A stretch of 62,592 nt of DNA, filler included, from Deltaproteobacteria bacterium (GTDB lineage: Bacteria > JAGRBM01 > JAHCIT01), in the NCBI GenBank assembly GCA_026129095.1. It is 3 parts of 3 records of this genome, joined end to end, with 100 filler letters (N's around TTAATTAATTAA, not from the genome) between each part and the next. Parts side by side here need not be neighbours in the genome. Positions count along the whole stretch, not along the records: positions 1 to 30,482 come from JAHCIT010000017.1; 2 more parts are not named here. The stretch is one strand, 5' to 3'. Positions within the stretch are counted from its first letter, which is position 1. Each line of letters begins with the position of its first letter. Below are positions 1 through 62,592 of the stretch, in pieces. A program made the position numbers and the translations under genes. Below the pieces are notes generated by a model that saw nothing but the letters and a program-made list of their open reading frames with translations, had not been told where the DNA came from and did not search any database.

Positions 1-127
1 CCCCCCCCCCCCCCCCCCGCCCCCCCCCCCCCCCCCCCCCCGGGCGCCCGGCGGGCGGGCGCGGCGGGGGCCCCGGGCCCGGCCCCCCCCCCCCCCCCCG
101 CCCGGGCCGCCCGGCCCCCCCCCCCCA
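1..127. other. Low-complexity poly-C/GC tract at contig start, likely a sequencing or assembly artefact
   Basis: Almost pure C/G runs that abruptly interrupt the radical SAM reading frame. Confidence 0.75.
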
Positions 128-843
128 CGGCCGAACTCCTCGGTAATCGAGCAGAAATTGCAGTAGGCCGGACATCCCCGGGTCGCCTGAACCGGGTAGA
201 CGAAATCCTGGAACGGATGGATAGCCGGATGGAACCAGCCTTCGACCAGCGACCAGTTGGGATCAGGCAGTGCACTCAACTCGGCATTGGTCAGGAACGG
301 CCGTTCGGGATTGTGCTCCTTTTTGCCGCCGTTCCAGTACGAGATCCCCACGACCGTCGCCGGATCACGTCCTGCGGCGATCACTTCGAGCAGTTCCGGA
401 AGTGTCTTCTCGCCCTCATTCCGGCACACGTAGTCAGCGTGGTCCAGGCACTCGTCCGGATTCAGGGTGGCGTGGGCGCCGCCCATCATCAGCGGCTTGC
501 CCATCTTCCGGATCTGGTCGGCGATACGGAATGCCTGCGGAGCCCATGATGTCTGGGTGGAAATACCGACGACATCCGCCTTGTCCACCATCCAGGGGGC
601 GAACGGCGTTATCTGCTCGTCATAAATATGCACCTCGTGCCCCATCTGCCGGCAGATTTCACCCAAGAGCTGCAGGCCGAGATGCGCGGTCCCCATGCCG
701 AAAAACCGGTGTGTGGAGAAGTTCCCCGAGTACCGGCGCCGGTCCGGGTAGATAAAGGTTATTCGCAGTTTCCTGACTGGCGCGGGGGGCCTGCCTTGAT
801 CCGATTGCCGGGGTTTTGCTGCTTTGCTCGTCGTTTTCTTCAT
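128..843 (-). CDS. B12-binding domain radical SAM protein, 3' end missing (not in the ORF track)
   Basis: Manual translation from ATG 843 gives MKKTTSK...LRITFIYP...HEVHIYDE...DVVGIS...MGGAHATLNP (B12-binding domain), then QATRGCPAYCNFC (CxxxCxxC), before running into the poly-C tract. Confidence 0.85.
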
Positions 844-1037
844 TGTTTCCGTCCAAGGGCAGAGTTTTTCGGCTTTTTTATCGCGTTTGACTGGTCAACC
901 AGTCAGCTTCATGACGATTAGGGCACTTTATGAAAAATGCAGTATTTTCAGTCGATTACCTGCCTCCATCATCAGTCCGCACACACATCACATGAATAGA
1001 CACTATTGTCTTTATAGAAGCGGGGTACAGAGGCCGA

Positions 1038-1053
1038 TATGACAACTGTCATA
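1038..1053. promoter_or_regulatory. Palindromic operator TATGACA-AC-TGTCATA between divergent genes
   Basis: Perfect 7-bp arms in the AT-rich intergenic region, with an extra half-site ACTGTCATA near 1107. Confidence 0.5.
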
Positions 1054-1178
1054 GCTTCCACGCCTTGCGTCATATCATGAAGACCGGTTTTCACCCCGAC
1101 CTGCGAACTGTCATACGGGGAGAACCTCCGGACACCACACCATGCAGCGACACCTGCAACTCAAGGGAGGTGGTGTGT

Positions 1179-2246
1179 ATGTCACTCAAGAGCCGGCTCG
1201 GCCGTGCATCCCTGCATCTGGTGGAGGCCGCTGGAGAACTCACTCCCTGGAATGACACGGTTCAGGCCATGAAACTCTCCAGGGCCATGACCGGATACCA
1301 GCTGACGATGGCCCTTGGCGCGGCGTACGAGCTTGGCATCATCGGTTATCTCAAGTCGCAGCGAACTTCCGGAGAAGTCGCCTCGTTCGCCGGAATGACG
1401 GAGCCCGCTGCCGAAGTCCTCCTCAATGCACTGGAAGAAGCAGGCACCATCCAGCGTGAAAACGGCCACATTGTTCTTACCACTGCCGCCCGTGCTCACT
1501 TGTGCCGGGAGGGCTGGAACCCCGGACGCGGAATGATCGACTTCATGCTCGGAACCTGGTCCTACTGGCGCGACCTGGGAACGGCGCTCCAGAAGAACGA
1601 GGGTCACCCGGTCGTCCGGGTCTATAATCCGGACAATCCGCTGATGGCCGAGTTCGTCCGGCTGACAACTTCCATGCTGGCTGCACCCAGCAAGGCGCTC
1701 GTCCAGAAGCTGGACCTGTCGAATGTCCGCCGGATGATCTGCGGCACCGTTGGCGTGAGCTTCGCCGCCGCTGTCACCCAGGCAAAGCCGGATGTCGAAA
1801 TCACCGTGTCATGCCTGCCACTGCTGATACGGGAACTGCCGGCCGCCGCCAGCCAGTTCAAACTGAAAAAGCCCACTGAGATTATCGAAAATACCGGTGA
1901 CGCAGAAAAGGACACCTGGGGCGCCAGCGAAAGCTACGATCTGGTCTTCCTTGCCCGGAAGTTCGGCTATTGCGGCCCCGAACACGGCATCCAGTACCTG
2001 CAAAAATCCAGGGAGGTCATTCCGCCGGGCGGCTATCTGATCCTGTGGGAACCGTTCGCCGACAATTTCGAACTGGCCCCGTGGATGAAGACAGCTTACG
2101 AACTTTCCGACGCCATGCTGGGCGAACCACGGCCGCTCTACCGCAAGCAGGATGTGGTTGATTTTGCCCGGGAAGCGGGATTCCCGGAAGTCAGCACCAT
2201 TGATGTTTCCCGCGGTTCGGTCTCGTTCGTTGTGGCCAGGAGATAG
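1179..2246 (+). CDS. O-methyltransferase-like protein (winged-helix dimerisation domain plus class I SAM fold)
   Basis: GGGAGG RBS before ATG 1179; LGAAYELGI...EVA...LLNAL N-terminal domain; YDLVFLA...PGGYLIL...EAGF C-terminal motifs; glycine-rich motif I is degenerate. Confidence 0.7.
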   Translation: MSLKSRLGRASLHLVEAAGELTPWNDTVQAMKLSRAMTGYQLTMALGAAYELGIIGYLKSQRTSGEVASFAGMTEPAAEVLLNALEEAGTIQRENGHIVLTTAARAHLCREGWNPGRGMIDFMLGTWSYWRDLGTALQKNEGHPVVRVYNPDNPLMAEFVRLTTSMLAAPSKALVQKLDLSNVRRMICGTVGVSFAAAVTQAKPDVEITVSCLPLLIRELPAAASQFKLKKPTEIIENTGDAEKDTWGASESYDLVFLARKFGYCGPEHGIQYLQKSREVIPPGGYLILWEPFADNFELAPWMKTAYELSDAMLGEPRPLYRKQDVVDFAREAGFPEVSTIDVSRGSVSFVVARR

Positions 2247-2440
2247 TCAGGGGAAGACTGGCGGGAAATCCGGGACGAAGTACAAACCCGGCTATGCTTG
2301 GAAGACCAGGTCGCCTGTGAACCCTGAAGCCCCGGTAACGGCTGTCTGACCTGTCTCTGCTAATCTTCGCCAAATCGTGCGGGAGTCCATGTGGCTATTG
2401 ACGGGTAACCGGGAAACCTTAAGGGCGCTGGACCGGGAAA

Positions 2441-3778
2441 TCACGGCCCGGGTACTCGCCTGTCAGGCCGCCACACAGCGGCCCACAGTGCCAGGGGCGC
2501 GATATGAAGGAGGACGCGGGAGAACGAGAGATGCACCTGAAAGTCGCGCTCCCAGGGTGTCACGAGATACAGGACGTAGATCACGAGCAGGTAGGCGGGG
2601 ACGATCCATAAGCCGTTGACCAGCAGCAGATCGCGCCTCCGTTCCGACCCGGCAAACCAAGCCAGTATCAGCCACCAGAACAGTCCTGAGCGCTGGGGCA
2701 GGAGGAACATCTGGCGGGCCATTTCGCCGGCCACCAGCCCCGCCCGGTCCAGCCCCCACAAGAGCCGCCCCGGAGTGAGGTGTTCCAGATAGCGTTCCTC
2801 GAACAGCGTGGCGATCTGCCCGCGAACGGCGAGCCATGGGACCAGCATGAGAATCCATGTCGCGACGAAAACGAGTTTTGCCCGGAACGGAATATCCGCC
2901 TGGCTCCACAAGACGACAGCAACCATTCCGGCGATGACCAGCCCTTCGTTTTTCGTTAGCCCGGCGAAGGCGGCACAGGCTCCGGCGAGCGCATACTGCG
3001 GAAGCCTGCCTTCGGCCTTCAGCGCCAGCCACAGCGAGGCGAACACATAGAAAGACAGCATCACATCGGCGAGTCCCGAATCTGCCCCGCCTTCCTCGAA
3101 TACCACCAGCGTCGGCATCAGTGCCCATGCAGAAACCAGCAGCAGCCTTTGGGGTGCGTCTTTCAGGGAATCCCAGAGCAGTCCGCCCATGGCGAAATAG
3201 AACCCCGCGGGGACAAGACGTACCCAGCGTTCATCGAATACACCGGACAGGATCGCCGCGAGCGCCTGCAGCACCGGCAGGAGCGGCGGGTATTGCGGAT
3301 GGCCGATGACAAACGCCGGATCATGAAGTTCCGGAGCCGGGTGGATTCCAGTATCGGCAATCAGACGTGCATGAAACATCCAGATCATGCGGGCATCGAA
3401 TGCCTTTACCGGCGTGGATAGAACGGTCAGGAGGATTGCCAGGGCAGTTCCCGCCACAACAGCGACTGCGATCCACTCCAGCGGCGAGAAATCCCGGCAT
3501 AGAGAACCGCTTCCGGCTCGTTCGTCCAGTGCCTTCTGCGTCCACGGTTTCCAGAGAAAAAGCCCCGCACCCAAGGCGATGCCGCAGATGACGGATGCCG
3601 AAGGAAACGCCAGCCGGATACCAGACCATACGAACAGCATCAGGAGATATCCGGAAAGCCCGAGTCCACAGCCCCACGCGAGACCAAAACGGACCGGCCA
3701 GTTCTGTCCCGGAATGACCCGGCAGACGCCGAGGCCCAAGGCACCTGCACAGACGATCAGGATAAGTAGCTCAGTCAT
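2441..3778 (-). CDS. Multi-pass membrane glycosyltransferase (GT-C/ArnT-PMT-like), paralog A
   Basis: Many TM segments; DARMIWMFHAR, HPQYPPL, TKNEG motifs. Confidence 0.7.
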   Translation of the reverse strand: MTELLILIVCAGALGLGVCRVIPGQNWPVRFGLAWGCGLGLSGYLLMLFVWSGIRLAFPSASVICGIALGAGLFLWKPWTQKALDERAGSGSLCRDFSPLEWIAVAVVAGTALAILLTVLSTPVKAFDARMIWMFHARLIADTGIHPAPELHDPAFVIGHPQYPPLLPVLQALAAILSGVFDERWVRLVPAGFYFAMGGLLWDSLKDAPQRLLLVSAWALMPTLVVFEEGGADSGLADVMLSFYVFASLWLALKAEGRLPQYALAGACAAFAGLTKNEGLVIAGMVAVVLWSQADIPFRAKLVFVATWILMLVPWLAVRGQIATLFEERYLEHLTPGRLLWGLDRAGLVAGEMARQMFLLPQRSGLFWWLILAWFAGSERRRDLLLVNGLWIVPAYLLVIYVLYLVTPWERDFQVHLSFSRVLLHIAPLALWAAVWRPDRRVPGP

Positions 3779-4536
3779 TGCGCGGTCCTGTTTGCGTACG
3801 GCTTCGGATCAAACTGGAAATGTTCGCCGCAGTCTTCGACAATCCACCGGATACCACGGTTTTCCATCCAGCCCGGCGGCAGGTCGTTCGTGGTGCATCC
3901 CGGCGCGTATGTGAGGTAAACCCGCACCGGGAACAGATGGGCCGAAAAATGCAGGTGTTCGGCCCGGAGGTATTCCCCCGGCCGGTCCTCAAAAACATTC
4001 CGCAGGATCACGATATTGCCGCCCGAATATCCCTCCCCACTAAGAAACTCCTGCCCCACGATATAGTTCTGCTCCAGAGGGTTCTCACTGAAGAGAACTT
4101 CTTTCTTTTCACCGAACGAAAGCCCCTGAAGCCATACCGTGCGCACGCCGTCACGGACGAACCGGACGGCAGTGAAGGCGAACGAATTGACGATCACCAG
4201 CAGAAGGAGCAGTTCCCGCCAGGAGATTTTCACCGTCTCCCGCAGTTTTGTGGGAAAAAGCAGCCAGCGAAGGAACTCCAGGCGGCAAACGCCCAGCAGG
4301 AGGTATCCGGCAACAGCGGCGATACCCGCTATCGCCGTCATCCAGTAGATGACCAGCAGTTCCGCGGTGAGCCGTTCGGGGAAACCGGGAATATACTGAA
4401 GGAAAAAGTGCCGCACGGCCCCCGCAAAATGGACAGACCCCAGCCCGAAGCTGGCGAGCAGGCAGAAAATTCCGGGCGCGAGCAGCCACAGGTTCCGGAC
4501 CCATACCGATCTTGGCATGCTGAAGTTACCGGCCAC
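3775..4536 (-). CDS. Membrane protein of unknown function, paralog A
   Basis: About 3 hydrophobic segments; 4-nt overlap with the downstream GT-C gene; N-terminus similar to 5702-6436. Confidence 0.7.
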   Translation of the reverse strand: MAGNFSMPRSVWVRNLWLLAPGIFCLLASFGLGSVHFAGAVRHFFLQYIPGFPERLTAELLVIYWMTAIAGIAAVAGYLLLGVCRLEFLRWLLFPTKLRETVKISWRELLLLLVIVNSFAFTAVRFVRDGVRTVWLQGLSFGEKKEVLFSENPLEQNYIVGQEFLSGEGYSGGNIVILRNVFEDRPGEYLRAEHLHFSAHLFPVRVYLTYAPGCTTNDLPPGWMENRGIRWIVEDCGEHFQFDPKPYANRTAQ

Positions 4537-5629
4537 CGGATGCGTCCTTTCCCGATGGCAGCGGCAGGAGACCGCGCCCCATCAGTTCACCGGCGACATG
4601 ACGGCCGAACTGCTCGTTGCCTTCTATTGTCATATGCATGTGATCCATGAAATACCGCACACGTGTGGACCATTCGGGCGGCGCAAAACTTTCTCCATCG
4701 ATCACGGCCTTCCACTGGTGGGTTCCTGCCAGGGCATCTTCCAGCCCGCCGCGCATGGCCTGCCGTTCGGCCAAATGACAGGCGACTGTTTCTTCCAGAC
4801 TTTTCGTGCGGCAGTAGTTGAATATCCAGAGCATGGGTTCGTAGGCGGCGAGGTCGTCCGCAGCCGCCTTTTCCGCCGTAAGAAATGACGGAGGAATGAC
4901 AATAACATGGGTGGCATTCAGGGCTGAAAGCTCATCATCCAGTTCCCTCACGCACCGGGCAAGGCGGTACCGGTGTTCCCGCTTGATGCGGTGGAATTCG
5001 CCGGGCGAAATCATGCCATGCCATGCGCCCCACTCGCCCATGAACCGGACCGTCCGGTTCCGGAAATCCACGAACAGGCGGCTGTCAACGGCCGGGTTCA
5101 GCCACCGGAGGCCCTTTGGCAGCCGCGGGAACGGCGACCAGTTGAGCGGTTCGGCGATACCCGGCCAGTTCCACCCTTCCATGAAAATCACAAGGTCCGG
5201 CCGGAGCAGGGGAATCAGCCGTTTCGCCACGATCAGGATATGTTCGCAGGAATAGCCGAGATCGGCGGCATTCATGACCTCGGCGTCCAGGCCCATGCTC
5301 CGGAACTGATGCTCCATCCGTGCCGGCCAGACATTCTCCCAGCCCGTGATCTGGTGGCCGTTGGTGGTAGATCCGCCCAGCATGAGTATCCGGAAACCGC
5401 CCGGAAGGCCCCGGACCGGGTGCAACCGCCCCCGGAGTTCGATGGTTTCCGGCCGAACCGGATCGAGCCAGCGGATCCGGTACTCCAGTTCATTGTCCCG
5501 CACGTAGGCGGAAAACGGAGACGGATACCGGACCTCAAGGTAGAAATTCCACAAGACAAGCAGGGCAATGGTGCCGGCGAACCCCAGTCCCGCCGCCATC
5601 CACCGCTTTCCATCAAGCCATCTGGCCAT
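4526..5629 (-). CDS. Membrane-anchored SGNH/GDSL hydrolase family protein
   Basis: N-terminal TM; LMLGGSTT (block I), EGWN (block III), DHMH (block V). Confidence 0.75.
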   Translation of the reverse strand: MARWLDGKRWMAAGLGFAGTIALLVLWNFYLEVRYPSPFSAYVRDNELEYRIRWLDPVRPETIELRGRLHPVRGLPGGFRILMLGGSTTNGHQITGWENVWPARMEHQFRSMGLDAEVMNAADLGYSCEHILIVAKRLIPLLRPDLVIFMEGWNWPGIAEPLNWSPFPRLPKGLRWLNPAVDSRLFVDFRNRTVRFMGEWGAWHGMISPGEFHRIKREHRYRLARCVRELDDELSALNATHVIVIPPSFLTAEKAAADDLAAYEPMLWIFNYCRTKSLEETVACHLAERQAMRGGLEDALAGTHQWKAVIDGESFAPPEWSTRVRYFMDHMHMTIEGNEQFGRHVAGELMGRGLLPLPSGKDASGGR

Positions 5630-5701
5630 GAATGTCCGTCCCGAATCCGTTTACTTGACCGTCCGGCCAATTTACGATTTCCCCGACGTAAAGGCCATTC
5701 C

Positions 5702-6436
5702 ATGCGCATCTGGCTCCACAACCTGTGGCTCGTCCCCGGCGGACTCCTGCTGCTTGCCGTGACGGCGGGGCTGGGGCCTGAGCATTTCAACGGAGTGATC
5801 CGGCACTATTTCCTTCGTGACATCGTGGAGCTTCCCCCACGGGTGCGGCTGGAACTGCACATTCTCTACTGGTTCGTGCTTCTGACGGGCACCGGCACCC
5901 TGCTGTCGTGGTTCATGTTTTCGCTGCGGAAAACCAGTGTGTGGGGATGGCTCACGGGAGGGGCCGGGTTTTCGCTGACGACGGGCCTCCTCATCTTGTG
6001 CGTGGCCGCCAACGGCCTGTTTCTGGCCGATCGCCTGATCCGGCAGACGGCAATGGAAATCGTCTGGGCCGGGAAGGATGTGGATCAGCGGCGGCAGCTC
6101 CGCTTCCTGGAGCTTGGCGACATCCATTCGCTGCGGCCTGAAACCATATTCGACCGGATACCCGAGATCCCGGACGCCTTCGCCATATTCCGGGCACCGC
6201 CAGAGGGCGAATCGGAACTGCTCATGCCGACCTATTACCTCAATATCTCCTACCATTTTTTCCCGACTCGTGTGTATTTCAGGCGCATCCCTGCCTGCGA
6301 GGAACGGGCAGAAGCAGCCGCCTGGGCCAGGTCCAGAGGGATCAGATACGCTGTCTGGGACTGCGGAACCCGCGGAACCCTGCCTCCGCTCACCGCGCTG
6401 GAAACAGGTATCGGCGAGCCGGGAGACGGCCGGTGA
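5702..6436 (+). CDS. Membrane protein of unknown function, paralog B
   Basis: Likely start ATG 5702 inside ORF 4973-6436; IWLHNLWL...GLGPEHF.G..RHYFL matches VWVRNLWL...GLGSVHF.G..RHFFL of 3775-4536; GTGA overlap with the next gene. Confidence 0.7.
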   Translation: MRIWLHNLWLVPGGLLLLAVTAGLGPEHFNGVIRHYFLRDIVELPPRVRLELHILYWFVLLTGTGTLLSWFMFSLRKTSVWGWLTGGAGFSLTTGLLILCVAANGLFLADRLIRQTAMEIVWAGKDVDQRRQLRFLELGDIHSLRPETIFDRIPEIPDAFAIFRAPPEGESELLMPTYYLNISYHFFPTRVYFRRIPACEERAEAAAWARSRGIRYAVWDCGTRGTLPPLTALETGIGEPGDGR

Positions 6437-7905
6437 ACCCGTTCTGGCTCGCCCTGTATCTTCTCCAGACCTTCGTTCTGGGCCTCCTCCTTCTGGAGTA
6501 TCTCACAGTCCGTTTCGGCAGCCGGGCAGAGACGCTCGCCGTTGCCTGGCTCGCCGGAGGCTTCCTGCTGGCCCTGCTGTTTTTCCTGACTTCGTGGCTC
6601 GTTGCCCCCTGGACGCCGGGCTTTGCGCGCGGGCTTTCGGCTGCCGTTGTGCTGGCCGGGGGCGGATTCCTGTACACCCGGCGGGAAATGCTGTTTCCCA
6701 AATCTGCCGAAACGCACCTCGAAAAAGCGCCTTTCCGCCCGCCGGTCGCATTGATATCCGATGTCCTTCTGGCCGTGTTCGTCATCTCCATGCTCACCGA
6801 TTCGGTCCGCAATCCGGTCGTTTCCGTGGACGTACGGGCGCACTGGGGGAGCCATGCGAAACTGTATTTCCACACCGGCACCCTCATGCCGCCCGAGCTG
6901 AACGTCACCGAGTTCGTCATCGGCCACGCCCAGTACCCGTTTCTCCAGCAGGCGAACGTGGCGTTCCTCTGCATGCTGACCGGCCAGTTCAGCGAGTGGG
7001 CCGCCCGGCTGGTGCCGGCGCTGTTCGCCATCGCCCTGATCGTCTTCATGCGCTGGGGCCTTGCCGGTCTGGACAGACTTTGCGGTGAAAATACAGGCGG
7101 CGGGGATGCCAGCCACTGGGCGTCCCCCGTTACGGCGATGGCCTGTCTCGTGCCCTGCTGGACGCTCTACGAACATGGGGCGGCCGATTCCGGCGTGGCG
7201 GACACGACGCTCGCCGCCTTTTTCCTCGCCGCCGTACTGCTGGCCCTGCGGGGAGTCCTGGAAGGCTCCACGCAAATCCTCATCCTGTCGGCCCTGCTTG
7301 GCGCGGCGGCGGGGCTCGTCAAGAACGAGGGCCTTCTGCTCGCGCCGCTTTTCTGCCTGCCGCTGCTGCTGTTTGCCGGGCGACCACGTTCCCTCAAGGC
7401 TCCCGCCCTGTGGTCCGGCGTCTGGCTGCTCGCGCTGCTTCCGTGGCTCGTCGCGCGCGGCGAGCGGGCCTCGTTCTACGAGGAGAACTACCTCGCCAAC
7501 CTCATCGCCTGGAACTGGCCGCACATCGCCCGGAAGGCGGAGCCGGTCCTGGGGCAGATGGGGCGGTACCTGCTATTCATGCCACACCGGTTCTCGCTGC
7601 TCGGCTGGCTGCTCGTGGCGCTGACGGTCCGGTGTCTGTTCCGGCTAATCCGTGAACGCGGCCTGAATCCGCCGCTCCTCATCCTGCTCTCCATCTGGAC
7701 CTACCTTGCGATCGTTTACCTGCTGTTCCTCGTCTCGCCCTGGTTCGGCGACATGCAGGTCCGCGCCGCCTTCGACCGGATACTCACCCACCTGGGGCCG
7801 GTGGTGGGGATGGTTGCAATTCATAAAAATATCTCCGAGGGGATTATTTCCACACGACTCCATATTCGCCGTCATATTCGGCACAATGTTCCTCTGGGTC
7901 GATAA
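6433..7905 (+). CDS. Multi-pass membrane glycosyltransferase (GT-C/ArnT-PMT-like), paralog B
   Basis: DVRAHWGSHAK, FVIGHAQYP, ADSGVAD, KNEGL motifs shared with 2441-3778. Confidence 0.7.
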   Translation: MNPFWLALYLLQTFVLGLLLLEYLTVRFGSRAETLAVAWLAGGFLLALLFFLTSWLVAPWTPGFARGLSAAVVLAGGGFLYTRREMLFPKSAETHLEKAPFRPPVALISDVLLAVFVISMLTDSVRNPVVSVDVRAHWGSHAKLYFHTGTLMPPELNVTEFVIGHAQYPFLQQANVAFLCMLTGQFSEWAARLVPALFAIALIVFMRWGLAGLDRLCGENTGGGDASHWASPVTAMACLVPCWTLYEHGAADSGVADTTLAAFFLAAVLLALRGVLEGSTQILILSALLGAAAGLVKNEGLLLAPLFCLPLLLFAGRPRSLKAPALWSGVWLLALLPWLVARGERASFYEENYLANLIAWNWPHIARKAEPVLGQMGRYLLFMPHRFSLLGWLLVALTVRCLFRLIRERGLNPPLLILLSIWTYLAIVYLLFLVSPWFGDMQVRAAFDRILTHLGPVVGMVAIHKNISEGIISTRLHIRRHIRHNVPLGR

Positions 7906-8236
7906 ACCCCTCGTAGTAGTAAATCTGACCTAGCCCGAATTCTTTATCCGGAATGATGGGATGATCCTCAATCAGGCAAACATCGATCAGGTCATCCCGG
8001 CTACACGGATCATCAGAGGAGAACTCGCCCCCGTCCTCCGAACAGGATTTTTCGACCTTTTCCTCTTCAATACCAAAGTATCCCGACGCATTTGAATGTA
8101 TCAGAACCTCAATGCACATCTTTTCGTCAGGGTAGTCGCAGGAGACTTCCTTGAAATCGAATTTATCGCAGCCCGCAAGGGACAGCACAATCCCCAGTGC
8201 CCGAAGGCCGCCGGTCACGGTGAAACCCGGTTTCAT
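7844..8236 (-). CDS. Acidic Cys-rich lipoprotein; candidate immunity protein for the Rhs toxin
   Basis: ATG 8236 overlaps the Rhs stop (ATGA); signal peptide with lipobox LAG-C; 6 further Cys; D/E-rich. Confidence 0.75.
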   Translation of the reverse strand: MKPGFTVTGGLRALGIVLSLAGCDKFDFKEVSCDYPDEKMCIEVLIHSNASGYFGIEEEKVEKSCSEDGGEFSSDDPCSRDDLIDVCLIEDHPIIPDKEFGLGQIYYYEGFIDPEEHCAEYDGEYGVVWK

Positions 8237-11200
8237 GGCCACCTGCCCCATTTCCATGGCGAATTGCTTTCATGGTCCTCCAGGAAGTTTATCTTCGGAT
8301 CATGCCATTTGTCGCGGAGAACATTGCCCTGATCGTCCTTCAGTTCGCGACCGAACATCATGGCGAGTGCACCCATCGTGATGTGTGATGCCAGATACCC
8401 CTCGCCAAGCACACCGGCCTGCTGCAAGTGCAATGATTCGTGGTCAAGCCAAAAACTGTAGGGTTTGTGTTTGAAATACCCGTTCCGTTCGACTTTGAGC
8501 AGCATCGCATGACCGATCGTTTGTGCGCTGGCTTTCCCAACCACGAAACCGGCACCCGAAAACACGATGGTCCCGGTGCCGTTCACGGACTCCGCGTGGA
8601 CACCGACATTCTTCCCCTGCATCGCGCCAACCGCAATGGCCGCCAAACCTGCCGACAGTCCCAGCATGGTGGTTTTCGCTCCAACCAGATAGCCATGGAA
8701 CCCGATACCCCCTTTTCTCTGGGTCGATGCGTACGTTGCCGCATCGGCCCCGATCACGAACATGTTCCCTGCCAACCGGTCAATCATGTCCCACAGGGCA
8801 TCGGACAAGCCGAAATTCGGCAACTGAAACGGCAATATGTACCGGAAAATAGCCTGCAAAACGAGCGATACCAGATTCGACAGCACCTTCAATACAAAAC
8901 GCTTCACCCACTTCCAGAACCCGTATCCGTCCACGTCCACCCGGTTCAAGGGGTTGTTGAGCACGTAACTGAAGCGGTTCAGATCCTGCGGCGCGAACGT
9001 GCGTCCCCGCCAGTCGGCGAGCCGTTCCTCCGGCATGGAACCGGCGTTGGCGCTTCCGTTCTGGTAATCCCATTCCGCCATCCGCATCGCCTGCAGCGGC
9101 GCGGGCTCAAGCTGCCGGGGGTCGGCGGAGATGAACCGGCCCACAAGAGGGTCGTAGTAGCGGTTCTCGAAATTCATCAGGCCAAGGCCGGCGTCCTGCC
9201 GCTTGCGGGTGAAGGTCCGGTCGCTGGCCGGGGCAGTCCCGGACGAACTCCACACCTCCCCGAACGGCTTGTAGTCCATGCGGCTCAGTTCGGCGCCGCT
9301 CGCGTCCGTCACGGCCACGACGCTGCCCAGATGGTCCCCGTGCAGCCAGATGGGCTGGTCGCCTTCGGCGATGGCCGTTCCGGTGGAATAGGCCACGGCG
9401 CCCATCTGGCGTCCGCCCGCGCCCCAGCGCTGCTCCTCGCACGCGGCGGCCGCGAAACCGATCGCGAGCACAAGGCCGGCCGCCACGCCCTGCCGCCACC
9501 GCCAGCGGTAGCCGCCCCGTGCCCGGCGCCGTTCCACCCGGACAGCAGCCCGTATTCTGGCGGCCTCCATGGCCTCGCGAAGGTCGCGTTCCCCGGCCGT
9601 TTCCAGCGCCCGCACGAGCCGCCGGAACCGCCACAAGGGATCCGCAAGCCACAGGAGCCAGAGAACGGATGCAAGGGCCGCGGCGAGCGAAGCGATCTGG
9701 ATGCGCGCCTTCGCGCCCGCCGGTCCAAGGGAGGGATTGGCCGCGGCCGACCAGGTGCGGCGGGCCCTTTCCCTGAGCCGGTCACCAAGGCTCACCGTGG
9801 CCATGAAGCCGCCCAGGGACGGCTTCGACGCCGGATTGTAGGAAACGCTGGCGATGACGCCGCCCGGCCCCATGATGTGCTTGACAGCCATGGCGGGTCT
9901 CAGTTCGAACCAGTTGCCGAAATAGTAGGTGGGCGCGCCGTCCGCGTAACGGATCACTCGGGCCCCGTGGCCGTCGTACACCATGCTGACGAGGTGTTCC
10001 GGCGGGCCGCTGTCGATCGCCGACGCCGTGGCCAGCCGGTTGTCATAGCCCCAGCTATAGAGGTGCGTGGGGCTTATACTCGAGGGTGTTCTCACGGTCA
10101 TGTTGCCGTTCAGGTCATAGGCGGCGGACCAGCCGCCGGGACCGCTCACCATGGCGTCCGGGTGCGTCACGCCCCCAGCCGTGTCGTAGGCGACCGGCGG
10201 TGGTCCCTCGAACGTCTGGAAATTACCCACGCCGTCGTAGCTGTAGGCAAGGTTTCCGTAGCCGCCGCTGGCCGTCAGCAGGCGGCTCAGGCCATCGTAG
10301 GTGAAATGCTGGGTATTGCCCGGCGCACGGAAGTCCAGAATCGCCGTGATGTTTCCGGTGCGGTCGTAGGCATAGGCCGTCTTCTGCAGCAGTTCCGCCT
10401 GCGAGTCCAGCGTCTCCAGCACCTTGAGCCGCCGCGTCGAGGCGTGGTACTCGCGGGTGGTCGTCGTTCCGTTTCCGAACTCCATCATGAGAAGGCTGCC
10501 GAAAACCGGGTCGTACGTCGCCCCCTGAAGATACGTCCGCGTATCCACGCCCGCCGCGCCGCAATCCGACGGGTTGCCGTCCCCGTCGTCGTCATAACCC
10601 ACGATGCCAACCAGCTGGCTTCGCTCGTCATAGCCGTAGCAGACGTTCTCCCTGTCCGGATAAACGATGTTCTGGAGCCGCCCCAGAAGGTCGAATGACC
10701 TCGATAGCGTGAAGGTTCGCCAGGCATTTGTCTGGCTGTCCGGATCCATCCGCTTCACGATGCCGGTGATCCGGCCCTGCAGGTCATAGCTGTAGGCGGT
10801 GGTGCCGCTCAGATCGGCCAGCGTATCGAGCGCCCCGATGCCGTTGGCGGCCGGATTGTCATAGGTATAGCTGGCGATCTCCACCTCGCCCGCGCCGCAA
10901 GCCCCCTGCGCCGTCGCCTCCACGGGAGACGTTCCGAAGCTCTTGGTGAGCCCCAGCGGGTCATCCACCCCGGCCCCTGCCTTCGCGCACTTGAGCACCA
11001 GCCGGCCCAGTTCGTCGAACGAATAGACGGCTTCGTTCCCGCGTGCATCTGTCTTCCTTGCGACATTGCCCATGGCGTCGTAGCTGTAGGTGGTGACGCC
11101 GGTGTTGATATCGGTGAGGTGCAACGTCTGGCCAAGCGAATTGTACGAGAATTCGGCATCCACCCGGTCGGCGCCGCCAAGGTAGCCGTTGTTGTCGGTG

Positions 11201-14200
11201 TCGCGGCCAATCCTCATGAGCCGCCCGGTCACCGGATCGAAGTCATAGAGCGTCGTGAGGCGTGTTCCAGACACGGCAAACTCGTCGATCCGGTAGTTGC
11301 GGCCATGGATGTCCGAGAAAGCGACCCGCGTGTTCCCCTTCGGATCGGTCACGGTGGTCTCGCCGAGCTGATATTCGACGAACGCCTGCCCGCCGCCCAC
11401 GAATTTCACGCTGGAAACGCGGCCCACGCTGTCGTGCAAGAACTCGGTCTTGCGGATCCGGGCATCTCCGGACGCCTGCGTGAAGCCCGTCCAGACGGTG
11501 TCCGATCCGCCCTCCTCGTCGAACGTGTCGTACTGGTACCGGACCCGGCCCAAGGCATCGTACGCCACGAGACCCGACACGACATGAGTGCCCGTTCCGG
11601 TCCGGTGTTTCGTCTGGATATTGCGGCCAAGTCCGTCCCTGATCTCGATCGTTTCGAATATCTCGCTGGCGGCCGGGCCTGTAACGGCGGCACGGTTCCG
11701 GGTAACGGTGTAGTTGCTGGTGCTGTCCAGCACATAGGATTTCCTGACCGCCCAGTTCGCGTCCCACCAGGCATCGTCCTTCGTGCATGCCTCGATGTCG
11801 AGCGTTCCCGTGTATTTCTCCGGAGCGCTGCTGGAGATCAGCCTGCCCAGCGAATCGTAACGGCTGTAGATGACCACCTGGTTCGGGTTCCGGCCGCACA
11901 ACTGCACGCCCATAACCGGGTCGAATACCTGCTCGCTCACGTGGCCCAGGTGGTTGAAGGAGGCGACCGGATAGAGGCCGGATTCGTCATATTCCGTATC
12001 CGGATTGAATACCGGCATTTCGTCGCCGAAATAGGAAAGACTGGAAGCGAGCGGATTCCCGTTCACCGGGTCGTAGCGCATGTCGCTCGTGAGCCAGCGC
12101 TCCGGGCCATCTCCGTTGCTGTCCCACTGCCGTTTTCGCGTGACGCGGCCTTCTGGCGGGGGCTCGCTGCAGAGAGGATCGTCGCCCGAATCGGTATCAC
12201 CGTCATAGCAGTAGCGCGCTTCGGATATCCTGCCGCTACCGGTACTGCTGCAGAGTTCGGGACTGATGCCCGCACAAACGAGCTGCCGCCTCGGGGTGCC
12301 GACAATATAGTCCACCGGATTATAGGCATATTCGGTCACGGAGACTGTTTCATCGCCCGATGCGTTTGCATCGCCATGATTGACCACGACCAGCGGCTGG
12401 CCGTAACTGTCATAGGACAGCACTTCCTGCCGCCGGATCCAGAGTCCGCCGCCGGGGCCGTATGTCTCGGCAACCGTCTCTCCACTCCGGCAGGTATATG
12501 GCGGACCAGCCTCCGGAATATAGGAAGTGACCGACCTCGCCAGAAGACGCTCGCTGGCCGGTTTCGACATGTCGAGGATACGGGTTTCAACCGGCCGGCC
12601 TATACAGGCGAGGTTCCGGCTCATGTCGGCTTCCTGCTGCAGTTCCAGAGGCTTCCGGGTTAGCTTTGTGACGGTTTTGTCGGGTTTCTTCTCGACAATC
12701 TCGACTATTTCTTCCCAGTTCCGCTGCGCGAACCGGGTGAATCCGAAAGGCCGCCGTTCCTCCTGCGACCATTCGAGTCCGGAATAGGAGTATTCCGTAA
12801 CGATTGCCTGTTCGCTAAGAACGTCCTCCGTGCTGGAGGCGGAATTGGTCCGGTAGGCGGTCCTCAACGACTTGACGGTTCCGAGCAGCAAACCAACCGG
12901 CACCTTGTTGCCGGGCCAGTTGGCCGACGAGATGTAGTCAACTTCGGTGCGGGTCCCGGTGATGGAAACTATCGCATCGACAAGATCGGGACGGTCGGCT
13001 GTCTTTCCCGTCAGGTGAACGCGGGGCTGGCCGGTGGCAAGGAAAGTGAATACATCCTGCTTGCCGTTGCCATCGAAATCGCCAATCTGAATCGCCCCGT
13101 TCTCCCTGTTGCAGTCCCCCTGGCATACGTTATGGCTATACTCCTTGGTCTCGAACGTGGTTTCCCCGATCGACGATTTCTTGGCAAACCCGTACCGGAC
13201 TTTCGTGCTGTTGGCCGTCGTGCCTATCAGGTCGGCGCGGTTATCGCCGTTGATATCGAGCGCCAGAAGCAGGTCGCTCTGCCCGCAGTCTCCGCATGGC
13301 CGTCCGTCTCCAGTAAACTTCGGAAACCCGATCCTGAAGTCATACCCATTTGAGTACAGAATCCAATGCAAAGGCCCGAAATAGACATCCTGTTTGCCGT
13401 CGCCGTTGAAATCCCCGGCGAACAGTTTTGTTGCACTGCAATCCTCGCCGCACAAGTACTTTCGCTCGGTATCTATATGGGTAAATCCTTCACCATCCTT
13501 GCCAAAATACGCATAAACATTTGTCGCAAATGCGGTCGATTTCATGAACCTGAGAATATCGGAGTAACCGTCGCCGTTCATGTCCGTCACGATGAATCTG
13601 ACATCGTCCGGCTGGCAGTCATCAAGGCATGGCCGCCAATCCGAATTCTGCGTATACAGCTTCCTGTAGCGCGTGAAAGACACCGCAGTCGTGCTGCTCT
13701 TGCCGTACCAGATATGCCAAGAGTGTGAATTCAGGGTCTCATCGGTTGTGGCAAAGGCAGAACTCCAGTTGACGCCGCCCCTGGCAGCCACGATATCGGT
13801 CTTGCCGTCACCGTTAAAATCGCCCGAAAGTATATTCACTCGCTCATCCGCACAGGACCAGTCGCAAATCGGCACCAGGACGCCGTTCCGCTTCAGGTTG
13901 GCGGAAACAGTCCTGTACTTAAACGCATACCCGCTGGAGTTGCTGGTGGACGGGCTGGACACGAAGATCCGGAACTTGGTGCTATTTGAATGAACTACCA
14001 GTATGTCTGATCGTCCGTCGCCATTGAAGTCGCCGACTATAAACCTGTTTTCATTATTACAAATTGCCTGGTAGCATACGTATCCACCCTGGCTATCGCT
14101 TTCTATATTTTTATCTTCCCACCATTCGGTTTTCCATCCATTGCCGTTGGAGAGATATACCCTCCAGCCGCGCCAGTTGTTGGTGGTAATGGCGATATCC

Positions 14201-17200
14201 GTCAATCCATCGCCGTTGAAGTCTCCGGACACATATCTGTTCTGGTTATTGTATGCCGGGGCACCGGGCATGCTGTCCCAGCCGCCCAAGGTACCACTCG
14301 ACATGCTGATGCTGTTCTTGTTCCAGTCAACAGAGAACACCTGAAGCTGGACCGTTTCTTCCGGGTTCGAAACGGTTCCATCCGGGGCGACCACGACGCC
14401 CGCGCCATACTGGGTTATATTGGATAAAAGGTACCTCGCGGTCCATCCGCTGATTTCGTAATCGAGAGCGTATGCACGGATGTTCTGCTCATTGGAACTG
14501 ACGGCAACAGCGTTCAGGTACCGGCCTATTTCAAGAAGGTTGCTTCCGGTTGCATATGACGGCTTTGCGGATTCACTCGACCGGCTGGCCGTATAAAATA
14601 CCACTCGGTATGGGCCGTATTCTATGCTTTGAAGATATACTTCGCGGTTCCCAAGACTGGTATACGAGTAGCTGACCGTATTCCCAAACACATCGGTGAC
14701 TTCGACGATATCCCAGCGGAATACCTGGTTCCCCGAATACACCGTCTTCTCGTAGGTCATCCGGGTGCCACGGGTATCCCACACGTACCACCTGTCGTTC
14801 ACAGAATCCCGCTGGATTTTGGTATAGTTATCCCATTTGGTAACATGAGTTGCCCCGGGACGGCTGGCACATATGTCCTGGAAACCGCTGCACGGGAGCA
14901 GTTCGTTGCCGTCGAGCGAGAACTTGTCGCTGCTCACATATCGCGGAGCCCCGTTCGTGCTGGAGCTGCGCACAATGCTCGACGTGCCCGCAAGCTGGAA
15001 TCCCACACCGACCCATCCGTCAACGCCATTGGAACTGTAGTTCAGCGAGAGCCTGGGTTCGATATCATAATACTTCGGCACCTCTATCGGGATGGAAGTC
15101 GTGAATGCCCCTGTAGACGGATCCACCTGTCCCAGATGCGGCACCTGGGGCATCTTGGGGATGTAATCCGACACGGGGATATTCCCGAGGCCCTGCCCCG
15201 CATCCACCTCGTTGTCATGCACTTCAATGCTGAACGGGCCGAGAATCGCCACGACCCCGGACTGATCGACCAGTTCGATCACGATATCAGCATAAACTCC
15301 CGAGTCATCCTCTCCAGGAGTTCCGCTCAACTTGCCATCGCCCTGGTCAAATTGCGCCCAATCGGGAAGCCCCGTGATCTGGAATGCATAATTTTCCGGT
15401 GCATTCGAGATGACCGGGACGTACTCATAGTACTGTCCTTCGATAGCACTCGTTTCTGGCAGATTAGCGAATGCCGGTGGCGCGGTCCCGGTGACCTCGA
15501 TGCTGAATTCCGGCAGCTCATCAAAACCGCCCATGATATCCTCGACATTGATAACAATACCTGCATATTCGCCAACATCGTCGAGCCCGGGAACGCCGTA
15601 CAAACTTCCTGTAGCGGTATCGAACGCCGCCCATGCCGGGAGGTTAACGATACCGAATGTCAGTACGTCGCCGAATTCAATGTCGGGATCCCACGCATCG
15701 GGAGTAAAGAAATAGGTTTCACCGAACAGGATAGCGGTTTCCGGGCTTCCGGATATCGCTGGTGGCGTATTTTCACCTTCCACACTGATCGTGAATGCTG
15801 GCAGACGCGAATAGTCTCCAAACGGATCACGTACAATAATGACGATGTTCTCGTAAACCCCGGTTTCGAAATAGCCCGGGACACCGGCGAGCATTCCGGT
15901 CTCTGGATCGAACCCGGTCCAGTAGGGCGGGTTCTCGATGCTGAAAACCAGAGAGCCATTATCCCCTACGTCCGGATCTGACGCCATCGGGGTAAAAGAA
16001 TAAAGGACTCCCCAGCCGGCAGTTTCCGGAGGGACACCGGAAATCTGCGGCGGACTGTTCGCACTGGAAAACCGAATTTCGAACGGACCTGCAACTGCGA
16101 ACTCTCCAAAGCGGTCGGACACGTACACATGGATATCGATCCATACCCCTGCATCAGATTCCTGAGGAGTCCCGAGAAGCCGGCCGGTGACCGGATCGAG
16201 AGATAGCCAGAGCGGCAGATTTGTCGCACTGAACTGCAGCACGTCTCCATGGATCAGATCGGGATCATCGGAAGAAAAGGTGAAGTCATAGATTACTCCC
16301 ACCGATGCCGAATCCGGCGGATTGCCTTCGATGGTTGGCGGATCGTTGGCATTCATGACCTCGATCGTAAACGGGCCGACACGGAACACTTCTGTATCGG
16401 AATTGGAACGGACGATTATTATGCCATCATAGACGCCCACATCCCCGTTCGTGGGTATCCCATATAGTTCCCCTGTCACGAAATCGAACTCTGCCCATGA
16501 CGGCTTGTTGACTATTTCAAATATCGGCTCGCCCCAGATGCCGAGATCGACAGGATAGTAACTGTAATACTGCCCCTGTATGGCGAATACGTCCGGATGG
16601 GCAGACTGCATGATCTCATGGGTTGCGGACGGAGCGATCCAGTATATGTCGTTCTGACCAATGTAGTAGGCCATTTCCGAAGAAGTATGCTCGCCGAGCA
16701 CTTCTACGCGGTTCACAGGGAACTGGGACGCGTACCCCGCCACTTCCAGCGATGGCTGACCTGAATACAGATTCTTTATCGATAATAGATATGCCGGATG
16801 CGACGACGCCGTATTGCAATGTTGTGGCGGATACTCGGATCCCGAAATTACCGTATATGCGAAGTTTCCTATTTTCGTAAACAGCGAGTTTCCGTATTGA
16901 AGATAGTTCTGCAGAGTAACGGCATCCGAGACCGCTCGTGGTATAGATGATGGCGCATTTGGCACAGAAGGCAGAAGTCCTGCCGGTATATCGTTGAGTG
17001 AGACAGAAATTGTCTCTGGAACCGACCAGATATTTCTCGTCAACAATACTTGCTGTGGATTAATGTGAAAATAATCTGGGAGCTGACTGTGCAAGATATC
17101 AATTGACACAAATGTGGAGTCGTCGATAAAGGAAGCCGCGACGCCCCCCATGTCCCTGACGTTTGCTCGCATAAGTATATCATCTGAAACCACGCTAATA

Positions 17201-20200
17201 AGCTCAACACCCCATCGTACATATCCCTTTCCGTACGAAAGAAGTTCGGGGACAACTCGCCCCTGATTCTCTAGTGGAGCACCAATACCGTAGTATGAAA
17301 TACTGGTTGTGAAGGTTACTTCAGGTTCCGAATACTCAATGCCTTCAATCACGGCGAAACCCTGGCCGCAGCAAGGAAACTGGAAATTCCCTGGGCGGTT
17401 ACCGTACAGGCGAACTACGACAGAGTCCTCGGTCAACGCGATTCCACGCCCATGCGCGGCCATATCCGGCACCCAGACAGCTTCGAACTCCAGCTCGCCC
17501 GTCTGGATGCCGCGCACGATGACAATGATATTGTCCCCTATGCTTGGGCTGGAAGGCACCCACAAATAGTCCGGCCCGCTGCCGGCGATCACGACCGTGT
17601 CATCGCTTGTCGCTATCGGTGCAAGCGCATCGTTTGGACCAAAGCCGACAGCTGGATGATCGGCATAGATGCTTCCGCCCGGAACCCCCCAATATGGATG
17701 AACCAGTTCCGGGATAACCACGTTTTCATATGTGATTTCACCATCACTGAGGCCTCGCATAACGACTATGGTATCGTCGTTGTTCGTTACGTGGTTTGGG
17801 ATTCCGTCTTCACCCCAGGTAAGTGCGACAGCCGTGAACTCATTGACAACCGTCCATTCGGTCCGAACGGGGTAGGGAGGACTGATCTCCACGACTTCGG
17901 GGATTGGCGTGTCCAGATAACGGACAAGGAACCGGTCGGGTGTTCCGCTGGGACAATGTGTCGGGCAGATAAACCTGGCAAGCATTGCAGAATCCGAAAC
18001 CCGAACCGGGCTGCTGCCGATAATTTCCGGGAAATGTCCGTTTTCTCCGGATGTTGTCAGCAGAGTGAGGCCCGAAAATCCTATTACGGCCAGTAGGTCG
18101 TCATTAAGTTTTACACTTGGGCTTGGCAGGTGATTGACCCCAGAGAATACAGGTACATCAACAGCAGTGTTCAGTCGCTGCATAGGGTCAGCGAGTACTT
18201 CGAATGTCCTAGAACCCCAAGAAACGGGGCCATAATTCAATTCCAAGGTGTAGTGACCGACCTTTAGCGGCTGCGTCCAGAAATTACTCTCGGCCACATT
18301 CCAAACGTCTCTGAAAGGAATTATCGGGATCGCACGCGAATGTCCGAAGCCATCTAGGCTGAGACTGGAAAAAACATACTGGCTATCAGCAGTTCTCTTC
18401 AGACTCGCATATTCGCCCACACCCAGATTGGCATCCCCATCAGGGGGATCGGTTTCAGCACAAAGCGCGTTTCCGTCCCACGCGACGGAGAATATCGGAA
18501 ATTCGACCGGGCCGGATGGCTCTGTTCCGGTTCCTGTCAACGGTATCTCGGTTATTGCTGCTTCGTTTACATACCCCAGCACCAGACTGGCCAATCGCTG
18601 ACCGGTTTCAGACGGATTGAAGACTATCTCAAAGCCGATATATTCACCCGGTCCGATATACGGTGGAAAATCCGGCGCGCCGGAAAAATCGGGTGTGCTA
18701 CCTAAGGCAAAATCCGAGGCGGCAGTTCCAAAGAAATTGGTTACGGCGGGGTTCAGATCAACTTCCAGTAATTGCTCTGTCATATTATGGCAGATCACAC
18801 CAGTTGAACTACTCCCAGAGTTTGCAGTTACAGCGCCGAAGTCGATAATTCCCGGAATGCATGTCAATCCGGAACCGGATTGCACGGCCACGACCGCCTG
18901 AGCTGAAACCGGCCCACTTTCGCCGTTGCAAGTGAACGTATATACCGTCGACACTGGCGGCGCGACCTGTACGTTTCCCGATGTATCGACAGGAATACTG
19001 TTAATCTCACAGGATGTCGCATTGACGGCAAGCCACGCGAGCATCGAAGCATCGCCGGAACCAATTACCGGCGGGGTCGCAGAAAAATGCACGATCTGAA
19101 CAGGATCGGATATATTTTCTCCGATTCCAGTCAACAGAATTTCCGTCGGCTCACTGCTCGTAACGTATTCGAAACTGATTACGGAACTGAGCGGACCGGT
19201 TTCCTGGGGCCTGAATATAATTCCAAAGGTTACATAGTCACCGGGATGGAATATTCCCGCAGAAATATCCTCTCCCGAGACGCCCGCCACGCTGATGTCG
19301 AAGTTTTCGCTGTCAGTAACTGCAAAAGAATTCATATCGACGGCAACATTGTCCAGCAGCTCATTCGTGCAGGTTATAAAGCTCGTGTCCGATTCAGCCC
19401 CGACCCCAACAGCGCCGAAATCGATCTGCTCAGGCATGCAAGTGAGCATCGCGTCCGCGGGCGGTTCGTCCCCTTCCAGAACCAGCACCAGCCGCGGCGG
19501 ATTTCCGCTTTCCTTCGAATCAAATTCGATCAGGCCGCCCTGACCCTCTTCGGTCTTGCGGACTAACCAACCGTAGTTTTCCTTCGTGCCAGCCAGAAAG
19601 GCGATGACATCCGCCGTCACATCCCAGGCGACCGTTCCTGTTTGCGCGTTCTGGATCAGTACCGTTCCGGTTGGTACTGTTTCCATGGGCCACAAACCGG
19701 GATTTCCCATCGACCACTCGGTTGCGCCCGAACAGTCTTTGGCAGTATTGGTGATATTCGTGTCAATGGCGCAGTTCCAGGTAGCGCCCGGACCATCGCC
19801 CCGGTCGCTGGGGGTTGTGCCAGCTACCTTTCCATTGCCTTCGGCCCAGTCCTGGAGCATCCGGTGGACGTCCACCGTGCGGCCAGGGCCCCAGTTGTTG
19901 CCGGTATTCAGAATATCGGCCTCCAGATAAGCAGCCAGCACAGTGCGGCCGGCGACAAACGAGACCAGATCCGGGTGTCCAAACCGGACCAGCACCCGGT
20001 TGTTTCCAGCCTGCTGAACCCGCAGGAGGGCCGCACCACCCTCGTTGGTATTGGGTGAGCCGTTATAGATAAACGTATCGGCCGCCGCCGTCAGCGTCAC
20101 CGTCACGGCGATGTCGAAGGCGGGCAGGCTGGCGCCCTGGTTTTCGCTGTCCGTCACCGTGATGACGATGTTGCGGTAAATGCCCGCATCGCCCGCCGAA

Positions 20201-21069
20201 GGCGTCCCGGAGAGCGCGCCCGTTTCCGGATCGAAATCCAGCCAGTGCGGCCTGTTCTGGACCGAAAACGTGAGGATGTCGCCCGGATCGGCATCGCTTG
20301 CCACGGGCGCGAAGAAATAGGCCGATCCCTCATTCACCCGGAACGGCGGGTTGCCGGCAATCACCGGCGGGAAGTTGCCGCCGGGAGGAGGTTCCACCAC
20401 CAGCACCAGAACCGGTTTGGAAGCGGTTTCCCGCGACGAGAAGGTTATCGATCCGCTCGCACCCTCGTCCGTCTTCCGGACGATCCAGCCGTTGTTGGGA
20501 GTCCCGAGGACAAACGCCTCCACGTCGGCCTTCACGTCGAACGAGACCGTGCCGCCCTGGCCATTCATGATCAGCTGCGTGGCCGTCGCCGCAGATTCCC
20601 ACGGCCGCTCGCCGCTGCCGCTCATGGACCATTCGGCTGCCCCCGTACAGTCCTTGGCCGAATTGGCGATGCTGGAATCGACAGCGCAGTTCCACGTGGC
20701 CCCGCTGCCCGTGCTCCCGTTGCCTTCGGCCCACGGCACGGTGACGCGGTGCAGATCGATGGTCCTCCCCGAAGCGCCCCAGTTGTTGCCATTGGCGGAG
20801 ATAGTCAGTTCCAGCGTGGCCGACAGCAGCGTGCCGCCGCCCACGGCGGCATCGACCGCCACCTGCGGGAACCGGACGAGCACACGATTGTTCCCGCTCG
20901 CCTGGATCTGGAGAGCGGCCGAACCGCCTTCGTTGGTGTTGGCCGCGCCACTTCGGACATACGTATCGGCTTCGGCTTCGATCGAAATCGTGACCGGTTC
21001 GGCCAGGGCCGCATTCGGGAAAACTCCGGTAATCAGCAGTCCTGCAAAAACAGGCAAAAGACGGCGCAT
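8233..21069 (-). CDS. Giant secreted Rhs/YD polymorphic toxin: 2 DNRLRE-like domains, putative Ig repeats, 2 ASH-like Ig domains, SpvB-like domain, FG-GAP repeats, Rhs core, HExxH C-terminal domain
   Basis: GGGGGAG RBS before ATG 21069; Sec signal MRRLLPVF...ALA; ADTYV...N.G...P.LVL (twice); P.W..FD..TG.L.G.P repeats; GAFTTSIPIEVP...PRLSLNYSS...GWVGVG; GDFNGDG repeats; YD repeats; HGDHLGS...RYYDP..GRFISADP...NNPLNRVDVDG. Confidence 0.9.
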   Translation of the reverse strand: MRRLLPVFAGLLITGVFPNAALAEPVTISIEAEADTYVRSGAANTNEGGSAALQIQASGNNRVLVRFPQVAVDAAVGGGTLLSATLELTISANGNNWGASGRTIDLHRVTVPWAEGNGSTGSGATWNCAVDSSIANSAKDCTGAAEWSMSGSGERPWESAATATQLIMNGQGGTVSFDVKADVEAFVLGTPNNGWIVRKTDEGASGSITFSSRETASKPVLVLVVEPPPGGNFPPVIAGNPPFRVNEGSAYFFAPVASDADPGDILTFSVQNRPHWLDFDPETGALSGTPSAGDAGIYRNIVITVTDSENQGASLPAFDIAVTVTLTAAADTFIYNGSPNTNEGGAALLRVQQAGNNRVLVRFGHPDLVSFVAGRTVLAAYLEADILNTGNNWGPGRTVDVHRMLQDWAEGNGKVAGTTPSDRGDGPGATWNCAIDTNITNTAKDCSGATEWSMGNPGLWPMETVPTGTVLIQNAQTGTVAWDVTADVIAFLAGTKENYGWLVRKTEEGQGGLIEFDSKESGNPPRLVLVLEGDEPPADAMLTCMPEQIDFGAVGVGAESDTSFITCTNELLDNVAVDMNSFAVTDSENFDISVAGVSGEDISAGIFHPGDYVTFGIIFRPQETGPLSSVISFEYVTSSEPTEILLTGIGENISDPVQIVHFSATPPVIGSGDASMLAWLAVNATSCEINSIPVDTSGNVQVAPPVSTVYTFTCNGESGPVSAQAVVAVQSGSGLTCIPGIIDFGAVTANSGSSSTGVICHNMTEQLLEVDLNPAVTNFFGTAASDFALGSTPDFSGAPDFPPYIGPGEYIGFEIVFNPSETGQRLASLVLGYVNEAAITEIPLTGTGTEPSGPVEFPIFSVAWDGNALCAETDPPDGDANLGVGEYASLKRTADSQYVFSSLSLDGFGHSRAIPIIPFRDVWNVAESNFWTQPLKVGHYTLELNYGPVSWGSRTFEVLADPMQRLNTAVDVPVFSGVNHLPSPSVKLNDDLLAVIGFSGLTLLTTSGENGHFPEIIGSSPVRVSDSAMLARFICPTHCPSGTPDRFLVRYLDTPIPEVVEISPPYPVRTEWTVVNEFTAVALTWGEDGIPNHVTNNDDTIVVMRGLSDGEITYENVVIPELVHPYWGVPGGSIYADHPAVGFGPNDALAPIATSDDTVVIAGSGPDYLWVPSSPSIGDNIIVIVRGIQTGELEFEAVWVPDMAAHGRGIALTEDSVVVRLYGNRPGNFQFPCCGQGFAVIEGIEYSEPEVTFTTSISYYGIGAPLENQGRVVPELLSYGKGYVRWGVELISVVSDDILMRANVRDMGGVAASFIDDSTFVSIDILHSQLPDYFHINPQQVLLTRNIWSVPETISVSLNDIPAGLLPSVPNAPSSIPRAVSDAVTLQNYLQYGNSLFTKIGNFAYTVISGSEYPPQHCNTASSHPAYLLSIKNLYSGQPSLEVAGYASQFPVNRVEVLGEHTSSEMAYYIGQNDIYWIAPSATHEIMQSAHPDVFAIQGQYYSYYPVDLGIWGEPIFEIVNKPSWAEFDFVTGELYGIPTNGDVGVYDGIIIVRSNSDTEVFRVGPFTIEVMNANDPPTIEGNPPDSASVGVIYDFTFSSDDPDLIHGDVLQFSATNLPLWLSLDPVTGRLLGTPQESDAGVWIDIHVYVSDRFGEFAVAGPFEIRFSSANSPPQISGVPPETAGWGVLYSFTPMASDPDVGDNGSLVFSIENPPYWTGFDPETGMLAGVPGYFETGVYENIVIIVRDPFGDYSRLPAFTISVEGENTPPAISGSPETAILFGETYFFTPDAWDPDIEFGDVLTFGIVNLPAWAAFDTATGSLYGVPGLDDVGEYAGIVINVEDIMGGFDELPEFSIEVTGTAPPAFANLPETSAIEGQYYEYVPVISNAPENYAFQITGLPDWAQFDQGDGKLSGTPGEDDSGVYADIVIELVDQSGVVAILGPFSIEVHDNEVDAGQGLGNIPVSDYIPKMPQVPHLGQVDPSTGAFTTSIPIEVPKYYDIEPRLSLNYSSNGVDGWVGVGFQLAGTSSIVRSSSTNGAPRYVSSDKFSLDGNELLPCSGFQDICASRPGATHVTKWDNYTKIQRDSVNDRWYVWDTRGTRMTYEKTVYSGNQVFRWDIVEVTDVFGNTVSYSYTSLGNREVYLQSIEYGPYRVVFYTASRSSESAKPSYATGSNLLEIGRYLNAVAVSSNEQNIRAYALDYEISGWTARYLLSNITQYGAGVVVAPDGTVSNPEETVQLQVFSVDWNKNSISMSSGTLGGWDSMPGAPAYNNQNRYVSGDFNGDGLTDIAITTNNWRGWRVYLSNGNGWKTEWWEDKNIESDSQGGYVCYQAICNNENRFIVGDFNGDGRSDILVVHSNSTKFRIFVSSPSTSNSSGYAFKYRTVSANLKRNGVLVPICDWSCADERVNILSGDFNGDGKTDIVAARGGVNWSSAFATTDETLNSHSWHIWYGKSSTTAVSFTRYRKLYTQNSDWRPCLDDCQPDDVRFIVTDMNGDGYSDILRFMKSTAFATNVYAYFGKDGEGFTHIDTERKYLCGEDCSATKLFAGDFNGDGKQDVYFGPLHWILYSNGYDFRIGFPKFTGDGRPCGDCGQSDLLLALDINGDNRADLIGTTANSTKVRYGFAKKSSIGETTFETKEYSHNVCQGDCNRENGAIQIGDFDGNGKQDVFTFLATGQPRVHLTGKTADRPDLVDAIVSITGTRTEVDYISSANWPGNKVPVGLLLGTVKSLRTAYRTNSASSTEDVLSEQAIVTEYSYSGLEWSQEERRPFGFTRFAQRNWEEIVEIVEKKPDKTVTKLTRKPLELQQEADMSRNLACIGRPVETRILDMSKPASERLLARSVTSYIPEAGPPYTCRSGETVAETYGPGGGLWIRRQEVLSYDSYGQPLVVVNHGDANASGDETVSVTEYAYNPVDYIVGTPRRQLVCAGISPELCSSTGSGRISEARYCYDGDTDSGDDPLCSEPPPEGRVTRKRQWDSNGDGPERWLTSDMRYDPVNGNPLASSLSYFGDEMPVFNPDTEYDESGLYPVASFNHLGHVSEQVFDPVMGVQLCGRNPNQVVIYSRYDSLGRLISSSAPEKYTGTLDIEACTKDDAWWDANWAVRKSYVLDSTSNYTVTRNRAAVTGPAASEIFETIEIRDGLGRNIQTKHRTGTGTHVVSGLVAYDALGRVRYQYDTFDEEGGSDTVWTGFTQASGDARIRKTEFLHDSVGRVSSVKFVGGGQAFVEYQLGETTVTDPKGNTRVAFSDIHGRNYRIDEFAVSGTRLTTLYDFDPVTGRLMRIGRDTDNNGYLGGADRVDAEFSYNSLGQTLHLTDINTGVTTYSYDAMGNVARKTDARGNEAVYSFDELGRLVLKCAKAGAGVDDPLGLTKSFGTSPVEATAQGACGAGEVEIASYTYDNPAANGIGALDTLADLSGTTAYSYDLQGRITGIVKRMDPDSQTNAWRTFTLSRSFDLLGRLQNIVYPDRENVCYGYDERSQLVGIVGYDDDGDGNPSDCGAAGVDTRTYLQGATYDPVFGSLLMMEFGNGTTTTREYHASTRRLKVLETLDSQAELLQKTAYAYDRTGNITAILDFRAPGNTQHFTYDGLSRLLTASGGYGNLAYSYDGVGNFQTFEGPPPVAYDTAGGVTHPDAMVSGPGGWSAAYDLNGNMTVRTPSSISPTHLYSWGYDNRLATASAIDSGPPEHLVSMVYDGHGARVIRYADGAPTYYFGNWFELRPAMAVKHIMGPGGVIASVSYNPASKPSLGGFMATVSLGDRLRERARRTWSAAANPSLGPAGAKARIQIASLAAALASVLWLLWLADPLWRFRRLVRALETAGERDLREAMEAARIRAAVRVERRRARGGYRWRWRQGVAAGLVLAIGFAAAACEEQRWGAGGRQMGAVAYSTGTAIAEGDQPIWLHGDHLGSVVAVTDASGAELSRMDYKPFGEVWSSSGTAPASDRTFTRKRQDAGLGLMNFENRYYDPLVGRFISADPRQLEPAPLQAMRMAEWDYQNGSANAGSMPEERLADWRGRTFAPQDLNRFSYVLNNPLNRVDVDGYGFWKWVKRFVLKVLSNLVSLVLQAIFRYILPFQLPNFGLSDALWDMIDRLAGNMFVIGADAATYASTQRKGGIGFHGYLVGAKTTMLGLSAGLAAIAVGAMQGKNVGVHAESVNGTGTIVFSGAGFVVGKASAQTIGHAMLLKVERNGYFKHKPYSFWLDHESLHLQQAGVLGEGYLASHITMGALAMMFGRELKDDQGNVLRDKWHDPKINFLEDHESNSPWKWGRWP

Positions 21070-21329
21070 GTTCCAGACTCCCCCACCGAAAGCGGTCCCC
21101 ACCGCTCCCAGCCTTCAGCTCAGCGGCGTTCTGCCGCAGAATGATGTGTGGTTACTGGTGCTTATATATCAAGAACATGCTGTCGGGTTCAATCGAAATT
21201 ATTTGGAAATATGTCATCCTGCTGAAATCACGGAGAGTTTCCGTCACGGGCAAATCGGGGTGTGCGCTTCGTCACCTTCCGCAAAATATTTCCCGGTCCA
21301 GAATATGTCTGTAAGGCGAGGATTTTCCC

Positions 21330-23027
21330 ATGGACGAATATCTGTGGCCGGCGCGGAATGTCGCCGAATACGCCTACTGCCCCCGGCTCTTCTACCTGAT
21401 GGAGGTCGAGGGCGTTTATCTGCCGAACGAGGAGACGGAAGCTGGCAAAGCCGTTCACAAGCGGGTGGACCGTCCGAGTTCCGATACGGAAGACGAAGTA
21501 AGGCCCAAAAGCGTTCGCAGTCTTACGCTCACCAGTGGCCGGTTGAAACTGACAGCCACGCTCGATCTGGCCGAAATCGACGGCAACCACGCCATACCGG
21601 TCGAATACCGCAAGGGGCGTCCGAAGAAGACCGTCATGGCCCCGCCGCCGGACGACCCTGGCGAATCTGATGAACCGCCCCTTGCCTCCACGGAACCCTG
21701 GCCCACCGACCGCGTCCAGATTGGCCTTCAGGTCATCCTGCTGGAAGAGGCCGGTTATGCCGTCCCCGAAGCTTTTCTCTACTACGCCGCCGAGAAACTG
21801 AAGCTGGCCGTGCCGGTTGACGAGGCGCTCAAAAAAGATGCGCTTGCCACCCTGGAGGCAGCCCAGGTCTGCGCAAGGGGGAGCCGCCCGCTTCCGCTTG
21901 TGAACGACCGGCGCTGCGAGGGCTGCTCGCTCCAGCCGCTTTGCCTGCCGGACGAGGTTAATTACGAACGGGCCGGGGATCCCGGCTCCATGCCCTCTCC
22001 CCGCAAGCTCTGGCCGCCCCGAAGCGACGGCATTCATCTGGTGGCCCAGCAGAAAGGAACCCGCATCGGCGTAAGAGGAACCTCCGTGCGAATCACCGAC
22101 GACCGGGGCTCTGTGGTCAAGGAAATCCCGCTCGTGAACATGGAAAGCCTCTCGGTACTGGGTTCCGTCCAGATATCCACCCAGGCTTTGCAGGTATTCG
22201 CGGACCGGGAAATCCCGGTGGCCTATCTGTCGCCTGCCGGGCGCCTGGTTGCGCTCGTCGAGCCCGCCACCAGCACCAGCGGCCATATCCGGCGCGCCCA
22301 GTTCAAGGCGCTGGATGCCGAAACCGTCAAACTCGAACTGGCCCGGGCGCTGATCACGGCCAAAATCCTGAACCAGCGCAAACTCCTTCAACGCAATCAT
22401 GCGGCACTGCCGGACGGCGCCCTGGACAACCTCACGCGGGAAGCCGAGGCCGCCGCCCGCGCCGAATCCACCGACAGCCTTCGTGGGCACGAGGGGCGAG
22501 CGGCGGCCATCTATTTCGGCCTTTTCAGCGGCATGATCCGGCCGGAAGCCGGCAGGGAGTTCCAGGCGAATGGCCGCCAGCGCCGCCCGCCCCCCGACCC
22601 TGTCAACTGCGCCCTGTCGCTGGCCTATTCGATGCTCACCCATGAGGCGACGGCCGCTCTCCGGACGGCCAGCCTCGAAACCTCCATCGGCGCTTTCCAC
22701 GTTTCACGGCCGGGCCGCCCGGCGCTCTCGCTCGACCTCATGGAACCGTTCCGTCCGCTCATCGCCGACTCCTGCGTGATCGCAGGATTCAACAGGGGTG
22801 AGTTCCGCGATGGCCATTTCGCCAGAACCGCCGCCGGATGCATGTTCACCGATCACGGCCGGAGGGCCTTTTTTAACACTTACGGCCGCCGGATGGACGA
22901 CGAGGTCACCCACCCGGAGTTCGGCTACCGGCTCTCCTACCGGCGGATGATCGTCCTGCACGCACGGATGATCGCCGCGTGGTTCATGGGCGAGGTGCCG
23001 AGGCTATCATTCCTGACAACCCGGTGA
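21330..23027 (+). CDS. cas1: CRISPR-associated Cas4-Cas1 fusion
   Basis: Cas4 part: EYAYCPR plus CEGCSLQPLC (4 Cys). Cas1 part: GHEGRAA.IYF, RPPPDPVN..LS..Y, GAFH, LSLDLMEPFRPLIAD. Confidence 0.95.
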   Translation: MDEYLWPARNVAEYAYCPRLFYLMEVEGVYLPNEETEAGKAVHKRVDRPSSDTEDEVRPKSVRSLTLTSGRLKLTATLDLAEIDGNHAIPVEYRKGRPKKTVMAPPPDDPGESDEPPLASTEPWPTDRVQIGLQVILLEEAGYAVPEAFLYYAAEKLKLAVPVDEALKKDALATLEAAQVCARGSRPLPLVNDRRCEGCSLQPLCLPDEVNYERAGDPGSMPSPRKLWPPRSDGIHLVAQQKGTRIGVRGTSVRITDDRGSVVKEIPLVNMESLSVLGSVQISTQALQVFADREIPVAYLSPAGRLVALVEPATSTSGHIRRAQFKALDAETVKLELARALITAKILNQRKLLQRNHAALPDGALDNLTREAEAAARAESTDSLRGHEGRAAAIYFGLFSGMIRPEAGREFQANGRQRRPPPDPVNCALSLAYSMLTHEATAALRTASLETSIGAFHVSRPGRPALSLDLMEPFRPLIADSCVIAGFNRGEFRDGHFARTAAGCMFTDHGRRAFFNTYGRRMDDEVTHPEFGYRLSYRRMIVLHARMIAAWFMGEVPRLSFLTTR

Positions 23028-23043
23028 TGAGGAGGGGAAAACC

Positions 23044-23334
23044 GTGCGCCGCTGCTATCTCGTCTGCTACGACATCCGCGATCCCAAACGCCTGCGCCGG
23101 GTTCACAAGGCCATGAAGGGTTATGGCGAACCGTGGCAGTTTTCGGTCTTCTTCTGCGTCCTGAAGAACATCGACCGCGTCCGCATGCAGACCGATCTCG
23201 AAACGGAGATGAACCAGCGGGACGACCAGATTCTGGTCATCGACATGGGCGGCGATGAAGAAGCCGCCCGGAACGCGGCCGTCGTCCTCGGCCAGTCCAT
23301 GAAACCGGCCGACAGCGGAATGGTGGTGGTGTGA
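23044..23334 (+). CDS. cas2: CRISPR-associated Cas2
   Basis: YLVCYDIRDPKRLRRV...GEPWQFSVF; GAGGAGG RBS; follows cas1. Confidence 0.95.
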   Translation: MRRCYLVCYDIRDPKRLRRVHKAMKGYGEPWQFSVFFCVLKNIDRVRMQTDLETEMNQRDDQILVIDMGGDEEAARNAAVVLGQSMKPADSGMVVV

Positions 23335-23354
23335 GGCAGCAGTTCGCCCGCGAA

Positions 23355-23714
23355 TCAGATCAGTTGCAGGAAATTGGCCGGCGCGAAAATCCCGTGCCGG
23401 CGAAGCGCCTCCGGCGACTCGCGTTCGCACAGCGCCCTCACGCTCTTCAGACGCTCGGCGGCAGCAAGCGCGAAGAACGGCGTCCCGAGCGAGCCTTCAC
23501 GCTTCGTCCATTCAGGCGAGGCAACCCGGCTGCGTTCGGCAAGCAGTTCCGCCAGCGCAGCAGCGGCGATCCGCACCCGGCGGTCGGTTGACTCCGGAGG
23601 CGCAAAAGACGCCGGCAGGTCGCCGAGCCGCGCCCATTCGAGAGCAAGCTCCCTCAGCCGCAGGGCGTCCCGTGCGATCAGCGCTTCCGCCATCTGTTCC
23701 AGCAAGGCTTTCAC
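23355..23714 (-). CDS. Small helical partner protein of the nucleotidyltransferase (putative antitoxin)
   Basis: 119 aa; GTGA overlap with the upstream NTase; AALAELLA...PEW...PFF...SPEALRRHGIF pattern, recalled from partners of DUF6036-type NTases. Confidence 0.65.
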   Translation of the reverse strand: MKALLEQMAEALIARDALRLRELALEWARLGDLPASFAPPESTDRRVRIAAAALAELLAERSRVASPEWTKREGSLGTPFFALAAAERLKSVRALCERESPEALRRHGIFAPANFLQLI

Positions 23715-24238
23715 AACGTCTCCCAGAGATCGTCCAGCGCGTATTTTGCCTTCAATTCGGTGCCGGGTTCAAGGTACGGAAGCATGGCAGCCCAGGCGGC
23801 CTCGCGGCCCATCCCGGTCTCCTTGAGCCTGCGGACCAGCGTTTCGGCATCCGAGATATCCAGATCGTCCCGCCACGCCGACAGCTTCATGGCTGCCAGC
23901 TGGGCGACCGACGGAATCGCGACCTCGATCCCCGGAGCCGAAAAGATGACCGTTTCCTGAACCGGTGGCCGGACATACGCCTTCGCCGCATCGTTCAGCC
24001 AGTCATCGGGCAACCCCAGTTTCGATCCCACCCCGGTGGCAAGCCGTCGCACCTGCGATGCATCGGCCGGTTCGAGGAAAACCGAATCGATGTCGTAGGT
24101 GCTGTCACGGCTGCCGAATCCCAGCGCCATCGCGGCTCCCCCGACGACCAGCAGACGTATCCGCGTGCCGTCCGCGAGAGCGGCCGCGCCCAGCTCACGA
24201 AAGGCGTTTTCGATGGCGGTTTTGGAGAGACGGGACAC
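23711..24238 (-). CDS. Nucleotidyltransferase, DUF6036/AbiEii/MenT-like (putative toxin)
   Basis: GGAGG RBS; LVVGGAAM...RDSTYDID (GG...DxD); WLND; MKLSAWRDDLDISDA (K..A.R..D..D). Confidence 0.8.
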   Translation of the reverse strand: MSRLSKTAIENAFRELGAAALADGTRIRLLVVGGAAMALGFGSRDSTYDIDSVFLEPADASQVRRLATGVGSKLGLPDDWLNDAAKAYVRPPVQETVIFSAPGIEVAIPSVAQLAAMKLSAWRDDLDISDAETLVRRLKETGMGREAAWAAMLPYLEPGTELKAKYALDDLWETL

Positions 24239-24330
24239 GTCGGCAGCCTCCGGAAGGTCCGTCAGTAAAGCCTACCCGGTTTTTCACCGGACCGGGCATT
24301 CGTCCCGTTGTATTCTTCGGAAAAACAACA

Positions 24331-24347
24331 GTGACACGTCTTGTCAC
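24331..24347. promoter_or_regulatory. Palindromic operator GTGACA-N5-TGTCAC in the divergent NTase/cas12b promoter region
   Basis: Perfect 6-bp arms in the 207-bp intergenic region. Confidence 0.5.
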
Positions 24348-24445
24348 CGGACCATGCCAGTATGGACTGGAAGTGGAAATGGCCGTCCATGGAAGTTAGG
24401 ATTTTGCAAACACGAAGGAACTTCCATCCGGGAGAGGGTAAACCG

Positions 24446-27400
24446 ATGCCTCAAAACCAAACCATTACGCCAACTCAACGCGCATACACTCTGCGGCTCC
24501 GCGGAGCGACAAAGGACGACAATTCCTGGCGCGACGCCATCTGGAAAACCCACGTCGCCGTCAACAAGGGTGCGAAGGTCTTCGGGGACTGGCTGCTGAC
24601 GTTACGGGGCGGCCTGGATCACAATCTGGCCTCTGACTCTTTCGGCAAAAAAACACCTTCTGAGACCGAAATCCGGAACCGGAAAATACTGCTCGCATTG
24701 TCGTGGCTGTCGGTGGAATCCAGGGAAGGAGCACCGGCAGATTACATTATCCCTGCGACAGACACGGAAGACACGCTAAAAGAGATACTTCATGGGCGCG
24801 GGGTTATTGGGAAAGACGCGGACGAATGGGTCGCCATGGCTGCTCCGTCATTAACAGCCGCGATTCGTGACGATGCTGTATGGGTGAATCGCAGCAAGGC
24901 GTTCGATTCATTCGCAAAAAAAATGCCTTCCGGTTTCGATCGAACATCTGCGTCCGCCGTCATCTTTGGCTTCTTCGGAAAGCCCGAAGCGTATTTTTTC
25001 ATCGAAGCTGCCAATACTTCGGATGGTGACGAACCGGGCGCGGAAGAAAAGCCTCCGACTGGTAAGGACGTAGACGAACCGGCCGACTTCTCGAATACGG
25101 CTCGCAGCTGGCTGAGTGCCAACTGGGGTTCAGGTGAAAAGGCCGACACCGAACATGTCGTCGGAACCCTGCAGCGAATTGGGAAAACCGATCTAACCAG
25201 TTTTGACGGCGATGAACCAGAGGCCTTGCTCAGGTTCCTCGTTACGTGCTGCAACGGACAGATCGACCCCACCACGGATAAGGTGACCCTGCTGAAGACT
25301 ATCGGGAAGCTGATCGGATGGAAGGGTGCACCCTCGATGGGGCGAAAGGCGCTCGAGAAAGTCGCTGAATCCAGACAGGTAACACAGGAACTCATCGACA
25401 ACCTTCAGGACAAGTTCCTGTCGGAGGCCACCGACAAGAGCGAAGACATCGGGAAAGTTATTCCGGAGTGGATTCGTCAACTACGGCCGCAAATCGAAGG
25501 CGCGATCGGGATAACGTTCCGTGCTCCTACTTCCGATGACAGGGAACGGGATTTGATCGGCGAGTATTCGGTCCTGCTCGACCACGCAGCCCGCCGCGTT
25601 TCCATTGCACATTCCTGGATCAAGTGGGCCGAAGCCGAGCGGCAAAGGTTTGAAGATGACGCGATGAAGAAAAATAATATACCGTCGGCCGTCAGGGATT
25701 GGCTCGACGACTTCTGTCAGAAACGTTCTCAGACGTCGGGGGCTGAAAATCAATACCTTATCCGGAAGCGTGCGCTTGAAGGCTGGAAAGAGATTGTCGC
25801 CGCGTGGAGTACCCAATCCTGCAAGACGAGGGACGACCGCGTTCAGCGTGCACGGGAAAAACAGGATGAACTGGACAAATTCGGAGATATCAACCTGTTC
25901 GAACGGCTTGCCGATGACGACGCGCGTGTCGTCTGGGAATCAGGACCGGATCACCTGATCAATTATTCCGCCGCTCAGGTTGCCGGACATAACCAGCAAC
26001 GCTTCAAGGTGCCTGCCTACCGGCATCCCGAACCACTCAAGCATCCCGTATTCTGCGATTTCGGCAATTCACGCTGGTCGATCTCCTTCGATATTCATGA
26101 AGCCGTTAAGAAGGCCACGAAAAGTGCGGCAAAACCTGCAAAGAAAAAGGCTTCCAGCAACGCCGAGGTCACCGGGGAAATCCCGTCTACCGACGACCGC
26201 ACTCTTTTGTTGGGCCTATGGAATGGAAACTCCGTTGGCGACAGACAGCTTCGTTTCGCCTCCAAACGTTTACAATGGGATATTACGTCCCCATTGCCTA
26301 ACGCTGGCGAAAAAACCGAAGTCGTTCGTGCCGACCGGTTCGGACGGGCTGCGACCGGGGCGGCCATTACAGAATCTGTTTTGGCGAAAAGCATTTTCGA
26401 ACAAGATTACTGGAACGGCCGCCTCCAGGCCCCTCGCGCCCAGCTAGACCGACTCGCCCATTACCTAGAGAGAAAAGGTTTAGACTGGACTGAAGAAAGC
26501 CGGTGGGACGGGAAAGCCCGAGCTTTGCGCGACCGGATCAACTGGCTGATTACGTTCTCAGCCAAGCTGACGCCTCAAAAGGGACCATGGCTTGAGTATG
26601 CCGATGCGAATGGTCTTAAGCTCTATTCAAAACCATCCGACGATGGTGCCTATCCTTTCAGCCGGCCAGGGCAGGACAAACAGGAAAAACGCGGTTCCAT
26701 GGCCCGTCTCGTGCTTTGCCGCCTTCCTGACCTACGCGTGTTGTCTGTAGACCTCGGTCACCGGTTCGGGGCCGTCTGTGCGGTCTGGCACACGCTGTCG
26801 GGTGAGCAATTCCAGAGAGAATGCAAAGCCGCCAGGAACGAAGGTGCGGAAGTCACGGTCAGGGACCTGTACTGCCACATCAAATTTCCCAAGAAAAAAT
26901 CGAATAACCCCAGCAAGAAACAGCAGAAAGAAGGGAAGGACGATTTTCATCCAATCCGCATATACCGCCGGATCGGCGGCGACCTGCTGCCTGACGGTTC
27001 ACCTCATCCCGCGCCCTGGGCGCGGCTGGAGCGCCAGTTCACCATCAAGCTCCAGGGGGAGGATCGGAAAACTCGGCGGGCAACTGCAGATGAAATGAAC
27101 CGTGTCCGGAATTTCGAGGCGGAAATTGGCCTTGTCAGACGCGCCGATGAAAAACTGCCCATCCGTGTCGATGAACTCATTTCCCAGACCGTCAGGAATG
27201 GGCGACTGGCATTACAGCGTCACGGCCGGCGCGCTAAGATTGCGTGGGGCTTCCTGACAGACGAACAGCATCTCCCCGGCGGTCGCTTCGCACCTCTCAC
27301 GGCCGACGCACGCAAAGAGCTTTACGAAAACACGCTGCGCGACTGGGCTGATCTGGCTACAGACTCGCGATGGCGGGACACAGCTTCCCGCGAACTTTGG

Positions 27401-28822
27401 GAAATTCATGTTCAGATACATCTGAAAGATCCCCAGGTGGAAGAAACGCGCCAAGGCCGCGAAGACCGGCTTGCCTCGATGAAAGATGGGATCGCTTCGG
27501 TAGCCCAAAAGCTGGTCACCGATGCGAGTCTACGCAGTAAACTCCATCAGGTTTGGGCGACCCGCTGGCATACCGATAATAAAAACTGGAAAGAGCGACT
27601 TCGCTGGCTGCATGACTGGATTTTGCCACGAGGGATTCGTAAGGAACGGAAAGATAAATTGAAGATGGTGCGGGGAATGGGCGGATTATCAGTCGAACGC
27701 ATCAACTCCATTAAAGCGCTATACCAGATTCAAAAGGCCTATCGCACTCGCCCCGAGCCGGGTGATCCGAGAAAAAACGTCCCTCAAAAGGGAGACAATT
27801 CTCTCAATAAGTTCGGCCAATCCATTCTCGACACCTTGGAAGAACTGCGCACCCAGCGCGTGAAGCAGCTTGCCAGCCGGATTGTCGAGGCCGCACTCGG
27901 AATCGGTATTGAGCCGAAGATCAAAGGTCCCAAGGATGTCCGCCGGCCGCGTGAGCGGATCAAGGATTCGCGCTTTGTTCCCTGCCATGCGGTTGTGATC
28001 GAAAACCTCCAGAACTACCGGCCGGATGAACTCCAGACCCGGCGGGAAAACCGGATGCTGATGAGCTGGGCGTCTGCGAAAGTGCGCAAGGCGCTTCAGG
28101 ATCACTGTTATCTGTATGGCCTTCACCTCCGGGAGGTTTCCCCGAACTACACGTCTCGTCAGGATTCGCGAACGGGAGCACCTGGCGTGAGGTGCACAGA
28201 CGTATCTGTTCACGATTTTCTTACGTCACCTCTTTGGCGGAAAGCGGTCAGCAGGGCAAAGGAGAATATCGGAAAGGGAAACACCGGAAGCGAACTCGAC
28301 CGCTATCTCGAGGGCCTTGATAACAGTCTCCAGAAGGAATGGGGATCAAAAAGCCGCGAGGAACGAAACCAAGCCAGACCAGTCCGTATCCCCCGCAAAG
28401 GCGGGGACCTGTTCGTTTCAGCGGACAAGGACTCGCCCGCCGCAAAGGGCCTCCAGGCCGATCTGAACGCCGCCGCCAATATCGGTCTCAGGGCACTCCT
28501 GGACCCCGACTGGCCGGGAGCCTGGTGGTATGTGCCGTGCGATCCGAAAACGAATATCCCGGTGAAAGAGAAGGTCCTGGGATCGGTTGCATTCGCTGAC
28601 AGCAAGCTTCCGCTGGTTCCTGTCCAAGAGGAATCGGAGTCTGCGAAAAGCAAAAGGGGTAGAACCAGGGGCGCGAAGGAAAAGACCGTCATTAACTGGT
28701 GGCGGGACCTGTCGGCAGAACCGGTTGGCCCCGGAAACGGCTGGAAAAACTACGGTGAGTATCAGAATCGTACTCAGTTCCGGGTCGTCCAGAATCTCCG
28801 GACTCACTCCAAGGATAATTGA
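24446..28822 (+). CDS. cas12b: Type V-B effector Cas12b (C2c1), long clade, 1,458 aa
   Basis: GGAGAGGG RBS before ATG 24446; N-terminus TQRAYTLRL...WKTHVAVNKGAKVFGDWLLTLRGGLDH, recalled from Desulfatirhabdium-type C2c1; RuvC-I RVLSVDLG (D at 26750), RuvC-II VVIENL (E at 28001), RuvC-III QADLNAAANI (D at 28460); cas4/1, cas2, tracrRNA and array adjacent. Confidence 0.9.
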   Translation: MPQNQTITPTQRAYTLRLRGATKDDNSWRDAIWKTHVAVNKGAKVFGDWLLTLRGGLDHNLASDSFGKKTPSETEIRNRKILLALSWLSVESREGAPADYIIPATDTEDTLKEILHGRGVIGKDADEWVAMAAPSLTAAIRDDAVWVNRSKAFDSFAKKMPSGFDRTSASAVIFGFFGKPEAYFFIEAANTSDGDEPGAEEKPPTGKDVDEPADFSNTARSWLSANWGSGEKADTEHVVGTLQRIGKTDLTSFDGDEPEALLRFLVTCCNGQIDPTTDKVTLLKTIGKLIGWKGAPSMGRKALEKVAESRQVTQELIDNLQDKFLSEATDKSEDIGKVIPEWIRQLRPQIEGAIGITFRAPTSDDRERDLIGEYSVLLDHAARRVSIAHSWIKWAEAERQRFEDDAMKKNNIPSAVRDWLDDFCQKRSQTSGAENQYLIRKRALEGWKEIVAAWSTQSCKTRDDRVQRAREKQDELDKFGDINLFERLADDDARVVWESGPDHLINYSAAQVAGHNQQRFKVPAYRHPEPLKHPVFCDFGNSRWSISFDIHEAVKKATKSAAKPAKKKASSNAEVTGEIPSTDDRTLLLGLWNGNSVGDRQLRFASKRLQWDITSPLPNAGEKTEVVRADRFGRAATGAAITESVLAKSIFEQDYWNGRLQAPRAQLDRLAHYLERKGLDWTEESRWDGKARALRDRINWLITFSAKLTPQKGPWLEYADANGLKLYSKPSDDGAYPFSRPGQDKQEKRGSMARLVLCRLPDLRVLSVDLGHRFGAVCAVWHTLSGEQFQRECKAARNEGAEVTVRDLYCHIKFPKKKSNNPSKKQQKEGKDDFHPIRIYRRIGGDLLPDGSPHPAPWARLERQFTIKLQGEDRKTRRATADEMNRVRNFEAEIGLVRRADEKLPIRVDELISQTVRNGRLALQRHGRRAKIAWGFLTDEQHLPGGRFAPLTADARKELYENTLRDWADLATDSRWRDTASRELWEIHVQIHLKDPQVEETRQGREDRLASMKDGIASVAQKLVTDASLRSKLHQVWATRWHTDNKNWKERLRWLHDWILPRGIRKERKDKLKMVRGMGGLSVERINSIKALYQIQKAYRTRPEPGDPRKNVPQKGDNSLNKFGQSILDTLEELRTQRVKQLASRIVEAALGIGIEPKIKGPKDVRRPRERIKDSRFVPCHAVVIENLQNYRPDELQTRRENRMLMSWASAKVRKALQDHCYLYGLHLREVSPNYTSRQDSRTGAPGVRCTDVSVHDFLTSPLWRKAVSRAKENIGKGNTGSELDRYLEGLDNSLQKEWGSKSREERNQARPVRIPRKGGDLFVSADKDSPAAKGLQADLNAAANIGLRALLDPDWPGAWWYVPCDPKTNIPVKEKVLGSVAFADSKLPLVPVQEESESAKSKRGRTRGAKEKTVINWWRDLSAEPVGPGNGWKNYGEYQNRTQFRVVQNLRTHSKDN

Positions 28823-28847
28823 ACTCTGGCAGTAATTTTGGTATAAA
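28819..28847 (+). promoter_or_regulatory. Sigma70 promoter for tracrRNA
   Basis: TTGAAC (28819-24), 17-bp spacer, TG-n-TATAAA extended -10 (28839-47); predicted TSS about 28854. Confidence 0.7.
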
Positions 28848-28853
28848 GGGTTT

Positions 28854-28950
28854 GCTCCTATAGGGAGCCTCGTTTCCACAGAATGTGTCTCCCCCTTCGA
28901 TGGGTTTAGCACTGTGGGGTTTATCAAGTCCGCGTCACTCGTTTGACGTG
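28854..28950 (+). ncRNA. Cas12b tracrRNA
   Basis: 5' hairpin GCUCC-UAUAG-GGAGC; stem UUCCACAG/CUGUGGGG enclosing GUGUC (28885-89, pairs with repeat end GACAC); anti-repeat 28919-36 pairs with repeat nt 13-30 at 16/18; 3' hairpin CGCGUCA/UGACGUG; exact 3' end uncertain. Confidence 0.85.
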
Positions 28951-29156
28951 AGGTGTTCTTTGACAAGTTGGCTTCGGCGAGTGCGGTGGTGGTGCAACTC
29001 CCCCTCGGGGGCACTCGCGCCACGGAAAGCGGCCGTGATCTCACGGTATTACGGCGAGCGGGCGGCCCAGGCAGCGGGTCTGAAATGTCCGGCTCCGGCA
29101 AGCGCTCGCGGATTTGACAGAAATGCCTGCGGTTCCGCCTGGTTGCGAGCGCCGCA
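28951..29156 (+). promoter_or_regulatory. CRISPR leader
   Basis: Non-coding stretch before repeat 1, with inverted repeats GCGAGTGC/GCACTCGC and GCGAGCG/CGCTCGC. Confidence 0.7.
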
Positions 29157-30482
29157 GCCGCCGGAGCCGACGCGGACCTGATCAACTGACACGAGTTCGA
29201 AGTGCGGAAGATCGCGGAACTTCTCGCCGCCGGAGCCGACGCGGACCTGATCAACTGACACAGTTTGTGGGCGTTCCGGCTCAGCGAAAATGGATGCCGC
29301 CGGAGCCGACGCGGACCTGATCAACTGACACTCGATATCCGGCTAGTGTGTCCAATGTGTCTCCGCCGCCGGAGCCGACGCGGACCTGATCAACTGACAC
29401 GCCGTGAGCATGGCGGACGGCGTCCAGAGCGCGTTCGCCGCCGGAGCCGACGCGGACCTGATCAACTGACACTAGCGGAGATCGCCTGCGGCCCATGCGG
29501 CCCTGACGGCCGCCGGAGCCGACGCGGACCTGATCAACTGACACCCTCCAGTTTTTCATCAACCGCCTTGATGGCGCTGGCCGCCGGAGCCGACGCGGAC
29601 CTGATCAACTGACACTATATTCCCTTGTCACCTAGTTTCCCGGCCCTGCTCATGCCGCCGGAGCCGACGCGGACCTGATCAACTGACACCCCCGGAACCA
29701 CAGCGATCCCGGTCGGGCTCACCGGCCGCCGGAGCCGACGCGGACCTGATCAACTGACACGGTGTGCGGCGCCCGCGTGAGCCGAGCCCAGCAGCGCCGC
29801 CGGAGCCGACGCGGACCTGATCAACTGACACCATGTCCAGGCTGCGGATGGCGGGGATCGGGACTGGGCCGCCGGAGCCGACGCGGACCTGATCAACTGA
29901 CACAACTGGAATGGAGGGGAGGGGCCAACCCTCTCCCCTGCCGCCGGAGCCGACGCGGACCTGATCAACTGACACGGCTCGCAGTCCGGGGACGTGACGC
30001 GCCTCAACCGCCGCCGGAGCCGACGCGGACCTGATCAACTGACACTTTACACCGGCCACTGCCGGAACGTGATAAGGAGCCGCCGGAGCCGACGCGGACC
30101 TGATCAACTGACACGATGGGGGCCCGCCGATGTGGGCGGGCTCACGGTGCCGCCGGAGCCGACGCGGACCTGATCAACTGACACCTTGATCTTGCGTTCG
30201 ATCTCATCGCCTTCGTTGCGCCGCCGGAGCCGACGCGGACCTGATCAACTGACACCCGGCCTTCTGGGGCGGGACCACCGGGTCGAAATGCGCCGCCGGA
30301 GCCGACGCGGACCTGATCAACTGACACGCCTTGCCGTAGGAATCCCGCAGGATTCTAGCGGCCGCCGGAGCCGACGCGGACCTGATCAACTGACACCGTT
30401 TCCGGGGCCGCTCCCCGGAACCGGCTCCGAGCCGCCGGAGCCGACGCGGACCTGATCAACTGACACTGACTCCTGGTCTGCG
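29157..30482 (+). CRISPR. CRISPR array: 19 identical 36-nt repeats GCCGCCGGAGCCGACGCGGACCTGATCAACTGACAC, 18 complete spacers (33-38 nt), truncated by the contig end
   Basis: Repeats start at 29157, 29226, 29296, 29365, 29437, 29509, 29580, 29654, 29725, 29796, 29868, 29940, 30010, 30079, 30149, 30220, 30292, 30361, 30431; the 3' CAC end and tracrRNA pairing indicate + orientation. Confidence 0.98.
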
Positions 30483-30582
30483 NNNNNNNNNNNNNNNNNN
30501 NNNNNNNNNNNNNNNNNNNNNNNNNNTTAATTAATTAANNNNNNNNNNNNNNNNNNNNNNNNNNNNNNNNNNNNNNNNNNNN
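30483..30582. other. Artificial contig linker
   Basis: N44-TTAATTAATTAA-N44 (stops in all frames). Confidence 0.97.
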
Positions 30583-30612
30583 TTCTGGGCCGAAAACGGC
30601 GGTCGTCTCATT

Positions 30613-30702
<90 letters not shown>

Positions 30703-30793
30703 GTTTCGGGGCGCAGCGCGCCCGCGGGACCGGTTCTATAGACACGGTCTGGCGGAAAGCCAAGTAATGCCGGAAACAGCCCGGCGGGCCCGG

Positions 30794-31726
30794 TCAGCGG
30801 TCCGCCAGCTCCTTTTTGTACCACCCGGCAGTGAGCTGAAGGCCGCGGGGGATATCCACCGTTGGCGCCCAGCCCAGCTCCCGGCGCGCCTTGGCCGGAT
30901 CGATCACGCTCCGGAGCTGCTCTCCTGCCTTGGCGGGCCCATGCTTCAGCGGTCCCGTGTAGCCGGTATGCCGGGCCAGCTCACGCCAGAGGGTGACCAC
31001 ATCGGTCTCGGTGGCCGTGCCGATGTTGAAAATCCCGTCGGCTCCTTTCCGGAGAACCACGCTGTTTGCCTCGACCACATCGCTCACATAGACGTAATCC
31101 CGCGTCTGGAGGCCATCGCCGTTCACGACCGGCTCTCCACCCTGGAGCATCCGGGTAATGAAGATGGCGACAACACCCGCCTCTCCCAGGTGGTTCTGCC
31201 GGGGTCCATAGACATTGGCATACCGCAGGACCGTGGCGCGGAAACGGCGTTGGCGGTGGTAGTAGTGCAGGTACATTTCCGCCGTCACCTTGCCGATACC
31301 GTAGGGTGACTCCGGCCGCGTGGGGTGTGACTCCGGAGCCGGATAAATCTCCTGCTCGCCGTAACCCGCACCGCCGGAACTGGCGAAGATCACCCGTGCC
31401 ACCCGGTGCCGGGCGCACAGCTCAAAGAGGTTGATACTGGCGAGAATGTTCTGCCGGGCATCGTCCACCGGATCGGCAACCGAGTGACGGACGTCGATCT
31501 GCGCCGCGTGATGGCTCACCACCTCCGGCCGGAAATCCCTGAAGACCGCCTCCACCTCCGGGAAGTCGCCCAGATCGGCCTCCTCGAAGCGGGCCCTGGC
31601 ATTGAGGTTCTCTCTCCGCCCGGTAGAAAGGTTATCCAGCACCAGAATGTCGTGCCCTTCCTCCAGGTAGCGGTCCGCCACCTGTGAGCCGATGAATCCC
31701 GCGCCACCAGTTACCAGTATTCGCAT
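30794..31726 (-). CDS. NAD-dependent epimerase/dehydratase (UDP-glucose 4-epimerase-like)
   Basis: MRILVTGGAGFIGS; YGIGK (YxxxK); LRYANVYGPRQ. Confidence 0.9.
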   Translation of the reverse strand: MRILVTGGAGFIGSQVADRYLEEGHDILVLDNLSTGRRENLNARARFEEADLGDFPEVEAVFRDFRPEVVSHHAAQIDVRHSVADPVDDARQNILASINLFELCARHRVARVIFASSGGAGYGEQEIYPAPESHPTRPESPYGIGKVTAEMYLHYYHRQRRFRATVLRYANVYGPRQNHLGEAGVVAIFITRMLQGGEPVVNGDGLQTRDYVYVSDVVEANSVVLRKGADGIFNIGTATETDVVTLWRELARHTGYTGPLKHGPAKAGEQLRSVIDPAKARRELGWAPTVDIPRGLQLTAGWYKKELADR

Positions 31727-31825
31727 GGGAACCCATGTAACCGGACCGGATGCGGGGGACAAACGCCCCCTTGCCTTCCTTGCCCCCCGCTGCCATGCCT
31801 CTGTCCGGAGGCATCAGGGAATCCC

Positions 31826-32647
31826 ATGAAGACACTGAAGGACCGGGTGGCGGTGGTAACGGGAGCGGCGAGCGGCATCGGCCGGGCGTCGGCGCTGGAG
31901 TTCGCACGGGCGGGCATGGACCTCGCGCTGGCGGACCTGAACGAGACAGGACTGGAAACCGTGGCGGGCGAGATCCGTGCACTCGGCCGCCGGGCGATTT
32001 GCGTCCGTACGGACGTGACCCGCAAGGCGGATATCGAAAACCTCCTGAAAGGCACGCTGGCCAAACTGGGCGGTGTTCATGTGGTGATGAACAACGCGGG
32101 CATCACCGTGGTGGGCGGCGCCTGGGAATCCACCGACGAGGACTGGAAACGGGTCATCGATATCGACCTGTGGGGCGTGATCCACGGCTGCCGCGTGTTC
32201 GCCCCGGTGCTGGCGAAGCAGGGCGAGGGGCATATCGTGAACACGGCCTCGGGCGCGGGACTCATGGCGGTGCCGGGCATGGTCTCCTACACGACCGCCA
32301 AGTTCGGCGTGGTGGGGCTCTCGGAGGGCTTCCGGTGGGAACTTTCTCCGTATGGCGTGGGGGTCACGGTCGTGTGTCCCGGCGTCGTGAAAACCAGTAT
32401 CGTGGCATCGGCCGAGTTCAGGGGCGGCCACCAGACCGGCAGGGAAGAGGCGCTCAAGATCATCGAGTCTGGTGTTGCGCCGGAGAAGCTGGCAAAAAAG
32501 ATCGTGAAGGCGGTGAAGAACGACGATCCGGTCGTGCTGATCGGCCGCGAGGCCTATGCAATCGCCGCCCTGAAACGCCTCCCTTACGGCGTGGCCGACC
32601 GGTTCGGGAAGCTCATGGCCCGCGAAGTAAAGAAACGGGCAAAGTAA
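31826..32647 (+). CDS. Short-chain dehydrogenase/reductase
   Basis: TGAASGIG, NNAG, YTTAK. Confidence 0.9.
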   Translation: MKTLKDRVAVVTGAASGIGRASALEFARAGMDLALADLNETGLETVAGEIRALGRRAICVRTDVTRKADIENLLKGTLAKLGGVHVVMNNAGITVVGGAWESTDEDWKRVIDIDLWGVIHGCRVFAPVLAKQGEGHIVNTASGAGLMAVPGMVSYTTAKFGVVGLSEGFRWELSPYGVGVTVVCPGVVKTSIVASAEFRGGHQTGREEALKIIESGVAPEKLAKKIVKAVKNDDPVVLIGREAYAIAALKRLPYGVADRFGKLMAREVKKRAK

Positions 32648-32683
32648 CCGGCAAGGCGGACTTCATAGAACCCGGCCAACTTC

Positions 32684-34132
32684 TCATAAAGGAGCCGGAA
32701 GCTGGGATCCGCCCATGAGGTAGATATCCGCATGGTGCGCGGCGGTTCGCCCCTCGGCGAGCGCCCAGACAACAAGCGACTGGCCACGGGTCATGTCGCC
32801 AGCGACGAACACGCCGTCAACACTGGTCCGCTTGTTGGGCCCCGCCTTCACGTTGCCCCGCTGGTCCAGTTCCACGCCGAGGTCTTCGATCAGCTTGCTC
32901 TTCTCCGGGCCCAGGAAACCCAGCGCGAGGAACAGCATGTTGCACTTCACCTCGAATTCCGAACCCGGAATCTCCTCGAAGGTCATGCGGCCATCGGGGT
33001 GCTTGGTCCAGTTGAGGCGGATGCAGTGCAGCTTTTCGAGCTGGCCGTTCGAGCCGGACAGCGACTTCGTCTGGATGGCATAGTCCCGCTCGCCGCCTTC
33101 CATATGCGCCGACGACGTACGGTAGATGAGCGGCCAGAGCGGCCAGGGGTTGTCCGCCGCACGGGCGTCCGGCGGCCGCGGCATCAGCTCGAACTGCGTG
33201 ATCGAGCGTGCCCCCTGCCGGATGGACGTTCCCAGGCAGTCGGCACCGGTATCGCCGCCGCCCAGTATCACCACGTCCTTGCCCTCGGCCGACGGGAACT
33301 GTTCCGGCGGGATCTTGTCGCCGGCAATCCGCTTGTTGGACGGGGTGAGGAAGTCCATCGCGAGGTAAACGCCATTCAGTTCGCGTCCGGGGACGTTGAT
33401 ATCACGCGCCTGGGTGGCGCCGCCGCACAGGACAATCGCGTCGAACTGCTTGCGGAGCTCCGCCGCGGTGATATCGACGCCAACATTGACTCCCGTGCGG
33501 AAGGTAACGCCTTCGGCTTCCATCTGCTTCATGCGCCGGTCGATCAGATGCTTTCGCATCTTGAAGTCGGGAATCCCGTACCGGAGCAGGCCGCCGATCC
33601 GGTCCGCCCGCTCGAACAGCGTAACGGCATGGCCCGCCCGGGCGAGCTGCTGGGCGCAGGCCAGTCCGGCGGGCCCCGATCCCACGACGGCGGCTTTCTT
33701 GCCGGTTTTCACCTTCGGCGGCTGCGGACGGATCCAGCCTTCACGCCAGGCATGGTCAATGATCGTCACTTCGATCTGCTTGATCGTCACGGGCGGCTGG
33801 TTGATGCCCAGCACGCAGGCGGCCTCGCAGGGCGCCGGACAGATGCGGCCTGTGAACTCGGGGAAATTGTTCGTGGCATGCAGCCGGTCGATGGCATCCT
33901 GCCAGCGGTTCCGGTACACCAGGTCGTTCCAGTCGGGGATGATGTTTCCCAGCGGGCACCCGTTGTGGCAGAAGGGAATGCCGCAGTCCATGCAGCGCGA
34001 GGCCTGCTTCTGGAGCGTCTCCTCCGGAAACGGCTGATAGCACTCCTCGTAGTCGTGGATTCGTTCCTCGACCGGACGGTAGGAGGGGAGCTCGCGCTCC
34101 GCAATCTTCAGGAATCCGCTTGGGTCACCCAT
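32684..34132 (-). CDS. gltD: Glutamate synthase small subunit
   Basis: MGDPSGFL; RCMDCGIPFCHNGCP; GSGPAGL; GGGDTGADC. Confidence 0.95.
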   Translation of the reverse strand: MGDPSGFLKIAERELPSYRPVEERIHDYEECYQPFPEETLQKQASRCMDCGIPFCHNGCPLGNIIPDWNDLVYRNRWQDAIDRLHATNNFPEFTGRICPAPCEAACVLGINQPPVTIKQIEVTIIDHAWREGWIRPQPPKVKTGKKAAVVGSGPAGLACAQQLARAGHAVTLFERADRIGGLLRYGIPDFKMRKHLIDRRMKQMEAEGVTFRTGVNVGVDITAAELRKQFDAIVLCGGATQARDINVPGRELNGVYLAMDFLTPSNKRIAGDKIPPEQFPSAEGKDVVILGGGDTGADCLGTSIRQGARSITQFELMPRPPDARAADNPWPLWPLIYRTSSAHMEGGERDYAIQTKSLSGSNGQLEKLHCIRLNWTKHPDGRMTFEEIPGSEFEVKCNMLFLALGFLGPEKSKLIEDLGVELDQRGNVKAGPNKRTSVDGVFVAGDMTRGQSLVVWALAEGRTAAHHADIYLMGGSQLPAPL

Positions 34133-34157
34133 TATCCCGCTCGTTTCAAACCGGTTT

Positions 34158-37100
34158 TCAGCCAGCCGCCGCACGCCGCTGCTCGACGACGCGCCGGTAA
34201 TCATGCGGCATGACCTTGACGAACTTTCCGCGCAGGGAAGCCCAGTCGCGCAGAACCCGTGCAGCCACGTCGCTTCCGGTGTGCTTCTGGTGCTGTTCGA
34301 CCAGTTTTTTCACGGAAGCCTCGTCCTCGCCCGACTCGAACCCGGAGAGGCCCACCATTTCCTGGTTGCAGCGGCTTCCAAATGTCCCTGCCTCATCCAG
34401 CACCCAGGCGACTCCGCCTGACATGCCGGCCGCAAAGTTCCGGCCGGTCGAGCCCAGCACGACCACTTCCCCGCGCGTCATGTATTCGCAGCCGTGGTCG
34501 CCCACACCCTCGATGACGGCACTGACGCCGGAGTTACGCACGCAGAAACGCTCGCCGGCCACGCCCCGGAAATAGGCCTCGCCACCCGTGGCGCCATAGA
34601 GGGCCACGTTGCCGATGATGATGTTTTCCTCCGGCCTGAAGGTCGAGCCCTTGGGCGGGTAGACGATGATCCGTCCGCCAGACAGCCCCTTGCCGCAGTA
34701 GTCATTGGCATCGCCTTCCAGTTCCAGGGTAACGCCTTTGGGCACAAACGCGCCGAAACTCTGGCCGGCTGATCCCGTAAACCGGAAGTGGATGGTGCCG
34801 TCGGGGAGCCCCTTGTCATCGTATTTCTTGGTCAGCTCATGACCGAGCCAGGTGCCGGTGGCCCGGTCCACGTTGCGGATCGGAAGCTCATGACGGACCT
34901 TCTCGCCCCGCAAAATCGCCGGCTGGGCCAGCTCGATCAGTTTGTTGTCGAGCACCTTGTCGAGGCCGTGATCCTGCTTCTCGACGTTGAAACAGGGCGT
35001 GCCCTTGGGCGCTTTCGGCTGTGCAAGAATCCGGGAGAGATCAATCCCGCGGGCCTTCCAGTGGTCAATGGCCCCCTTCATCCGGAGCACATCCGAATGC
35101 CCGATCATCTCCTTCAGCGTACGGAAACCGAGCCGGGCCATGTGCTGGCGGACCTCCTCGGCAATGAACTCGAAGAAGTTCACCACATAGTCGGCATTCC
35201 CGTTGAACCGCGCACGAAGCACCGGATCCTGCGTCGCCACGCCAACCGGGCAGGTGTTCAGGTGGCACACCCGCATCATGATGCAGCCGGAAACGACAAG
35301 CGGAGCGGTCGCAAAGCCGAACTCCTCTGCTCCGAGCAGCGCCGCGATCACGACGTCCCTGCCCGTCTTCATCGAGCCGTCCGCCTGCACGAATACCCGG
35401 CCGCGAAGGCCCTGCTCGACCAGCACCTGCTGGGTTTCCGCAAGGCCGAGTTCCCACGGGGCACCAGCATGCTTGATCGATGTCAGTGGAGAGGCACCCG
35501 TGCCGCCGTCATGGCCGGAAATCAGGATGTGATCGGCATGCGCCTTGGCAACGCCGGCCGCCACTGTGCCCACGCCCACTTCGGCGACAAGCTTCACGCT
35601 GACGCGGGCGGAAGGGTTGGAGTTCTTCAGGTCGAAGATAAGCTGAGCCAGATCCTCGATCGAATAGATATCGTGGTGCGGCGGCGGGCTGATGAGCCCC
35701 ACACCGGGGGTGGAGCAGCGAACCCGTGCGATGACCTCATCAACCTTGTGGCCGGGGAGCTGGCCGCCCTCGCCGGGCTTGGCACCCTGGGCCATCTTGA
35801 TCTGGAGTTCTTCCGCATTGGTGAGATAGTACGAACTGACGCCAAAGCGGCCCGATGCGACCTGCTTGATGGCGCTCCGCCGCCAGTCGCCATTCGGATC
35901 GCGCTTGAACCTTGCGGGATCCTCGCCGCCTTCGCCCGTGTTCGACTTGCCGCCGATCCGGTTCATGGCAATGGCCAGCGTCTCGTGGGCTTCCTTGCTG
36001 ATCGAACCGAAGCTCATCGCTCCGGTGGCAAACCGTTTCATGATGTTCGCGGCCGGCTCGACCTCTTCGACCGGGACAGGCTTGCGGTCACTGGCGAACT
36101 CGAACAGGCCCCGGAGCGTGCAGAGATTACGTGCCTGTTCGTCCACGAACTTCGTATACTGCTGGAAGATGTCGAACCGTTTCTGGCGGGTTGAATGCTG
36201 CAGCCGCCAGACGGTTTCCGGATTGAACAGGTGGTATTCCCCGCCCCGGCGCCACTGGTATTCGCCGCCAAGGTCAAGGTCGGGCCGCGTACCGAGCCGG
36301 TCCGTAAAGGCACGGGCGTGCCGCCGCTCGGTTTCGCTGGCTATTTCCTTCAGTCCGGCACCGGAAATCCGGGTCGCCGTCCAGGTGAAATACTTGTCCA
36401 CGAACTCCTTTGAAAGTCCGATCGCCTCGAATATCTGCGCGCCCCGGTAGCTCTGGATCGTCGAGATGCCCATCTTGGACATCACCTTCACGATCCCCTT
36501 CTGGACCGCCTTGATGTAGTTCTTCACCGCCTTGTGGTGGTCGATGTTCCTGAGCTCACCCGTGCGGATCATGTCATCGAGCGTCTCGAACGCCAGATAC
36601 GGGTTGACCGCGCTCGCGCCGAAGCCCACCAGCAGGCAGAAGTGGTGGACTTCACGGGCTTCGCCCGTTTCGATCACCAGTCCGCAGCGGGTGCGCGTCT
36701 CTGCCCGGACCATGTGGTGATGGACGCCAGCGGTAGCCAGCAGTGCCGGAATCGGAACGAGATTTTCGTTCGCTCCACGGTCCGACAGGATGACGATGTT
36801 GTATCCGTCGGCAATGGCCTGCTCGGCGGCCGTGCACAGGTCGTCCAGCGCCTGATCGAGCCCCTTGCCGTCCGAACCCTTCGGGAACAGCATCGGCAGC
36901 GTCTTCGACCTGAACCCCTTTGAATCCAGGTGCTTGATCTGGGCCATCTGCTCGTTGTCGAGGATCGGTCCCTTGAGCCGGATCTGGTGGCAGCTTTCCG
37001 GTTCGGGGGCGAGCAGGTTCCGCTCGGCGCCGATATGCGTATAAACCGAGGTCACCAGTTCCTCGCGTATCGCATCCAGAGGCGGGTTCGTCACCTGCGC

Positions 37101-38678
37101 GAAGAGCTGCTTGAAGTAGTCGTACAGCATCCGCGGCCGGTTCGAGAGGACCGCCAGCGGCGTATCGGTACCCATGGAGCCGATTGCTTCCTCGCCCTTT
37201 TCGGCCATCGGCGCCAGCAGGATCTTGCGGTCTTCGTGCGTGTAGCCAAACAGGATATCGCGCTCGACGACGGTATCGTGATCGGGTTCCGGAACGCTGG
37301 GCGGCGGCGGAAGCTGGTCCAGCGTGTGAAGGTGCGTCTTCAGCCAGTCGCCATAGGGTTTCTGGCCGCTGATCTTTTCCTTGAGCTCCTCGTCGGCAAC
37401 GATCCGCCCCTCGTTCATGTCCACCAGGAACATGCGGCCCGGCTGGAGACGGCCCTTGATACGCACGTTCGACGGCTCGACGTCGTAGACTCCGACCTCG
37501 GAAGCCATGATAACGAGATCATCCCCGGTGACATAGTAGCGCGAGGGCCGGAGACCGTTCCGGTCCAGCACGGCTCCGATCATGTGCCCATCGGTGAACG
37601 CAATCGACGCCGGACCGTCCCACGGCTCCATGAGGCAGGCGTGGTAGGCGTAGAAGTCCTTCTTGGAGGCGGACATGGAGGTGTGCTGTTCCCAGGCTTC
37701 CGGGATCAGCATCATCACCGCGTGCGGCAGCGAGTAACCGCACATCACCAGGAACTCGAGCACGTTGTCGAGACAGGCCGAGTCGCTACCACCCGCCTGG
37801 ATCACCGGGAAAATATCCCGCATCTCCTGTTCGGTGTAATGGGCGCTCCGGCCCAGTGATTCACGGGCATGCATCCAGTTGATGTTGCCCCGGAGCGTGT
37901 TGATCTCGCCGTTATGGGCGAGCATCCGGAACGGGTGCGCCAGATCCCAGGACGGGAACGTGTTGGTGGAGAAACGGCTGTGAACCAGCGCAAGTGCCGT
38001 CACCATATCCGGGTCCAGAAGGTCCGGATAGTACTCATCCACCTGCTCGCTCGTGAGCATCCCCTTGTAGATGCATAGCCGCGCCGACAGGCTGGCGATG
38101 TAGAAATCCTTCTTGCCTTCAATTTCCGAAGCGGCGATGGCGTTCTCGATCCGGCGCCTGGCAAGATAAATCCGCCGCTCATAGGCAAGTTCGTCCGCAA
38201 GCCCTGCCGGACGGCTGACAAACACCTGTTCCATGACCGGTTCGGCCGCCTTGGCGGTCGGCCCGATAATCGAACCGTTCACCGGGATCTTCCGCCAGCC
38301 GAGAACCGCGAGGCCCGTCGCTTCGATCTTCTGGTTCACCAGCCGGCGGCAGGCCTCGGCTGATGCCCGGGGCATCGACACCATGCCGACAGCGTATTGT
38401 CCCGCCTCAGGGAGCCTGACCGGAGTTCCCTTGAGCACCTTGGCAAAAAACGCGTGAGGCACCTGGAGGAGTACGCCAGCCCCATCGCCGGTGTTTACTT
38501 CGCAACCGCAGGCGCCACGATGGGCGAGCCGCTTCAGGACCAGCAGCGCATCCTTCAGGATCGCATGCGACTTCTTTCCCTTGAGATGTGCAATAAAGCC
38601 GACGCCGCAGCCGTCGCTCTCAAACGCCTGGCTGTGAAGGCCCTCGCCCGCAAACTCGTTCGGGGAAAAGTTCCGCAT
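34158..38678 (-). CDS. gltB: Glutamate synthase large subunit
   Basis: CGVGF N-terminal nucleophile; [31 protein letters not shown]. Confidence 0.97.
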
Positions 38679-38732
38679 GATCTTCCTGCACTACTCCTGC
38701 CGGCTCCCGGTGCTACATAAGCATCCGGGTCC

Positions 38733-38745
38733 GTATACTGTATAC
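38733..38745. promoter_or_regulatory. GTATAC-T-GTATAC palindrome upstream of gltB (GntR-like operator candidate)
   Basis: Symmetric 13-mer about 55 bp upstream of the gltB start. Confidence 0.3.
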
Positions 38746-39075
38746 ACCCCTGCAGGGGGCACTTTCGCTGCCGGTGCGCCTCGGGTGCCGCACCACAACT
38801 GCGCCGGAACCGTTTCGGAATCTTCCGGCCGGTCAGATAACGACGGCCGGACTCCCACCCGGATTCACAGTCTACCGCAATGACGCGCCGCGTGCCAAGA
38901 CCGGTCAACTCCCCCAAGGGCAGCCCCAGATGCGGTTTCGCCCCCAGCCAAGGTGTCCTTATGGCGCGCCGACCGGTCAGGACCGGCAAACCTAGCCGAG
39001 CGGCGGGGAAGTTCAAGGGGGCGCCGGGATAATGGGGAAAAAGGGTACCGCAGCCAGAAAACAGCGGCCCGGTAT

Positions 39076-39846
39076 TTACCGGCGGCTGCCATCCTTGAGT
39101 TGCTCCGCTGTCTTTCCAAACCGCCGCTCCCGCGAGGAGTAGCTACGGAACGCTTCCAGAAGGTGGCGTTTCCGGAAATCAGGCCAGAATATCTTTGAAA
39201 AATATATCTCCGCATAGGCGAGCTGCCAGAGAAGAAAGTTGGAAATACGCATCTCGCCGCTGGTGCGTATAAGAAGATCCGGGTCGGGCATATCCGCGGT
39301 ATAAAGCTGGGCAGCGACCATTCGGTCATCAATTTCATCCGGCTGGATGACACCTGACTGCACTTTTCTGGCAATCACCTGTATGCCGCGCACCAGTTCC
39401 GCCCGCGATCCGTACGAAACCGCCAGCGTCAGTACCATGCCCTTGCACTGGGCCGTGGCGGCCATCACCGACTGTAGGTGGTCGCGGACTCCGCGAGGGA
39501 GCATTTCGATCTCGCCGATGGCGTTGAGACGTATCCCCTGTTCGATCAGCTCCCGTTCCTCGATCAGGAGATATTCGTCCAGCATGTGCATCAGGGCCGA
39601 CACTTCGGGCCGCGGACGGTTCCAGTTTTCGGTCGAGAACGCGTACAGCGTGAGGTACCTGACGCCGAGCTGCGCGCACGACTGCACGGCAGCACGAACG
39701 GCTTTCACCCCTTCGCGGTGGCCGAGCACACGGGGCAGGCCCCGCGCCTGCGCCCAGCGTCCGTTACCATCCATGATGATGGCCACATGCCGCGGGATAC
39801 GGATCTCTCCGGAAACCGCCGGCTTCTTTCGCTTGACTGCGCTCAT
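39076..39846 (-). CDS. uppS: Undecaprenyl diphosphate synthase
   Basis: HVAIIMDGNGRWA; YAFSTENW; RTSGEMRISNFLLWQ. Confidence 0.95.
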   Translation of the reverse strand: MSAVKRKKPAVSGEIRIPRHVAIIMDGNGRWAQARGLPRVLGHREGVKAVRAAVQSCAQLGVRYLTLYAFSTENWNRPRPEVSALMHMLDEYLLIEERELIEQGIRLNAIGEIEMLPRGVRDHLQSVMAATAQCKGMVLTLAVSYGSRAELVRGIQVIARKVQSGVIQPDEIDDRMVAAQLYTADMPDPDLLIRTSGEMRISNFLLWQLAYAEIYFSKIFWPDFRKRHLLEAFRSYSSRERRFGKTAEQLKDGSRR

Positions 39847-39911
39847 CTGGAACCCGGTTCTTTCAGGGTCATCTTCCGCACAACTGCGGATAAAAAACAA
39901 AAGGAACCGTA

Positions 39912-40469
39912 TTAACCGAGGATTTCGGTTTCCTTGTTCTTGAGCGCCAGATCGACCTTCTTTGTGGCGTCGTCAACAATTCCCTGCACCCGGCCTGCGG
40001 CCTTCTTGCTGTCGTCCTGCGAGATTTCCTTGTTTTTTTCCATCGCCTTGAGGGTGTCATTGGCCTTCTGCCGGGCGTGCCGGATGGAAACCTTGGCATT
40101 TTCAGTCATCTGCTTGGCCAGCTTCGACAGTTCCTTGCGCCGGTCCTGTGTCAGCTCCGGCAGGGTAATGCGGATCAGCTTGCCGTCATTGGTCGGGGTA
40201 ATGCCGAGATCACTGGTAAGGATGCCCTTTTCGATAGCGGCCCCCTGCGACGGATCGAACGGGCTGATACCGATTGTCCGCGCATCCTGCACTGTCACTG
40301 TAGCCATCGACTTCAGCGGCATCTGCTGTCCGTAGGCCTCGATCTTGAGATTGTCCACCAGGGACGGATGTGCACGTCCCGTGCGGAGCCCGGCGAAGTC
40401 GCGCCCAAGGGCCTCGATCGCGTGGCTCACCGCGGAGTTGAGTTCGCTGAAAATCTTGTCCTGGCTCAT
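39912..40469 (-). CDS. frr: Ribosome recycling factor
   Basis: LRTGRA; PTNDGKLIR; LTQDRRKEL; 185 aa; synteny. Confidence 0.95.
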   Translation of the reverse strand: MSQDKIFSELNSAVSHAIEALGRDFAGLRTGRAHPSLVDNLKIEAYGQQMPLKSMATVTVQDARTIGISPFDPSQGAAIEKGILTSDLGITPTNDGKLIRITLPELTQDRRKELSKLAKQMTENAKVSIRHARQKANDTLKAMEKNKEISQDDSKKAAGRVQGIVDDATKKVDLALKNKETEILG

Positions 40470-40512
40470 GGCTTGTGTCCGCTCCCTAAGGCTGGATCAG
40501 GCTCGCGGGCGG

Positions 40513-41226
40513 CTATTCGACCCGTGAACCCACCTTTTCGCCCATGATCACTTTCCGGATGTTTCCGGACTTGTGCAGATCGAATACCACGATCGGAAGT
40601 TTGGTGTCCATTGCCATCGCAAAGGCCGTGGCGTCCATGACCTTGAGGTCACGCGTCAGCGCCTCGCGGTAGCCGATCGTGTCGAAACGGACCGCCTTGG
40701 GATTCTTGACCGGATCGGAATCGTAGATCCCGTCCACCTTCGTGGCCTTGAGGATCACCTCGGCCCCGATCTCGTTGGCCCGGAGCGCTGCGGTGGTGTC
40801 GGTCGTGAAATAGGGATTGCCCGTGCCCGCGGCGAAGATCACCACCCGGCCCTTCTCCAGATGCCGGATCGCCCGGCGGCGGATGTAGGGTTCGGCGACG
40901 GCCTCCATGCGGATGGCGGACAGCACACGGGTCGGCACTCCGGCACGCTCCAGCGAATCCTGGAGCGCGAGCGCGTTGATGACCGTCGCCATCATCCCCA
41001 TGTAGTCGGCCGTGGAGCGGTCCATCCCCTTCGAACTGCCCGCCAGCCCCCGGAAGATATTTCCGCCGCCGATGACGATGGAGAGCGACACCTTCATTGC
41101 CACGATGTCGGCGATTTCCTGCGAGATGCGCTCCAGTGTGCCGGGGTCGATTCCGTACTGGCTGTCGCCCTGGAGGGCCTCGCCCGAGAGCTTGAGAAGA
41201 ACCCGCTGGTATGCCGGTTTGGACAT
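40513..41226 (-). CDS. pyrH: UMP kinase
   Basis: [28 protein letters not shown]. Confidence 0.96.
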
Positions 41227-41313
41227 AGGGAGAATGCGGAATCCTGCGGTCCCGCGTGCTCGCCTTTGGACCACATCCGGAGGCCGGGTGTCAAGGGTAT
41301 TGGAAACCGCAAG

Positions 41314-41344
41314 GGAAAGGCCCGCCTTAGGGGCGGGCCTTTCC
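41314..41344 (-). terminator. Intrinsic terminator after tsf
   Basis: 13-bp inverted repeat GGAAAGGCCCGCC/GGCGGGCCTTTCC just after the tsf stop. Confidence 0.7.
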
Positions 41345-41364
41345 TTCCTGACGGGCCGGTCCGG

Positions 41365-42054
41365 TCAGTTCTTCTGGCTGGCGGCGACCTGGGCGGCCAC
41401 TTCCTCGGCCAGGTTGGATACCTTCTTTTCGAGCCCCTCGCCGAGCTGGAACCGGGAGAACCGCCGGATGACGATATTTTCCCCGATCTTGGCAACCTTC
41501 TCGGCCAGGATGTCCTTGATCTTCTTGTCCTTGCCGTAGACATCGGCCTTCACGTGGGCCTGCTCCAGCAGGACGACTTCGGTCAGGTGCTTGGCGACCT
41601 TGCCCTTGACGATCTCCTCCAGCACATTCGCCGGCTTCTTGGAGTTCTTGGGGTCTTCCTTGAGCTGGGCGATGAAGATCTCCTTCTGCTTGGCGATGTA
41701 GACGGGATCAATCTCCTCCTCGCGGACGCACATGGGGCTCATGGCGGCGATGTGCATCGCGAGATCGCGGCAGAACGTCTGGAACTCCTCGGTCTTGGCC
41801 ACGAAGTCGGTTTCGCAGTTCACCTCGATCAGCACGCCGATCTTCCCGCCCATGTGGATATAGGAAGCCACGGCGCCCTCGCTGGCGGTACGTCCGGCCT
41901 TCTTCGCGGCGGCAGCAAGGCCCTTCTTCTTCAGGAGCTCGACCGCCTTTTCCATGTCGCCGCCGGCCTCGGTCAGCACGTTCTTGCAGTCGAGCATCCC
42001 GGCGCCGGTGCGCTCCCGCAGTTCCTTCACATCGCTAGCCTTGATCTCTGCCAT
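41365..42054 (-). CDS. tsf: Elongation factor Ts (short form)
   Basis: VKELRERTGAGMLDCK; EVNCETDFVAK; IGENI. Confidence 0.96.
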   Translation of the reverse strand: MAEIKASDVKELRERTGAGMLDCKNVLTEAGGDMEKAVELLKKKGLAAAAKKAGRTASEGAVASYIHMGGKIGVLIEVNCETDFVAKTEEFQTFCRDLAMHIAAMSPMCVREEEIDPVYIAKQKEIFIAQLKEDPKNSKKPANVLEEIVKGKVAKHLTEVVLLEQAHVKADVYGKDKKIKDILAEKVAKIGENIVIRRFSRFQLGEGLEKKVSNLAEEVAAQVAASQKN

Positions 42055-42141
42055 GAATGGTTCCTTCCAGAATTACAGATGGTTTCAGGCGGCTGTGCGC
42101 CTGATACTTCGTTACGGAGTTGCCGCTGGCCGGCTGCCGCG

Positions 42142-43002
42142 TCAGGTGGTTGCCGGAGGTGTCTCGCCGGCCGCGGCTTCCTTCGCCAGCTTCTCGGCGG
42201 CCAGTTCCTCGTCCAGATCGGCCTTGTCATAGGACGAGTAGTGGGTAAGCCCCTCGGGCACCGGGGTGCCGAGATCATCGTCGGTGATCGATTCGTCGCC
42301 AGAGCGGCGGCGGTCATCGAACGCCTTGCGGCCCTCAAGGCACGCATCGGCGATCTTGGAGGCAAAGAGGGCGATCGCCCGGATGGCATCATCATTTCCC
42401 GGAATCACCTTCTCGATGGGATCCGGATCGCAGTTGCTGTCCACCACGGCGATCACCGGAATGCCGATGCGTGCCGCTTCCTTCACCGCGATGGCTTCCT
42501 TGTTCGTGTCGATGACGAACAGGGCCTTCGGCAGCCGGGTCATGTTGCGGATGCCGCCCAGGTTCTCGCGCAGCTTCTCCATTTCGCGTCCGAGCACGAT
42601 GCCTTCCTTCTTGGTCAGCTTCGTGACGGTGCCGTCCTCGAACATCTTCTCGATCTCGTTCAGGCGGGAGATGGAGCTTGCGATCGTCTGGAAGTTCGTG
42701 AGCGTGCCGCCCAGCCACCGGTTGTTCACGTAGAACATCCCGGCGCGTTCGGATTCCTGCTTGACCACCTCGGCGGCCTGCTTCTTGGTGCCGACGAACA
42801 GGATCGTTCCGCCCCGCGAGGTCAGGTTGACGATGTAGTTGTAGGCGTCGTCGAACATCGCGACCGTCTGCTGGAGGTCGATGATATGGATGCCGTTCCG
42901 GGCGCCATAGATGTACTTGCGCATCTTCGGGTTCCACCGGCGCGTCTGGTGGCCAAAGTGGACGCCTGCCTCAAGAAGCTGCTTCATCTGGATTGCGGAC
43001 AT
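42142..43002 (-). CDS. rpsB: 30S ribosomal protein S2
   Basis: [29 protein letters not shown]. Confidence 0.97.
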
Positions 43003-43077
43003 GGGATACGTACCCCTTTCAGTGGGCCGCCGGACTGGTGGCTTCCGTAAATATCCGGAAGCCCGCCGGCGTTTGGT

Positions 43078-43231
43078 TTGGGTTATGCCTCCGCTTCCTT
43101 TGCTGCCTGAACGATGGCTGTTCGCGGTTATCCCCCACCTTATTCGGTGGAAAACACCCGCCGCGGACAACCCGGCCGGAAATGCCTGAAAAGGGGCACT
43201 AGAGGGGTCCAGACGGCCGGAAACGTGTGTA
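43078..43231 (-). promoter_or_regulatory. rpsB (S2) autoregulatory leader RNA
   Basis: ACACACGUUUCC...GGGUGU...GGAAGCGGAGGCAUAACCC resembles the conserved S2 leader; CGUUUCC pairs with GGAAGCG. Confidence 0.65.
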
Positions 43232-43335
43232 TTTGCCTGGCGTTGGATGCCCTTTGCACGAAAGGGAATCCGCCACCGGACGGCCCCCGCTTAACTGGCC
43301 CGTCCGGGGAAGGCAAGCGACGGGGCAGAAGGTGC

Positions 43336-44463
43336 CTACCGGATGCTCATCAGGGGCTGGCGAACGATCGCCGAAAGGCGGGCGGCGTCCTCGATGGTCA
43401 TGAGCGAGCCGAACTCGACGGCGGTCCGGGTCGGGATGCTGTACATGAGGTACCGGGGCCTGGCGTCGGCCACCGTGACGGCGAAAATCCGCTTCCCGTC
43501 CGGGGCGAACTGGACCTGATAGGGCCGGATCCCGGTATGGAGCAGCAGGTTGGGCCTTGGCCCCACGGCCAGTTCCAGCGGCGCCCGCGTCTGGGCCGAG
43601 GCGATAAGCAGCGCTAGGGTGCCATCGGGAGCGATGTCGAACACCGGGCCGACCTTCTCCGCCAGTATGCTCTGCTCCGGCTCCCTTGGCGTCCGCTCGC
43701 CATCGAGCCTGTACATGACGAGCCGGTAGTCGGCGCGGCTACCTTCCTTCATGGGTTCAAGACCGTACAGGTTTCCTGCATGAATCCGGGGCTCGGTCAG
43801 GTTCCGGAATGAATAACTGCGCTGCTGGATCTCCGCGTCACCCGGCGCGGCCGTCAGGTCGAGTTTCCTCGTCTGGATGAGCAGCACACGCCCCTCGGTG
43901 AGCGAGACGACGATCCAGTCGCCGGTCCAGGCAACCCGGCGGATGCGCCGTTCGTTGTCCTGCGCGAGCAGCACGGTACTCCGCTTGCGGACATCGCTCA
44001 CGAACAGGCCAGCGAGCCCGGCATTCACCGACGTATAGACGACCTGATCGCCGGACGGACTGAATGCCGCCACGACCGGATACTGGGCGGCGGTTTCCGC
44101 CGTCAGCTGGGCGATCGGGATTGGCGAGTCGGGGGACTTCCGTTCGTACACGACCAGTTGCTGCACCGAGGTGATCGGCACCGCCCGGACGACGGCGTAA
44201 CGGTCCCCCGACGGCGACCAGACGGGGTTGAACGACAGCGAGGCCACCTGCCGGAGCGCCATCGCCTGCATGTCCAGCTCGGCCACGTAGACATCCGTGT
44301 CCTGGTAGAGCGTGAACAGCGGGCCCTGCGGAAACACCGCCTTTGCCTTTTCGGATGGCGAGCCGGAGCCGTCCAGCCTCGTGGTCTGCCTCGCACAGGC
44401 ACCCGCAAGCAGAAGCCCCGCCACCACTGCCGCCATCCATGTCCGTTGATGCACTGGTTTCAT
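43336..44463 (-). CDS. TolB/PD40-like beta-propeller lipoprotein
   Basis: GGGGGAG RBS; lipobox-like LAGAC; repeated WSPSG/FSPSG/IAPDG/FAPDG. Confidence 0.7.
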   Translation of the reverse strand: MKPVHQRTWMAAVVAGLLLAGACARQTTRLDGSGSPSEKAKAVFPQGPLFTLYQDTDVYVAELDMQAMALRQVASLSFNPVWSPSGDRYAVVRAVPITSVQQLVVYERKSPDSPIPIAQLTAETAAQYPVVAAFSPSGDQVVYTSVNAGLAGLFVSDVRKRSTVLLAQDNERRIRRVAWTGDWIVVSLTEGRVLLIQTRKLDLTAAPGDAEIQQRSYSFRNLTEPRIHAGNLYGLEPMKEGSRADYRLVMYRLDGERTPREPEQSILAEKVGPVFDIAPDGTLALLIASAQTRAPLELAVGPRPNLLLHTGIRPYQVQFAPDGKRIFAVTVADARPRYLMYSIPTRTAVEFGSLMTIEDAARLSAIVRQPLMSIR

Positions 44464-44534
44464 ATCTCCCCCATATAGACGACCGCCGGCCTCCAAGTGA
44501 ACGAGAGGGATGTCTTGCTCAAGGTGAAAAGACG

Positions 44535-45521
44535 TCAATAATCTTCGACGCTTCCAGACGGTTCAGCCGGTCCAGACAGGAAACCCGCCAGCCGGCTGGC
44601 CAGTTCGCGGGTGCCAAGCGGTGAAAGGTGCACGTCATCCAGAAAGCTCCCGGCAGGGAACGGGGGAGTGTCCGTCCGCCAGACGGTCAGGTTCCGTGCC
44701 GCGAGCGCCGGCGCCAGAAGGTCATGCCCGCCCGCTTCCGCAAAGGCGCCGATCCAGCCGTTGCGGCCTTCCGCCCCCGGCTTCCAGGGGGCCAGCGCCA
44801 CGGCAAGGCTGCCCGGAGCCGGCAGCGCCGCACGGAGTTTTTCCATCTCGCCGGCCACCCACTGCACGGCCTTTTCCGGACCGGTGATCCGGTGCTCCCA
44901 GCGGTGCTGCTCCGTCCCCGGAAGCAGCCGCACCCTCATTACATGCGCGTAGTGGCGCATCAGGACCGCAAACTCGCGGAGCCGCAGCGGGCTGTGACGC
45001 TCGCGGGTGTCGATCCAGAACGCGGGGGGCGGGAGCGGGTCGGACGCCTCGGTCACGTCGTTCACGGTGAGCACGATGGCCCAGCGCGGGACGGAAAGAT
45101 CCTTCATTACCCGCTGGACCAGAAGCCGTGGCTCGCGGGCGCCGTATCCTGGCACCCCGGCATTGAGGACCGGGTACCCGGTGAGCCGGGCCAGTTCGGC
45201 CGGTACCGTCTGCTCCACGCGCAGGTTGAAACCGAACACGACCGAATCGCCCAGCAGTACGAGGCCGGGATTTTCCGGCAGGTCGCCCCGCAGGCCGAGG
45301 CGGTTCGTCTCGCCCCCGCCCATGAAACGGATCTCCGGCCGCATCCGGTAGAAACCGTCCGGTCCGGTCTCGTAGAGCGCCACCCCCTCGAAACCCATGA
45401 GGTGAAGCCCCGCCTCCATCGCCACCAGCCAGACGGCGAAGAACACGGCCACCGCCAGCATCAGGCGGGTGCGGCGGGCAGCTGGCGATGGAACCGGCGG
45501 TGAACTCTTTTCTTCAGCCAT
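44535..45521 (-). CDS. Membrane-anchored SGNH/GDSL hydrolase
   Basis: N-terminal TM; LLGDSVVFG; NAGVPGYG; VND; DDVHL. Confidence 0.8.
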   Translation of the reverse strand: MAEEKSSPPVPSPAARRTRLMLAVAVFFAVWLVAMEAGLHLMGFEGVALYETGPDGFYRMRPEIRFMGGGETNRLGLRGDLPENPGLVLLGDSVVFGFNLRVEQTVPAELARLTGYPVLNAGVPGYGAREPRLLVQRVMKDLSVPRWAIVLTVNDVTEASDPLPPPAFWIDTRERHSPLRLREFAVLMRHYAHVMRVRLLPGTEQHRWEHRITGPEKAVQWVAGEMEKLRAALPAPGSLAVALAPWKPGAEGRNGWIGAFAEAGGHDLLAPALAARNLTVWRTDTPPFPAGSFLDDVHLSPLGTRELASRLAGFLSGPAEPSGSVEDY

Positions 45522-45755
45522 CGGGAGCCAACGATAGCAGGGATGGAAAGTCCCTGCCCGGTCCCTCACCGGTCGGTTCAGGCCTCCGTGCTATAATGGG
45601 CGGCGGACAGGGGACGGCACACCCCATCTGAACGGAAAACCGGCCCCGCCTCAAAGGGACTTAAATGTTCCGTAATTTGCTTCTATTTCAGGAAACTATG
45701 GTCTTGGGAAACCGGCCGCCGTCTTGGGTTGCACCCGGCTGGCGAACCGGGCTGC

Positions 45756-45907
45756 CGCCACGGCTCACCACGGCTCGCCACACCTCAACACGGGTCAGGA
45801 CGGCAGAAGGTGATGGAGATCACGCAAAAATAGCAAGTAAAAACAGCTATTTATAGCCACCACGCTTCACCACGGCTCACCACGCCTCGATTGATGTGAG
45901 GTGTGGC
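45756..45907. repeat. Two clusters of tandem 10-bp repeats (CACCACGGCT-like) flanking an AT-rich core
   Basis: 4 units at 45756-45795, 3 units at 45858-45887, one inverted unit at 45898-45907. Confidence 0.75.
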
Positions 45908-46196
45908 CGCCAGCCGAGCCTGGCTCCTGGGAATGCCGGAAAAGGATTGTCAGAAGCAGAAATTAGTTCTGATTATGGAGATCAAGGGGCCGTGATATAC
46001 TGGGCGCAAGGCAGTGGAACTCACGATGAATAATGGCGCGGCCGTGCTGGACACCGATCCCGGCTTCCAGCGACCTCACCCCGAAAACCGTACCGGTTTT
46101 CAAGTGGTAAGGTCACGTTCTGCATACCATGGCGGTCACCAGGTCGAGCGCGGCCAGCGCGAGGACCGTCAGGAGCCGTAGTTTTCCGCTGCGCCC

Positions 46197-47600
46197 CTAC
46201 CGGCGCCAGCGGTTTCCGGACTGTCCGCCGGGGCGGCCGCCGCTGCGGGAACGGGAGCCTCCGCCGCCCCACGGACGCTGCGGCGGACGGGGCGGGCGCG
46301 AGTCGTCCAGACCCGTGCTGCGGGCTACCGGGGCGAGATCGAGACCCTCCGGGCGGTAGACGGCGATCGGCGCGCCGATCTTGCGCTCGATGGCGCGCAC
46401 GGCACCCCGGTCCTCGGCGGTGACGAGCGTGAATGCCTTGCCACTCCGCTCCGAGCGGCCGGTGCGGCCGATCCGGTGCGTGTAGGCGTCCGGGGTGTTG
46501 GGGATGTCGTAGTTGATGACGTGCGAGACGCTGGCGATGTCGAGGCCGCGGGCGGCGATATCGGTCGCCACCATGATCCGCGTCCGGCGGGCGCGGAAGT
46601 CGCCCATCGTCCGGTCCCGCTGGGCCTGCGACATGTTCCCCTGCAGCGCGGCGGCGCGGTGCCCGGCCTTCTGCAGCGTATCGGCGAGCCGCTTCGCCCG
46701 GTGCTTGGTCCGGGTGAAGATGATGGCCGAATCGAACCCCTCGCCGGCCAAAAGGTGCTTGAGAAGGTCCAGCTTCTGCGACTCATGCACCGGGCAGATC
46801 GCGTGCTGGATCGTCTCCGCCGGGGTCGATCGGGAGAGCTCGGCCACGTGGGGGGTTTTCAGTATCTGGTTGGCAAGGCCGCGAATCTCGGGCGGCATTG
46901 TCGCCGAGAACAGCAGGTTCTGGCGCACCGGCGGCAGGGCCGAGATGACCCGCTTCAGGTCCGGCAGGAACCCCATGTCGAACATGTGGTCGGCCTCGTC
47001 GAGCACCAGCGTCTCGATACTGTCGAGCCGGACGGCACGCTCGCCCATCAGGTCGAGCAGGCGGCCGGGACAGGCGACGATGATGTCGGGACGGCGGCGG
47101 AGCGCTTCCACCTGGCGGTGAAACGACACGCCGCCGTAGACGACGGCCGTCTTGACGGGCGTGAACTTCGCCAGCAGCCGGATTTCGGTATCAATCTGGT
47201 TGGCAAGCTCCCGCGTGGGGGCGAGCACCAGCGCACGGGGGCCGGGCTTCCGGGTGGCGAGCAGACGTTCAAGGATCGGCAGGGCAAAGGCGGCGGTCTT
47301 GCCGGTGCCCGTCTGGGCGAGGCCCAGCACGTCACGGCCCTCAAGCGCCGCCGGAATGGTTTCGGCCTGGATGGGCCGGGGGACGGTGAAGCCCGCGCCC
47401 GCCACGCCCTTGTGAACGGCCGGGCTCAGGGCGAAACCGGCAAAGCCGGAATCCCCGGCGGCGGCCTCTCCCGGGATGCCGGGAACGCCCGGCTGAACCG
47501 GCGGCCTTGCCGGATGATTCGTGGACATGCCCGCCTGGGGCGGAACTGGCGGACGCTGGTTCGGATGGTGAGGATTCGCACGGTGTTGTGAGGACTGCAT
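46197..47600 (-). CDS. DEAD-box RNA helicase (RhlE-like)
   Basis: AQTGTGKT, PTRELA, DEAD, SAT, ARGLD, HRIGRTGR; start codon uncertain. Confidence 0.92.
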   Translation of the reverse strand: MQSSQHRANPHHPNQRPPVPPQAGMSTNHPARPPVQPGVPGIPGEAAAGDSGFAGFALSPAVHKGVAGAGFTVPRPIQAETIPAALEGRDVLGLAQTGTGKTAAFALPILERLLATRKPGPRALVLAPTRELANQIDTEIRLLAKFTPVKTAVVYGGVSFHRQVEALRRRPDIIVACPGRLLDLMGERAVRLDSIETLVLDEADHMFDMGFLPDLKRVISALPPVRQNLLFSATMPPEIRGLANQILKTPHVAELSRSTPAETIQHAICPVHESQKLDLLKHLLAGEGFDSAIIFTRTKHRAKRLADTLQKAGHRAAALQGNMSQAQRDRTMGDFRARRTRIMVATDIAARGLDIASVSHVINYDIPNTPDAYTHRIGRTGRSERSGKAFTLVTAEDRGAVRAIERKIGAPIAVYRPEGLDLAPVARSTGLDDSRPPRPPQRPWGGGGSRSRSGGRPGGQSGNRWRR

Positions 47601-47925
47601 GGAAATGTATGGTTCCTTGGCCAGCAAACTGGATCCCGTCCGGAGCGGTCCAACACGGGCCGCCCGGCGATATGGCATCCGGCAGAAGGCTGGGAACGCC
47701 GCCAGGATGTCGGGGAGTCAGCAGACAGGGTTAGTGGCCAGTGACAGGAGAATGCGCAGATGCGCGAATCCGGATTCAGCTCTTGGGATGCTGAATACCC
47801 CGGCTCCCCGAGGGGCCAGGCGCGGACCCTATAGGTGAACTGGCGGGAGAATACAAACCGGAGGGAAAACTGGCGGTAGCTGGTTTGCGGGAAATCCTGT
47901 CAGGAATGGCTTCAAGGCATGCTTT

Positions 47926-49218
47926 TCAGTGTTCCGCTGGCACCCACTCCACCAGACCCGCTGCCGACAGCACGCGCACCTCGGCGAGCAGGACCTGTTC
48001 CAGCGTATCCAGGTGCTCCAGCCGGAGATCGGTCTCGGTACGGAAGGCATCGAGCAGTTCCAGCAGCCCTGCAGCACCTTCCCGGTAGGAGGCCTCCGCC
48101 ATTTTCCGCAGTTCGGGCAGGCCGTCCAGTATCCGCCGGTCGAACCCCTCAAGCTGGTGGAGCCGCTGCCTGAGGGCGCCGATCTCCGCGGCCAGCCTGC
48201 CCTGCAGTTTCAGCATCGTGGCCTGGCTTTCCAGTTCGGCCGTCACGCGTCCGGCTCCGGCGATCCCCACAGTTCCCTGTCCACGGTCGAACAGCGGTAT
48301 TTCGAGGCCGATGCCACCGAACGGCGCCACGCTGTGCTGGTTTGTCGTCACCTGCACACCGCCGACAAGCGTTGCCTGCGGCCACCGTTCCCTCCGGGCC
48401 AGTTCCACCCCTGCCTCTGCCACGCGAAGCTCCGCTTCGGCGGCCTGGAGCCGGGGATGCGCCACGACGATATCCTTCCACAGCTGGTCAAAATCGGACG
48501 GGACAGCCAGCGGCCGGAGCTTTCCCCGTGCCTCCGGTTTCCATCCGGGGCGGCCAAGTGCCGCTCCAAGCTGGGCCGACTGCCGCTCCGCCTCGATCCG
48601 GGCCGACTCCATGCGGTGGGTGAAAGCGGCAAGCTCCATTCGTATCTTGAACACCTCGAACTGGCTTTTCAGGCCGAGCCGGCCCCGGCCCTCCACGACG
48701 GACTGTACTTTCAGCAGGTCTTCACGGGCAGCCCCGGCAACACGTTCCCGCTCCCGGGCAATGAAGGCATGGATGAACAGTTCCCTGGCATCTGCCAGCA
48801 GTTCGGCCTCAACGATGTCCGCCTGCCGGCCAACTGCTGCGATCTGGTGCTCGGCCATCCGTATGCGCGCCCCGCGCTGGCCGAAAAGGAACACCGGCTG
48901 CTCGACAGACACCAGATGCTCCCTGCCGTCGATGGTGTTCGCGCCCCTGGCGATCCCCATCAGCGAGTAGGATGCCACCGGATTCGGAATCAGTCCGGCC
49001 TGGACCCTTGCCGATTCGGCCACCTTGACGTGGGACCGGGCTGCCTTGAGGTCCGGGTGATGGCTACGCACCTGCCCAAGCAGGCCATCAAACCGGATGA
49101 GGTCGCCTGCTCCGTCGGCATCCGCAGAATCCGCTTTCATGCCAGCAGCCGCTACCGGAACCATCATCAGCAGCGCCATCGCGGCGAGGAATCCCGATAC
49201 TCTTTCATGCCTCATCAT
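47926..49218 (-). CDS. Outer-membrane efflux protein (TolC/CzcC family)
   Basis: Signal peptide; HPDL, PNP, IPLFDRGQG, SYREG...LLELLDA; overlaps the RND gene stop. Confidence 0.88.
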   Translation of the reverse strand: MMRHERVSGFLAAMALLMMVPVAAAGMKADSADADGAGDLIRFDGLLGQVRSHHPDLKAARSHVKVAESARVQAGLIPNPVASYSLMGIARGANTIDGREHLVSVEQPVFLFGQRGARIRMAEHQIAAVGRQADIVEAELLADARELFIHAFIARERERVAGAAREDLLKVQSVVEGRGRLGLKSQFEVFKIRMELAAFTHRMESARIEAERQSAQLGAALGRPGWKPEARGKLRPLAVPSDFDQLWKDIVVAHPRLQAAEAELRVAEAGVELARRERWPQATLVGGVQVTTNQHSVAPFGGIGLEIPLFDRGQGTVGIAGAGRVTAELESQATMLKLQGRLAAEIGALRQRLHQLEGFDRRILDGLPELRKMAEASYREGAAGLLELLDAFRTETDLRLEHLDTLEQVLLAEVRVLSAAGLVEWVPAEH

Positions 49219-52200
49219 CGGCCTCCAGCGGAGCAAGCTCCTTCGATGTCACGAATGAATAGATCACCGGAAGAAGATAAATGGAGACAAGGAAGGTCGT
49301 GACCATTCCGAAAACGATCACCGTGGCGAACGGCCGCTGGGTTTCGCTTCCCATGCTGGTGGAAACGACCATCGGCGTCAGCCCCATCGCCGCGAGCAGG
49401 GATGCCATCAGGACGGGACGGAGCCGGTCGGCGGCCCCCTGGATCATGGCAGGGACGAGGGCCTCCCCCGACCGGCGGCGGGCCTCGATGGCGCTCAGGA
49501 TGAGGAGGCCCATCAGGCAGACCTGGCCGAGAAGCGTGATAAAGCCGATCACGGCGCTGACGGAAAGGTCCACCCCGACCATCAGAAGGCCAAACAGGCC
49601 GCCCGTCATTCCAAAGGGAGCCAGCAGCAGGATTGCGAGGACACTCCGGCCCGACTTGAGGGCCATGTAGAGCAGCGTAATGACAATGATGAGCGCAACC
49701 GGGACTATCACTTTCAGGCGTGTCATGGCGCGCTGCTGGTTCTCGAACTCCCCGCCCCAGGCCAGGTACATGCCTTCCGGCACTTCCACCCCGTTCCGGA
49801 CCTCGGCCATCGCATCCTGAATGACCGAGCCCATGTCCCGTCCCTCGATATTGAACTTCAGGGCCAGGTATCTCTGGTTTGCCTCGCGGGCGATGGCTGC
49901 CCGGCCGTCGGCGATGGAGATATCCGCCAGTTCCCTGAGCTGGATGACCGTATCCCTCGGAGTCTCAACATAAATCTCGCCGATCCGGCCCGTATCGGCC
50001 CGTGCCTCCCAGGGCATCCGCACCCGTACGGGCACCATCCGTTCTCCTTCGCGGAAATCCGTCACCACCCGGCCGGCGAGCGCCGTCTCCAGCGTTTCCA
50101 GAACGGTACTGACTGGCATCCCCTCCCTGGCCAGGCGATCGCGTTTCAGCTGGATCTGGAGCTGCGGAACCCGGGAATCCCGGTACAGACCGAGATCCAC
50201 GATGCCATCCACTGGCCGAAGCACGTCAACGGCCTGCAGCAGAAGGGCGCGCATTTCCTCCAGATCCGTGCCAAAAACCTTGAGGACAACCTTGCCCCGC
50301 ACCCCCGCCACGGCTTCTTCCACGCTGTCCTTGATCGGCTGGGAAAAGTTGAACTGGACTCCCGGTATCTCCTGAAGCGACTGCCTCGCCTCCTCCACCA
50401 GACGATCCTTCGTCAACCCCTTGCGCCATTCGTTTCGGGGTTTCAGACGGGCGAACACCTTGGCCATGTTAACCCCCTCGTTGTCGGTTCCGTCTTCAGG
50501 ACGCCCCAGCTCCGATGCCGTGGATATGACCTCGGGGAGCTTCAGGAACCGGAGCCGTACATCGCGGGTTATGCCGATTGCCCTTTCCAGCGAAATGCTG
50601 GCCGGCATCTCGACAAACACGTACAGATCGCCCTCGTCCAGTTCCGGCAGAAACTCCGTGCCTATGACCGACCCGGCAAGCCCGGCCGCCAGCAACAGCG
50701 CCAGTCCGGCTCCCATCGCCTGACGGCGGCGGCCGAGCAGCCATCCCAGGTGCCGGACGTACGCCTCCTTGAACTTCTCCAGGAACCGCGGCTCCCGTAT
50801 ATCGGCGTCGGACGGCCGCATGAACAGGGCGCACAGGGCGGGAATGATCGTCAGGGCGAACACCAGGGCACCCAGCAGCGCGAAACTGTAGGTAAGTGCC
50901 AGCGGGCGGAATATCCGCCCCTCGACACTCTGGAGTGTGAAAACAGGAAGCAGCGAGGCCAGGATGATGGACATCGCGTAAAAGGTCGGCCGAGCCACAT
51001 CCACAGCAGCCGACATCACCATGCGGATGATTTCCTTGCGGCTCTGCGGCCGCCGGTGCCGGATCTCGTGGAAGACGTTTTCCACCAGCACGACCGCGCC
51101 ATCGACGAGAATCCCGAAATCAATGGCACCCATGGAAATCAGGTTTGCCGGGAGCCCGAGCCGGAACAGTCCGATGAAAGCCGTCAGCAGCGAGAGTGGA
51201 ATCACCGTGGCCACGATGAGCGACCCCCGCAGGCTCCGGAGCAGGAGCCAGACCACACCGACAATCAGCAGGAAACCGTGCAGCAGGTTGTTGTGGACTG
51301 TCGAAAGGGTGAGGCCTGTCAGCCGGCTCCGGTCGTAAAGAATCTCGAGCTTCATGCCGGACGGAAGAACCCGGCTGTTCAGTTCCTCAACTTTCTCATG
51401 GATCCGTTCAATGACAGTATTGGGATTCTGGCCGCGGCGGAGCAAAATGATCCCCTGAACGATCTCATCCTCTTCATCCATGCCAACACTGCCGCGCCGC
51501 GGAGTATGGGACTGGACAACCCGCGCCACGTCTCCAACCGTGATGGGTGATCCATCGGGGCTCCGGAGCACGACGTTACGCAGGTCCTCGACACTCGTGA
51601 GATAGCCAATCCCGCGAATGACCAGATCCTGATCTCCCTGCCGGAGAATCCCGCCTCCGACGTTCAGGTTCGACCGGCGGATCGATTCCGACACATCCTC
51701 GATGGTGATGTCGTATGCCATCAGCCGGTCCGGATCGACTTCGACATGCAGTTCCTTGCTGAAACCTCCGAAGCCGATTACATCCGCGACGCCGTCCACC
51801 TGACGGAACACGCGGGAAACCGTCCAGTCCTGTTCGGAACGGAGGTCGTAAAGCGTGTGGCGCGGACTGGTGAGCCGGTAGTAGAAGATCTTTCCAAGCG
51901 GCGTATAGTCAGGCGCCAGCTCTGCCGATACGCCTTCCGGCAGCCTGATCCCTGCGATGCGCTCCTGAACCAGCATCCGCGCCTTGAAACTGTCGGCATC
52001 GTCCTGGAATACGAGCCAGATGAGCGATAGGCCAAACAGGCTCTCGCTCCGCATGACTGTCATGCCGGGCGTGCCATTCAGTTCCTTTTCCAGCGGGATA
52101 GTAACCTGCCGCTCGACTTCCTCAGGTGCCAGCCCCGGTGCCTGTGCGATCACATTCACCTGGACATTGGTCACATCCGGATATGCCTCGATGGGTGTCT

Positions 52201-52297
52201 GGAAATATGCTGCGACGCCGTAACCGGCAACCAGCAGCGTCGCTCCCACCGTGGCGAGACGGCGGCGGACGCACCATGAAATGATGGCGTGGAGCAT
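49205..52297 (-). CDS. CusA/CzcA family heavy-metal RND efflux permease
   Basis: 1,030 aa; PIEAYPDVTN; GAIDFGILVDGAVVLVEN; FLPELDEGD; RLRPVLM. Confidence 0.92.
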   Translation of the reverse strand: MLHAIISWCVRRRLATVGATLLVAGYGVAAYFQTPIEAYPDVTNVQVNVIAQAPGLAPEEVERQVTIPLEKELNGTPGMTVMRSESLFGLSLIWLVFQDDADSFKARMLVQERIAGIRLPEGVSAELAPDYTPLGKIFYYRLTSPRHTLYDLRSEQDWTVSRVFRQVDGVADVIGFGGFSKELHVEVDPDRLMAYDITIEDVSESIRRSNLNVGGGILRQGDQDLVIRGIGYLTSVEDLRNVVLRSPDGSPITVGDVARVVQSHTPRRGSVGMDEEDEIVQGIILLRRGQNPNTVIERIHEKVEELNSRVLPSGMKLEILYDRSRLTGLTLSTVHNNLLHGFLLIVGVVWLLLRSLRGSLIVATVIPLSLLTAFIGLFRLGLPANLISMGAIDFGILVDGAVVLVENVFHEIRHRRPQSRKEIIRMVMSAAVDVARPTFYAMSIILASLLPVFTLQSVEGRIFRPLALTYSFALLGALVFALTIIPALCALFMRPSDADIREPRFLEKFKEAYVRHLGWLLGRRRQAMGAGLALLLAAGLAGSVIGTEFLPELDEGDLYVFVEMPASISLERAIGITRDVRLRFLKLPEVISTASELGRPEDGTDNEGVNMAKVFARLKPRNEWRKGLTKDRLVEEARQSLQEIPGVQFNFSQPIKDSVEEAVAGVRGKVVLKVFGTDLEEMRALLLQAVDVLRPVDGIVDLGLYRDSRVPQLQIQLKRDRLAREGMPVSTVLETLETALAGRVVTDFREGERMVPVRVRMPWEARADTGRIGEIYVETPRDTVIQLRELADISIADGRAAIAREANQRYLALKFNIEGRDMGSVIQDAMAEVRNGVEVPEGMYLAWGGEFENQQRAMTRLKVIVPVALIIVITLLYMALKSGRSVLAILLLAPFGMTGGLFGLLMVGVDLSVSAVIGFITLLGQVCLMGLLILSAIEARRRSGEALVPAMIQGAADRLRPVLMASLLAAMGLTPMVVSTSMGSETQRPFATVIVFGMVTTFLVSIYLLPVIYSFVTSKELAPLEADDEA

Positions 52298-52336
52298 TCC
52301 GTATCCCTATGTTGTTCCGGAACAGCCGGAGCCGGT

Positions 52337-53473
52337 TCAGAGCAGTTGCGTCGAGGCTCCGTCGATCAAGAGTGCGCCCTCGACAGCGACCCGGTCGCCA
52401 TCACTGAGACCTTTCAGGATCCTCACCTTGCCGTTGTAAACTGGCCCCACTTCCACCGAGCGGGGGGAGAATTCGCCTGGGGCTGTCTCCACATACACCA
52501 TCTGGCGTCCGCCATCCTTGATCAGCACTGCCGTTGCAGGCAGCAGGAACCCGGCAGCCGGCGCCGATTGTATCTCGGCCTTCACGTACATCCCTGAACG
52601 CACGGGAGCGTCTATCGTGTCGATGGAAATAAAGACGGGAACCCGGCGCGAGGCCGTCAGCACCGCTCCCCCCACCGCCGTCACCGTGCCGTGAATGACC
52701 GCACCCACCGACGTGACTTCGATTTTCGCCGGTGCGCCAGCCTGGACGTGCACCACATCCCTTTCGAACAGATCTACAACCACTCTCAGCCTGGCCGGAT
52801 CTCCGACCTTCATTGCCGGTCCCCCGGCGGGGTCCACAAACGCCCCGACCATCACGTCGCGTGCCAGAACGGTCCCCCCGATAGCAGACCGGACCACCAC
52901 TTCAGACCCTGAACCGGACCCAAGAAACGCCACAGCTTTCCCTGCCTGGGCAAAGGCCGATTCAGCCTCAACAAGACTGGTTTCGGCAGCGAGCCGCTCC
53001 ATCTCGACCCCAATTCCCTGCTCCATCAGCCGCCGTTGCCGGGCTACCGATTCCCGCGCCACTGAAAGCCGGGCTTTCATCATGTTGTATTCGGCGCGAA
53101 ACTGGGCGGCAGTGGGACTGTCCAGCGTGATCAGAGGCGCCCCCGGGCTTACTGTTTCTCCCACCTTGGCATGGAGGTGCGTGATACGGCCCGGCACAGG
53201 CACCGAAATATCGGCCACGGCACCTTCGGCGAAATCCACACGGCCCGGACCATGCACCGTATTGCGGACCTGGCTCGGTTCGATCTCAACCGTCCGGATA
53301 TACCGGAGTGCAGCCCCGGCAACCCGCACCAGTGATGTTCCGGACCGGGCACTCTCTGACCGGATCTCTCCTGCCCCATCAGCATGTGCATTCCCATGTG
53401 ATGGCTGACATCCGGCCCCTGTGACCAGGAGAACCCCCGCAACGGCTGTGTACAGACATTTATACTGTTTCAT
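52337..53473 (-). CDS. RND efflux periplasmic adaptor (CzcB/CusB-like), lipoprotein
   Basis: AAGGA RBS before MKQYK; lipobox-like GAGC; PVPGRI...GETV..G..L; GL..GDRV...GA. Confidence 0.88.
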   Translation of the reverse strand: MKQYKCLYTAVAGVLLVTGAGCQPSHGNAHADGAGEIRSESARSGTSLVRVAGAALRYIRTVEIEPSQVRNTVHGPGRVDFAEGAVADISVPVPGRITHLHAKVGETVSPGAPLITLDSPTAAQFRAEYNMMKARLSVARESVARQRRLMEQGIGVEMERLAAETSLVEAESAFAQAGKAVAFLGSGSGSEVVVRSAIGGTVLARDVMVGAFVDPAGGPAMKVGDPARLRVVVDLFERDVVHVQAGAPAKIEVTSVGAVIHGTVTAVGGAVLTASRRVPVFISIDTIDAPVRSGMYVKAEIQSAPAAGFLLPATAVLIKDGGRQMVYVETAPGEFSPRSVEVGPVYNGKVRILKGLSDGDRVAVEGALLIDGASTQLL

Positions 53474-53500
53474 TTCCATGATCCTTGCATCCAGAAGAGA

Positions 53501-53516
53501 AGCACATGCCGGGCCA
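53501..53516 (-). promoter_or_regulatory. Sigma54 (-24/-12) promoter of the efflux operon
   Basis: TGGCCCGGCATGTGCT has GG-N10-GC spacing and lies 28 bp upstream of the adaptor start; a divergent sigma54 activator is adjacent. Confidence 0.6.
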
Positions 53517-53683
53517 GCAACCCGGTCCTGCCGATTAAGATTGGTCAATGCGATTAAACTGACAGAACGATGAAGGTTTTCGGGGATTTTGCGCACGCAG
53601 GCATGCCGCACTTCAATAGATCAAAAACCTGCTGGCCCATACAAAACTGTCACTGGGTGTGGCATTTTTGAAATCTGCGACCG

Positions 53684-55165
53684 ATGAAGATTTCCGCAAA
53701 GATCACGCTGGCCCTTACCGGAATCGGACTGATCCTGTTCAGCCTTTATGCTTACAATCTGGTTCGACAAGAAGAGCGGGATCTTCTCCAGGCTGTTTAC
53801 CGGGAAACCAGCCTGCTCACCCACACTCTTCAGACCGCGACCGAGCACGCCCTGCGCGACCAGCAGCTATCGGACATCGAGGAATCCATCCAGCAGATCG
53901 AGGAAGTTGAACCGCTGGTAGACGTGTTCGTCTTTGATGCCCAGGGGCAGCTCCGCGCCATGTCCGCGGATGCCACCGAAGTCAGCACCTTTGCAAAGGA
54001 TGTGCTGGCCGACGTCCAGAAAGAGAGCGACTACGTGGTCCGGCTCGACGATGACCGCTCACCCCATCTGCTGGCCGTTGGCGTCCCCCTGAAATCGGAA
54101 GCGGGCCGTTACCTGGGAGCAGTCATTGTCACCCGTCCCCTGACAGAGATGCGAAAGGATCTGTCCGTCACTCGCCGCGACATCATACTTTCCGTGATCA
54201 TTTTCGTGATTCTGGCCTCAGGCTTCGGCCTCGTCATGGGCCGGGTCTATATCAAGCGCCCTCTCGATGAACTCATGTCTGCCATGCAGGGAGTCCAGTC
54301 GGGTGATCTGCAGTCATTTTATTCCGAACGCCGCCGCGACGAGATGCATGAGGTCGCTGTCGAGTTCAACCGGATGCTGGTCGAGCTCCAGAACGCACGG
54401 ACGGAACTGCTTCAGGAGGTGGACAGGCGCCATGAACTCGAGCAGGGATTTGAGCGTGCAGACAAGCTGATCACGGTCGGCCAGCTGGCGGCCAGCCTCG
54501 CCCATGAGATCGGCTCACCCCTCCAGGTCATTGTCGGCCGTGCCCGGGCGATGCTCGACCGGGACTGTGATCCGGAACGGGTGCGGCACCATGCCTCGAT
54601 CATCGCCCATCAGGGCGAGCGGATTACCCAGATCGTCAGCCAGCTCCTCTCACTGGCGAAACGCAGGCCTGTCCAGATGGCACACAGCGACTTGAGGCGG
54701 CCCGTCACCGCCATTTGTGACCTGCTGTCTCACGAAGCTGAACGAAACGGCATCCGCCTGGGCATGGAAGCCGCCAAAGACCTCCCTTCTATCCGGTGCG
54801 ACGAAAGCCAGATCGAACAGGTGGTGCTCAATCTTGTCCGGAATGCCCTCAATGCGACTCCTCCGGGCGGAACGGTGAATATCTCCCTCACAGCGCAAGC
54901 GTCTACTGATGGAACCGGTCCTGACGGCCCCGCACTTTGCCTTGAGGTCAGGGATAGCGGATCGGGCATCGCACCCGCTGACCGGTCCCGCATTTTCGAC
55001 GCGTTTTATACGACCCGGCCGGATACAGGTGGCGTGGGGCTCGGGCTCGCCGTGGTAAAATCCATTATCGAGGAGGCGGGTGGACGGATTACGGTTGCAA
55101 ACAATAAGCCTGCAGGGATGATTTTCCGCGTATACTTCCCTGTTCCCCAGGAGGATGCAGCCTGA
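53684..55165 (+). CDS. Sensor histidine kinase (2 TM, HAMP, HisKA, HATPase)
   Basis: LAHEIGSPL; NLVRNA; DSGSGI; GVGLGL. Confidence 0.92.
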   Translation: MKISAKITLALTGIGLILFSLYAYNLVRQEERDLLQAVYRETSLLTHTLQTATEHALRDQQLSDIEESIQQIEEVEPLVDVFVFDAQGQLRAMSADATEVSTFAKDVLADVQKESDYVVRLDDDRSPHLLAVGVPLKSEAGRYLGAVIVTRPLTEMRKDLSVTRRDIILSVIIFVILASGFGLVMGRVYIKRPLDELMSAMQGVQSGDLQSFYSERRRDEMHEVAVEFNRMLVELQNARTELLQEVDRRHELEQGFERADKLITVGQLAASLAHEIGSPLQVIVGRARAMLDRDCDPERVRHHASIIAHQGERITQIVSQLLSLAKRRPVQMAHSDLRRPVTAICDLLSHEAERNGIRLGMEAAKDLPSIRCDESQIEQVVLNLVRNALNATPPGGTVNISLTAQASTDGTGPDGPALCLEVRDSGSGIAPADRSRIFDAFYTTRPDTGGVGLGLAVVKSIIEEAGGRITVANNKPAGMIFRVYFPVPQEDAA

Positions 55166-56549
55166 CGTGAGCACTGTTACCCAGACCGTCGCCGCCGGAG
55201 CCCGCATCCTCGCCGTGGATGATGACCCGGGCGTGATTGATTACCTGGCGGAAATCCTCGGAGAGGATGGCTACCGGGTAACAGGGACCACGAGCCCGGA
55301 AGACGCGCTCAGGCGTATCCAGAAAGAGCCATTCGATCTGGTCCTCACCGATGTGGAGATGCCTGGCATGCGCGGGCCGGATCTGATGGCGGCCATTCAC
55401 CGCCAGCAGCCCGGCCAGATCGTTCTGGTCATCACCGCGTTCGGGAGCATCGATCTGGCAGTCCAGTGCCTGCGTAACGGCGCCGCCGACTTCATCACCA
55501 AACCGTTCCGCCACGAAACACTCCGGCACGCCATCGAACGGGCCCTTCGCGAACGGCAGATGCGGCGCGAGCTGGTCCGCCTCCATACGTCCCTGGCCGA
55601 GCAGTCGGCCTCCGGGGAACTAGTGGCCCGCAGCGAGGCCATGCGGAAAGTGGCCTCACTCGCTCTCCGGGCAGCCCAGAGTCCGGCCAATGTCCTGCTT
55701 ACCGGTGAAAGTGGCGCTGGCAAGGGCCTGCTTGCCCGGTATATCCATGACCGGAGCGCCCGCCTGAATGGTCCTTTTGTTCAGGTCAACTGTGCGGCCC
55801 TGCCCGGCACCCTCGCCGAAAGCGAACTGTTTGGTGCCCGGCGTGGGGCATTCACGGACGCCCAGCGCGACCGCTCCGGACTGTTCGAGCAGGCGATGGG
55901 CGGGACGCTCTTTCTGGACGAAATCGGCGAGATGCCGCTCGATATCCAGCCCAAGCTCCTGCAGGCGATCGAGACCCGGAAGATCCGGCCCATTGGCGCC
56001 GAGTCCGAGGTAGAGGCGGATGTACGGATCATTTGCGCCACGAACCAGCCCCTTGAAGTAGCTGTAAAGGCCCGGCAGTTCCGGCAGGATCTCTACTATC
56101 GCCTGAATGTTGTCCGCATTGATATCCCGCCGCTGCGTGACCGGCCGGAAGATATCCAGCCGCTCATCGACCGGTTCCTGCAGCAGGCCTGCCAGAGGGC
56201 AGGCCGCGCCCTGCTGGGAATATCCGTCGAGGCACTGCGCTGGATGCTGGGCAACCAGTGGCCCGGCAATGTGCGCGAACTGGCACATACGATCGAGCGT
56301 GCCGTCGTGCTTGCCGAGCACGACACGCTGTCGATCGAAGACGTACGGATCAATAAGGAACCCGATGCCGCGGGCGACTTTCTGGATAACGCCCAGGCTT
56401 GCGAACTCCCCCTCGCCGCCGTCGAGGATGAATATATCCGCCGGGTTCTCAGGCAGACGCAAGGCAATGTCGCCCATGCCGCCCGTATCCTGGGCATTGA
56501 CCGGCGTACACTCTACCGCCGGGTGTCATCACCAAAGGCCGGTGAATGA
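55155..56549 (+). CDS. Sigma54-dependent response regulator (NtrC/ZraR family)
   Basis: REC domain (VDDD, DVEMP); GESGAGK; GAFTDA; FLDEIG; WPGNVREL; Fis-type HTH. Confidence 0.93.
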   Translation: MQPDVSTVTQTVAAGARILAVDDDPGVIDYLAEILGEDGYRVTGTTSPEDALRRIQKEPFDLVLTDVEMPGMRGPDLMAAIHRQQPGQIVLVITAFGSIDLAVQCLRNGAADFITKPFRHETLRHAIERALRERQMRRELVRLHTSLAEQSASGELVARSEAMRKVASLALRAAQSPANVLLTGESGAGKGLLARYIHDRSARLNGPFVQVNCAALPGTLAESELFGARRGAFTDAQRDRSGLFEQAMGGTLFLDEIGEMPLDIQPKLLQAIETRKIRPIGAESEVEADVRIICATNQPLEVAVKARQFRQDLYYRLNVVRIDIPPLRDRPEDIQPLIDRFLQQACQRAGRALLGISVEALRWMLGNQWPGNVRELAHTIERAVVLAEHDTLSIEDVRINKEPDAAGDFLDNAQACELPLAAVEDEYIRRVLRQTQGNVAHAARILGIDRRTLYRRVSSPKAGE

Positions 56550-56761
56550 GAGCGCAACCACCAGAACTATCTTCCAGTTTTCAACACGGTTTTTGCTGAC
56601 TTGGCGGGCCGCCGGTGACGGCCTTCGAACCCTGTATCTGGATCATCAGGGTGAAATCAACGAAACCGACGCACTCATCAGAGAGTTTCTTGTGACCGCA
56701 GACGACGCAGCCTGATTTCTCATTTCAACAACTTAGCTGTCGCTTAAGCGTCAGACCCTTT

Positions 56762-56796
56762 ACACAACAGTGTCCCTGAAAAGGACACAGTTGTGT
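56762..56796. repeat. Inverted repeat ACACAAC.GTGTCC / GGACAC.GTTGTGT
   Basis: 14-bp arms with one mismatch and a 7-nt loop; preceded by IHF-like TTTCAACAACTTA at 56723. Confidence 0.6.
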
Positions 56797-56854
56797 CCGG
56801 GGGCTTCCGGCTTCGATAGAACTCCGGGGTCTAACGGGTGCAAAACTCAAAAAG

Positions 56855-56963
56855 CCCCCACCTAGTCCCTACTTTTCAGTTTATTCCCAATAGAAATAGA
56901 TGGTTGGAAGGTGGGGGCTTGGATGAGGACCGGGTGGGGGTATGGAGAGGGCTTCGGTGGGGG
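56855..56963. repeat. GGTGGGGG repeats with 23-bp period plus an inverted copy around an AT-rich core
   Basis: Direct copies at 56910, 56933, 56956; inverted CCCCCACC at 56855. Confidence 0.65.
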
Positions 56964-57743
56964 TTTTCTCGCTGCTCGTGAAGTTATTTCAGGCCCGCCC
57001 GTCGGCTCATCCGAGAAAATCCCAGCCAGTTCAATGCGTTGTGGCTCATCCGGGCAACTGAGGTTTCGCCGGTGGTGGGTGGTGGTACCTGATCATCACC
57101 CCTACTCCCAGGCGGCTTCGGCGCCAGAATAGATCCGGGTTCGCCTCCGGTGTAACTGCTCGCCTCTTATGGACTTACCCAGACGCCGCCGCTGGTCCGT
57201 CACCAGTCAATATGGTCCTCGGCTGCGGCAAGTTTTCGGTGATACCTGCCGTCTGCGGCGGCCCGTCACCGGAGAGATTTCTAACCGCCATGGCTCGTCG
57301 ATGGAGTTTATAGGCTGACTGCTTCGGCTGAAGTGCGGTATGCCATTGCCATTGGCTCCTTCTCGTTTTCGAGGAGCCGCTCACCTTGGAATCTCTGACT
57401 TAATAACCGGTCCAGTCGGGGGAAGGTCAGGCGGCATATGAGACGGCACGGCAGCCGCCATGAGATGGTGAATGGGTTGTCGCGTTTCCGGGTTATTGGG
57501 ACCGACTTTAGAGTCGGTTCCTAATTGATAGACCAGGGCCAGTTGCATTGGACGGGTCAGGCCATTTTCTGCGGAAGCCCGTCTTTACCGACACACATCC
57601 TGTTACGGGCAGAAGCGATGCTCCCGCAGTCTAAATCAACAACGGATAGCCCAAAGAATTTTCGAAATAGTTGAAGGCATTGTGTTGCTCGGTTATAAAA
57701 ACCGTTCTGGCGTAGATGGTGAATGGGCGGTTGGAGGGGATCT

Positions 57744-59408
57744 GTGCCGACAATTCTCGATAATATCGACAAGAAGCTCCTCCCAAACCTGAACGATTGG
57801 CTGAAATCCGCAAAGCGAGCGGATTTTTGTGTGGGTTACTTTAACCTGCGCGGTTGGAGGGGGATCGCGTCACCGTTCGATGCGTGGACCGGCGCGGATG
57901 AAAACCGTTGCCGGTTACTGATCGGGATGCACGTCAGCGCCGCTGCGGAAATTGACGACATCATTGGCGATGGCATGTCGAAGAAAAGCCTGCTCGGCCT
58001 GGAGGAGTTGAAAGAACTCCGCAGGGAAATGGCGAAGAGCTTACGGGAGCAGCTTTCCTACGGTTCATTTAGCAACGTCGATGAAGCAGGACTCCGGCAG
58101 CTCTACCGGCAACTCAAGAATAAGCAGGTCTCGGTAAAACTTTACCCTCACCGGCTGCACGCGAAGCTATACCTTCTCCATTACGATCACTCCGTAAAGC
58201 CGTTCCATGCCGTCGTCGGCAGTAGCAACCTCACGCGATCCGGGCTTGAGAAACAGGGTGAGCTAAACGTTACGGTTGAAGAAAACGTCGCATGTGCTGA
58301 ACTGCTCCAGTGGTTCAATGATCGATGGAACGATCCGAAATGCTTTGATGTCTCGGAAGAGCTGATTCAGGCAATCGAGGATAGCTGGGCGAGTGAAGAG
58401 ATCATCCCCCCTTACTTCATTTACCTAAAAATGGCCTACCACCTGTCGGAGCTGGCGCGCGAGGGCGTCCGGACGTTTTCATTGCCACAGGAATTCCGTG
58501 GGGTCCTCCTGCCGTTTCAGGAGAAAGCCGTTCAGATAGCCGCCTATCATGTCAACGAATACGGCGGGGTGATGATCGGTGATGTGGTCGGCCTCGGCAA
58601 AACGATGGTCGCGTCGGCCCTCGCGAAGGTCTTCCAGGAAGATCAGCGGTCGAGGATTCTGATTGTCTGTCCGAAAAACCTGAAGAAAATGTGGGAGGAA
58701 TACGCAGAGCATTTCAAGATCGCAGCGCGAGTGCTCTCCCAGAGCGAAATTCTGACACAACTGGATGGCATCAATCACTCATACGATCTCGTTATCATCG
58801 ACGAAAGCCACAATCTGAGAAACCGCGAAGGCAAGCGGTTTAAAAGGCTTCAGCAATATATTCACGAGAACGAGAGCCAGTGCGTTCTGCTGACCGCGAC
58901 GCCGTACAACAAGGAATACCGGGATCTTTCCAGTCAGCTCGGTCTGTTCATGAACGAGACGGATGATCTTGGTATCCGGCCGGAGCGGGCGATACGGCAG
59001 ATCGGCGGCGATAAGGCATTTGTCGCCAGGCACTCGTGCCATCCCACGACCCTGAAGGCGTTCGACAAGAGCGAGTATTCCGAAGACTGGCGCAACCTCA
59101 TGCGGCTGTTTCTGATCCGCCGTACCCGGGGATTCGTAAAAGAGCATTACGCCAAAACCGATCCTAAGAACGGCAGGAAGTATCTGGAGCTGGGTGACGG
59201 CACGCGATCGTATTTCCCGGACCGGCTGCCAAAAACGCAGAAGTTCGAGATCAACGACCAGTACGCCCAGCTCTATTCGGAAAAAGTCGTCGACATCATC
59301 AATAAGCTGGAACTCCCTCGGTACGGACTCGGCGCCTATGTGAAGGAAGGAAGCCATAAGGCCAGCAAGGCAGAGGAAGGGCTACTTGATGACCTTTCCC
59401 GCGCGGGG
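57744..59408 (+). CDS. PLD-nuclease-SNF2-like helicase fusion, truncated by the contig end
   Basis: GGAGGGG RBS plus GTG (MPTILDNID); LHAKLY...GSSNLT (PLD); GDVVGLGKT, DESH, TATP helicase motifs. Confidence 0.85.
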
Positions 59409-59508
59409 NNNNNNNNNNNNNNNNNNNNNNNNNNNNNNNNNNNNNNNNNNNNTTAATTAATTAANNNNNNNNNNNNNNNNNNNNNNNNNNNNNNNNNNNN
59501 NNNNNNNN
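59409..59508. other. Artificial contig linker
   Basis: N44-TTAATTAATTAA-N44. Confidence 0.97.
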
Positions 59509-59532
59509 GGCCCACGAATCTCCCCTGCTGTT

Positions 59533-59943
59533 TTACTTTTTCCTTTTGCCCCCGGCTTCGAGCCGGGCGACATACTCCTCGTCGTCCAGTATCGACCTGA
59601 GTTTCTCCCAGAACCTCGGCGACTGCGGCAGCACGGCAAGACGTTTGACGATGTCGGGCGGGAGCGTGCCGCGCCCCAGCACCCTGATATCGGGCGGGGC
59701 TTCGACATCGGCGGACTTGCCGCCGCAGAATCTCCAGAACTCCTCCCGGTCCAGGCTCAAGGCGTCGGCAAAGAGGTTCGCCCTGGCGAAGGGGAAGCTG
59801 ACGAGTCCGTTCTCGATACGGCTTACGGCCATGTGGTTCGGCAGGCCCACGGAAGCGGCGAGCGCGGCCTGCGTGATGCCGAGTTTCTCGCGGCGCTCCC
59901 TCAGATAGGCGCCGATCCGTTTCCGCCTGGATTCCGTATTCAC
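59533..59943 (-). CDS. XRE-family HTH repressor (CI-like)
   Basis: IGAYLRERREKLGITQAALA...VSRIENG. Confidence 0.8.
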   Translation of the reverse strand: MNTESRRKRIGAYLRERREKLGITQAALAASVGLPNHMAVSRIENGLVSFPFARANLFADALSLDREEFWRFCGGKSADVEAPPDIRVLGRGTLPPDIVKRLAVLPQSPRFWEKLRSILDDEEYVARLEAGGKRKK

Positions 59944-60100
59944 AGATAATGTGCCTTATTTCCAGAGTTGTGACACCCGTCAACTAGCAGTTCTCGGCAC
60001 CGTTGTCCAGCGGCTTTTTCCCGGAAATACCGTGAATAATGAACAATAAACCAGCATTTTCGCATACATGTGAAATGATCGTGGGTCACAATCATACCGG

Positions 60101-60129
60101 TTGAAATGCACATAAAATGTGCGTATTGT
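60101..60129 (+). promoter_or_regulatory. Sigma70 promoter with embedded operator for the Cro-like gene
   Basis: TTGAAA-17bp-TATTGT; palindrome GCACAT-AAA-ATGTGC (60108-22) in the spacer; a second CACA-N3-AATGTGC at 59941. Confidence 0.6.
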
Positions 60130-60154
60130 GTCCCCACAGGAAAGGACATCGCCC

Positions 60155-60385
60155 ATGCTCGCAGCCACCATGCTCAGCCTCCGAAGCCGCACCACCCTCA
60201 ACCAGAACCAGTTCGCCCGCCTCGTCGGCGTCTCCCCCTCCACCGTGAAGGCCTGGGAGCAGGGACGCTTTGTCTCGATCCAGATGAAAACCCAGCGCAA
60301 GCTGCAGAAGGCCCTGGGGCTTACGAACCGGGAACTTCTCGCCCTCTTCTACAGGAACGACACCGGCCTTGGGCCGATCCGATAG
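60155..60385 (+). CDS. Small XRE/Cro-like HTH protein
   Basis: AAAGGA RBS; LNQNQFARLVGVSPSTVKAWEQG. Confidence 0.8.
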   Translation: MLAATMLSLRSRTTLNQNQFARLVGVSPSTVKAWEQGRFVSIQMKTQRKLQKALGLTNRELLALFYRNDTGLGPIR

Positions 60386-60457
60386 CCGTATATAAACCGT
60401 AAATCAACCCCCGCCCTGCGCCGCCAGACGGCACAGGGAACAAGGAGAACTTGTCCA

Positions 60458-60715
60458 ATGAAAATGAGGGAAAAACAGGCAGTTAGCGTCGATTGCACCT
60501 ACCGGAGTGATTTTGCCTGCCAGTTCCGGGTGACGATCGCACGGGACGGCCGGACCGTGACTGACGACCTCAGGATCGAAGCCCGGCCTGGCCAGGCGCT
60601 CGGGCGGATCAAGGAGTTCTGCGACCGGTACCATCTCGACGTGATGGAACTGATGCACAAGCTGGCGCGTTCAGTGGAGGAGCCCGAACTGTCGGTGACG
60701 GGTGGCGCCATATGA
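60458..60715 (+). CDS. Hypothetical protein (mobile element)
   Basis: AAGGAG RBS; 85 aa; co-oriented between the Cro-like gene and the primase. Confidence 0.6.
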   Translation: MKMREKQAVSVDCTYRSDFACQFRVTIARDGRTVTDDLRIEARPGQALGRIKEFCDRYHLDVMELMHKLARSVEEPELSVTGGAI

Positions 60716-60828
60716 GAGCCTTCCGGCTGAAACAGCCCAAAGGGGGACCTCCCTGGCATATCGCCATTGCCCTGAGCGGTGAATGGGCCGGGGATTTTCA
60801 CGCAGCGGTTCCCGGGGCTGCAGCTTAA
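60712..60828 (+). CDS. Putative 38-aa peptide
   Basis: ATGA overlap with the upstream gene; MRAFRLKQPKGGPPWHIAIALSGEW... Confidence 0.35.
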   Translation: MRAFRLKQPKGGPPWHIAIALSGEWAGDFHAAVPGAAA

Positions 60829-60861
60829 CGAAGGTTCGCTTCATCATAAGGATGCAGGTCC

Positions 60862-62592
60862 GTGGACGATTTTTCCCGCATCAAGGCCGAGGTGGATCTG
60901 CTGGAGTTCATACTCCGGGAGAGCGGCCGGACGGTAAGAAAAACCTTCTCCGGTTATGTCCAGATCGACGAGTGCCCGTTCTGCCGGGGTCACGGCTGCT
61001 TTACCGTTCAAACGGGCGACGAGAAGTATTTCAAATGCTTCCAGTGCGAAGCGAAGGGAGATATTTATAGCTTCGTCCAGGCTTTCCGGAAACTGGCCTC
61101 GCCGCTCGAGGCACTCCGGCAGATCGCCGGGGAGCGGGGGATCCCGCTGGAAACGAGACAGGTGGAGCCGCCGCCGGACCCGCTCAGAATCCGGCGCAGG
61201 GAGATATTTGAAAAGGCACTGGCCCACTATCAGGAGGTTCTTTTTTCGGAACCAGGCGAACTGGCCCTGCGGTATCTCACCGAAGAGCGCGGCCATACAC
61301 TTGAAACGATCCGGAGTTTTGGGCTTGGGCTGACCGATGGGCGGATCAATAGCTCGCTACGCGCGACCTTGTCCATTCACGACCTCGTTCAATCGGGCCT
61401 TGTGAACTCAAGCGAAGACGGACGCACCTGCGACGCTTTCCCCGCCGGTCTCATTGTTTTTCCCCACTGGACCACCGGATCCGGCGGAAAGCATATCGCC
61501 GACATCACGCTGAAGCCGTACGAAACCGGTAAAACGCCGCTCCGGCTCAGGTCCGAATTCCGGGATCCATCGTGCCTGTTTCTGAACCAGCCAGCGCTCC
61601 GGGAGCGCCGCATCGTCGTCGTCGAAGGCCAGCACGATCTTCTCTCTGTTGCCGGGAAAGCGGGATTTACTGGCGCCATTGCCACCTGCGGACAGCTTTC
61701 CAGCGGGCAGATCGAACTGATGGCGAAACTCGCGCCTGGAAAGACCCTGTATCTCGCGTTCGATAACGACAGCGCCGGGCGGATGTACGCGGAGAAGCTG
61801 AAAAGCCGGCTTTCGGACAAACTCATTCCACCGGTTCTACAAAAACTACTTGGCGCCAGGGGTTTCGACGTCCGGCAACTCCGGTGGCCCAGCACGGCCA
61901 GGGACATCGACGAGTTTCTGTCATCCAGTCCGGAACCGGCCAGGGCTTTTGAAAAGCTTCTCGACGACGCCGCGCCGCTATATGCGCCGCTTGGTCACTG
62001 CCTTGAGCTGTTCAGGCAGCAGTGCTCGGAGCAAAAGCGGAACTTCTACGGCCCCGAAGCGGCCAAGGACCAGGCCGACATCATCTTCGAGTGGCTTGAG
62101 AGCGACGGGCGGTTCTTCGTCCAGCGCGGGGCCGAGCACAAGACCTATGTGAGCTTCAGGGGGCAGGTTTTCGAGATCGGGGACGATCCGAGGTTCAAGA
62201 CGCTGCTCTTCGAGCTTGCCAGGCTCGTTTACGCCGAAGGAAGGACGAAAATCATCATGGAAGTCGTCGAGTACCAGTGCCGTCTGAAAGGCCGCCGGAT
62301 CGAAGTGTCGCCCTGGCTCCATGTGGAGGGAGACCGTGAAATCTATCTCCACCCCGGCCGGCCGGACGACCTTATTCTCAGGATCGCCGATGGGCAGGTA
62401 CAAACCGTTCCCAACGCCGTGTCGTGCCTGCTCCGCCCGTCGAACAAGATGACGGCAATCGAATTCGACCCGGACGTGAACATCCAGCGGGCTTTTGGCG
62501 ATTTCCACCACCTTTTCATAAGCAATCTCTCGACCACCCCCGAAAGCCGGTATTTTACCGCCTGCTGGTGTTTGAACATCTTCCTCCTCGGG
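60862..62592 (+). CDS. Mobile-element DnaG-like primase (Zn finger plus TOPRIM) with C-terminal extension, runs off the window (not in the ORF track)
   Basis: Manual translation from GTG 60862: MDDFSRIKAEVDLLEFI...CPFC...CFQC..KGD..F...YLTEERG...FGLG...VVEGQHD...LYLAFDNDSAG...DIDEFL. Confidence 0.85.
   Translation, partial: MDDFSRIKAEVDLLEFILRESGRTVRKTFSGYVQIDECPFCRGHGCFTVQTGDEKYFKCFQCEAKGDIYSFVQAFRKLASPLEALRQIAGERGIPLETRQVEPPPDPLRIRRREIFEKALAHYQEVLFSEPGELALRYLTEERGHTLETIRSFGLGLTDGRINSSLRATLSIHDLVQSGLVNSSEDGRTCDAFPAGLIVFPHWTTGSGGKHIADITLKPYETGKTPLRLRSEFRDPSCLFLNQPALRERRIVVVEGQHDLLSVAGKAGFTGAIATCGQLSSGQIELMAKLAPGKTLYLAFDNDSAGRMYAEKLKSRLSDKLIPPVLQKLLGARGFDVRQLRWPSTARDIDEFLSSSPEPARAFEKLLDDAAPLYAPLGHCLELFRQQCSEQKRNFYGPEAAKDQADIIFEWLESDGRFFVQRGAEHKTYVSFRGQVFEIGDDPRFKTLLFELARLVYAEGRTKIIMEVVEYQCRLKGRRIEVSPWLHVEGDREIYLHPGRPDDLILRIADGQVQTVPNAVSCLLRPSNKMTAIEFDPDVNIQRAFGDFHHLFISNLSTTPESRYFTACWCLNIFLLG

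Follow-up and report, generated by a model that had tools for sequence, protein, structure and literature searches.

A widespread nucleotidyltransferase gene pair, very probably autonomous, lodged between cas2 and cas12b of a type V-B CRISPR locus

Layout of the type V-B locus and its intergenic regions

The window, that is, the whole 62,592-nt stretch of DNA analyzed here (a deltaproteobacterial genome, assembly GCA_026129095.1), contains a complete type V-B CRISPR locus, within which a pair of genes for a nucleotidyltransferase (NTase) and a small partner protein sits between cas2 and cas12b. On the plus strand, a cas4/cas1 fusion gene (21330..23027; NF049935, E-value 4.1e-184; Pfam Cas1, 4.6e-80, and Cas4, 7.6e-14) is followed by cas2 (23044..23334; PF09827, 4.8e-16; TIGR01573, 6e-11), by cas12b (24446..28822, encoding 1458 aa; NF033949, 8.8e-256) and by a CRISPR array with a 36-nt repeat (29157..30470, plus strand), located with Tandem Repeats Finder. 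Downstream of cas12b, a candidate tracrRNA anti-repeat (28919-28937) agrees with the reverse complement of the repeat at 16/18 positions. The genes flanking the pair are thus truly cas genes, as an earlier preliminary description of this DNA had taken them to be.

Both genes of the pair lie on the minus strand and start with GTG. The NTase gene (23711..24238, read from 24238 to 23711) encodes 175 aa and the partner gene (23355..23714, read from 23714 to 23355) encodes 119 aa; as read from the sequence, the stop of the former and the start of the latter overlap by 4 nt (GTGA). The stop codons of cas2 (23332-23334) and of the partner (23355-23357) converge on a gap of 20 nt (23335..23354), and the NTase start at 24238 is separated from the ATG of cas12b at 24446 by a divergent spacer of 207 nt (24239..24445). 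The preliminary description, which had reported two intact, coupled genes filling this interval, was exact in its coordinates. The pair occurs once in the window. With 1054 NTase homologues matched in the database and a partner family of 410 clusters (at 50% identity, from a 1.84-billion-protein library), the two ORFs are real genes and not chance ORFs.

The same description had proposed a promoter region shared with cas12b. The divergent 207-nt arrangement stands; the promoter itself was not confirmed, with 0 sigma-70-like sites in a scan of positions 22900-24700. The spacer contains a minus-strand hairpin followed by a T-run (24349-24320) and an imperfect direct repeat of 20 nt (24274-24293 and 24334-24353), and no terminator-like site was found in the 20-nt gap between cas2 and the partner. 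Upstream of the NTase gene, palindromes at 77 loci were no commoner than in shuffled sequences (mean best arm 5.5 vs 5.2), so that an autoregulatory operator is not evident. The GC content of the pair (64-67.5%) matches that of the host genes (62.5-64.5%), and the spacer has 53.6%. Neither a transposase ORF nor terminal direct or inverted repeats were found around the 1.1-kb interval, in agreement with the preliminary description, and all repeat arms detected there fall within coding sequence or the spacer.

One RNA-library contig of 195 nt matches positions 24154-24348 with 0 differences, a match that comes without strand and is no proof of transcription. This DNA, parts of the NTase gene among it, recurs in contigs from the samples of two other studies. 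The contigs of two DNA runs and two RNA-library runs yielded no joint that skips the pair, and among the pieces listed none spans the cas2/partner or the NTase/cas12b junction.

The nucleotidyltransferase, its partner and their predicted complex

The window NTase matches the Pfam family DUF6036 (PF19502) with an E-value of 6e-4 and 20.1 bits, under the gathering cut-off of 23.6, while 63/69 members of its family match the same profile (E<=0.01); we therefore consider it a divergent DUF6036 relative. At the same threshold, 38/69 family members match DUF2204 (PF09970) and 22/69 match AbiEii (best 2.3e-5). The window protein itself has no match to PF08843 in Pfam at E<=0.1, and reaches an E-value of 0.035 (11.7 bits) against the PADLOC AbiEii model. 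DUF6036 and DUF2204 are nucleotidyltransferase families without described function or partner, and a literature search returned nothing on the first and nothing relevant on the second.

The motifs expected of a Pol-beta core are present: G33 G34 is followed by the D49-x-D51 metal-binding motif. Twelve residues (G33, G34, R44, T47, D49, W80, K86, K118, R123, D124, D127 and D130) are invariant in 69 sequences, and D51 is kept in at least 90% of them, the window protein included. Accordingly, the GG...DxD and K..R..D..D motifs named in the preliminary description are not only present but conserved across the family. The threonine of T47-Y-D49, two residues ahead of the first catalytic aspartate, is found in 69/69 sequences. 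The protein is acidic, with a pI of 4.76 in the window and a family median of 4.8.

The AF2 model of the NTase (pLDDT 95) and its structural matches confirm an NTase fold. Searching this model with VIA, the best match was the toxin MenT1 (8an4_A, Z 9.3, 154 residues aligned, rmsd 4.5, 20% identity); further matches were MenT4 (Z 7.6), MenT3/TglT (Z 7.3) and the JHP933-like 4ok0 (Z 6.2). The top values are moderate (9.3 down to 8.3), and MenT1 is nearly tied with 5uvd (Z 8.9), with ANT(2'') (Z 8.3) and with the C-terminal domain of the AbiEi antitoxin; 5uvd and ANT(2'') are non-toxin NTases, and LnuA (Z 7.0), like ANT(2''), is a small-molecule NTase. A profile search of PDB sequences gave spurious armadillo-repeat matches only, with MenT1 not listed at E<=10. 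Judged by model and profiles, the protein is a Pol-beta-type nucleotidyltransferase of the DUF6036/DUF2204 group with a MenT1-like structure, and the relation to AbiEii/MenT proteins put forward in the preliminary description is borne out at the level of fold and family profiles.

The partner is an all-helical protein (AF2 model, pLDDT 88) outside any described family. It matches nothing in Pfam, NCBIfam or PADLOC, has 0 matches to PDB sequences at E<=10, and falls into unnamed clusters only in the protein atlas. Its fold search gave a best E-value of 0.49 with Foldseek against the PDB and a best Z of 4.3 with VIA, neither of which shows the fold to be new. The partner does not look like a HEPN protein: the Rx4-6H motif is absent from the window partner, as the preliminary description had said, and occurs as a string in 14/80 relatives at no conserved position, and no HEPN protein is found among the 50 listed rows of the fold search. 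Across 68 partner sequences no tyrosine, serine or threonine is invariant or nearly so; the most conserved polar residues are E56, R61 and R105, and W69 and C96 are conserved as well. The partner is neutral to basic, with a pI of 9.17 in the window and a family median of 7.8.

Two kinds of fusion were observed. In one protein (P0350) the NTase C-terminus reads through into the partner in one frame, and at another locus (L018) the two genes share a single open frame. A partner-like domain also forms a C-terminal extension of tyrosine integrases, proteins in which no NTase is present, and this arrangement is more in keeping with a binding module than with a toxin; searched against viral contigs, one such fusion protein (P0311) found the integrase only, with the extra domain missing.

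Modelling of the two proteins together gave a complex score of 0.81 (0.80, 0.81 and 0.81 in three runs) vs 0.24 for the highest-scoring of 3 controls, with at least 88% of contacts shared between runs and a partner pLDDT of at least 88. In the calibration of this score, the mark was reached by 58/80 solved complexes and by 2/110 mismatched pairs. The predicted interface on the NTase comprises residue 48 and residues 121-129, including the invariant W122, R123 and D124. The prediction thus supports direct binding of the partner to the NTase. The partner residues E56, R61 and R105 lie outside the predicted interface, so the partner could possess a separate activity.

Distribution of the pair and its relation to CRISPR loci

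Relatives of the NTase were found at no fewer than 520 loci (>=520) in species-representative genomes, in taxa labelled in the records as Chloroflexota, Acidobacteriota, Planctomycetota, Cyanobacteriota/Melainabacteria, Deinococcales and others. We examined the best 80 of these loci, many of them on short contigs, with flanks that total 1.03 Mb and reach at least 5 kb on both sides in 32/80. At every one of these 80 loci the partner gene lies directly downstream of the NTase gene on the same strand; the two overlap by 14 nt in 65/81 pairs and by 4-22 nt in 78/81. A third conserved gene is absent, the best neighbour cluster being present at 5/80 loci. Immediate neighbours vary and are mostly housekeeping genes (LepA, PurA, GatB); 121 of them were scanned, and no family accounts for more than 4. 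The spread is patchy: the partner is found in 9/401 Planctomycetota genomes (4 strong matches) and in 2/5 genomes of another phylum. Five pair-bearing genomes (G001 to G005), searched in full, hold 1, 1, 1, 2 and 2 copies, and a single relative, with the partner downstream, was found in 2.9 million IMG/VR viral contigs. The closest relatives of the window pair have 89% and 83% identity in the partner and 84% in the NTase, and one lies on a contig of 319,752 bp; a further pair (P0129/P0006) has 64-70%. Patchy spread, variable copy number and the lack of a fixed position or third gene are marks of selfish or accessory modules.

None of these observations ties the pair to CRISPR. Neither homologues of the window Cas12b, Cas4/1 and Cas2 nor a CRISPR array were found within about 10 kb of the pair at any of the 80 loci examined, and the five pair-bearing genomes lack Cas12b. 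Conversely, profile HMM searches (E<=10) found no pair in 9 metagenomic loci with Cas12b relatives (33-46% identity), nor was it found in the 4 Cas12b-bearing genomes among 401 Planctomycetota, so that all 13 related V-B loci examined are without it. The nearest relatives of the pair, on the 319,752-bp contig and on one of 28,973 bp, appear from sequence comparison to be without an adjacent Cas12b, because the best relative of the window Cas12b in a 5.8-billion-protein library has 47% identity and none of the 120 matches listed lies on contigs of those lengths. Since the same pair is scattered across genomes far from CRISPR, among unrelated genes, it looks like a lodger at this locus and not like a part of it. 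The co-occurrence with cas12b that the preliminary description had offered as a check is therefore not seen; absence from related V-B loci and a scattered distribution, which it had named among the findings that would refute its proposal, are what the loci examined show. We regard the module as very probably autonomous and not specific to type V-B.

The gene order cas4/1-cas2-cas12b is common to the window and five other loci (L081, L083, L086, L089 and L091). In the two closest of these, cas2 and cas12b are about 60 bp (L081) and about 55 bp (L086) apart, vs 1111 bp in the window. We propose that, in this lineage, one copy of a widespread and self-sufficient module of two genes inserted itself after cas2 and before cas12b, splitting an operon that is contiguous in relatives. 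Such an insertion would mean that foreign genes are tolerated at the cas2-cas12b junction in this V-B clade, and expression of cas12b might be affected; the pair may also exert a position effect here. As regards CRISPR biology, the outcome is negative: no new V-B accessory is added, and the case illustrates that one nested locus can mislead.

Proposed mode of action and comparison with known systems

For the pair itself, the reading we favour is that of an autonomous toxin-antitoxin module of MenT/AbiEii type that by chance inserted into a cas operon; taken as a whole, with its mechanism, we give this reading an even chance. By analogy with MenT toxins, the NTase would be the effector, adding nucleotides to tRNA 3' ends and so stopping translation. 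The partner would be a new kind of protein antitoxin, covering the putative motif-IV helix of the NTase and the T47-x-D49 loop, and would either block the active site or provoke an inactivating auto-phosphorylation of T47, as MenA1 does with MenT1. The pair has the general marks of protein toxin-antitoxin systems, being small, co-oriented, overlapping, always paired (80/80), patchy and found in varied contexts. The assignment of toxin to the NTase and antitoxin to the partner is the more delicate step, and we hold it at slightly under to about even. Against it stands the gene order, which is the reverse of that in AbiE and MenAT and the same as in MNT-HEPN systems. Toxin-antitoxin pairs commonly consist of an acidic antitoxin and a basic toxin, and the acidic NTase with its neutral-to-basic partner shows the opposite pattern. 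If the pair is a toxin-antitoxin system, the MenT/AbiEii group gains a new type of antitoxin, and a compact pair becomes available for testing how general antitoxin-induced auto-phosphorylation is among such NTases.

We also considered that the pair is not a toxin system but an NTase of two subunits, one catalytic and the other helical and responsible for specificity or regulation, with a role in normal cell physiology; its substrate would be a small molecule, for instance an antibiotic or a metabolite, or some macromolecule of the cell. The structural matches of similar strength to ANT(2''), LnuA and 5uvd agree with this, as do the housekeeping, rather than defence or mobile, genes next to the pair, its single relative among viral contigs, the read-through and single-frame forms, and a predicted partner site next to the active site, as for a substrate-binding subunit. 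Strict overlap and constant pairing are typical of toxin-antitoxin operons, and the pair shows both (80/80 paired, among the best 80 of at least 520 loci). This counts against a two-subunit enzyme, and so do the sparse distribution (9/401 and 2/5 genomes in two phyla), the copy number of 1 to 2, and the lack of positional conservation and of a third conserved gene. In addition, the T-x-D-x-D phospho-acceptor pattern of the NTase is that of MenT toxins as described in PMC11375011. On balance, an enzyme of this kind seems rather unlikely.

A reversal of roles was weighed as well, in which the NTase would be an antitoxin acting through nucleotidylylation or binding, like MntA, and the basic helical partner a toxin of new fold in the place of HepT. 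MNT-HEPN systems (MntA/HepT, type VII) have the NTase gene in first place, and there the NTase serves as antitoxin. The window pair has this order, with an overlapping second gene, and its charges, acidic in the NTase and neutral to basic in the partner, would suit such roles; the active site of the NTase shows the strict conservation that an enzymatic type VII antitoxin needs, and the partner residues E56, R61, R105, W69 and C96, outside the predicted interface, could form an active site. However, the Rx4-6H motif is missing from the window partner and has no fixed position in the 14/80 relatives that carry it, no invariant tyrosine, serine or threonine is available as an AMPylation acceptor, a partner-like domain fused to integrases without an NTase would be odd for a toxin, and the best structural neighbours of the NTase are MenT-group toxins and not minimal MNTs. 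Taken together, these points make reversed roles quite improbable.

The preliminary description had suggested an undescribed V-B accessory system, either an addiction module that penalizes loss of the cas locus or an abortive-infection backup upon loss or inhibition of Cas12b. The placement of the pair within the cas operon, with a gap of 20 nt to cas2 and one of 207 nt to the divergent cas12b, invites this view, as do the intactness of both genes with all family-invariant residues and the presence of the same DNA in samples of two other studies. Toxin-antitoxin modules can, moreover, incidentally stabilize the DNA around them. That CRISPR loci can be guarded by CreTA modules is established according to PMC10097628, PMC9458426 and PMC12737573. 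Nevertheless, 0/80 pair loci near cas genes or arrays, 0/13 V-B loci with the pair and five pair-bearing genomes without Cas12b all speak against an accessory, and the pair has relatives 83-89% identical whereas those of Cas12b reach at most 47%. CreTA also needs an ectopic repeat or crRNA-like guide, and no repeat-like sequence was found in or next to the pair, where ungapped comparison with the repeat or its complement gave at best 19-21/36 matching positions; the one good anti-repeat is that at 28919-28937, downstream of cas12b. By our estimate, which draws on the small share of a genome taken up by CRISPR-cas loci, random placement would yield roughly one cas-adjacent copy among at least 521 known loci. 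A literature search found no paper that combines Cas12b, toxin-antitoxin and nucleotidyltransferase, and the main text of a census of CRISPR-linked genes (bioRxiv 10.1101/270033) mentions neither nucleotidyltransferase nor toxin, although its supplementary tables could list them. We accordingly consider an accessory role very unlikely. Equally improbable is a combined reading, in which the insertion was kept because it is useful to the locus, as a protein-based, lineage-specific safeguard of CreTA type, and the family forms a new MenT-like toxin-antitoxin class: an antisense pair sharing the 207-nt control region with cas12b would then couple its expression to cas transcription, so that deletion or silencing of the locus would release a MenT-like toxin, and the class would possess a partner of new fold that is also present fused to integrases.

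Returning to the favoured reading of a free-standing toxin-antitoxin module, the closest known system is MenAT1 of Mycobacterium tuberculosis (Rv0078B/Rv0078A). MenT1 is, like the window protein, a small stand-alone NTase (about 195 aa). As described in PMC11375011, MenT1 has conserved T39, D41xD43, K137 and D152, where T39 is the site of antitoxin-induced auto-phosphorylation (S78 being its counterpart in MenT3), and the window NTase shows the same pattern in T47/D49/D51/K118/D130. Its invariant K118, R123, D124, D127 and D130 resemble K137, R146, D149 and D152 of MenT1 with different spacing, and are a putative counterpart of motif IV, the C-terminal motif specific to DUF1814. The partner also recalls MenA1 as portrayed in PMC11375011 and PMC10435456, being small, helical, devoid of kinase or DNA-binding motifs and, by prediction, bound at the conserved cavity of the toxin. 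In contrast, MenA1 has 68 aa and is encoded upstream (PMC10435456), whereas the partner has 119 aa, is unrelated and lies downstream; MenT active sites are described as electropositive (PMC11375011), and the window NTase, unlike MenT1, is acidic and has no sequence-level match to it in the profile search of PDB sequences (E<=10). PMC10435456 describes MenA antitoxins as mutually unrelated families and places the antitoxin gene upstream in both AbiE and MenAT.

With the AbiE toxins (DUF1814, PF08843), MenT3/TglT and MenT4 included in the group, the window NTase shares the Pol-beta core and a C-terminal K...R...D..D-type motif, but AbiEii-type toxins have about 280-290 aa, so that it is about 100 aa shorter, and it lacks a PF08843 match. 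No AbiEi (COG5340, winged-helix) lies upstream, where the window instead has the spacer and the divergent cas12b, and the gene order is reversed. The MNT-HEPN systems resemble the pair in having the NTase first, an overlapping small helical protein downstream and contact near the NTase active site (predicted for the window), and differ in that the window partner lacks both Rx4-6H and a conserved tyrosine acceptor and that the window NTase exceeds minimal MNTs in size and has its likeness among the MenT toxins instead. CreTA is likewise a toxin-antitoxin-type element nested in a CRISPR-cas locus; as presented in PMC12737573, it is RNA-based, is repressed by an ectopic repeat-like guide together with the Cas effector, and recurs with its CRISPR subtype. 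The window pair, by contrast, consists of two proteins, has no ectopic repeat nearby and does not recur with V-B loci. The module is of interest in its own right, as an uncharacterized but widespread pairing of a minimal MenT1-like NTase with a partner that matches no described family or fold, in a gene order opposite to that of AbiE and MenAT.

Organization of the type V-B locus

The type V-B CRISPR-Cas locus is complete and encloses two intact genes. More specifically, a cas4/cas1 fusion (21330-23027; NF049935, 4e-184), cas2 (23044-23334; PF09827, 5e-16), cas12b (24446-28822; NF033949, 9e-256; 1458 aa) and a CRISPR array with a 36-nt repeat (29157-30470) were annotated, with a tRNA gene after the array. 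Between cas2 and cas12b, both on the minus strand, lie a nucleotidyltransferase (NTase) gene (24238 to 23711; 175 aa) and a partner gene (23714 to 23355; 119 aa). Both are intact open reading frames (ORFs) with GTG starts, and the partner start overlaps the NTase stop within the tetranucleotide GTGA. The stops of cas2 and the partner converge at a distance of 20 nt, the starts of the NTase and cas12b diverge across 207 nt, and neither a bracketing transposase ORF nor terminal repeats were found for the 1.1-kb interval holding the pair. The preliminary description, which had reported two intact genes in this position, the 20-bp gap to cas2, a divergent region shared with cas12b and the absence of a transposase or terminal repeats, proved base-accurate.

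The GC content of the pair (64-67.5%) is like that of host genes (cas4/1 64.5%, an epimerase 64%, gltB 62.5%). cas12b (GC 55.8%, GC3 61.7%) is clearly below cas4/1 (64.5%, GC3 77.6%), the pair and the host genes, so the effector and the adaptation module may have separate histories. Directly upstream of cas4/1, a giant ORF of 4289 aa (8233-21102, minus strand) carries He_PIG, CBM96, FG-GAP, SpvB, TcdB middle/N-terminal and RHS-repeat domains, a set that marks it as an Rhs/Tc-type polymorphic toxin-like protein.

In relatives, cas4/1, cas2 and cas12b appear to form one transcription unit, which the insertion splits here, so that cas12b must use a promoter within the 207-nt spacer. A sigma-70 promoter scan of the spacer region found none, a result of little weight since the host is uncultured. 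A hairpin (GTGACA...TGTCAC) with a T-run behind it (24320-24349, minus strand), some 90 nt ahead of the NTase start, was scored as terminator-like, and a 195-nt RNA-library contig (24154-24348) ends at 24348, the edge of this hairpin and a possible transcript boundary. Other RNA-library contigs cover parts of cas2 and cas12b; these contigs are compatible with transcription of the locus, without demonstrating it. Contigs from public runs on samples of two other studies include pieces of at least 99% identity over cas4/1, the NTase gene and cas12b.

Distribution of the pair and its relation to CRISPR-Cas

NTase homologues numbered 1054 at E<=1e-3 in a library of 5.8 billion proteins. A word-limited search found only 8 relatives of the partner; a full HMM scan of 1.84 billion cluster representatives yielded 410 partner clusters, 232 of them at E<=1e-10 and 39 at E<=1e-30. 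Scanning one genome per species gave at least 520 NTase-relative loci, and the best 80 of these were studied. Both genes were present in all 80, with the partner ORF directly downstream on the same strand for 81 of 83 NTase ORF hits; the exceptions are L018, where both lie in one open frame, and L057, a small fragment beside a full copy. The overlap measures 14 nt in 65 of the 81 pairs. No third gene is conserved around these best 80 of at least 520 loci: the commonest neighbour cluster within 4 kb occurs in five, and no Pfam family appears more than 4 times among the 121 of 146 nearest-neighbour ORFs that were scanned (those of up to 600 aa), which are mostly housekeeping (LepA, adenylosuccinate synthetase, GatB). 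Five genomes carried 1, 1, 1, 2 and 2 copies of the pair. Of 401 Planctomycetota genomes, 9 have the partner (strong matches in 4), as do 2 of 5 genomes of the small phylum with the closest GTDB relative, and the pair is almost absent from viral contigs, with one confirmed relative. An obligate, overlapping pair that turns up in varied contexts and with a patchy distribution is what one usually sees of a selfish or accessory module of the toxin-antitoxin (TA) type, and the pair is a widespread, self-contained module.

Two loci gave further observations. The sole viral-collection contig with the pair (L096, IMG/VR, 205,227 bp) carries it at 5824-6871, with an NTase of 44% identity and the partner downstream. 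In an Anaerolineae locus (L054, 4485-4589), a 20-mer occurs three times at about 50-nt spacing directly downstream of the partner gene; these repeats are too small to call a CRISPR array.

The pair had been proposed as a V-B accessory, a role that is not supported. No homologue of Cas12b, Cas4/Cas1 or Cas2 (window queries, phmmer E<=0.01) and no CRISPR-like array was found in any of the best 80 of at least 520 pair loci, whose flanks total 1.03 Mb (32 loci have 5 kb or more to both sides, and 61 to one side or both). Cas12b was absent from five pair-bearing genomes, each searched in full, and the same search was positive in 4 other genomes. The nine metagenomic loci L081-L089 encode relatives of the window Cas12b (33-46% identity), and neither pair HMM matched them at a threshold as loose as E<=10; the partner was likewise absent from all 4 Cas12b-bearing genomes among the 401 Planctomycetota. 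In all, none of 13 V-B loci has the pair.

Gene order as in the window, cas4/1-cas2-cas12b(-array), was found in 5 of the 13 V-B loci. The distance from cas2 to cas12b is 1111 bp in the window, about 60 bp in L081, 55 bp in L086 and 210 bp in L089; L083 has about 600 bp with no convincing ORF, and the two frames abut in the further V-B locus L091. In L089, a 125-aa PD-(D/E)XK protein (8916-9293, plus strand; PF13366 PDDEXK_3, 7e-37) is inserted between cas4/1 and cas2. Between its cas genes, this V-B clade seems to tolerate short stretches of foreign DNA. Close relatives of the pair exist (partner 89% identity and, on a 319,752-bp contig, 83%; NTase 84%), whereas the window Cas12b has no relative above 47% identity in the 5.8-billion-protein library; the nearest pair relatives are thus without a comparably close Cas12b. 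Across the loci and genomes covered, the pair is not linked to CRISPR-Cas, and the simplest account is a common chromosomal module that entered the cas2-cas12b junction of this lineage by insertion or recombination. By our own rough estimate rather than a computed statistic, chance would place about one copy next to cas genes among at least 521 loci.

TA modules can stabilise whatever DNA houses them, so it is possible, and compatible with the computation, that the pair incidentally safeguards the CRISPR locus. Nothing specific points to a locus-serving role: the pair did not recur in the 13 V-B loci, and the ectopic repeat that characterizes CreTA, the CRISPR-regulated RNA TA guarding cas loci, has no counterpart near the pair. 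The only good anti-repeat is a candidate tracrRNA element (28919-28937, plus strand) downstream of cas12b, between it and the array; compared with repeat positions 6-24 in reverse complement, it is identical at 16 of 18 positions.

The nucleotidyltransferase and its partner

The larger protein is a Pol-beta-type NTase, by sequence a divergent relative of DUF6036 (20.1 bits against a Pfam cut-off of 23.6). Among 69 aligned family members, 63 match DUF6036, 38 DUF2204 and 22 AbiEii. The motifs named in the preliminary description are retained in these 69 sequences: G33 G34, D49, K118, R123, D124, D127 and D130 are invariant, and D51 is kept in at least 90%. Further invariants are R44, T47, W80, K86, L119, A121, W122, W149 and A167. 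An AlphaFold2 model built on the family alignment was confident (pLDDT 95). In a structural search, all against representatives, it best matched the MenT1 toxin (8an4_A; Z 9.3, 154 residues aligned, rmsd 4.5, 20% identity), followed by a fungal NTase-like protein (5uvd, Z 8.9), the AbiEi antitoxin C-terminal domain (Z 8.8) and ANT(2'') (Z 8.3). MenT4 (Z 7.6), MenT3/TglT (Z 7.3) and 4ok0, an NTase of H. pylori (Z 6.2), came lower down. All these Z values are moderate, with the top matches tied within one unit.

For the partner, no family was found in Pfam, NCBIfam or PADLOC and no PDB sequence match at E<=10, and a protein atlas search returned unnamed clusters only. Its model is all-helical and confident (pLDDT 88), with weak fold matches (Foldseek best E 0.49; VIA best Z 4.3). 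As first described, it lacks the HEPN RxxxxH motif, no Rx4-6H being present, and none of its Tyr, Ser or Thr positions is invariant among 68 sequences. A partner-like domain is fused C-terminally to a complete tyrosine integrase (P0311, 519 aa; residues 409-514; E 1.6e-27) and to an integrase fragment (P0363), and stands behind other N-terminal extensions in P0372 and P0353; in P0350, a single frame runs from the NTase C-terminus into the partner. When P0311 was searched against viral contigs, the only match was an integrase lacking this domain. Five Planctomycetota genomes hold weak matches (E 1e-6 to 1e-8) to the C-terminal two-thirds of the partner (G094:C22:25715-25987, G106:C245:6892-7113, G250:C4:4920-5129, G284:C35:5290-5532 and G257:C107:10048-10239), in frames of 191-195 aa in four and 834 aa in G257, and could belong to a remote branch of the partner family that has another architecture.

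Polarity of the pair and comparison with known systems

Binding of the two proteins is supported by complex prediction from both family alignments, which scored 0.81 (runs 0.80, 0.81 and 0.81) against 0.24 for the best of three controls, with contacts agreeing by at least 88% and a partner pLDDT of at least 88. In calibration, 58 of 80 solved complexes attained this mark, as did 2 of 110 mismatched pairs, counts that are only rough here given our own alignments. The predicted contact surface of the NTase is made up of residue 48 (between T47 and D49), residues 121-126, among them the invariant A121, W122, R123 and D124, residues 128-129 and the C-terminal helix. That of the partner includes R21 and L116, both invariant, and L18, A111 and P112, which are nearly so. 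Such an interface is consistent with a partner seated on the catalytic cleft. In two reports, MenA1 blocks the MenT1 catalytic cleft and repositions its T39 loop, and the MenA antitoxins belong to unrelated families (PMC10435456, PMC11375011). Given the predicted interface and these precedents, we favour a reading in which the NTase would act as an effector resembling MenT and the partner as a protein antitoxin of a new kind.

Several observations argue against a toxin polarity for the NTase and keep two rivals alive. The NTase gene comes first, opposite to AbiE and MenAT and in the order of MNT-HEPN systems, whose NTase is the antitoxin. Acidity is uniform across the NTase family (pI 4.3-5.6, median 4.8), beside a neutral to basic partner (median 7.8, window copy 9.2). 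The most conserved polar residues of the partner (E56, R61 and R105) fall outside the predicted interface, and NTases acting on small molecules fit the model with scores close to those of the toxins. Of the two rivals, a non-toxin two-subunit enzyme is improbable, and the reverse polarity, with the NTase as antitoxin and the partner as toxin, is slightly less probable still. The integrase fusions suit a binding or regulatory domain better than a toxin.

In the literature searched, DUF6036 was not mentioned, and Cas12b, toxin-antitoxin and nucleotidyltransferase were not combined, supplementary tables of CRISPR-linked gene censuses excluded. The likeness of the NTase to TA toxins, seen in its best fold match and motifs, stood, but its family membership did not: the window protein does not reach the Pfam thresholds of AbiEii or DUF6036, and the module has no upstream antitoxin, the feature by which AbiE and MenAT are defined. 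It should therefore be called a MenT1-like relative rather than a member of the AbiEii, DUF6036, AbiE or MenAT families. Its T47-x-D49-x-D51, K118 and D130 follow the pattern of the conserved T39, D41xD43, K137 and D152 of MenT1, whose T39 is auto-phosphorylated upon binding of the MenA1 antitoxin (PMC11375011). By analogy, toxicity, a tRNA target and phosphorylation may be expected of the present system. The module is an undescribed variant of known TA-like NTase systems.

Follow-up and report, generated by a model that had tools for sequence, protein, structure and literature searches.

The question raised by this locus is whether a 1,458-aa reading frame lying beside a CRISPR array belongs to a complete and working type V-B CRISPR-Cas system, and in what respects the encoded effector departs from Cas12b enzymes already described. 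The DNA analysed here (the window) is a stretch of 62,592 nucleotides made up of three joined contigs, the first of which ends at position 30482; the junction at 30483-30582 consists of N44, TTAATTAATTAA and N44. The genes are arranged in the order cas4/cas1, cas2, cas12b, tracrRNA, leader and array, and the sequence makes it highly probable that this is a complete type V-B adaptive immunity locus, apparently in working order. An initial annotation had listed an effector, a tracrRNA and a repeat as the components of this locus; all three are present, but the list omitted the cas4/cas1 and cas2 genes located upstream. The array adjoins the effector and tracrRNA as had been described, but is truncated by the contig end at 30482, which had been overlooked.

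The cas12b gene (24446..28822, plus strand) occupies an uninterrupted open frame spanning 24341-28822(+). Initiation at the ATG at 24446, which yields the 1,458-aa product, is favored by a Shine-Dalgarno-like run, GGGAGAGGG, immediately 5′ of this codon and by the N-termini of homologues, among which M1 is nearly invariant (alignment A1); the earlier report of an intact ORF was borne out by these features. The product matched the NCBIfam equivalog model for Cas12b, the type V-B effector, over its full length (NF033949, 852.3 bits relative to a cut-off of 150, model positions 1-1252 of 1253) and also matched the PADLOC Cas12b model (703 bits) and Pfam PF22126 (74 bits; cut-off, 27). As in other Cas12b proteins, the D/E/D triad belongs to a single split RuvC, and Pfam matched no HNH domain in the 1,458-aa protein. 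The triad consists of D769 (26750-26752, motif VDLGH), E1186 (28001-28003, motif VIENL) and D1339 (28460-28462, motif QADLNAAAN), all encoded on the plus strand, and aligns with D767, E1220 and D1364 of ChCas12b (Candidatus Hydrogenedentes Cas12b; 1,496 aa; PDB 9KLN/9KLO/9KLP/9KLQ), mutants of which are reported to have abolished or strongly reduced cleavage (PMC12204704). The catalytic assignment made in the initial annotation is matched residue for residue by positions tested experimentally in a relative. Departures from consensus were detected in 28 of 428 highly conserved columns, compared to a range of 0 to 40 for the other 30 sequences, and were mostly conservative changes. Judged from its sequence, the 1,458-aa Cas12b shows no sign of decay.

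This protein is a Cas12b of the long (~1,400-1,550 aa) clade. Its identity as such, already proposed, was confirmed by the family models, by an alignment running end to end with ChCas12b, enlarged domains included, and by an AlphaFold model of residues 1-736 (pLDDT 80.4) that gave a TM of 0.73 to ChCas12b in Foldseek as opposed to 0.41 to the Aac and 0.38 to the Bth enzyme. The ~300 extra residues, previously regarded as a peculiarity, are typical of the clade, as indicated by the end-to-end alignment; the Lys-rich stretches noted within the protein do exist (residues 555-571, 813-833 and 1399-1413). Nor does the description of the clade as little studied hold, as this is a large clade with three enzymes reported to be active and a cryo-EM structure of ChCas12b. 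A total of 187 long-clade loci were confirmed in species-representative genomes, and every one of the best 120 homologues was 1,375-1,545 aa in length.

The closest match among 5.8 billion proteins had 47% identity, and identity to any sequence found was at most 47-49%, with no close relative present in the collections searched. The nearest natural relatives (L001, from a Planctomycetales MAG, P0002 and P0003) were 47-49% identical over the full length; in L001, cas4/cas1 likewise precedes cas12b in an identical gene order, and the 0.5 kb downstream of its cas12b showed no array. In a quick tree, from which ChCas12b and a short-clade outgroup were left out, the protein had a terminal branch of 0.99 changes per column and was placed outside a 22-member group (100% SH-aLRT). 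Novelty is confined to divergence, namely, an identity of no more than 47-49%, placement on a long branch and a PAM-contact loop that differs from that of ChCas12b.

The tracrRNA gene (28854..28950, plus strand) was delineated by cofolding with the repeat and by covariation. It consists of stem 1 (28854-28868), a linker (28869-28875), the 5′ arm of stem 2 (28876-28881), anti-repeat 2 with the sequence GTGTC (28885-28889), stem 3 (28893-28904), the 3′ arm of stem 2 (28912-28917), anti-repeat 1 (28918-28936) and a hairpin resembling a terminator (28931-28950), after which comes a T-rich tail. A tracrRNA had been placed at 28854-28936, an interval whose limits are precisely the start of stem 1 and the end of anti-repeat 1. 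In a comparison of 36 loci, 93.3% of cells were paired, compensatory changes were observed in 14 of 15 pairs and none of 500 shuffles produced a fold as good. A predicted tracrRNA gene with an anti-repeat is, as for other Cas12b systems, located beside the array. The terminator-like site is weak on its own (1 found versus 0.8 expected). A consensus scan of 28600-29300 detected no sigma-70 consensus promoter for the tracrRNA, and a TTGAAC-N16-TATAAA sequence seen by eye upstream of 28854 was rejected as it fails the scan rule. Rfam produced no match at an E of ≤1 over 28700-30482. The region at 28951..29156 (plus strand) is, from its position, the presumed array leader; in aligned related loci, the tracrRNA is located 205-377 nt upstream of the first repeat.

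The array (29157..30482, plus strand) contains 19 identical 36-nt repeats (29157-30466) ending in GACAC and 18 unique spacers of 33-38 nt; the first 16 nt of another spacer then run into the contig end. As expected for Cas12b, the 36-nt repeat terminates in CAC, lies on the effector strand and has the spacer 3′ of the handle; a CAC 3′ end is reported as conserved in 13 of 15 repeats (PMC11423069), and arrays matching in repeat length, 3′ end and strand were present in 51 of 80 related loci.

Upstream of the effector, a fused cas4/cas1 gene (21330..23027, plus strand) encodes a 565-aa protein whose residues 5-565 matched the NCBIfam model cas4g_cas1g (NF049935) at 613 bits (cut-off, 560), with Pfam scores of 269 bits for Cas1 and 52.5 bits for Cas4. 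This is followed by cas2 (23044..23334, plus strand; 96 aa), with scores of 42.5 bits for TIGR01573 (cut-off, 24.5) and 59.3 bits for Pfam CRISPR_Cas2. A Cas4-Cas1 fusion together with Cas2 is the adaptation module of type V-B loci, and homologues were detected by tblastn in 54 (cas4/cas1) and 58 (cas2) of 80 related loci; the module was upstream of cas12b in 19 of these loci, downstream in 34 and not seen in 27. Three minus-strand ORFs in this region (21228-22700, 22704-22961 and 22984-23430) had no Pfam matches and were not accepted as genes, the first and last being antisense shadows of cas4/cas1 and cas2. Between cas2 and cas12b lies a locus-specific insert (23355..24238, minus strand) with two ORFs overlapping by 4 nt. 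The 175-aa ORF (23711-24238, minus strand) is nucleotidyltransferase-like, with a DUF6036 match of 20.1 bits that is under the cut-off of 23.6; the other (23355-23714, minus strand) encodes 119 aa. Their GC3 values are gene-like (0.75-0.76 compared to 0.78 for cas4/cas1), but homologues were present in 0 of 80 related loci and there were no PADLOC or NCBIfam matches. These ORFs probably do not belong to the CRISPR machinery.

The cas locus was present in activated-sludge and wastewater sequencing runs, which suggests a mesophilic organism. Two metatranscriptome libraries contained contigs 99-100% identical to cas4/cas1 and cas12b; as DNA carry-over is possible, these contigs are weak support for expression of the locus. 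No contig covered the tracrRNA or leader in these RNA libraries, which are stored as contigs and cannot show RNA ends. One X1 contig had a joint omitting 22593-24178; this joint was judged to be unrelated because its shorter side was only 22 nt and the 36-kb source record was of another depth.

Searches with the array, of which spacer 1 was run against the large collections, produced one informative match. Spacer 1 (29193-29225) matched phage contigs L081 and L082 at 33 of 33 nt, with a 5′ flank of TTG; the two contigs show no difference across the 1,822 nt compared and hence represent one distinct protospacer (n = 1), for which the chance of a TT is ~1 in 16. The matching contig encodes an internal virion protein, tail proteins and an endolysin, and is podovirus-like. 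Spacers 2-18 had no match in either contig, a search of viral_contigs with the first 24 nt of spacer 1 gave 0 matches, and no significant match was detected for the 18 spacers in the rest of the window or the 80 related loci. Comparison by blastn of the whole array with reference phages and plasmids produced chance-level matches only (best E, 0.1 and 0.03, respectively), some of which fell on the repeat. The spacer 1 match and its TTG flank fit a TTN PAM and recent immunity, and the PAM of this Cas12b is most likely TTN. The distinct PAM proposed in the initial annotation is now less likely as the one protospacer found carries 5′-TTG, although the PAM-contact loop does differ from that of ChCas12b.

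This loop, GWKGAPSMGRK (residues 291-301; 25316-25348, plus strand), was located by alignment to ChCas12b, which reads the PAM mainly through a P289-G290-Y291-K292 loop and is inactive as a K292A or G290A mutant (PMC12204704). K293-G294-A295-P296 occupies the equivalent position, so the PGYK type of loop is absent from the window Cas12b. Among 31 sampled sequences, 12 had a GW-type loop, 18 had PG(Y/H)K and DtCas12b, the Dissulfurirhabdus thermomarina enzyme (P0107), had a loop (DLSSYRGHSP) different from both; as only 18 of 31 sequences carry PGYK, this loop was treated as a subgroup trait rather than as defining the clade. The window loop lacks the Lys on which ChCas12b depends, as well as two basic residues that are present in its closest counterparts, the GWKGRPSKGR loops of P0017 and P0064. 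Conservation with ChCas12b extends to G230, K337 (K334 in ChCas12b) and N541/S542 (N564/S565). No characterized enzyme with a GW-type loop was found, and the supplementary figures of PMC12204704 and PMC11423069 may contain such relatives.

By homology to known relatives, similar RNA processing, cleavage chemistry, PAM breadth and activity would be expected. By analogy with ChCas12b, the tracrRNA (about 28854-28950) would fold into three stems and pair with the 3′ half of the repeat through two anti-repeat segments, GTGTC for the terminal GACAC and 28918-28936 for the ~19 nt before it. This dual RNA would be bound by the 1,458-aa Cas12b, which would scan DNA for a T-rich 5′ PAM that is most likely TTN; the spacer-derived guide would form an R-loop with the target, and the single RuvC site (D769/E1186/D1339) would cut both strands by a two-metal mechanism. 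New spacers would be inserted at the leader end by Cas4/Cas1 and Cas2.

Other readings of the locus were considered. That the Cas12b is functional but recognizes a PAM other than TTN, or a wider one, owing to the differing helical-Ib PAM loop, is unlikely. The dependence of ChCas12b mainly on its PGYK loop (PMC12204704), the split between 12 GW-type and 18 PG(Y/H)K sequences with no characterized GW-type enzyme found, and the position in the quick tree, on a long branch separate from the 22-member group to which all 18 PG(Y/H)K sequences belong, point in this direction; however, the sole protospacer found has a 5′-TTG, G230, K337 and N541/S542 are conserved, DtCas12b is reported to use TTN despite yet another loop (PMC11423069) and the authors of that study regard PAM conservation as a family-wide feature. 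A related and rather improbable prospect is that the protein belongs to a deep branch of long Cas12b enzymes, associated with Planctomycetota and without a characterized member, in which the odd PAM loop could relax or shift the PAM or alter target-search kinetics; if so, with tolerance beyond TTN, for example, it would provide a distinct editing scaffold.

That the locus is in decay or already inactive, or that its Cas12b has been repurposed beyond interference, for example for binding without cutting, is very unlikely: the uninterrupted ORF and intact triad, 19 identical repeats with unique spacers, full-length adaptation genes, a perfect phage match for the leader-proximal spacer, conservation of constrained columns within the family range and the absence of transposon genes from the neighborhood outweigh the long terminal branch, the foreign 1.1-kb insert between cas2 and cas12b and the observation that PhyCas12b and BryCas12b, long enzymes of similar size, do not figure in the set of five that were GFP-positive in human cells (PMC11423069). 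Another type V subtype (Cas12i, Cas12h or TnpB-like) is scarcely credible. Secondary matches to Cas12i (32.6 bits) and TnpB models (25-28 bits) were weak, and although Cas12i structures came next after ChCas12b in Foldseek (TM of 0.41-0.51), scores for Cas12b models were 20-30 times higher and covered the whole length; the locus also has the tracrRNA, cas4/cas1 fusion and GACAC repeat ends that are typical of V-B relatives.

The preferred reading, a complete type V-B locus with an effector that most likely recognizes TTN, provides a full parts list for a divergent long-clade Cas12b (effector, covariation-supported tracrRNA, repeat and adaptation genes), including one natural target with its flanking PAM, from a probably mesophilic wastewater host. 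It is a candidate for orthologue screens in genome editing or diagnostics, and it ties the host MAG to a podovirus-like phage contig. This is a useful but ordinary find that opens no new question, as the clade, its RNA architecture, structure and TTN PAM are already in print.

The first paper on ChCas12b is reportedly that of Wei et al. 2024 (Sci Bull 69:3260). ChCas12b is the best solved relative, with 1,044 bits over the full length (query 9-897 with 6-885 and query 904-1453 with 933-1475), the same fold in the N-terminal half and equivalent catalytic residues. A related protein from a Hydrogenedentota MAG (L036; 1,714 bits) was rejected as the source of ChCas12b, being a different protein. 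Enlarged helical-I, OBD, RuvC and helical-II domains have been described from the cryo-EM structures, and the lengths of the sgRNA elements are identical to those of the window tracrRNA: stem 1, 15 nt; L2, 7; stem 2 arm, 6; L3, 3; anti-repeat 2, 5; L4, 3; stem 3, 12; L6, 7; and stem 2 arm, 6 (PMC12204704). The window Cas12b is 38 aa shorter and has GWKGAPS in place of the SGPGYKS PAM loop, while the TTN PAM of ChCas12b is compatible with the one TTG flank. As anticipated, near-identity to a characterized enzyme was not observed: in the N-terminal structural alignment with ChCas12b, identity was ~38%, and it was 42% (666/1,579 columns) to DtCas12b (WP_163299037.1; 1,529 aa), which aligned over 99% of the window Cas12b and has long insertions near its residues 555-640 and 920-975 that are absent here. 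ChCas12b, DtCas12b and the long-clade NiCas12b (Nitrospira sp.; 1,440 aa) are reported to be active with a TTN PAM (PMC12204704, PMC11423069), the latter two in human cells (PMC11423069). In contrast, AacCas12b and BthCas12b (about 1,108-1,137 aa; PDB 5U30, 5WQE and 5WTI) are ~320-350 residues shorter, with similarity of 51-75 bits mainly in the RuvC region and a TM of 0.38-0.41 for the N-terminal half; the V-B subtype and RuvC triad are shared with these enzymes, and tracrRNA dependence and a T-rich 5′ PAM would, by analogy, be shared as well.

An uninterrupted plus-strand open frame for cas12b was detected at 24341-28822, and translation from the ATG at 24446, directly preceded by a GGGAGAGGG run, gave a protein of 1,458 residues whose N-terminus matched the first residues of its homologues in alignments. 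The NCBIfam Cas12b equivalog was covered over the whole model (852 bits versus a cut-off of 150), while scores of 703 and 74 bits were obtained with the PADLOC Cas12b model and the Pfam C2c1 RuvC domain, respectively. The initial annotation had reported an intact ORF of this length with D769, E1186 and D1339 and had assigned it to Cas12b; the open frame, the location of these residues within the motifs VDLGH, VIENL and QADLNAAAN, and the HMM scores bore out both statements. Signs of decay were absent: among 428 columns conserved in at least 28 of 31 sequences, the protein was off-consensus at 28, mostly through conservative changes, which is within the range of 0 to 40 observed for the other sequences.

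A search of 5.8 billion proteins, in which 8,000 candidates were scored, detected at least 557 matches with an E value of ≤0.001 among those candidates. One of the best 120 matches listed was the query itself and the other 119 were proteins of 1,375 to 1,545 aa with 41 to 47% identity, several of which already carry the NCBI name Cas12b. A relative was encoded in 187 of 590 candidate stretches (one genome per species), and the 80 loci kept from these were mostly from Planctomycetota MAGs, with others from Verrucomicrobiota, Desulfobacterota-type, Nitrospiraceae, Acidobacteriota and Dehalococcoidia MAGs. The long clade was further represented by loci of one Halobacteria MAG and two cultured strains, Thermomonas hydrothermalis DSM 14834 and Heliobacterium mobile DSM 6151 (L070, L026 and L053); the archaeal locus could be due to horizontal transfer or to a binning error. 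The long group has three characterized members: Candidatus Hydrogenedentes ChCas12b, for which a TTN PAM and cryo-EM structures have been described (PMC12204704), and Dissulfurirhabdus thermomarina DtCas12b (1,529 aa) and Nitrospira sp. NiCas12b (1,440 aa), both reported as active in human cells with a TTN PAM (PMC11423069). DtCas12b was recognized by accession among the homologues (P0107) and is 42% identical to the 1,458-aa protein. Given this large hit list and these characterized members, the long clade is neither rare nor unstudied, and the description of this type of enzyme as much less studied does not hold for a large clade with annotated members, solved structures and functional tests. 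Identity to 30 aligned relatives was 44 to 49%. In a quick, unrooted tree, the protein was sister to three Planctomycetota/Phycisphaeraceae proteins (SH-aLRT of 87), on a terminal branch 0.99 changes per column long. The protein is, hence, a divergent member of a known long clade, and its novelty had been overrated.

The window contains a complete type V-B locus, confirming and extending the initial observation. Two adaptation genes that had been missing from the original list were detected on the plus strand, a cas4/cas1 fusion at 21330-23027 (NF049935, 613 bits versus a cut-off of 560) and, by a family-model match, cas2 at 23044-23334. The minus-strand ORFs at 21228-22700 and 22984-23430 were rejected as genes, being antisense shadows of cas4/cas1 and cas2; a first-pass domain search of the upstream minus-strand ORFs had given nothing. 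Among the 80 related loci, cas4/cas1 preceded cas12b on the same strand in 19 (one of them the nearest relative, a Planctomycetales MAG locus) and followed it in 34 (inverted in one); no cas4/cas1 was seen in the other 27, a group with many short contigs. The occurrence of the upstream arrangement in 19 loci indicated that the gene order observed here is a common variant. An insert of ∼1.1 kb between cas2 and cas12b (23335-24445) was peculiar to this locus, and all 80 related loci lacked a homologue. Its most gene-like reading was a pair of minus-strand ORFs with a 4-nt overlap, one of 175 aa (nucleotidyltransferase-like, with a weak DUF6036 match) and a partner of 119 aa, which may represent a toxin-antitoxin-like cassette. 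On the opposite strand from cas4/cas1, and ending ∼230 nt short of it, was a 4,289-aa ORF (8233-21102, minus strand) with He_PIG, CBM96, FG-GAP, SpvB, TcdB-mid/N and RHS-repeat domains; this domain content suggests a giant polymorphic-toxin-like protein of the Tc/RHS type.

The adjacent array noted previously was located downstream of cas12b at 29157-30466 and consisted of 19 exact 36-nt repeats and 18 unique spacers of 33 to 38 nt. The last repeat is followed after 16 bases by an N44 / TTAATTAATTAA / N44 linker (30483-30582), and a second N44 / TTAATTAATTAA / N44 linker was present at 59409-59508, indicating that the window consists of three artificially joined contigs. Gene neighborhood across these linkers is meaningless; the array is truncated where its contig ends, and there is no linkage between it and the epimerase and glutamate-synthase-like genes to its right.

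The tracrRNA proposed at 28854-28936 was an exact fit to a series of stem and anti-repeat elements. A 15-nt hairpin (28854-28868) and a 7-nt linker are followed by a 6-nt stem arm (28876-28881), 3 nt, a GTGTC motif complementary to the last five repeat bases (28885-28889), 3 nt, a 12-nt hairpin (28893-28904), 7 nt, a second 6-nt arm pairing with the first (28912-28917) and a 19-nt anti-repeat (28918-28936). Arrays were found by a first method in 51 of the 80 related loci, and a search for anti-repeats in the 450 nt 5′ of the array in 47 loci with GACAC-ending arrays produced candidates in 43, with GTGTC also present in 37 of these. After omission of L038 (offset) and L053 (spurious match), the remaining 35 loci were aligned with 28846-28941 of the window. 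The three stems were paired in 93.3% of cells and compensatory changes were observed in 14 of 15 pairs, while none of 500 column shuffles matched any of five measures; the anti-repeat provides no independent test in this alignment, as sequences were picked by complementarity to their own repeat. Sliding the partner by 1 to 3 columns reduced pairing to 36 to 49%, a comparison in which the unslid register is favored by definition of the stems on the window sequence. Despite both caveats, the two-sided change apparent in the aligned stems is large. The long-clade tracrRNA is a well-conserved structured RNA, located 205 to 377 nt 5′ of the array even where cas4/cas1-cas2 part it from cas12b. No Rfam family matched the tracrRNA region and no consensus promoter was found for it in a scan; a terminator-like hairpin with a T-rich tail was present at 28931-28950, one such site being no more than expected by chance.

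Parts of 27800-30482 were detected in 13 of 15 listed runs from 8 studies, labeled as activated sludge, sludge or wastewater. Four runs were compared with 21000-29300: one DNA run, which may be the source sample, contained a 10,001-nt contig that was identical over 23678-29192 and extended ∼4.5 kb past 29192. Two metatranscriptome libraries contained short contigs matching segments of cas4/cas1, cas2 and cas12b at 99 to 100% identity, which is compatible with transcription, although DNA in the libraries could also explain them; no contig from these libraries covered the tracrRNA.

A possibly distinct PAM had been suggested for this enzyme. The ChCas12b PAM is read mainly by a helical-Ib loop, P289-G290-Y-K292 (PMC12204704), which aligned with K293-G294-A295-P296 within GWKGAPSMGRK. 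Of the 31 aligned sequences, 18 had a PG(Y/H)K loop and 12, including the window protein, a GW-type loop, while DtCas12b had a third form; the loop of the window protein lacked two basic residues found in the most similar loops (GWKGRPSKGR). From this difference in sequence, another PAM might be suspected, but two results weigh against it. DtCas12b utilizes TTN (PMC11423069) despite its own loop, and the second result came from spacer 1, which adjoins the presumed leader. The first 24 nt of this spacer had no match in viral_contigs but matched two metagenome contigs, L081 and L082, which are identical over 1,822 nt and, hence, represent one protospacer. All 33 nt of the spacer matched, the flanks did not consist of repeat sequence, and the bases immediately 5′ of the match in spacer-sense orientation were ...ATTG (i.e., a TTG PAM). 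The protospacer lies at the 3′ end of an endolysin ORF. L081 (1-11521), like L082, is a contig of a podovirus-like phage targeted by spacer 1, with genes for an internal virion protein (phrog_342, E = 3e-51), tail proteins including a tail fiber, and the endolysin (phrog_465, E = 1.5e-32). This match links the MAG host to a podovirus-like phage and supports real, recent anti-phage immunity with a TTN-compatible PAM (n = 1). The loop is unlike that of ChCas12b, but the one natural target appears to point to the usual TTN PAM, which makes a distinct PAM less likely.

Comparison with solved structures identified ChCas12b (1,496 aa; PDB 9KLN and three sister entries) as by far the closest, at 1,044 bits, in agreement with the proposed long-clade placement; the family and clade reading of this protein was right. 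Query residues 9-897 and 904-1453 aligned with ChCas12b 6-885 and 933-1475, while AacCas12b and BthCas12b, both short enzymes, scored only 51 to 75 bits. D769, E1186 and D1339 corresponded to ChCas12b D767, E1220 and D1364, which coordinate two metal ions and are required for cleavage (cryo-EM; PMC12204704). Residues 1-736, as modeled with AlphaFold (pLDDT, 80.4; pTM, 0.74), superposed best on ChCas12b (TM, 0.73; 38% identity), in contrast to TM values of at most 0.51 for Cas12i, 0.41 for AacCas12b and 0.38 for BthCas12b. Lys-rich insertions had also been noted; such stretches were present at 555-571, 813-833 and 1399-1413, but coincided in alignments with basic, gap-rich segments of ChCas12b, and residues 567-581 were predicted to be disordered. 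As the protein fits ChCas12b by both alignment and model, the ∼300 extra residues noted previously are counterparts of the enlargements known in helical-I, OBD, RuvC and helical-II of that enzyme (PMC12204704) and, hence, not private insertions; such a length is usual in the long clade. The similarity extended to the guide: the ChCas12b sgRNA, as described in PMC12204704, has stem 1, a 7-nt L2, a six-pair stem 2, a 3-nt L3, a five-pair repeat:anti-repeat duplex 2, a 3-nt L4, stem 3 and a 7-nt L6, and the element lengths of the window tracrRNA are those of this sgRNA.
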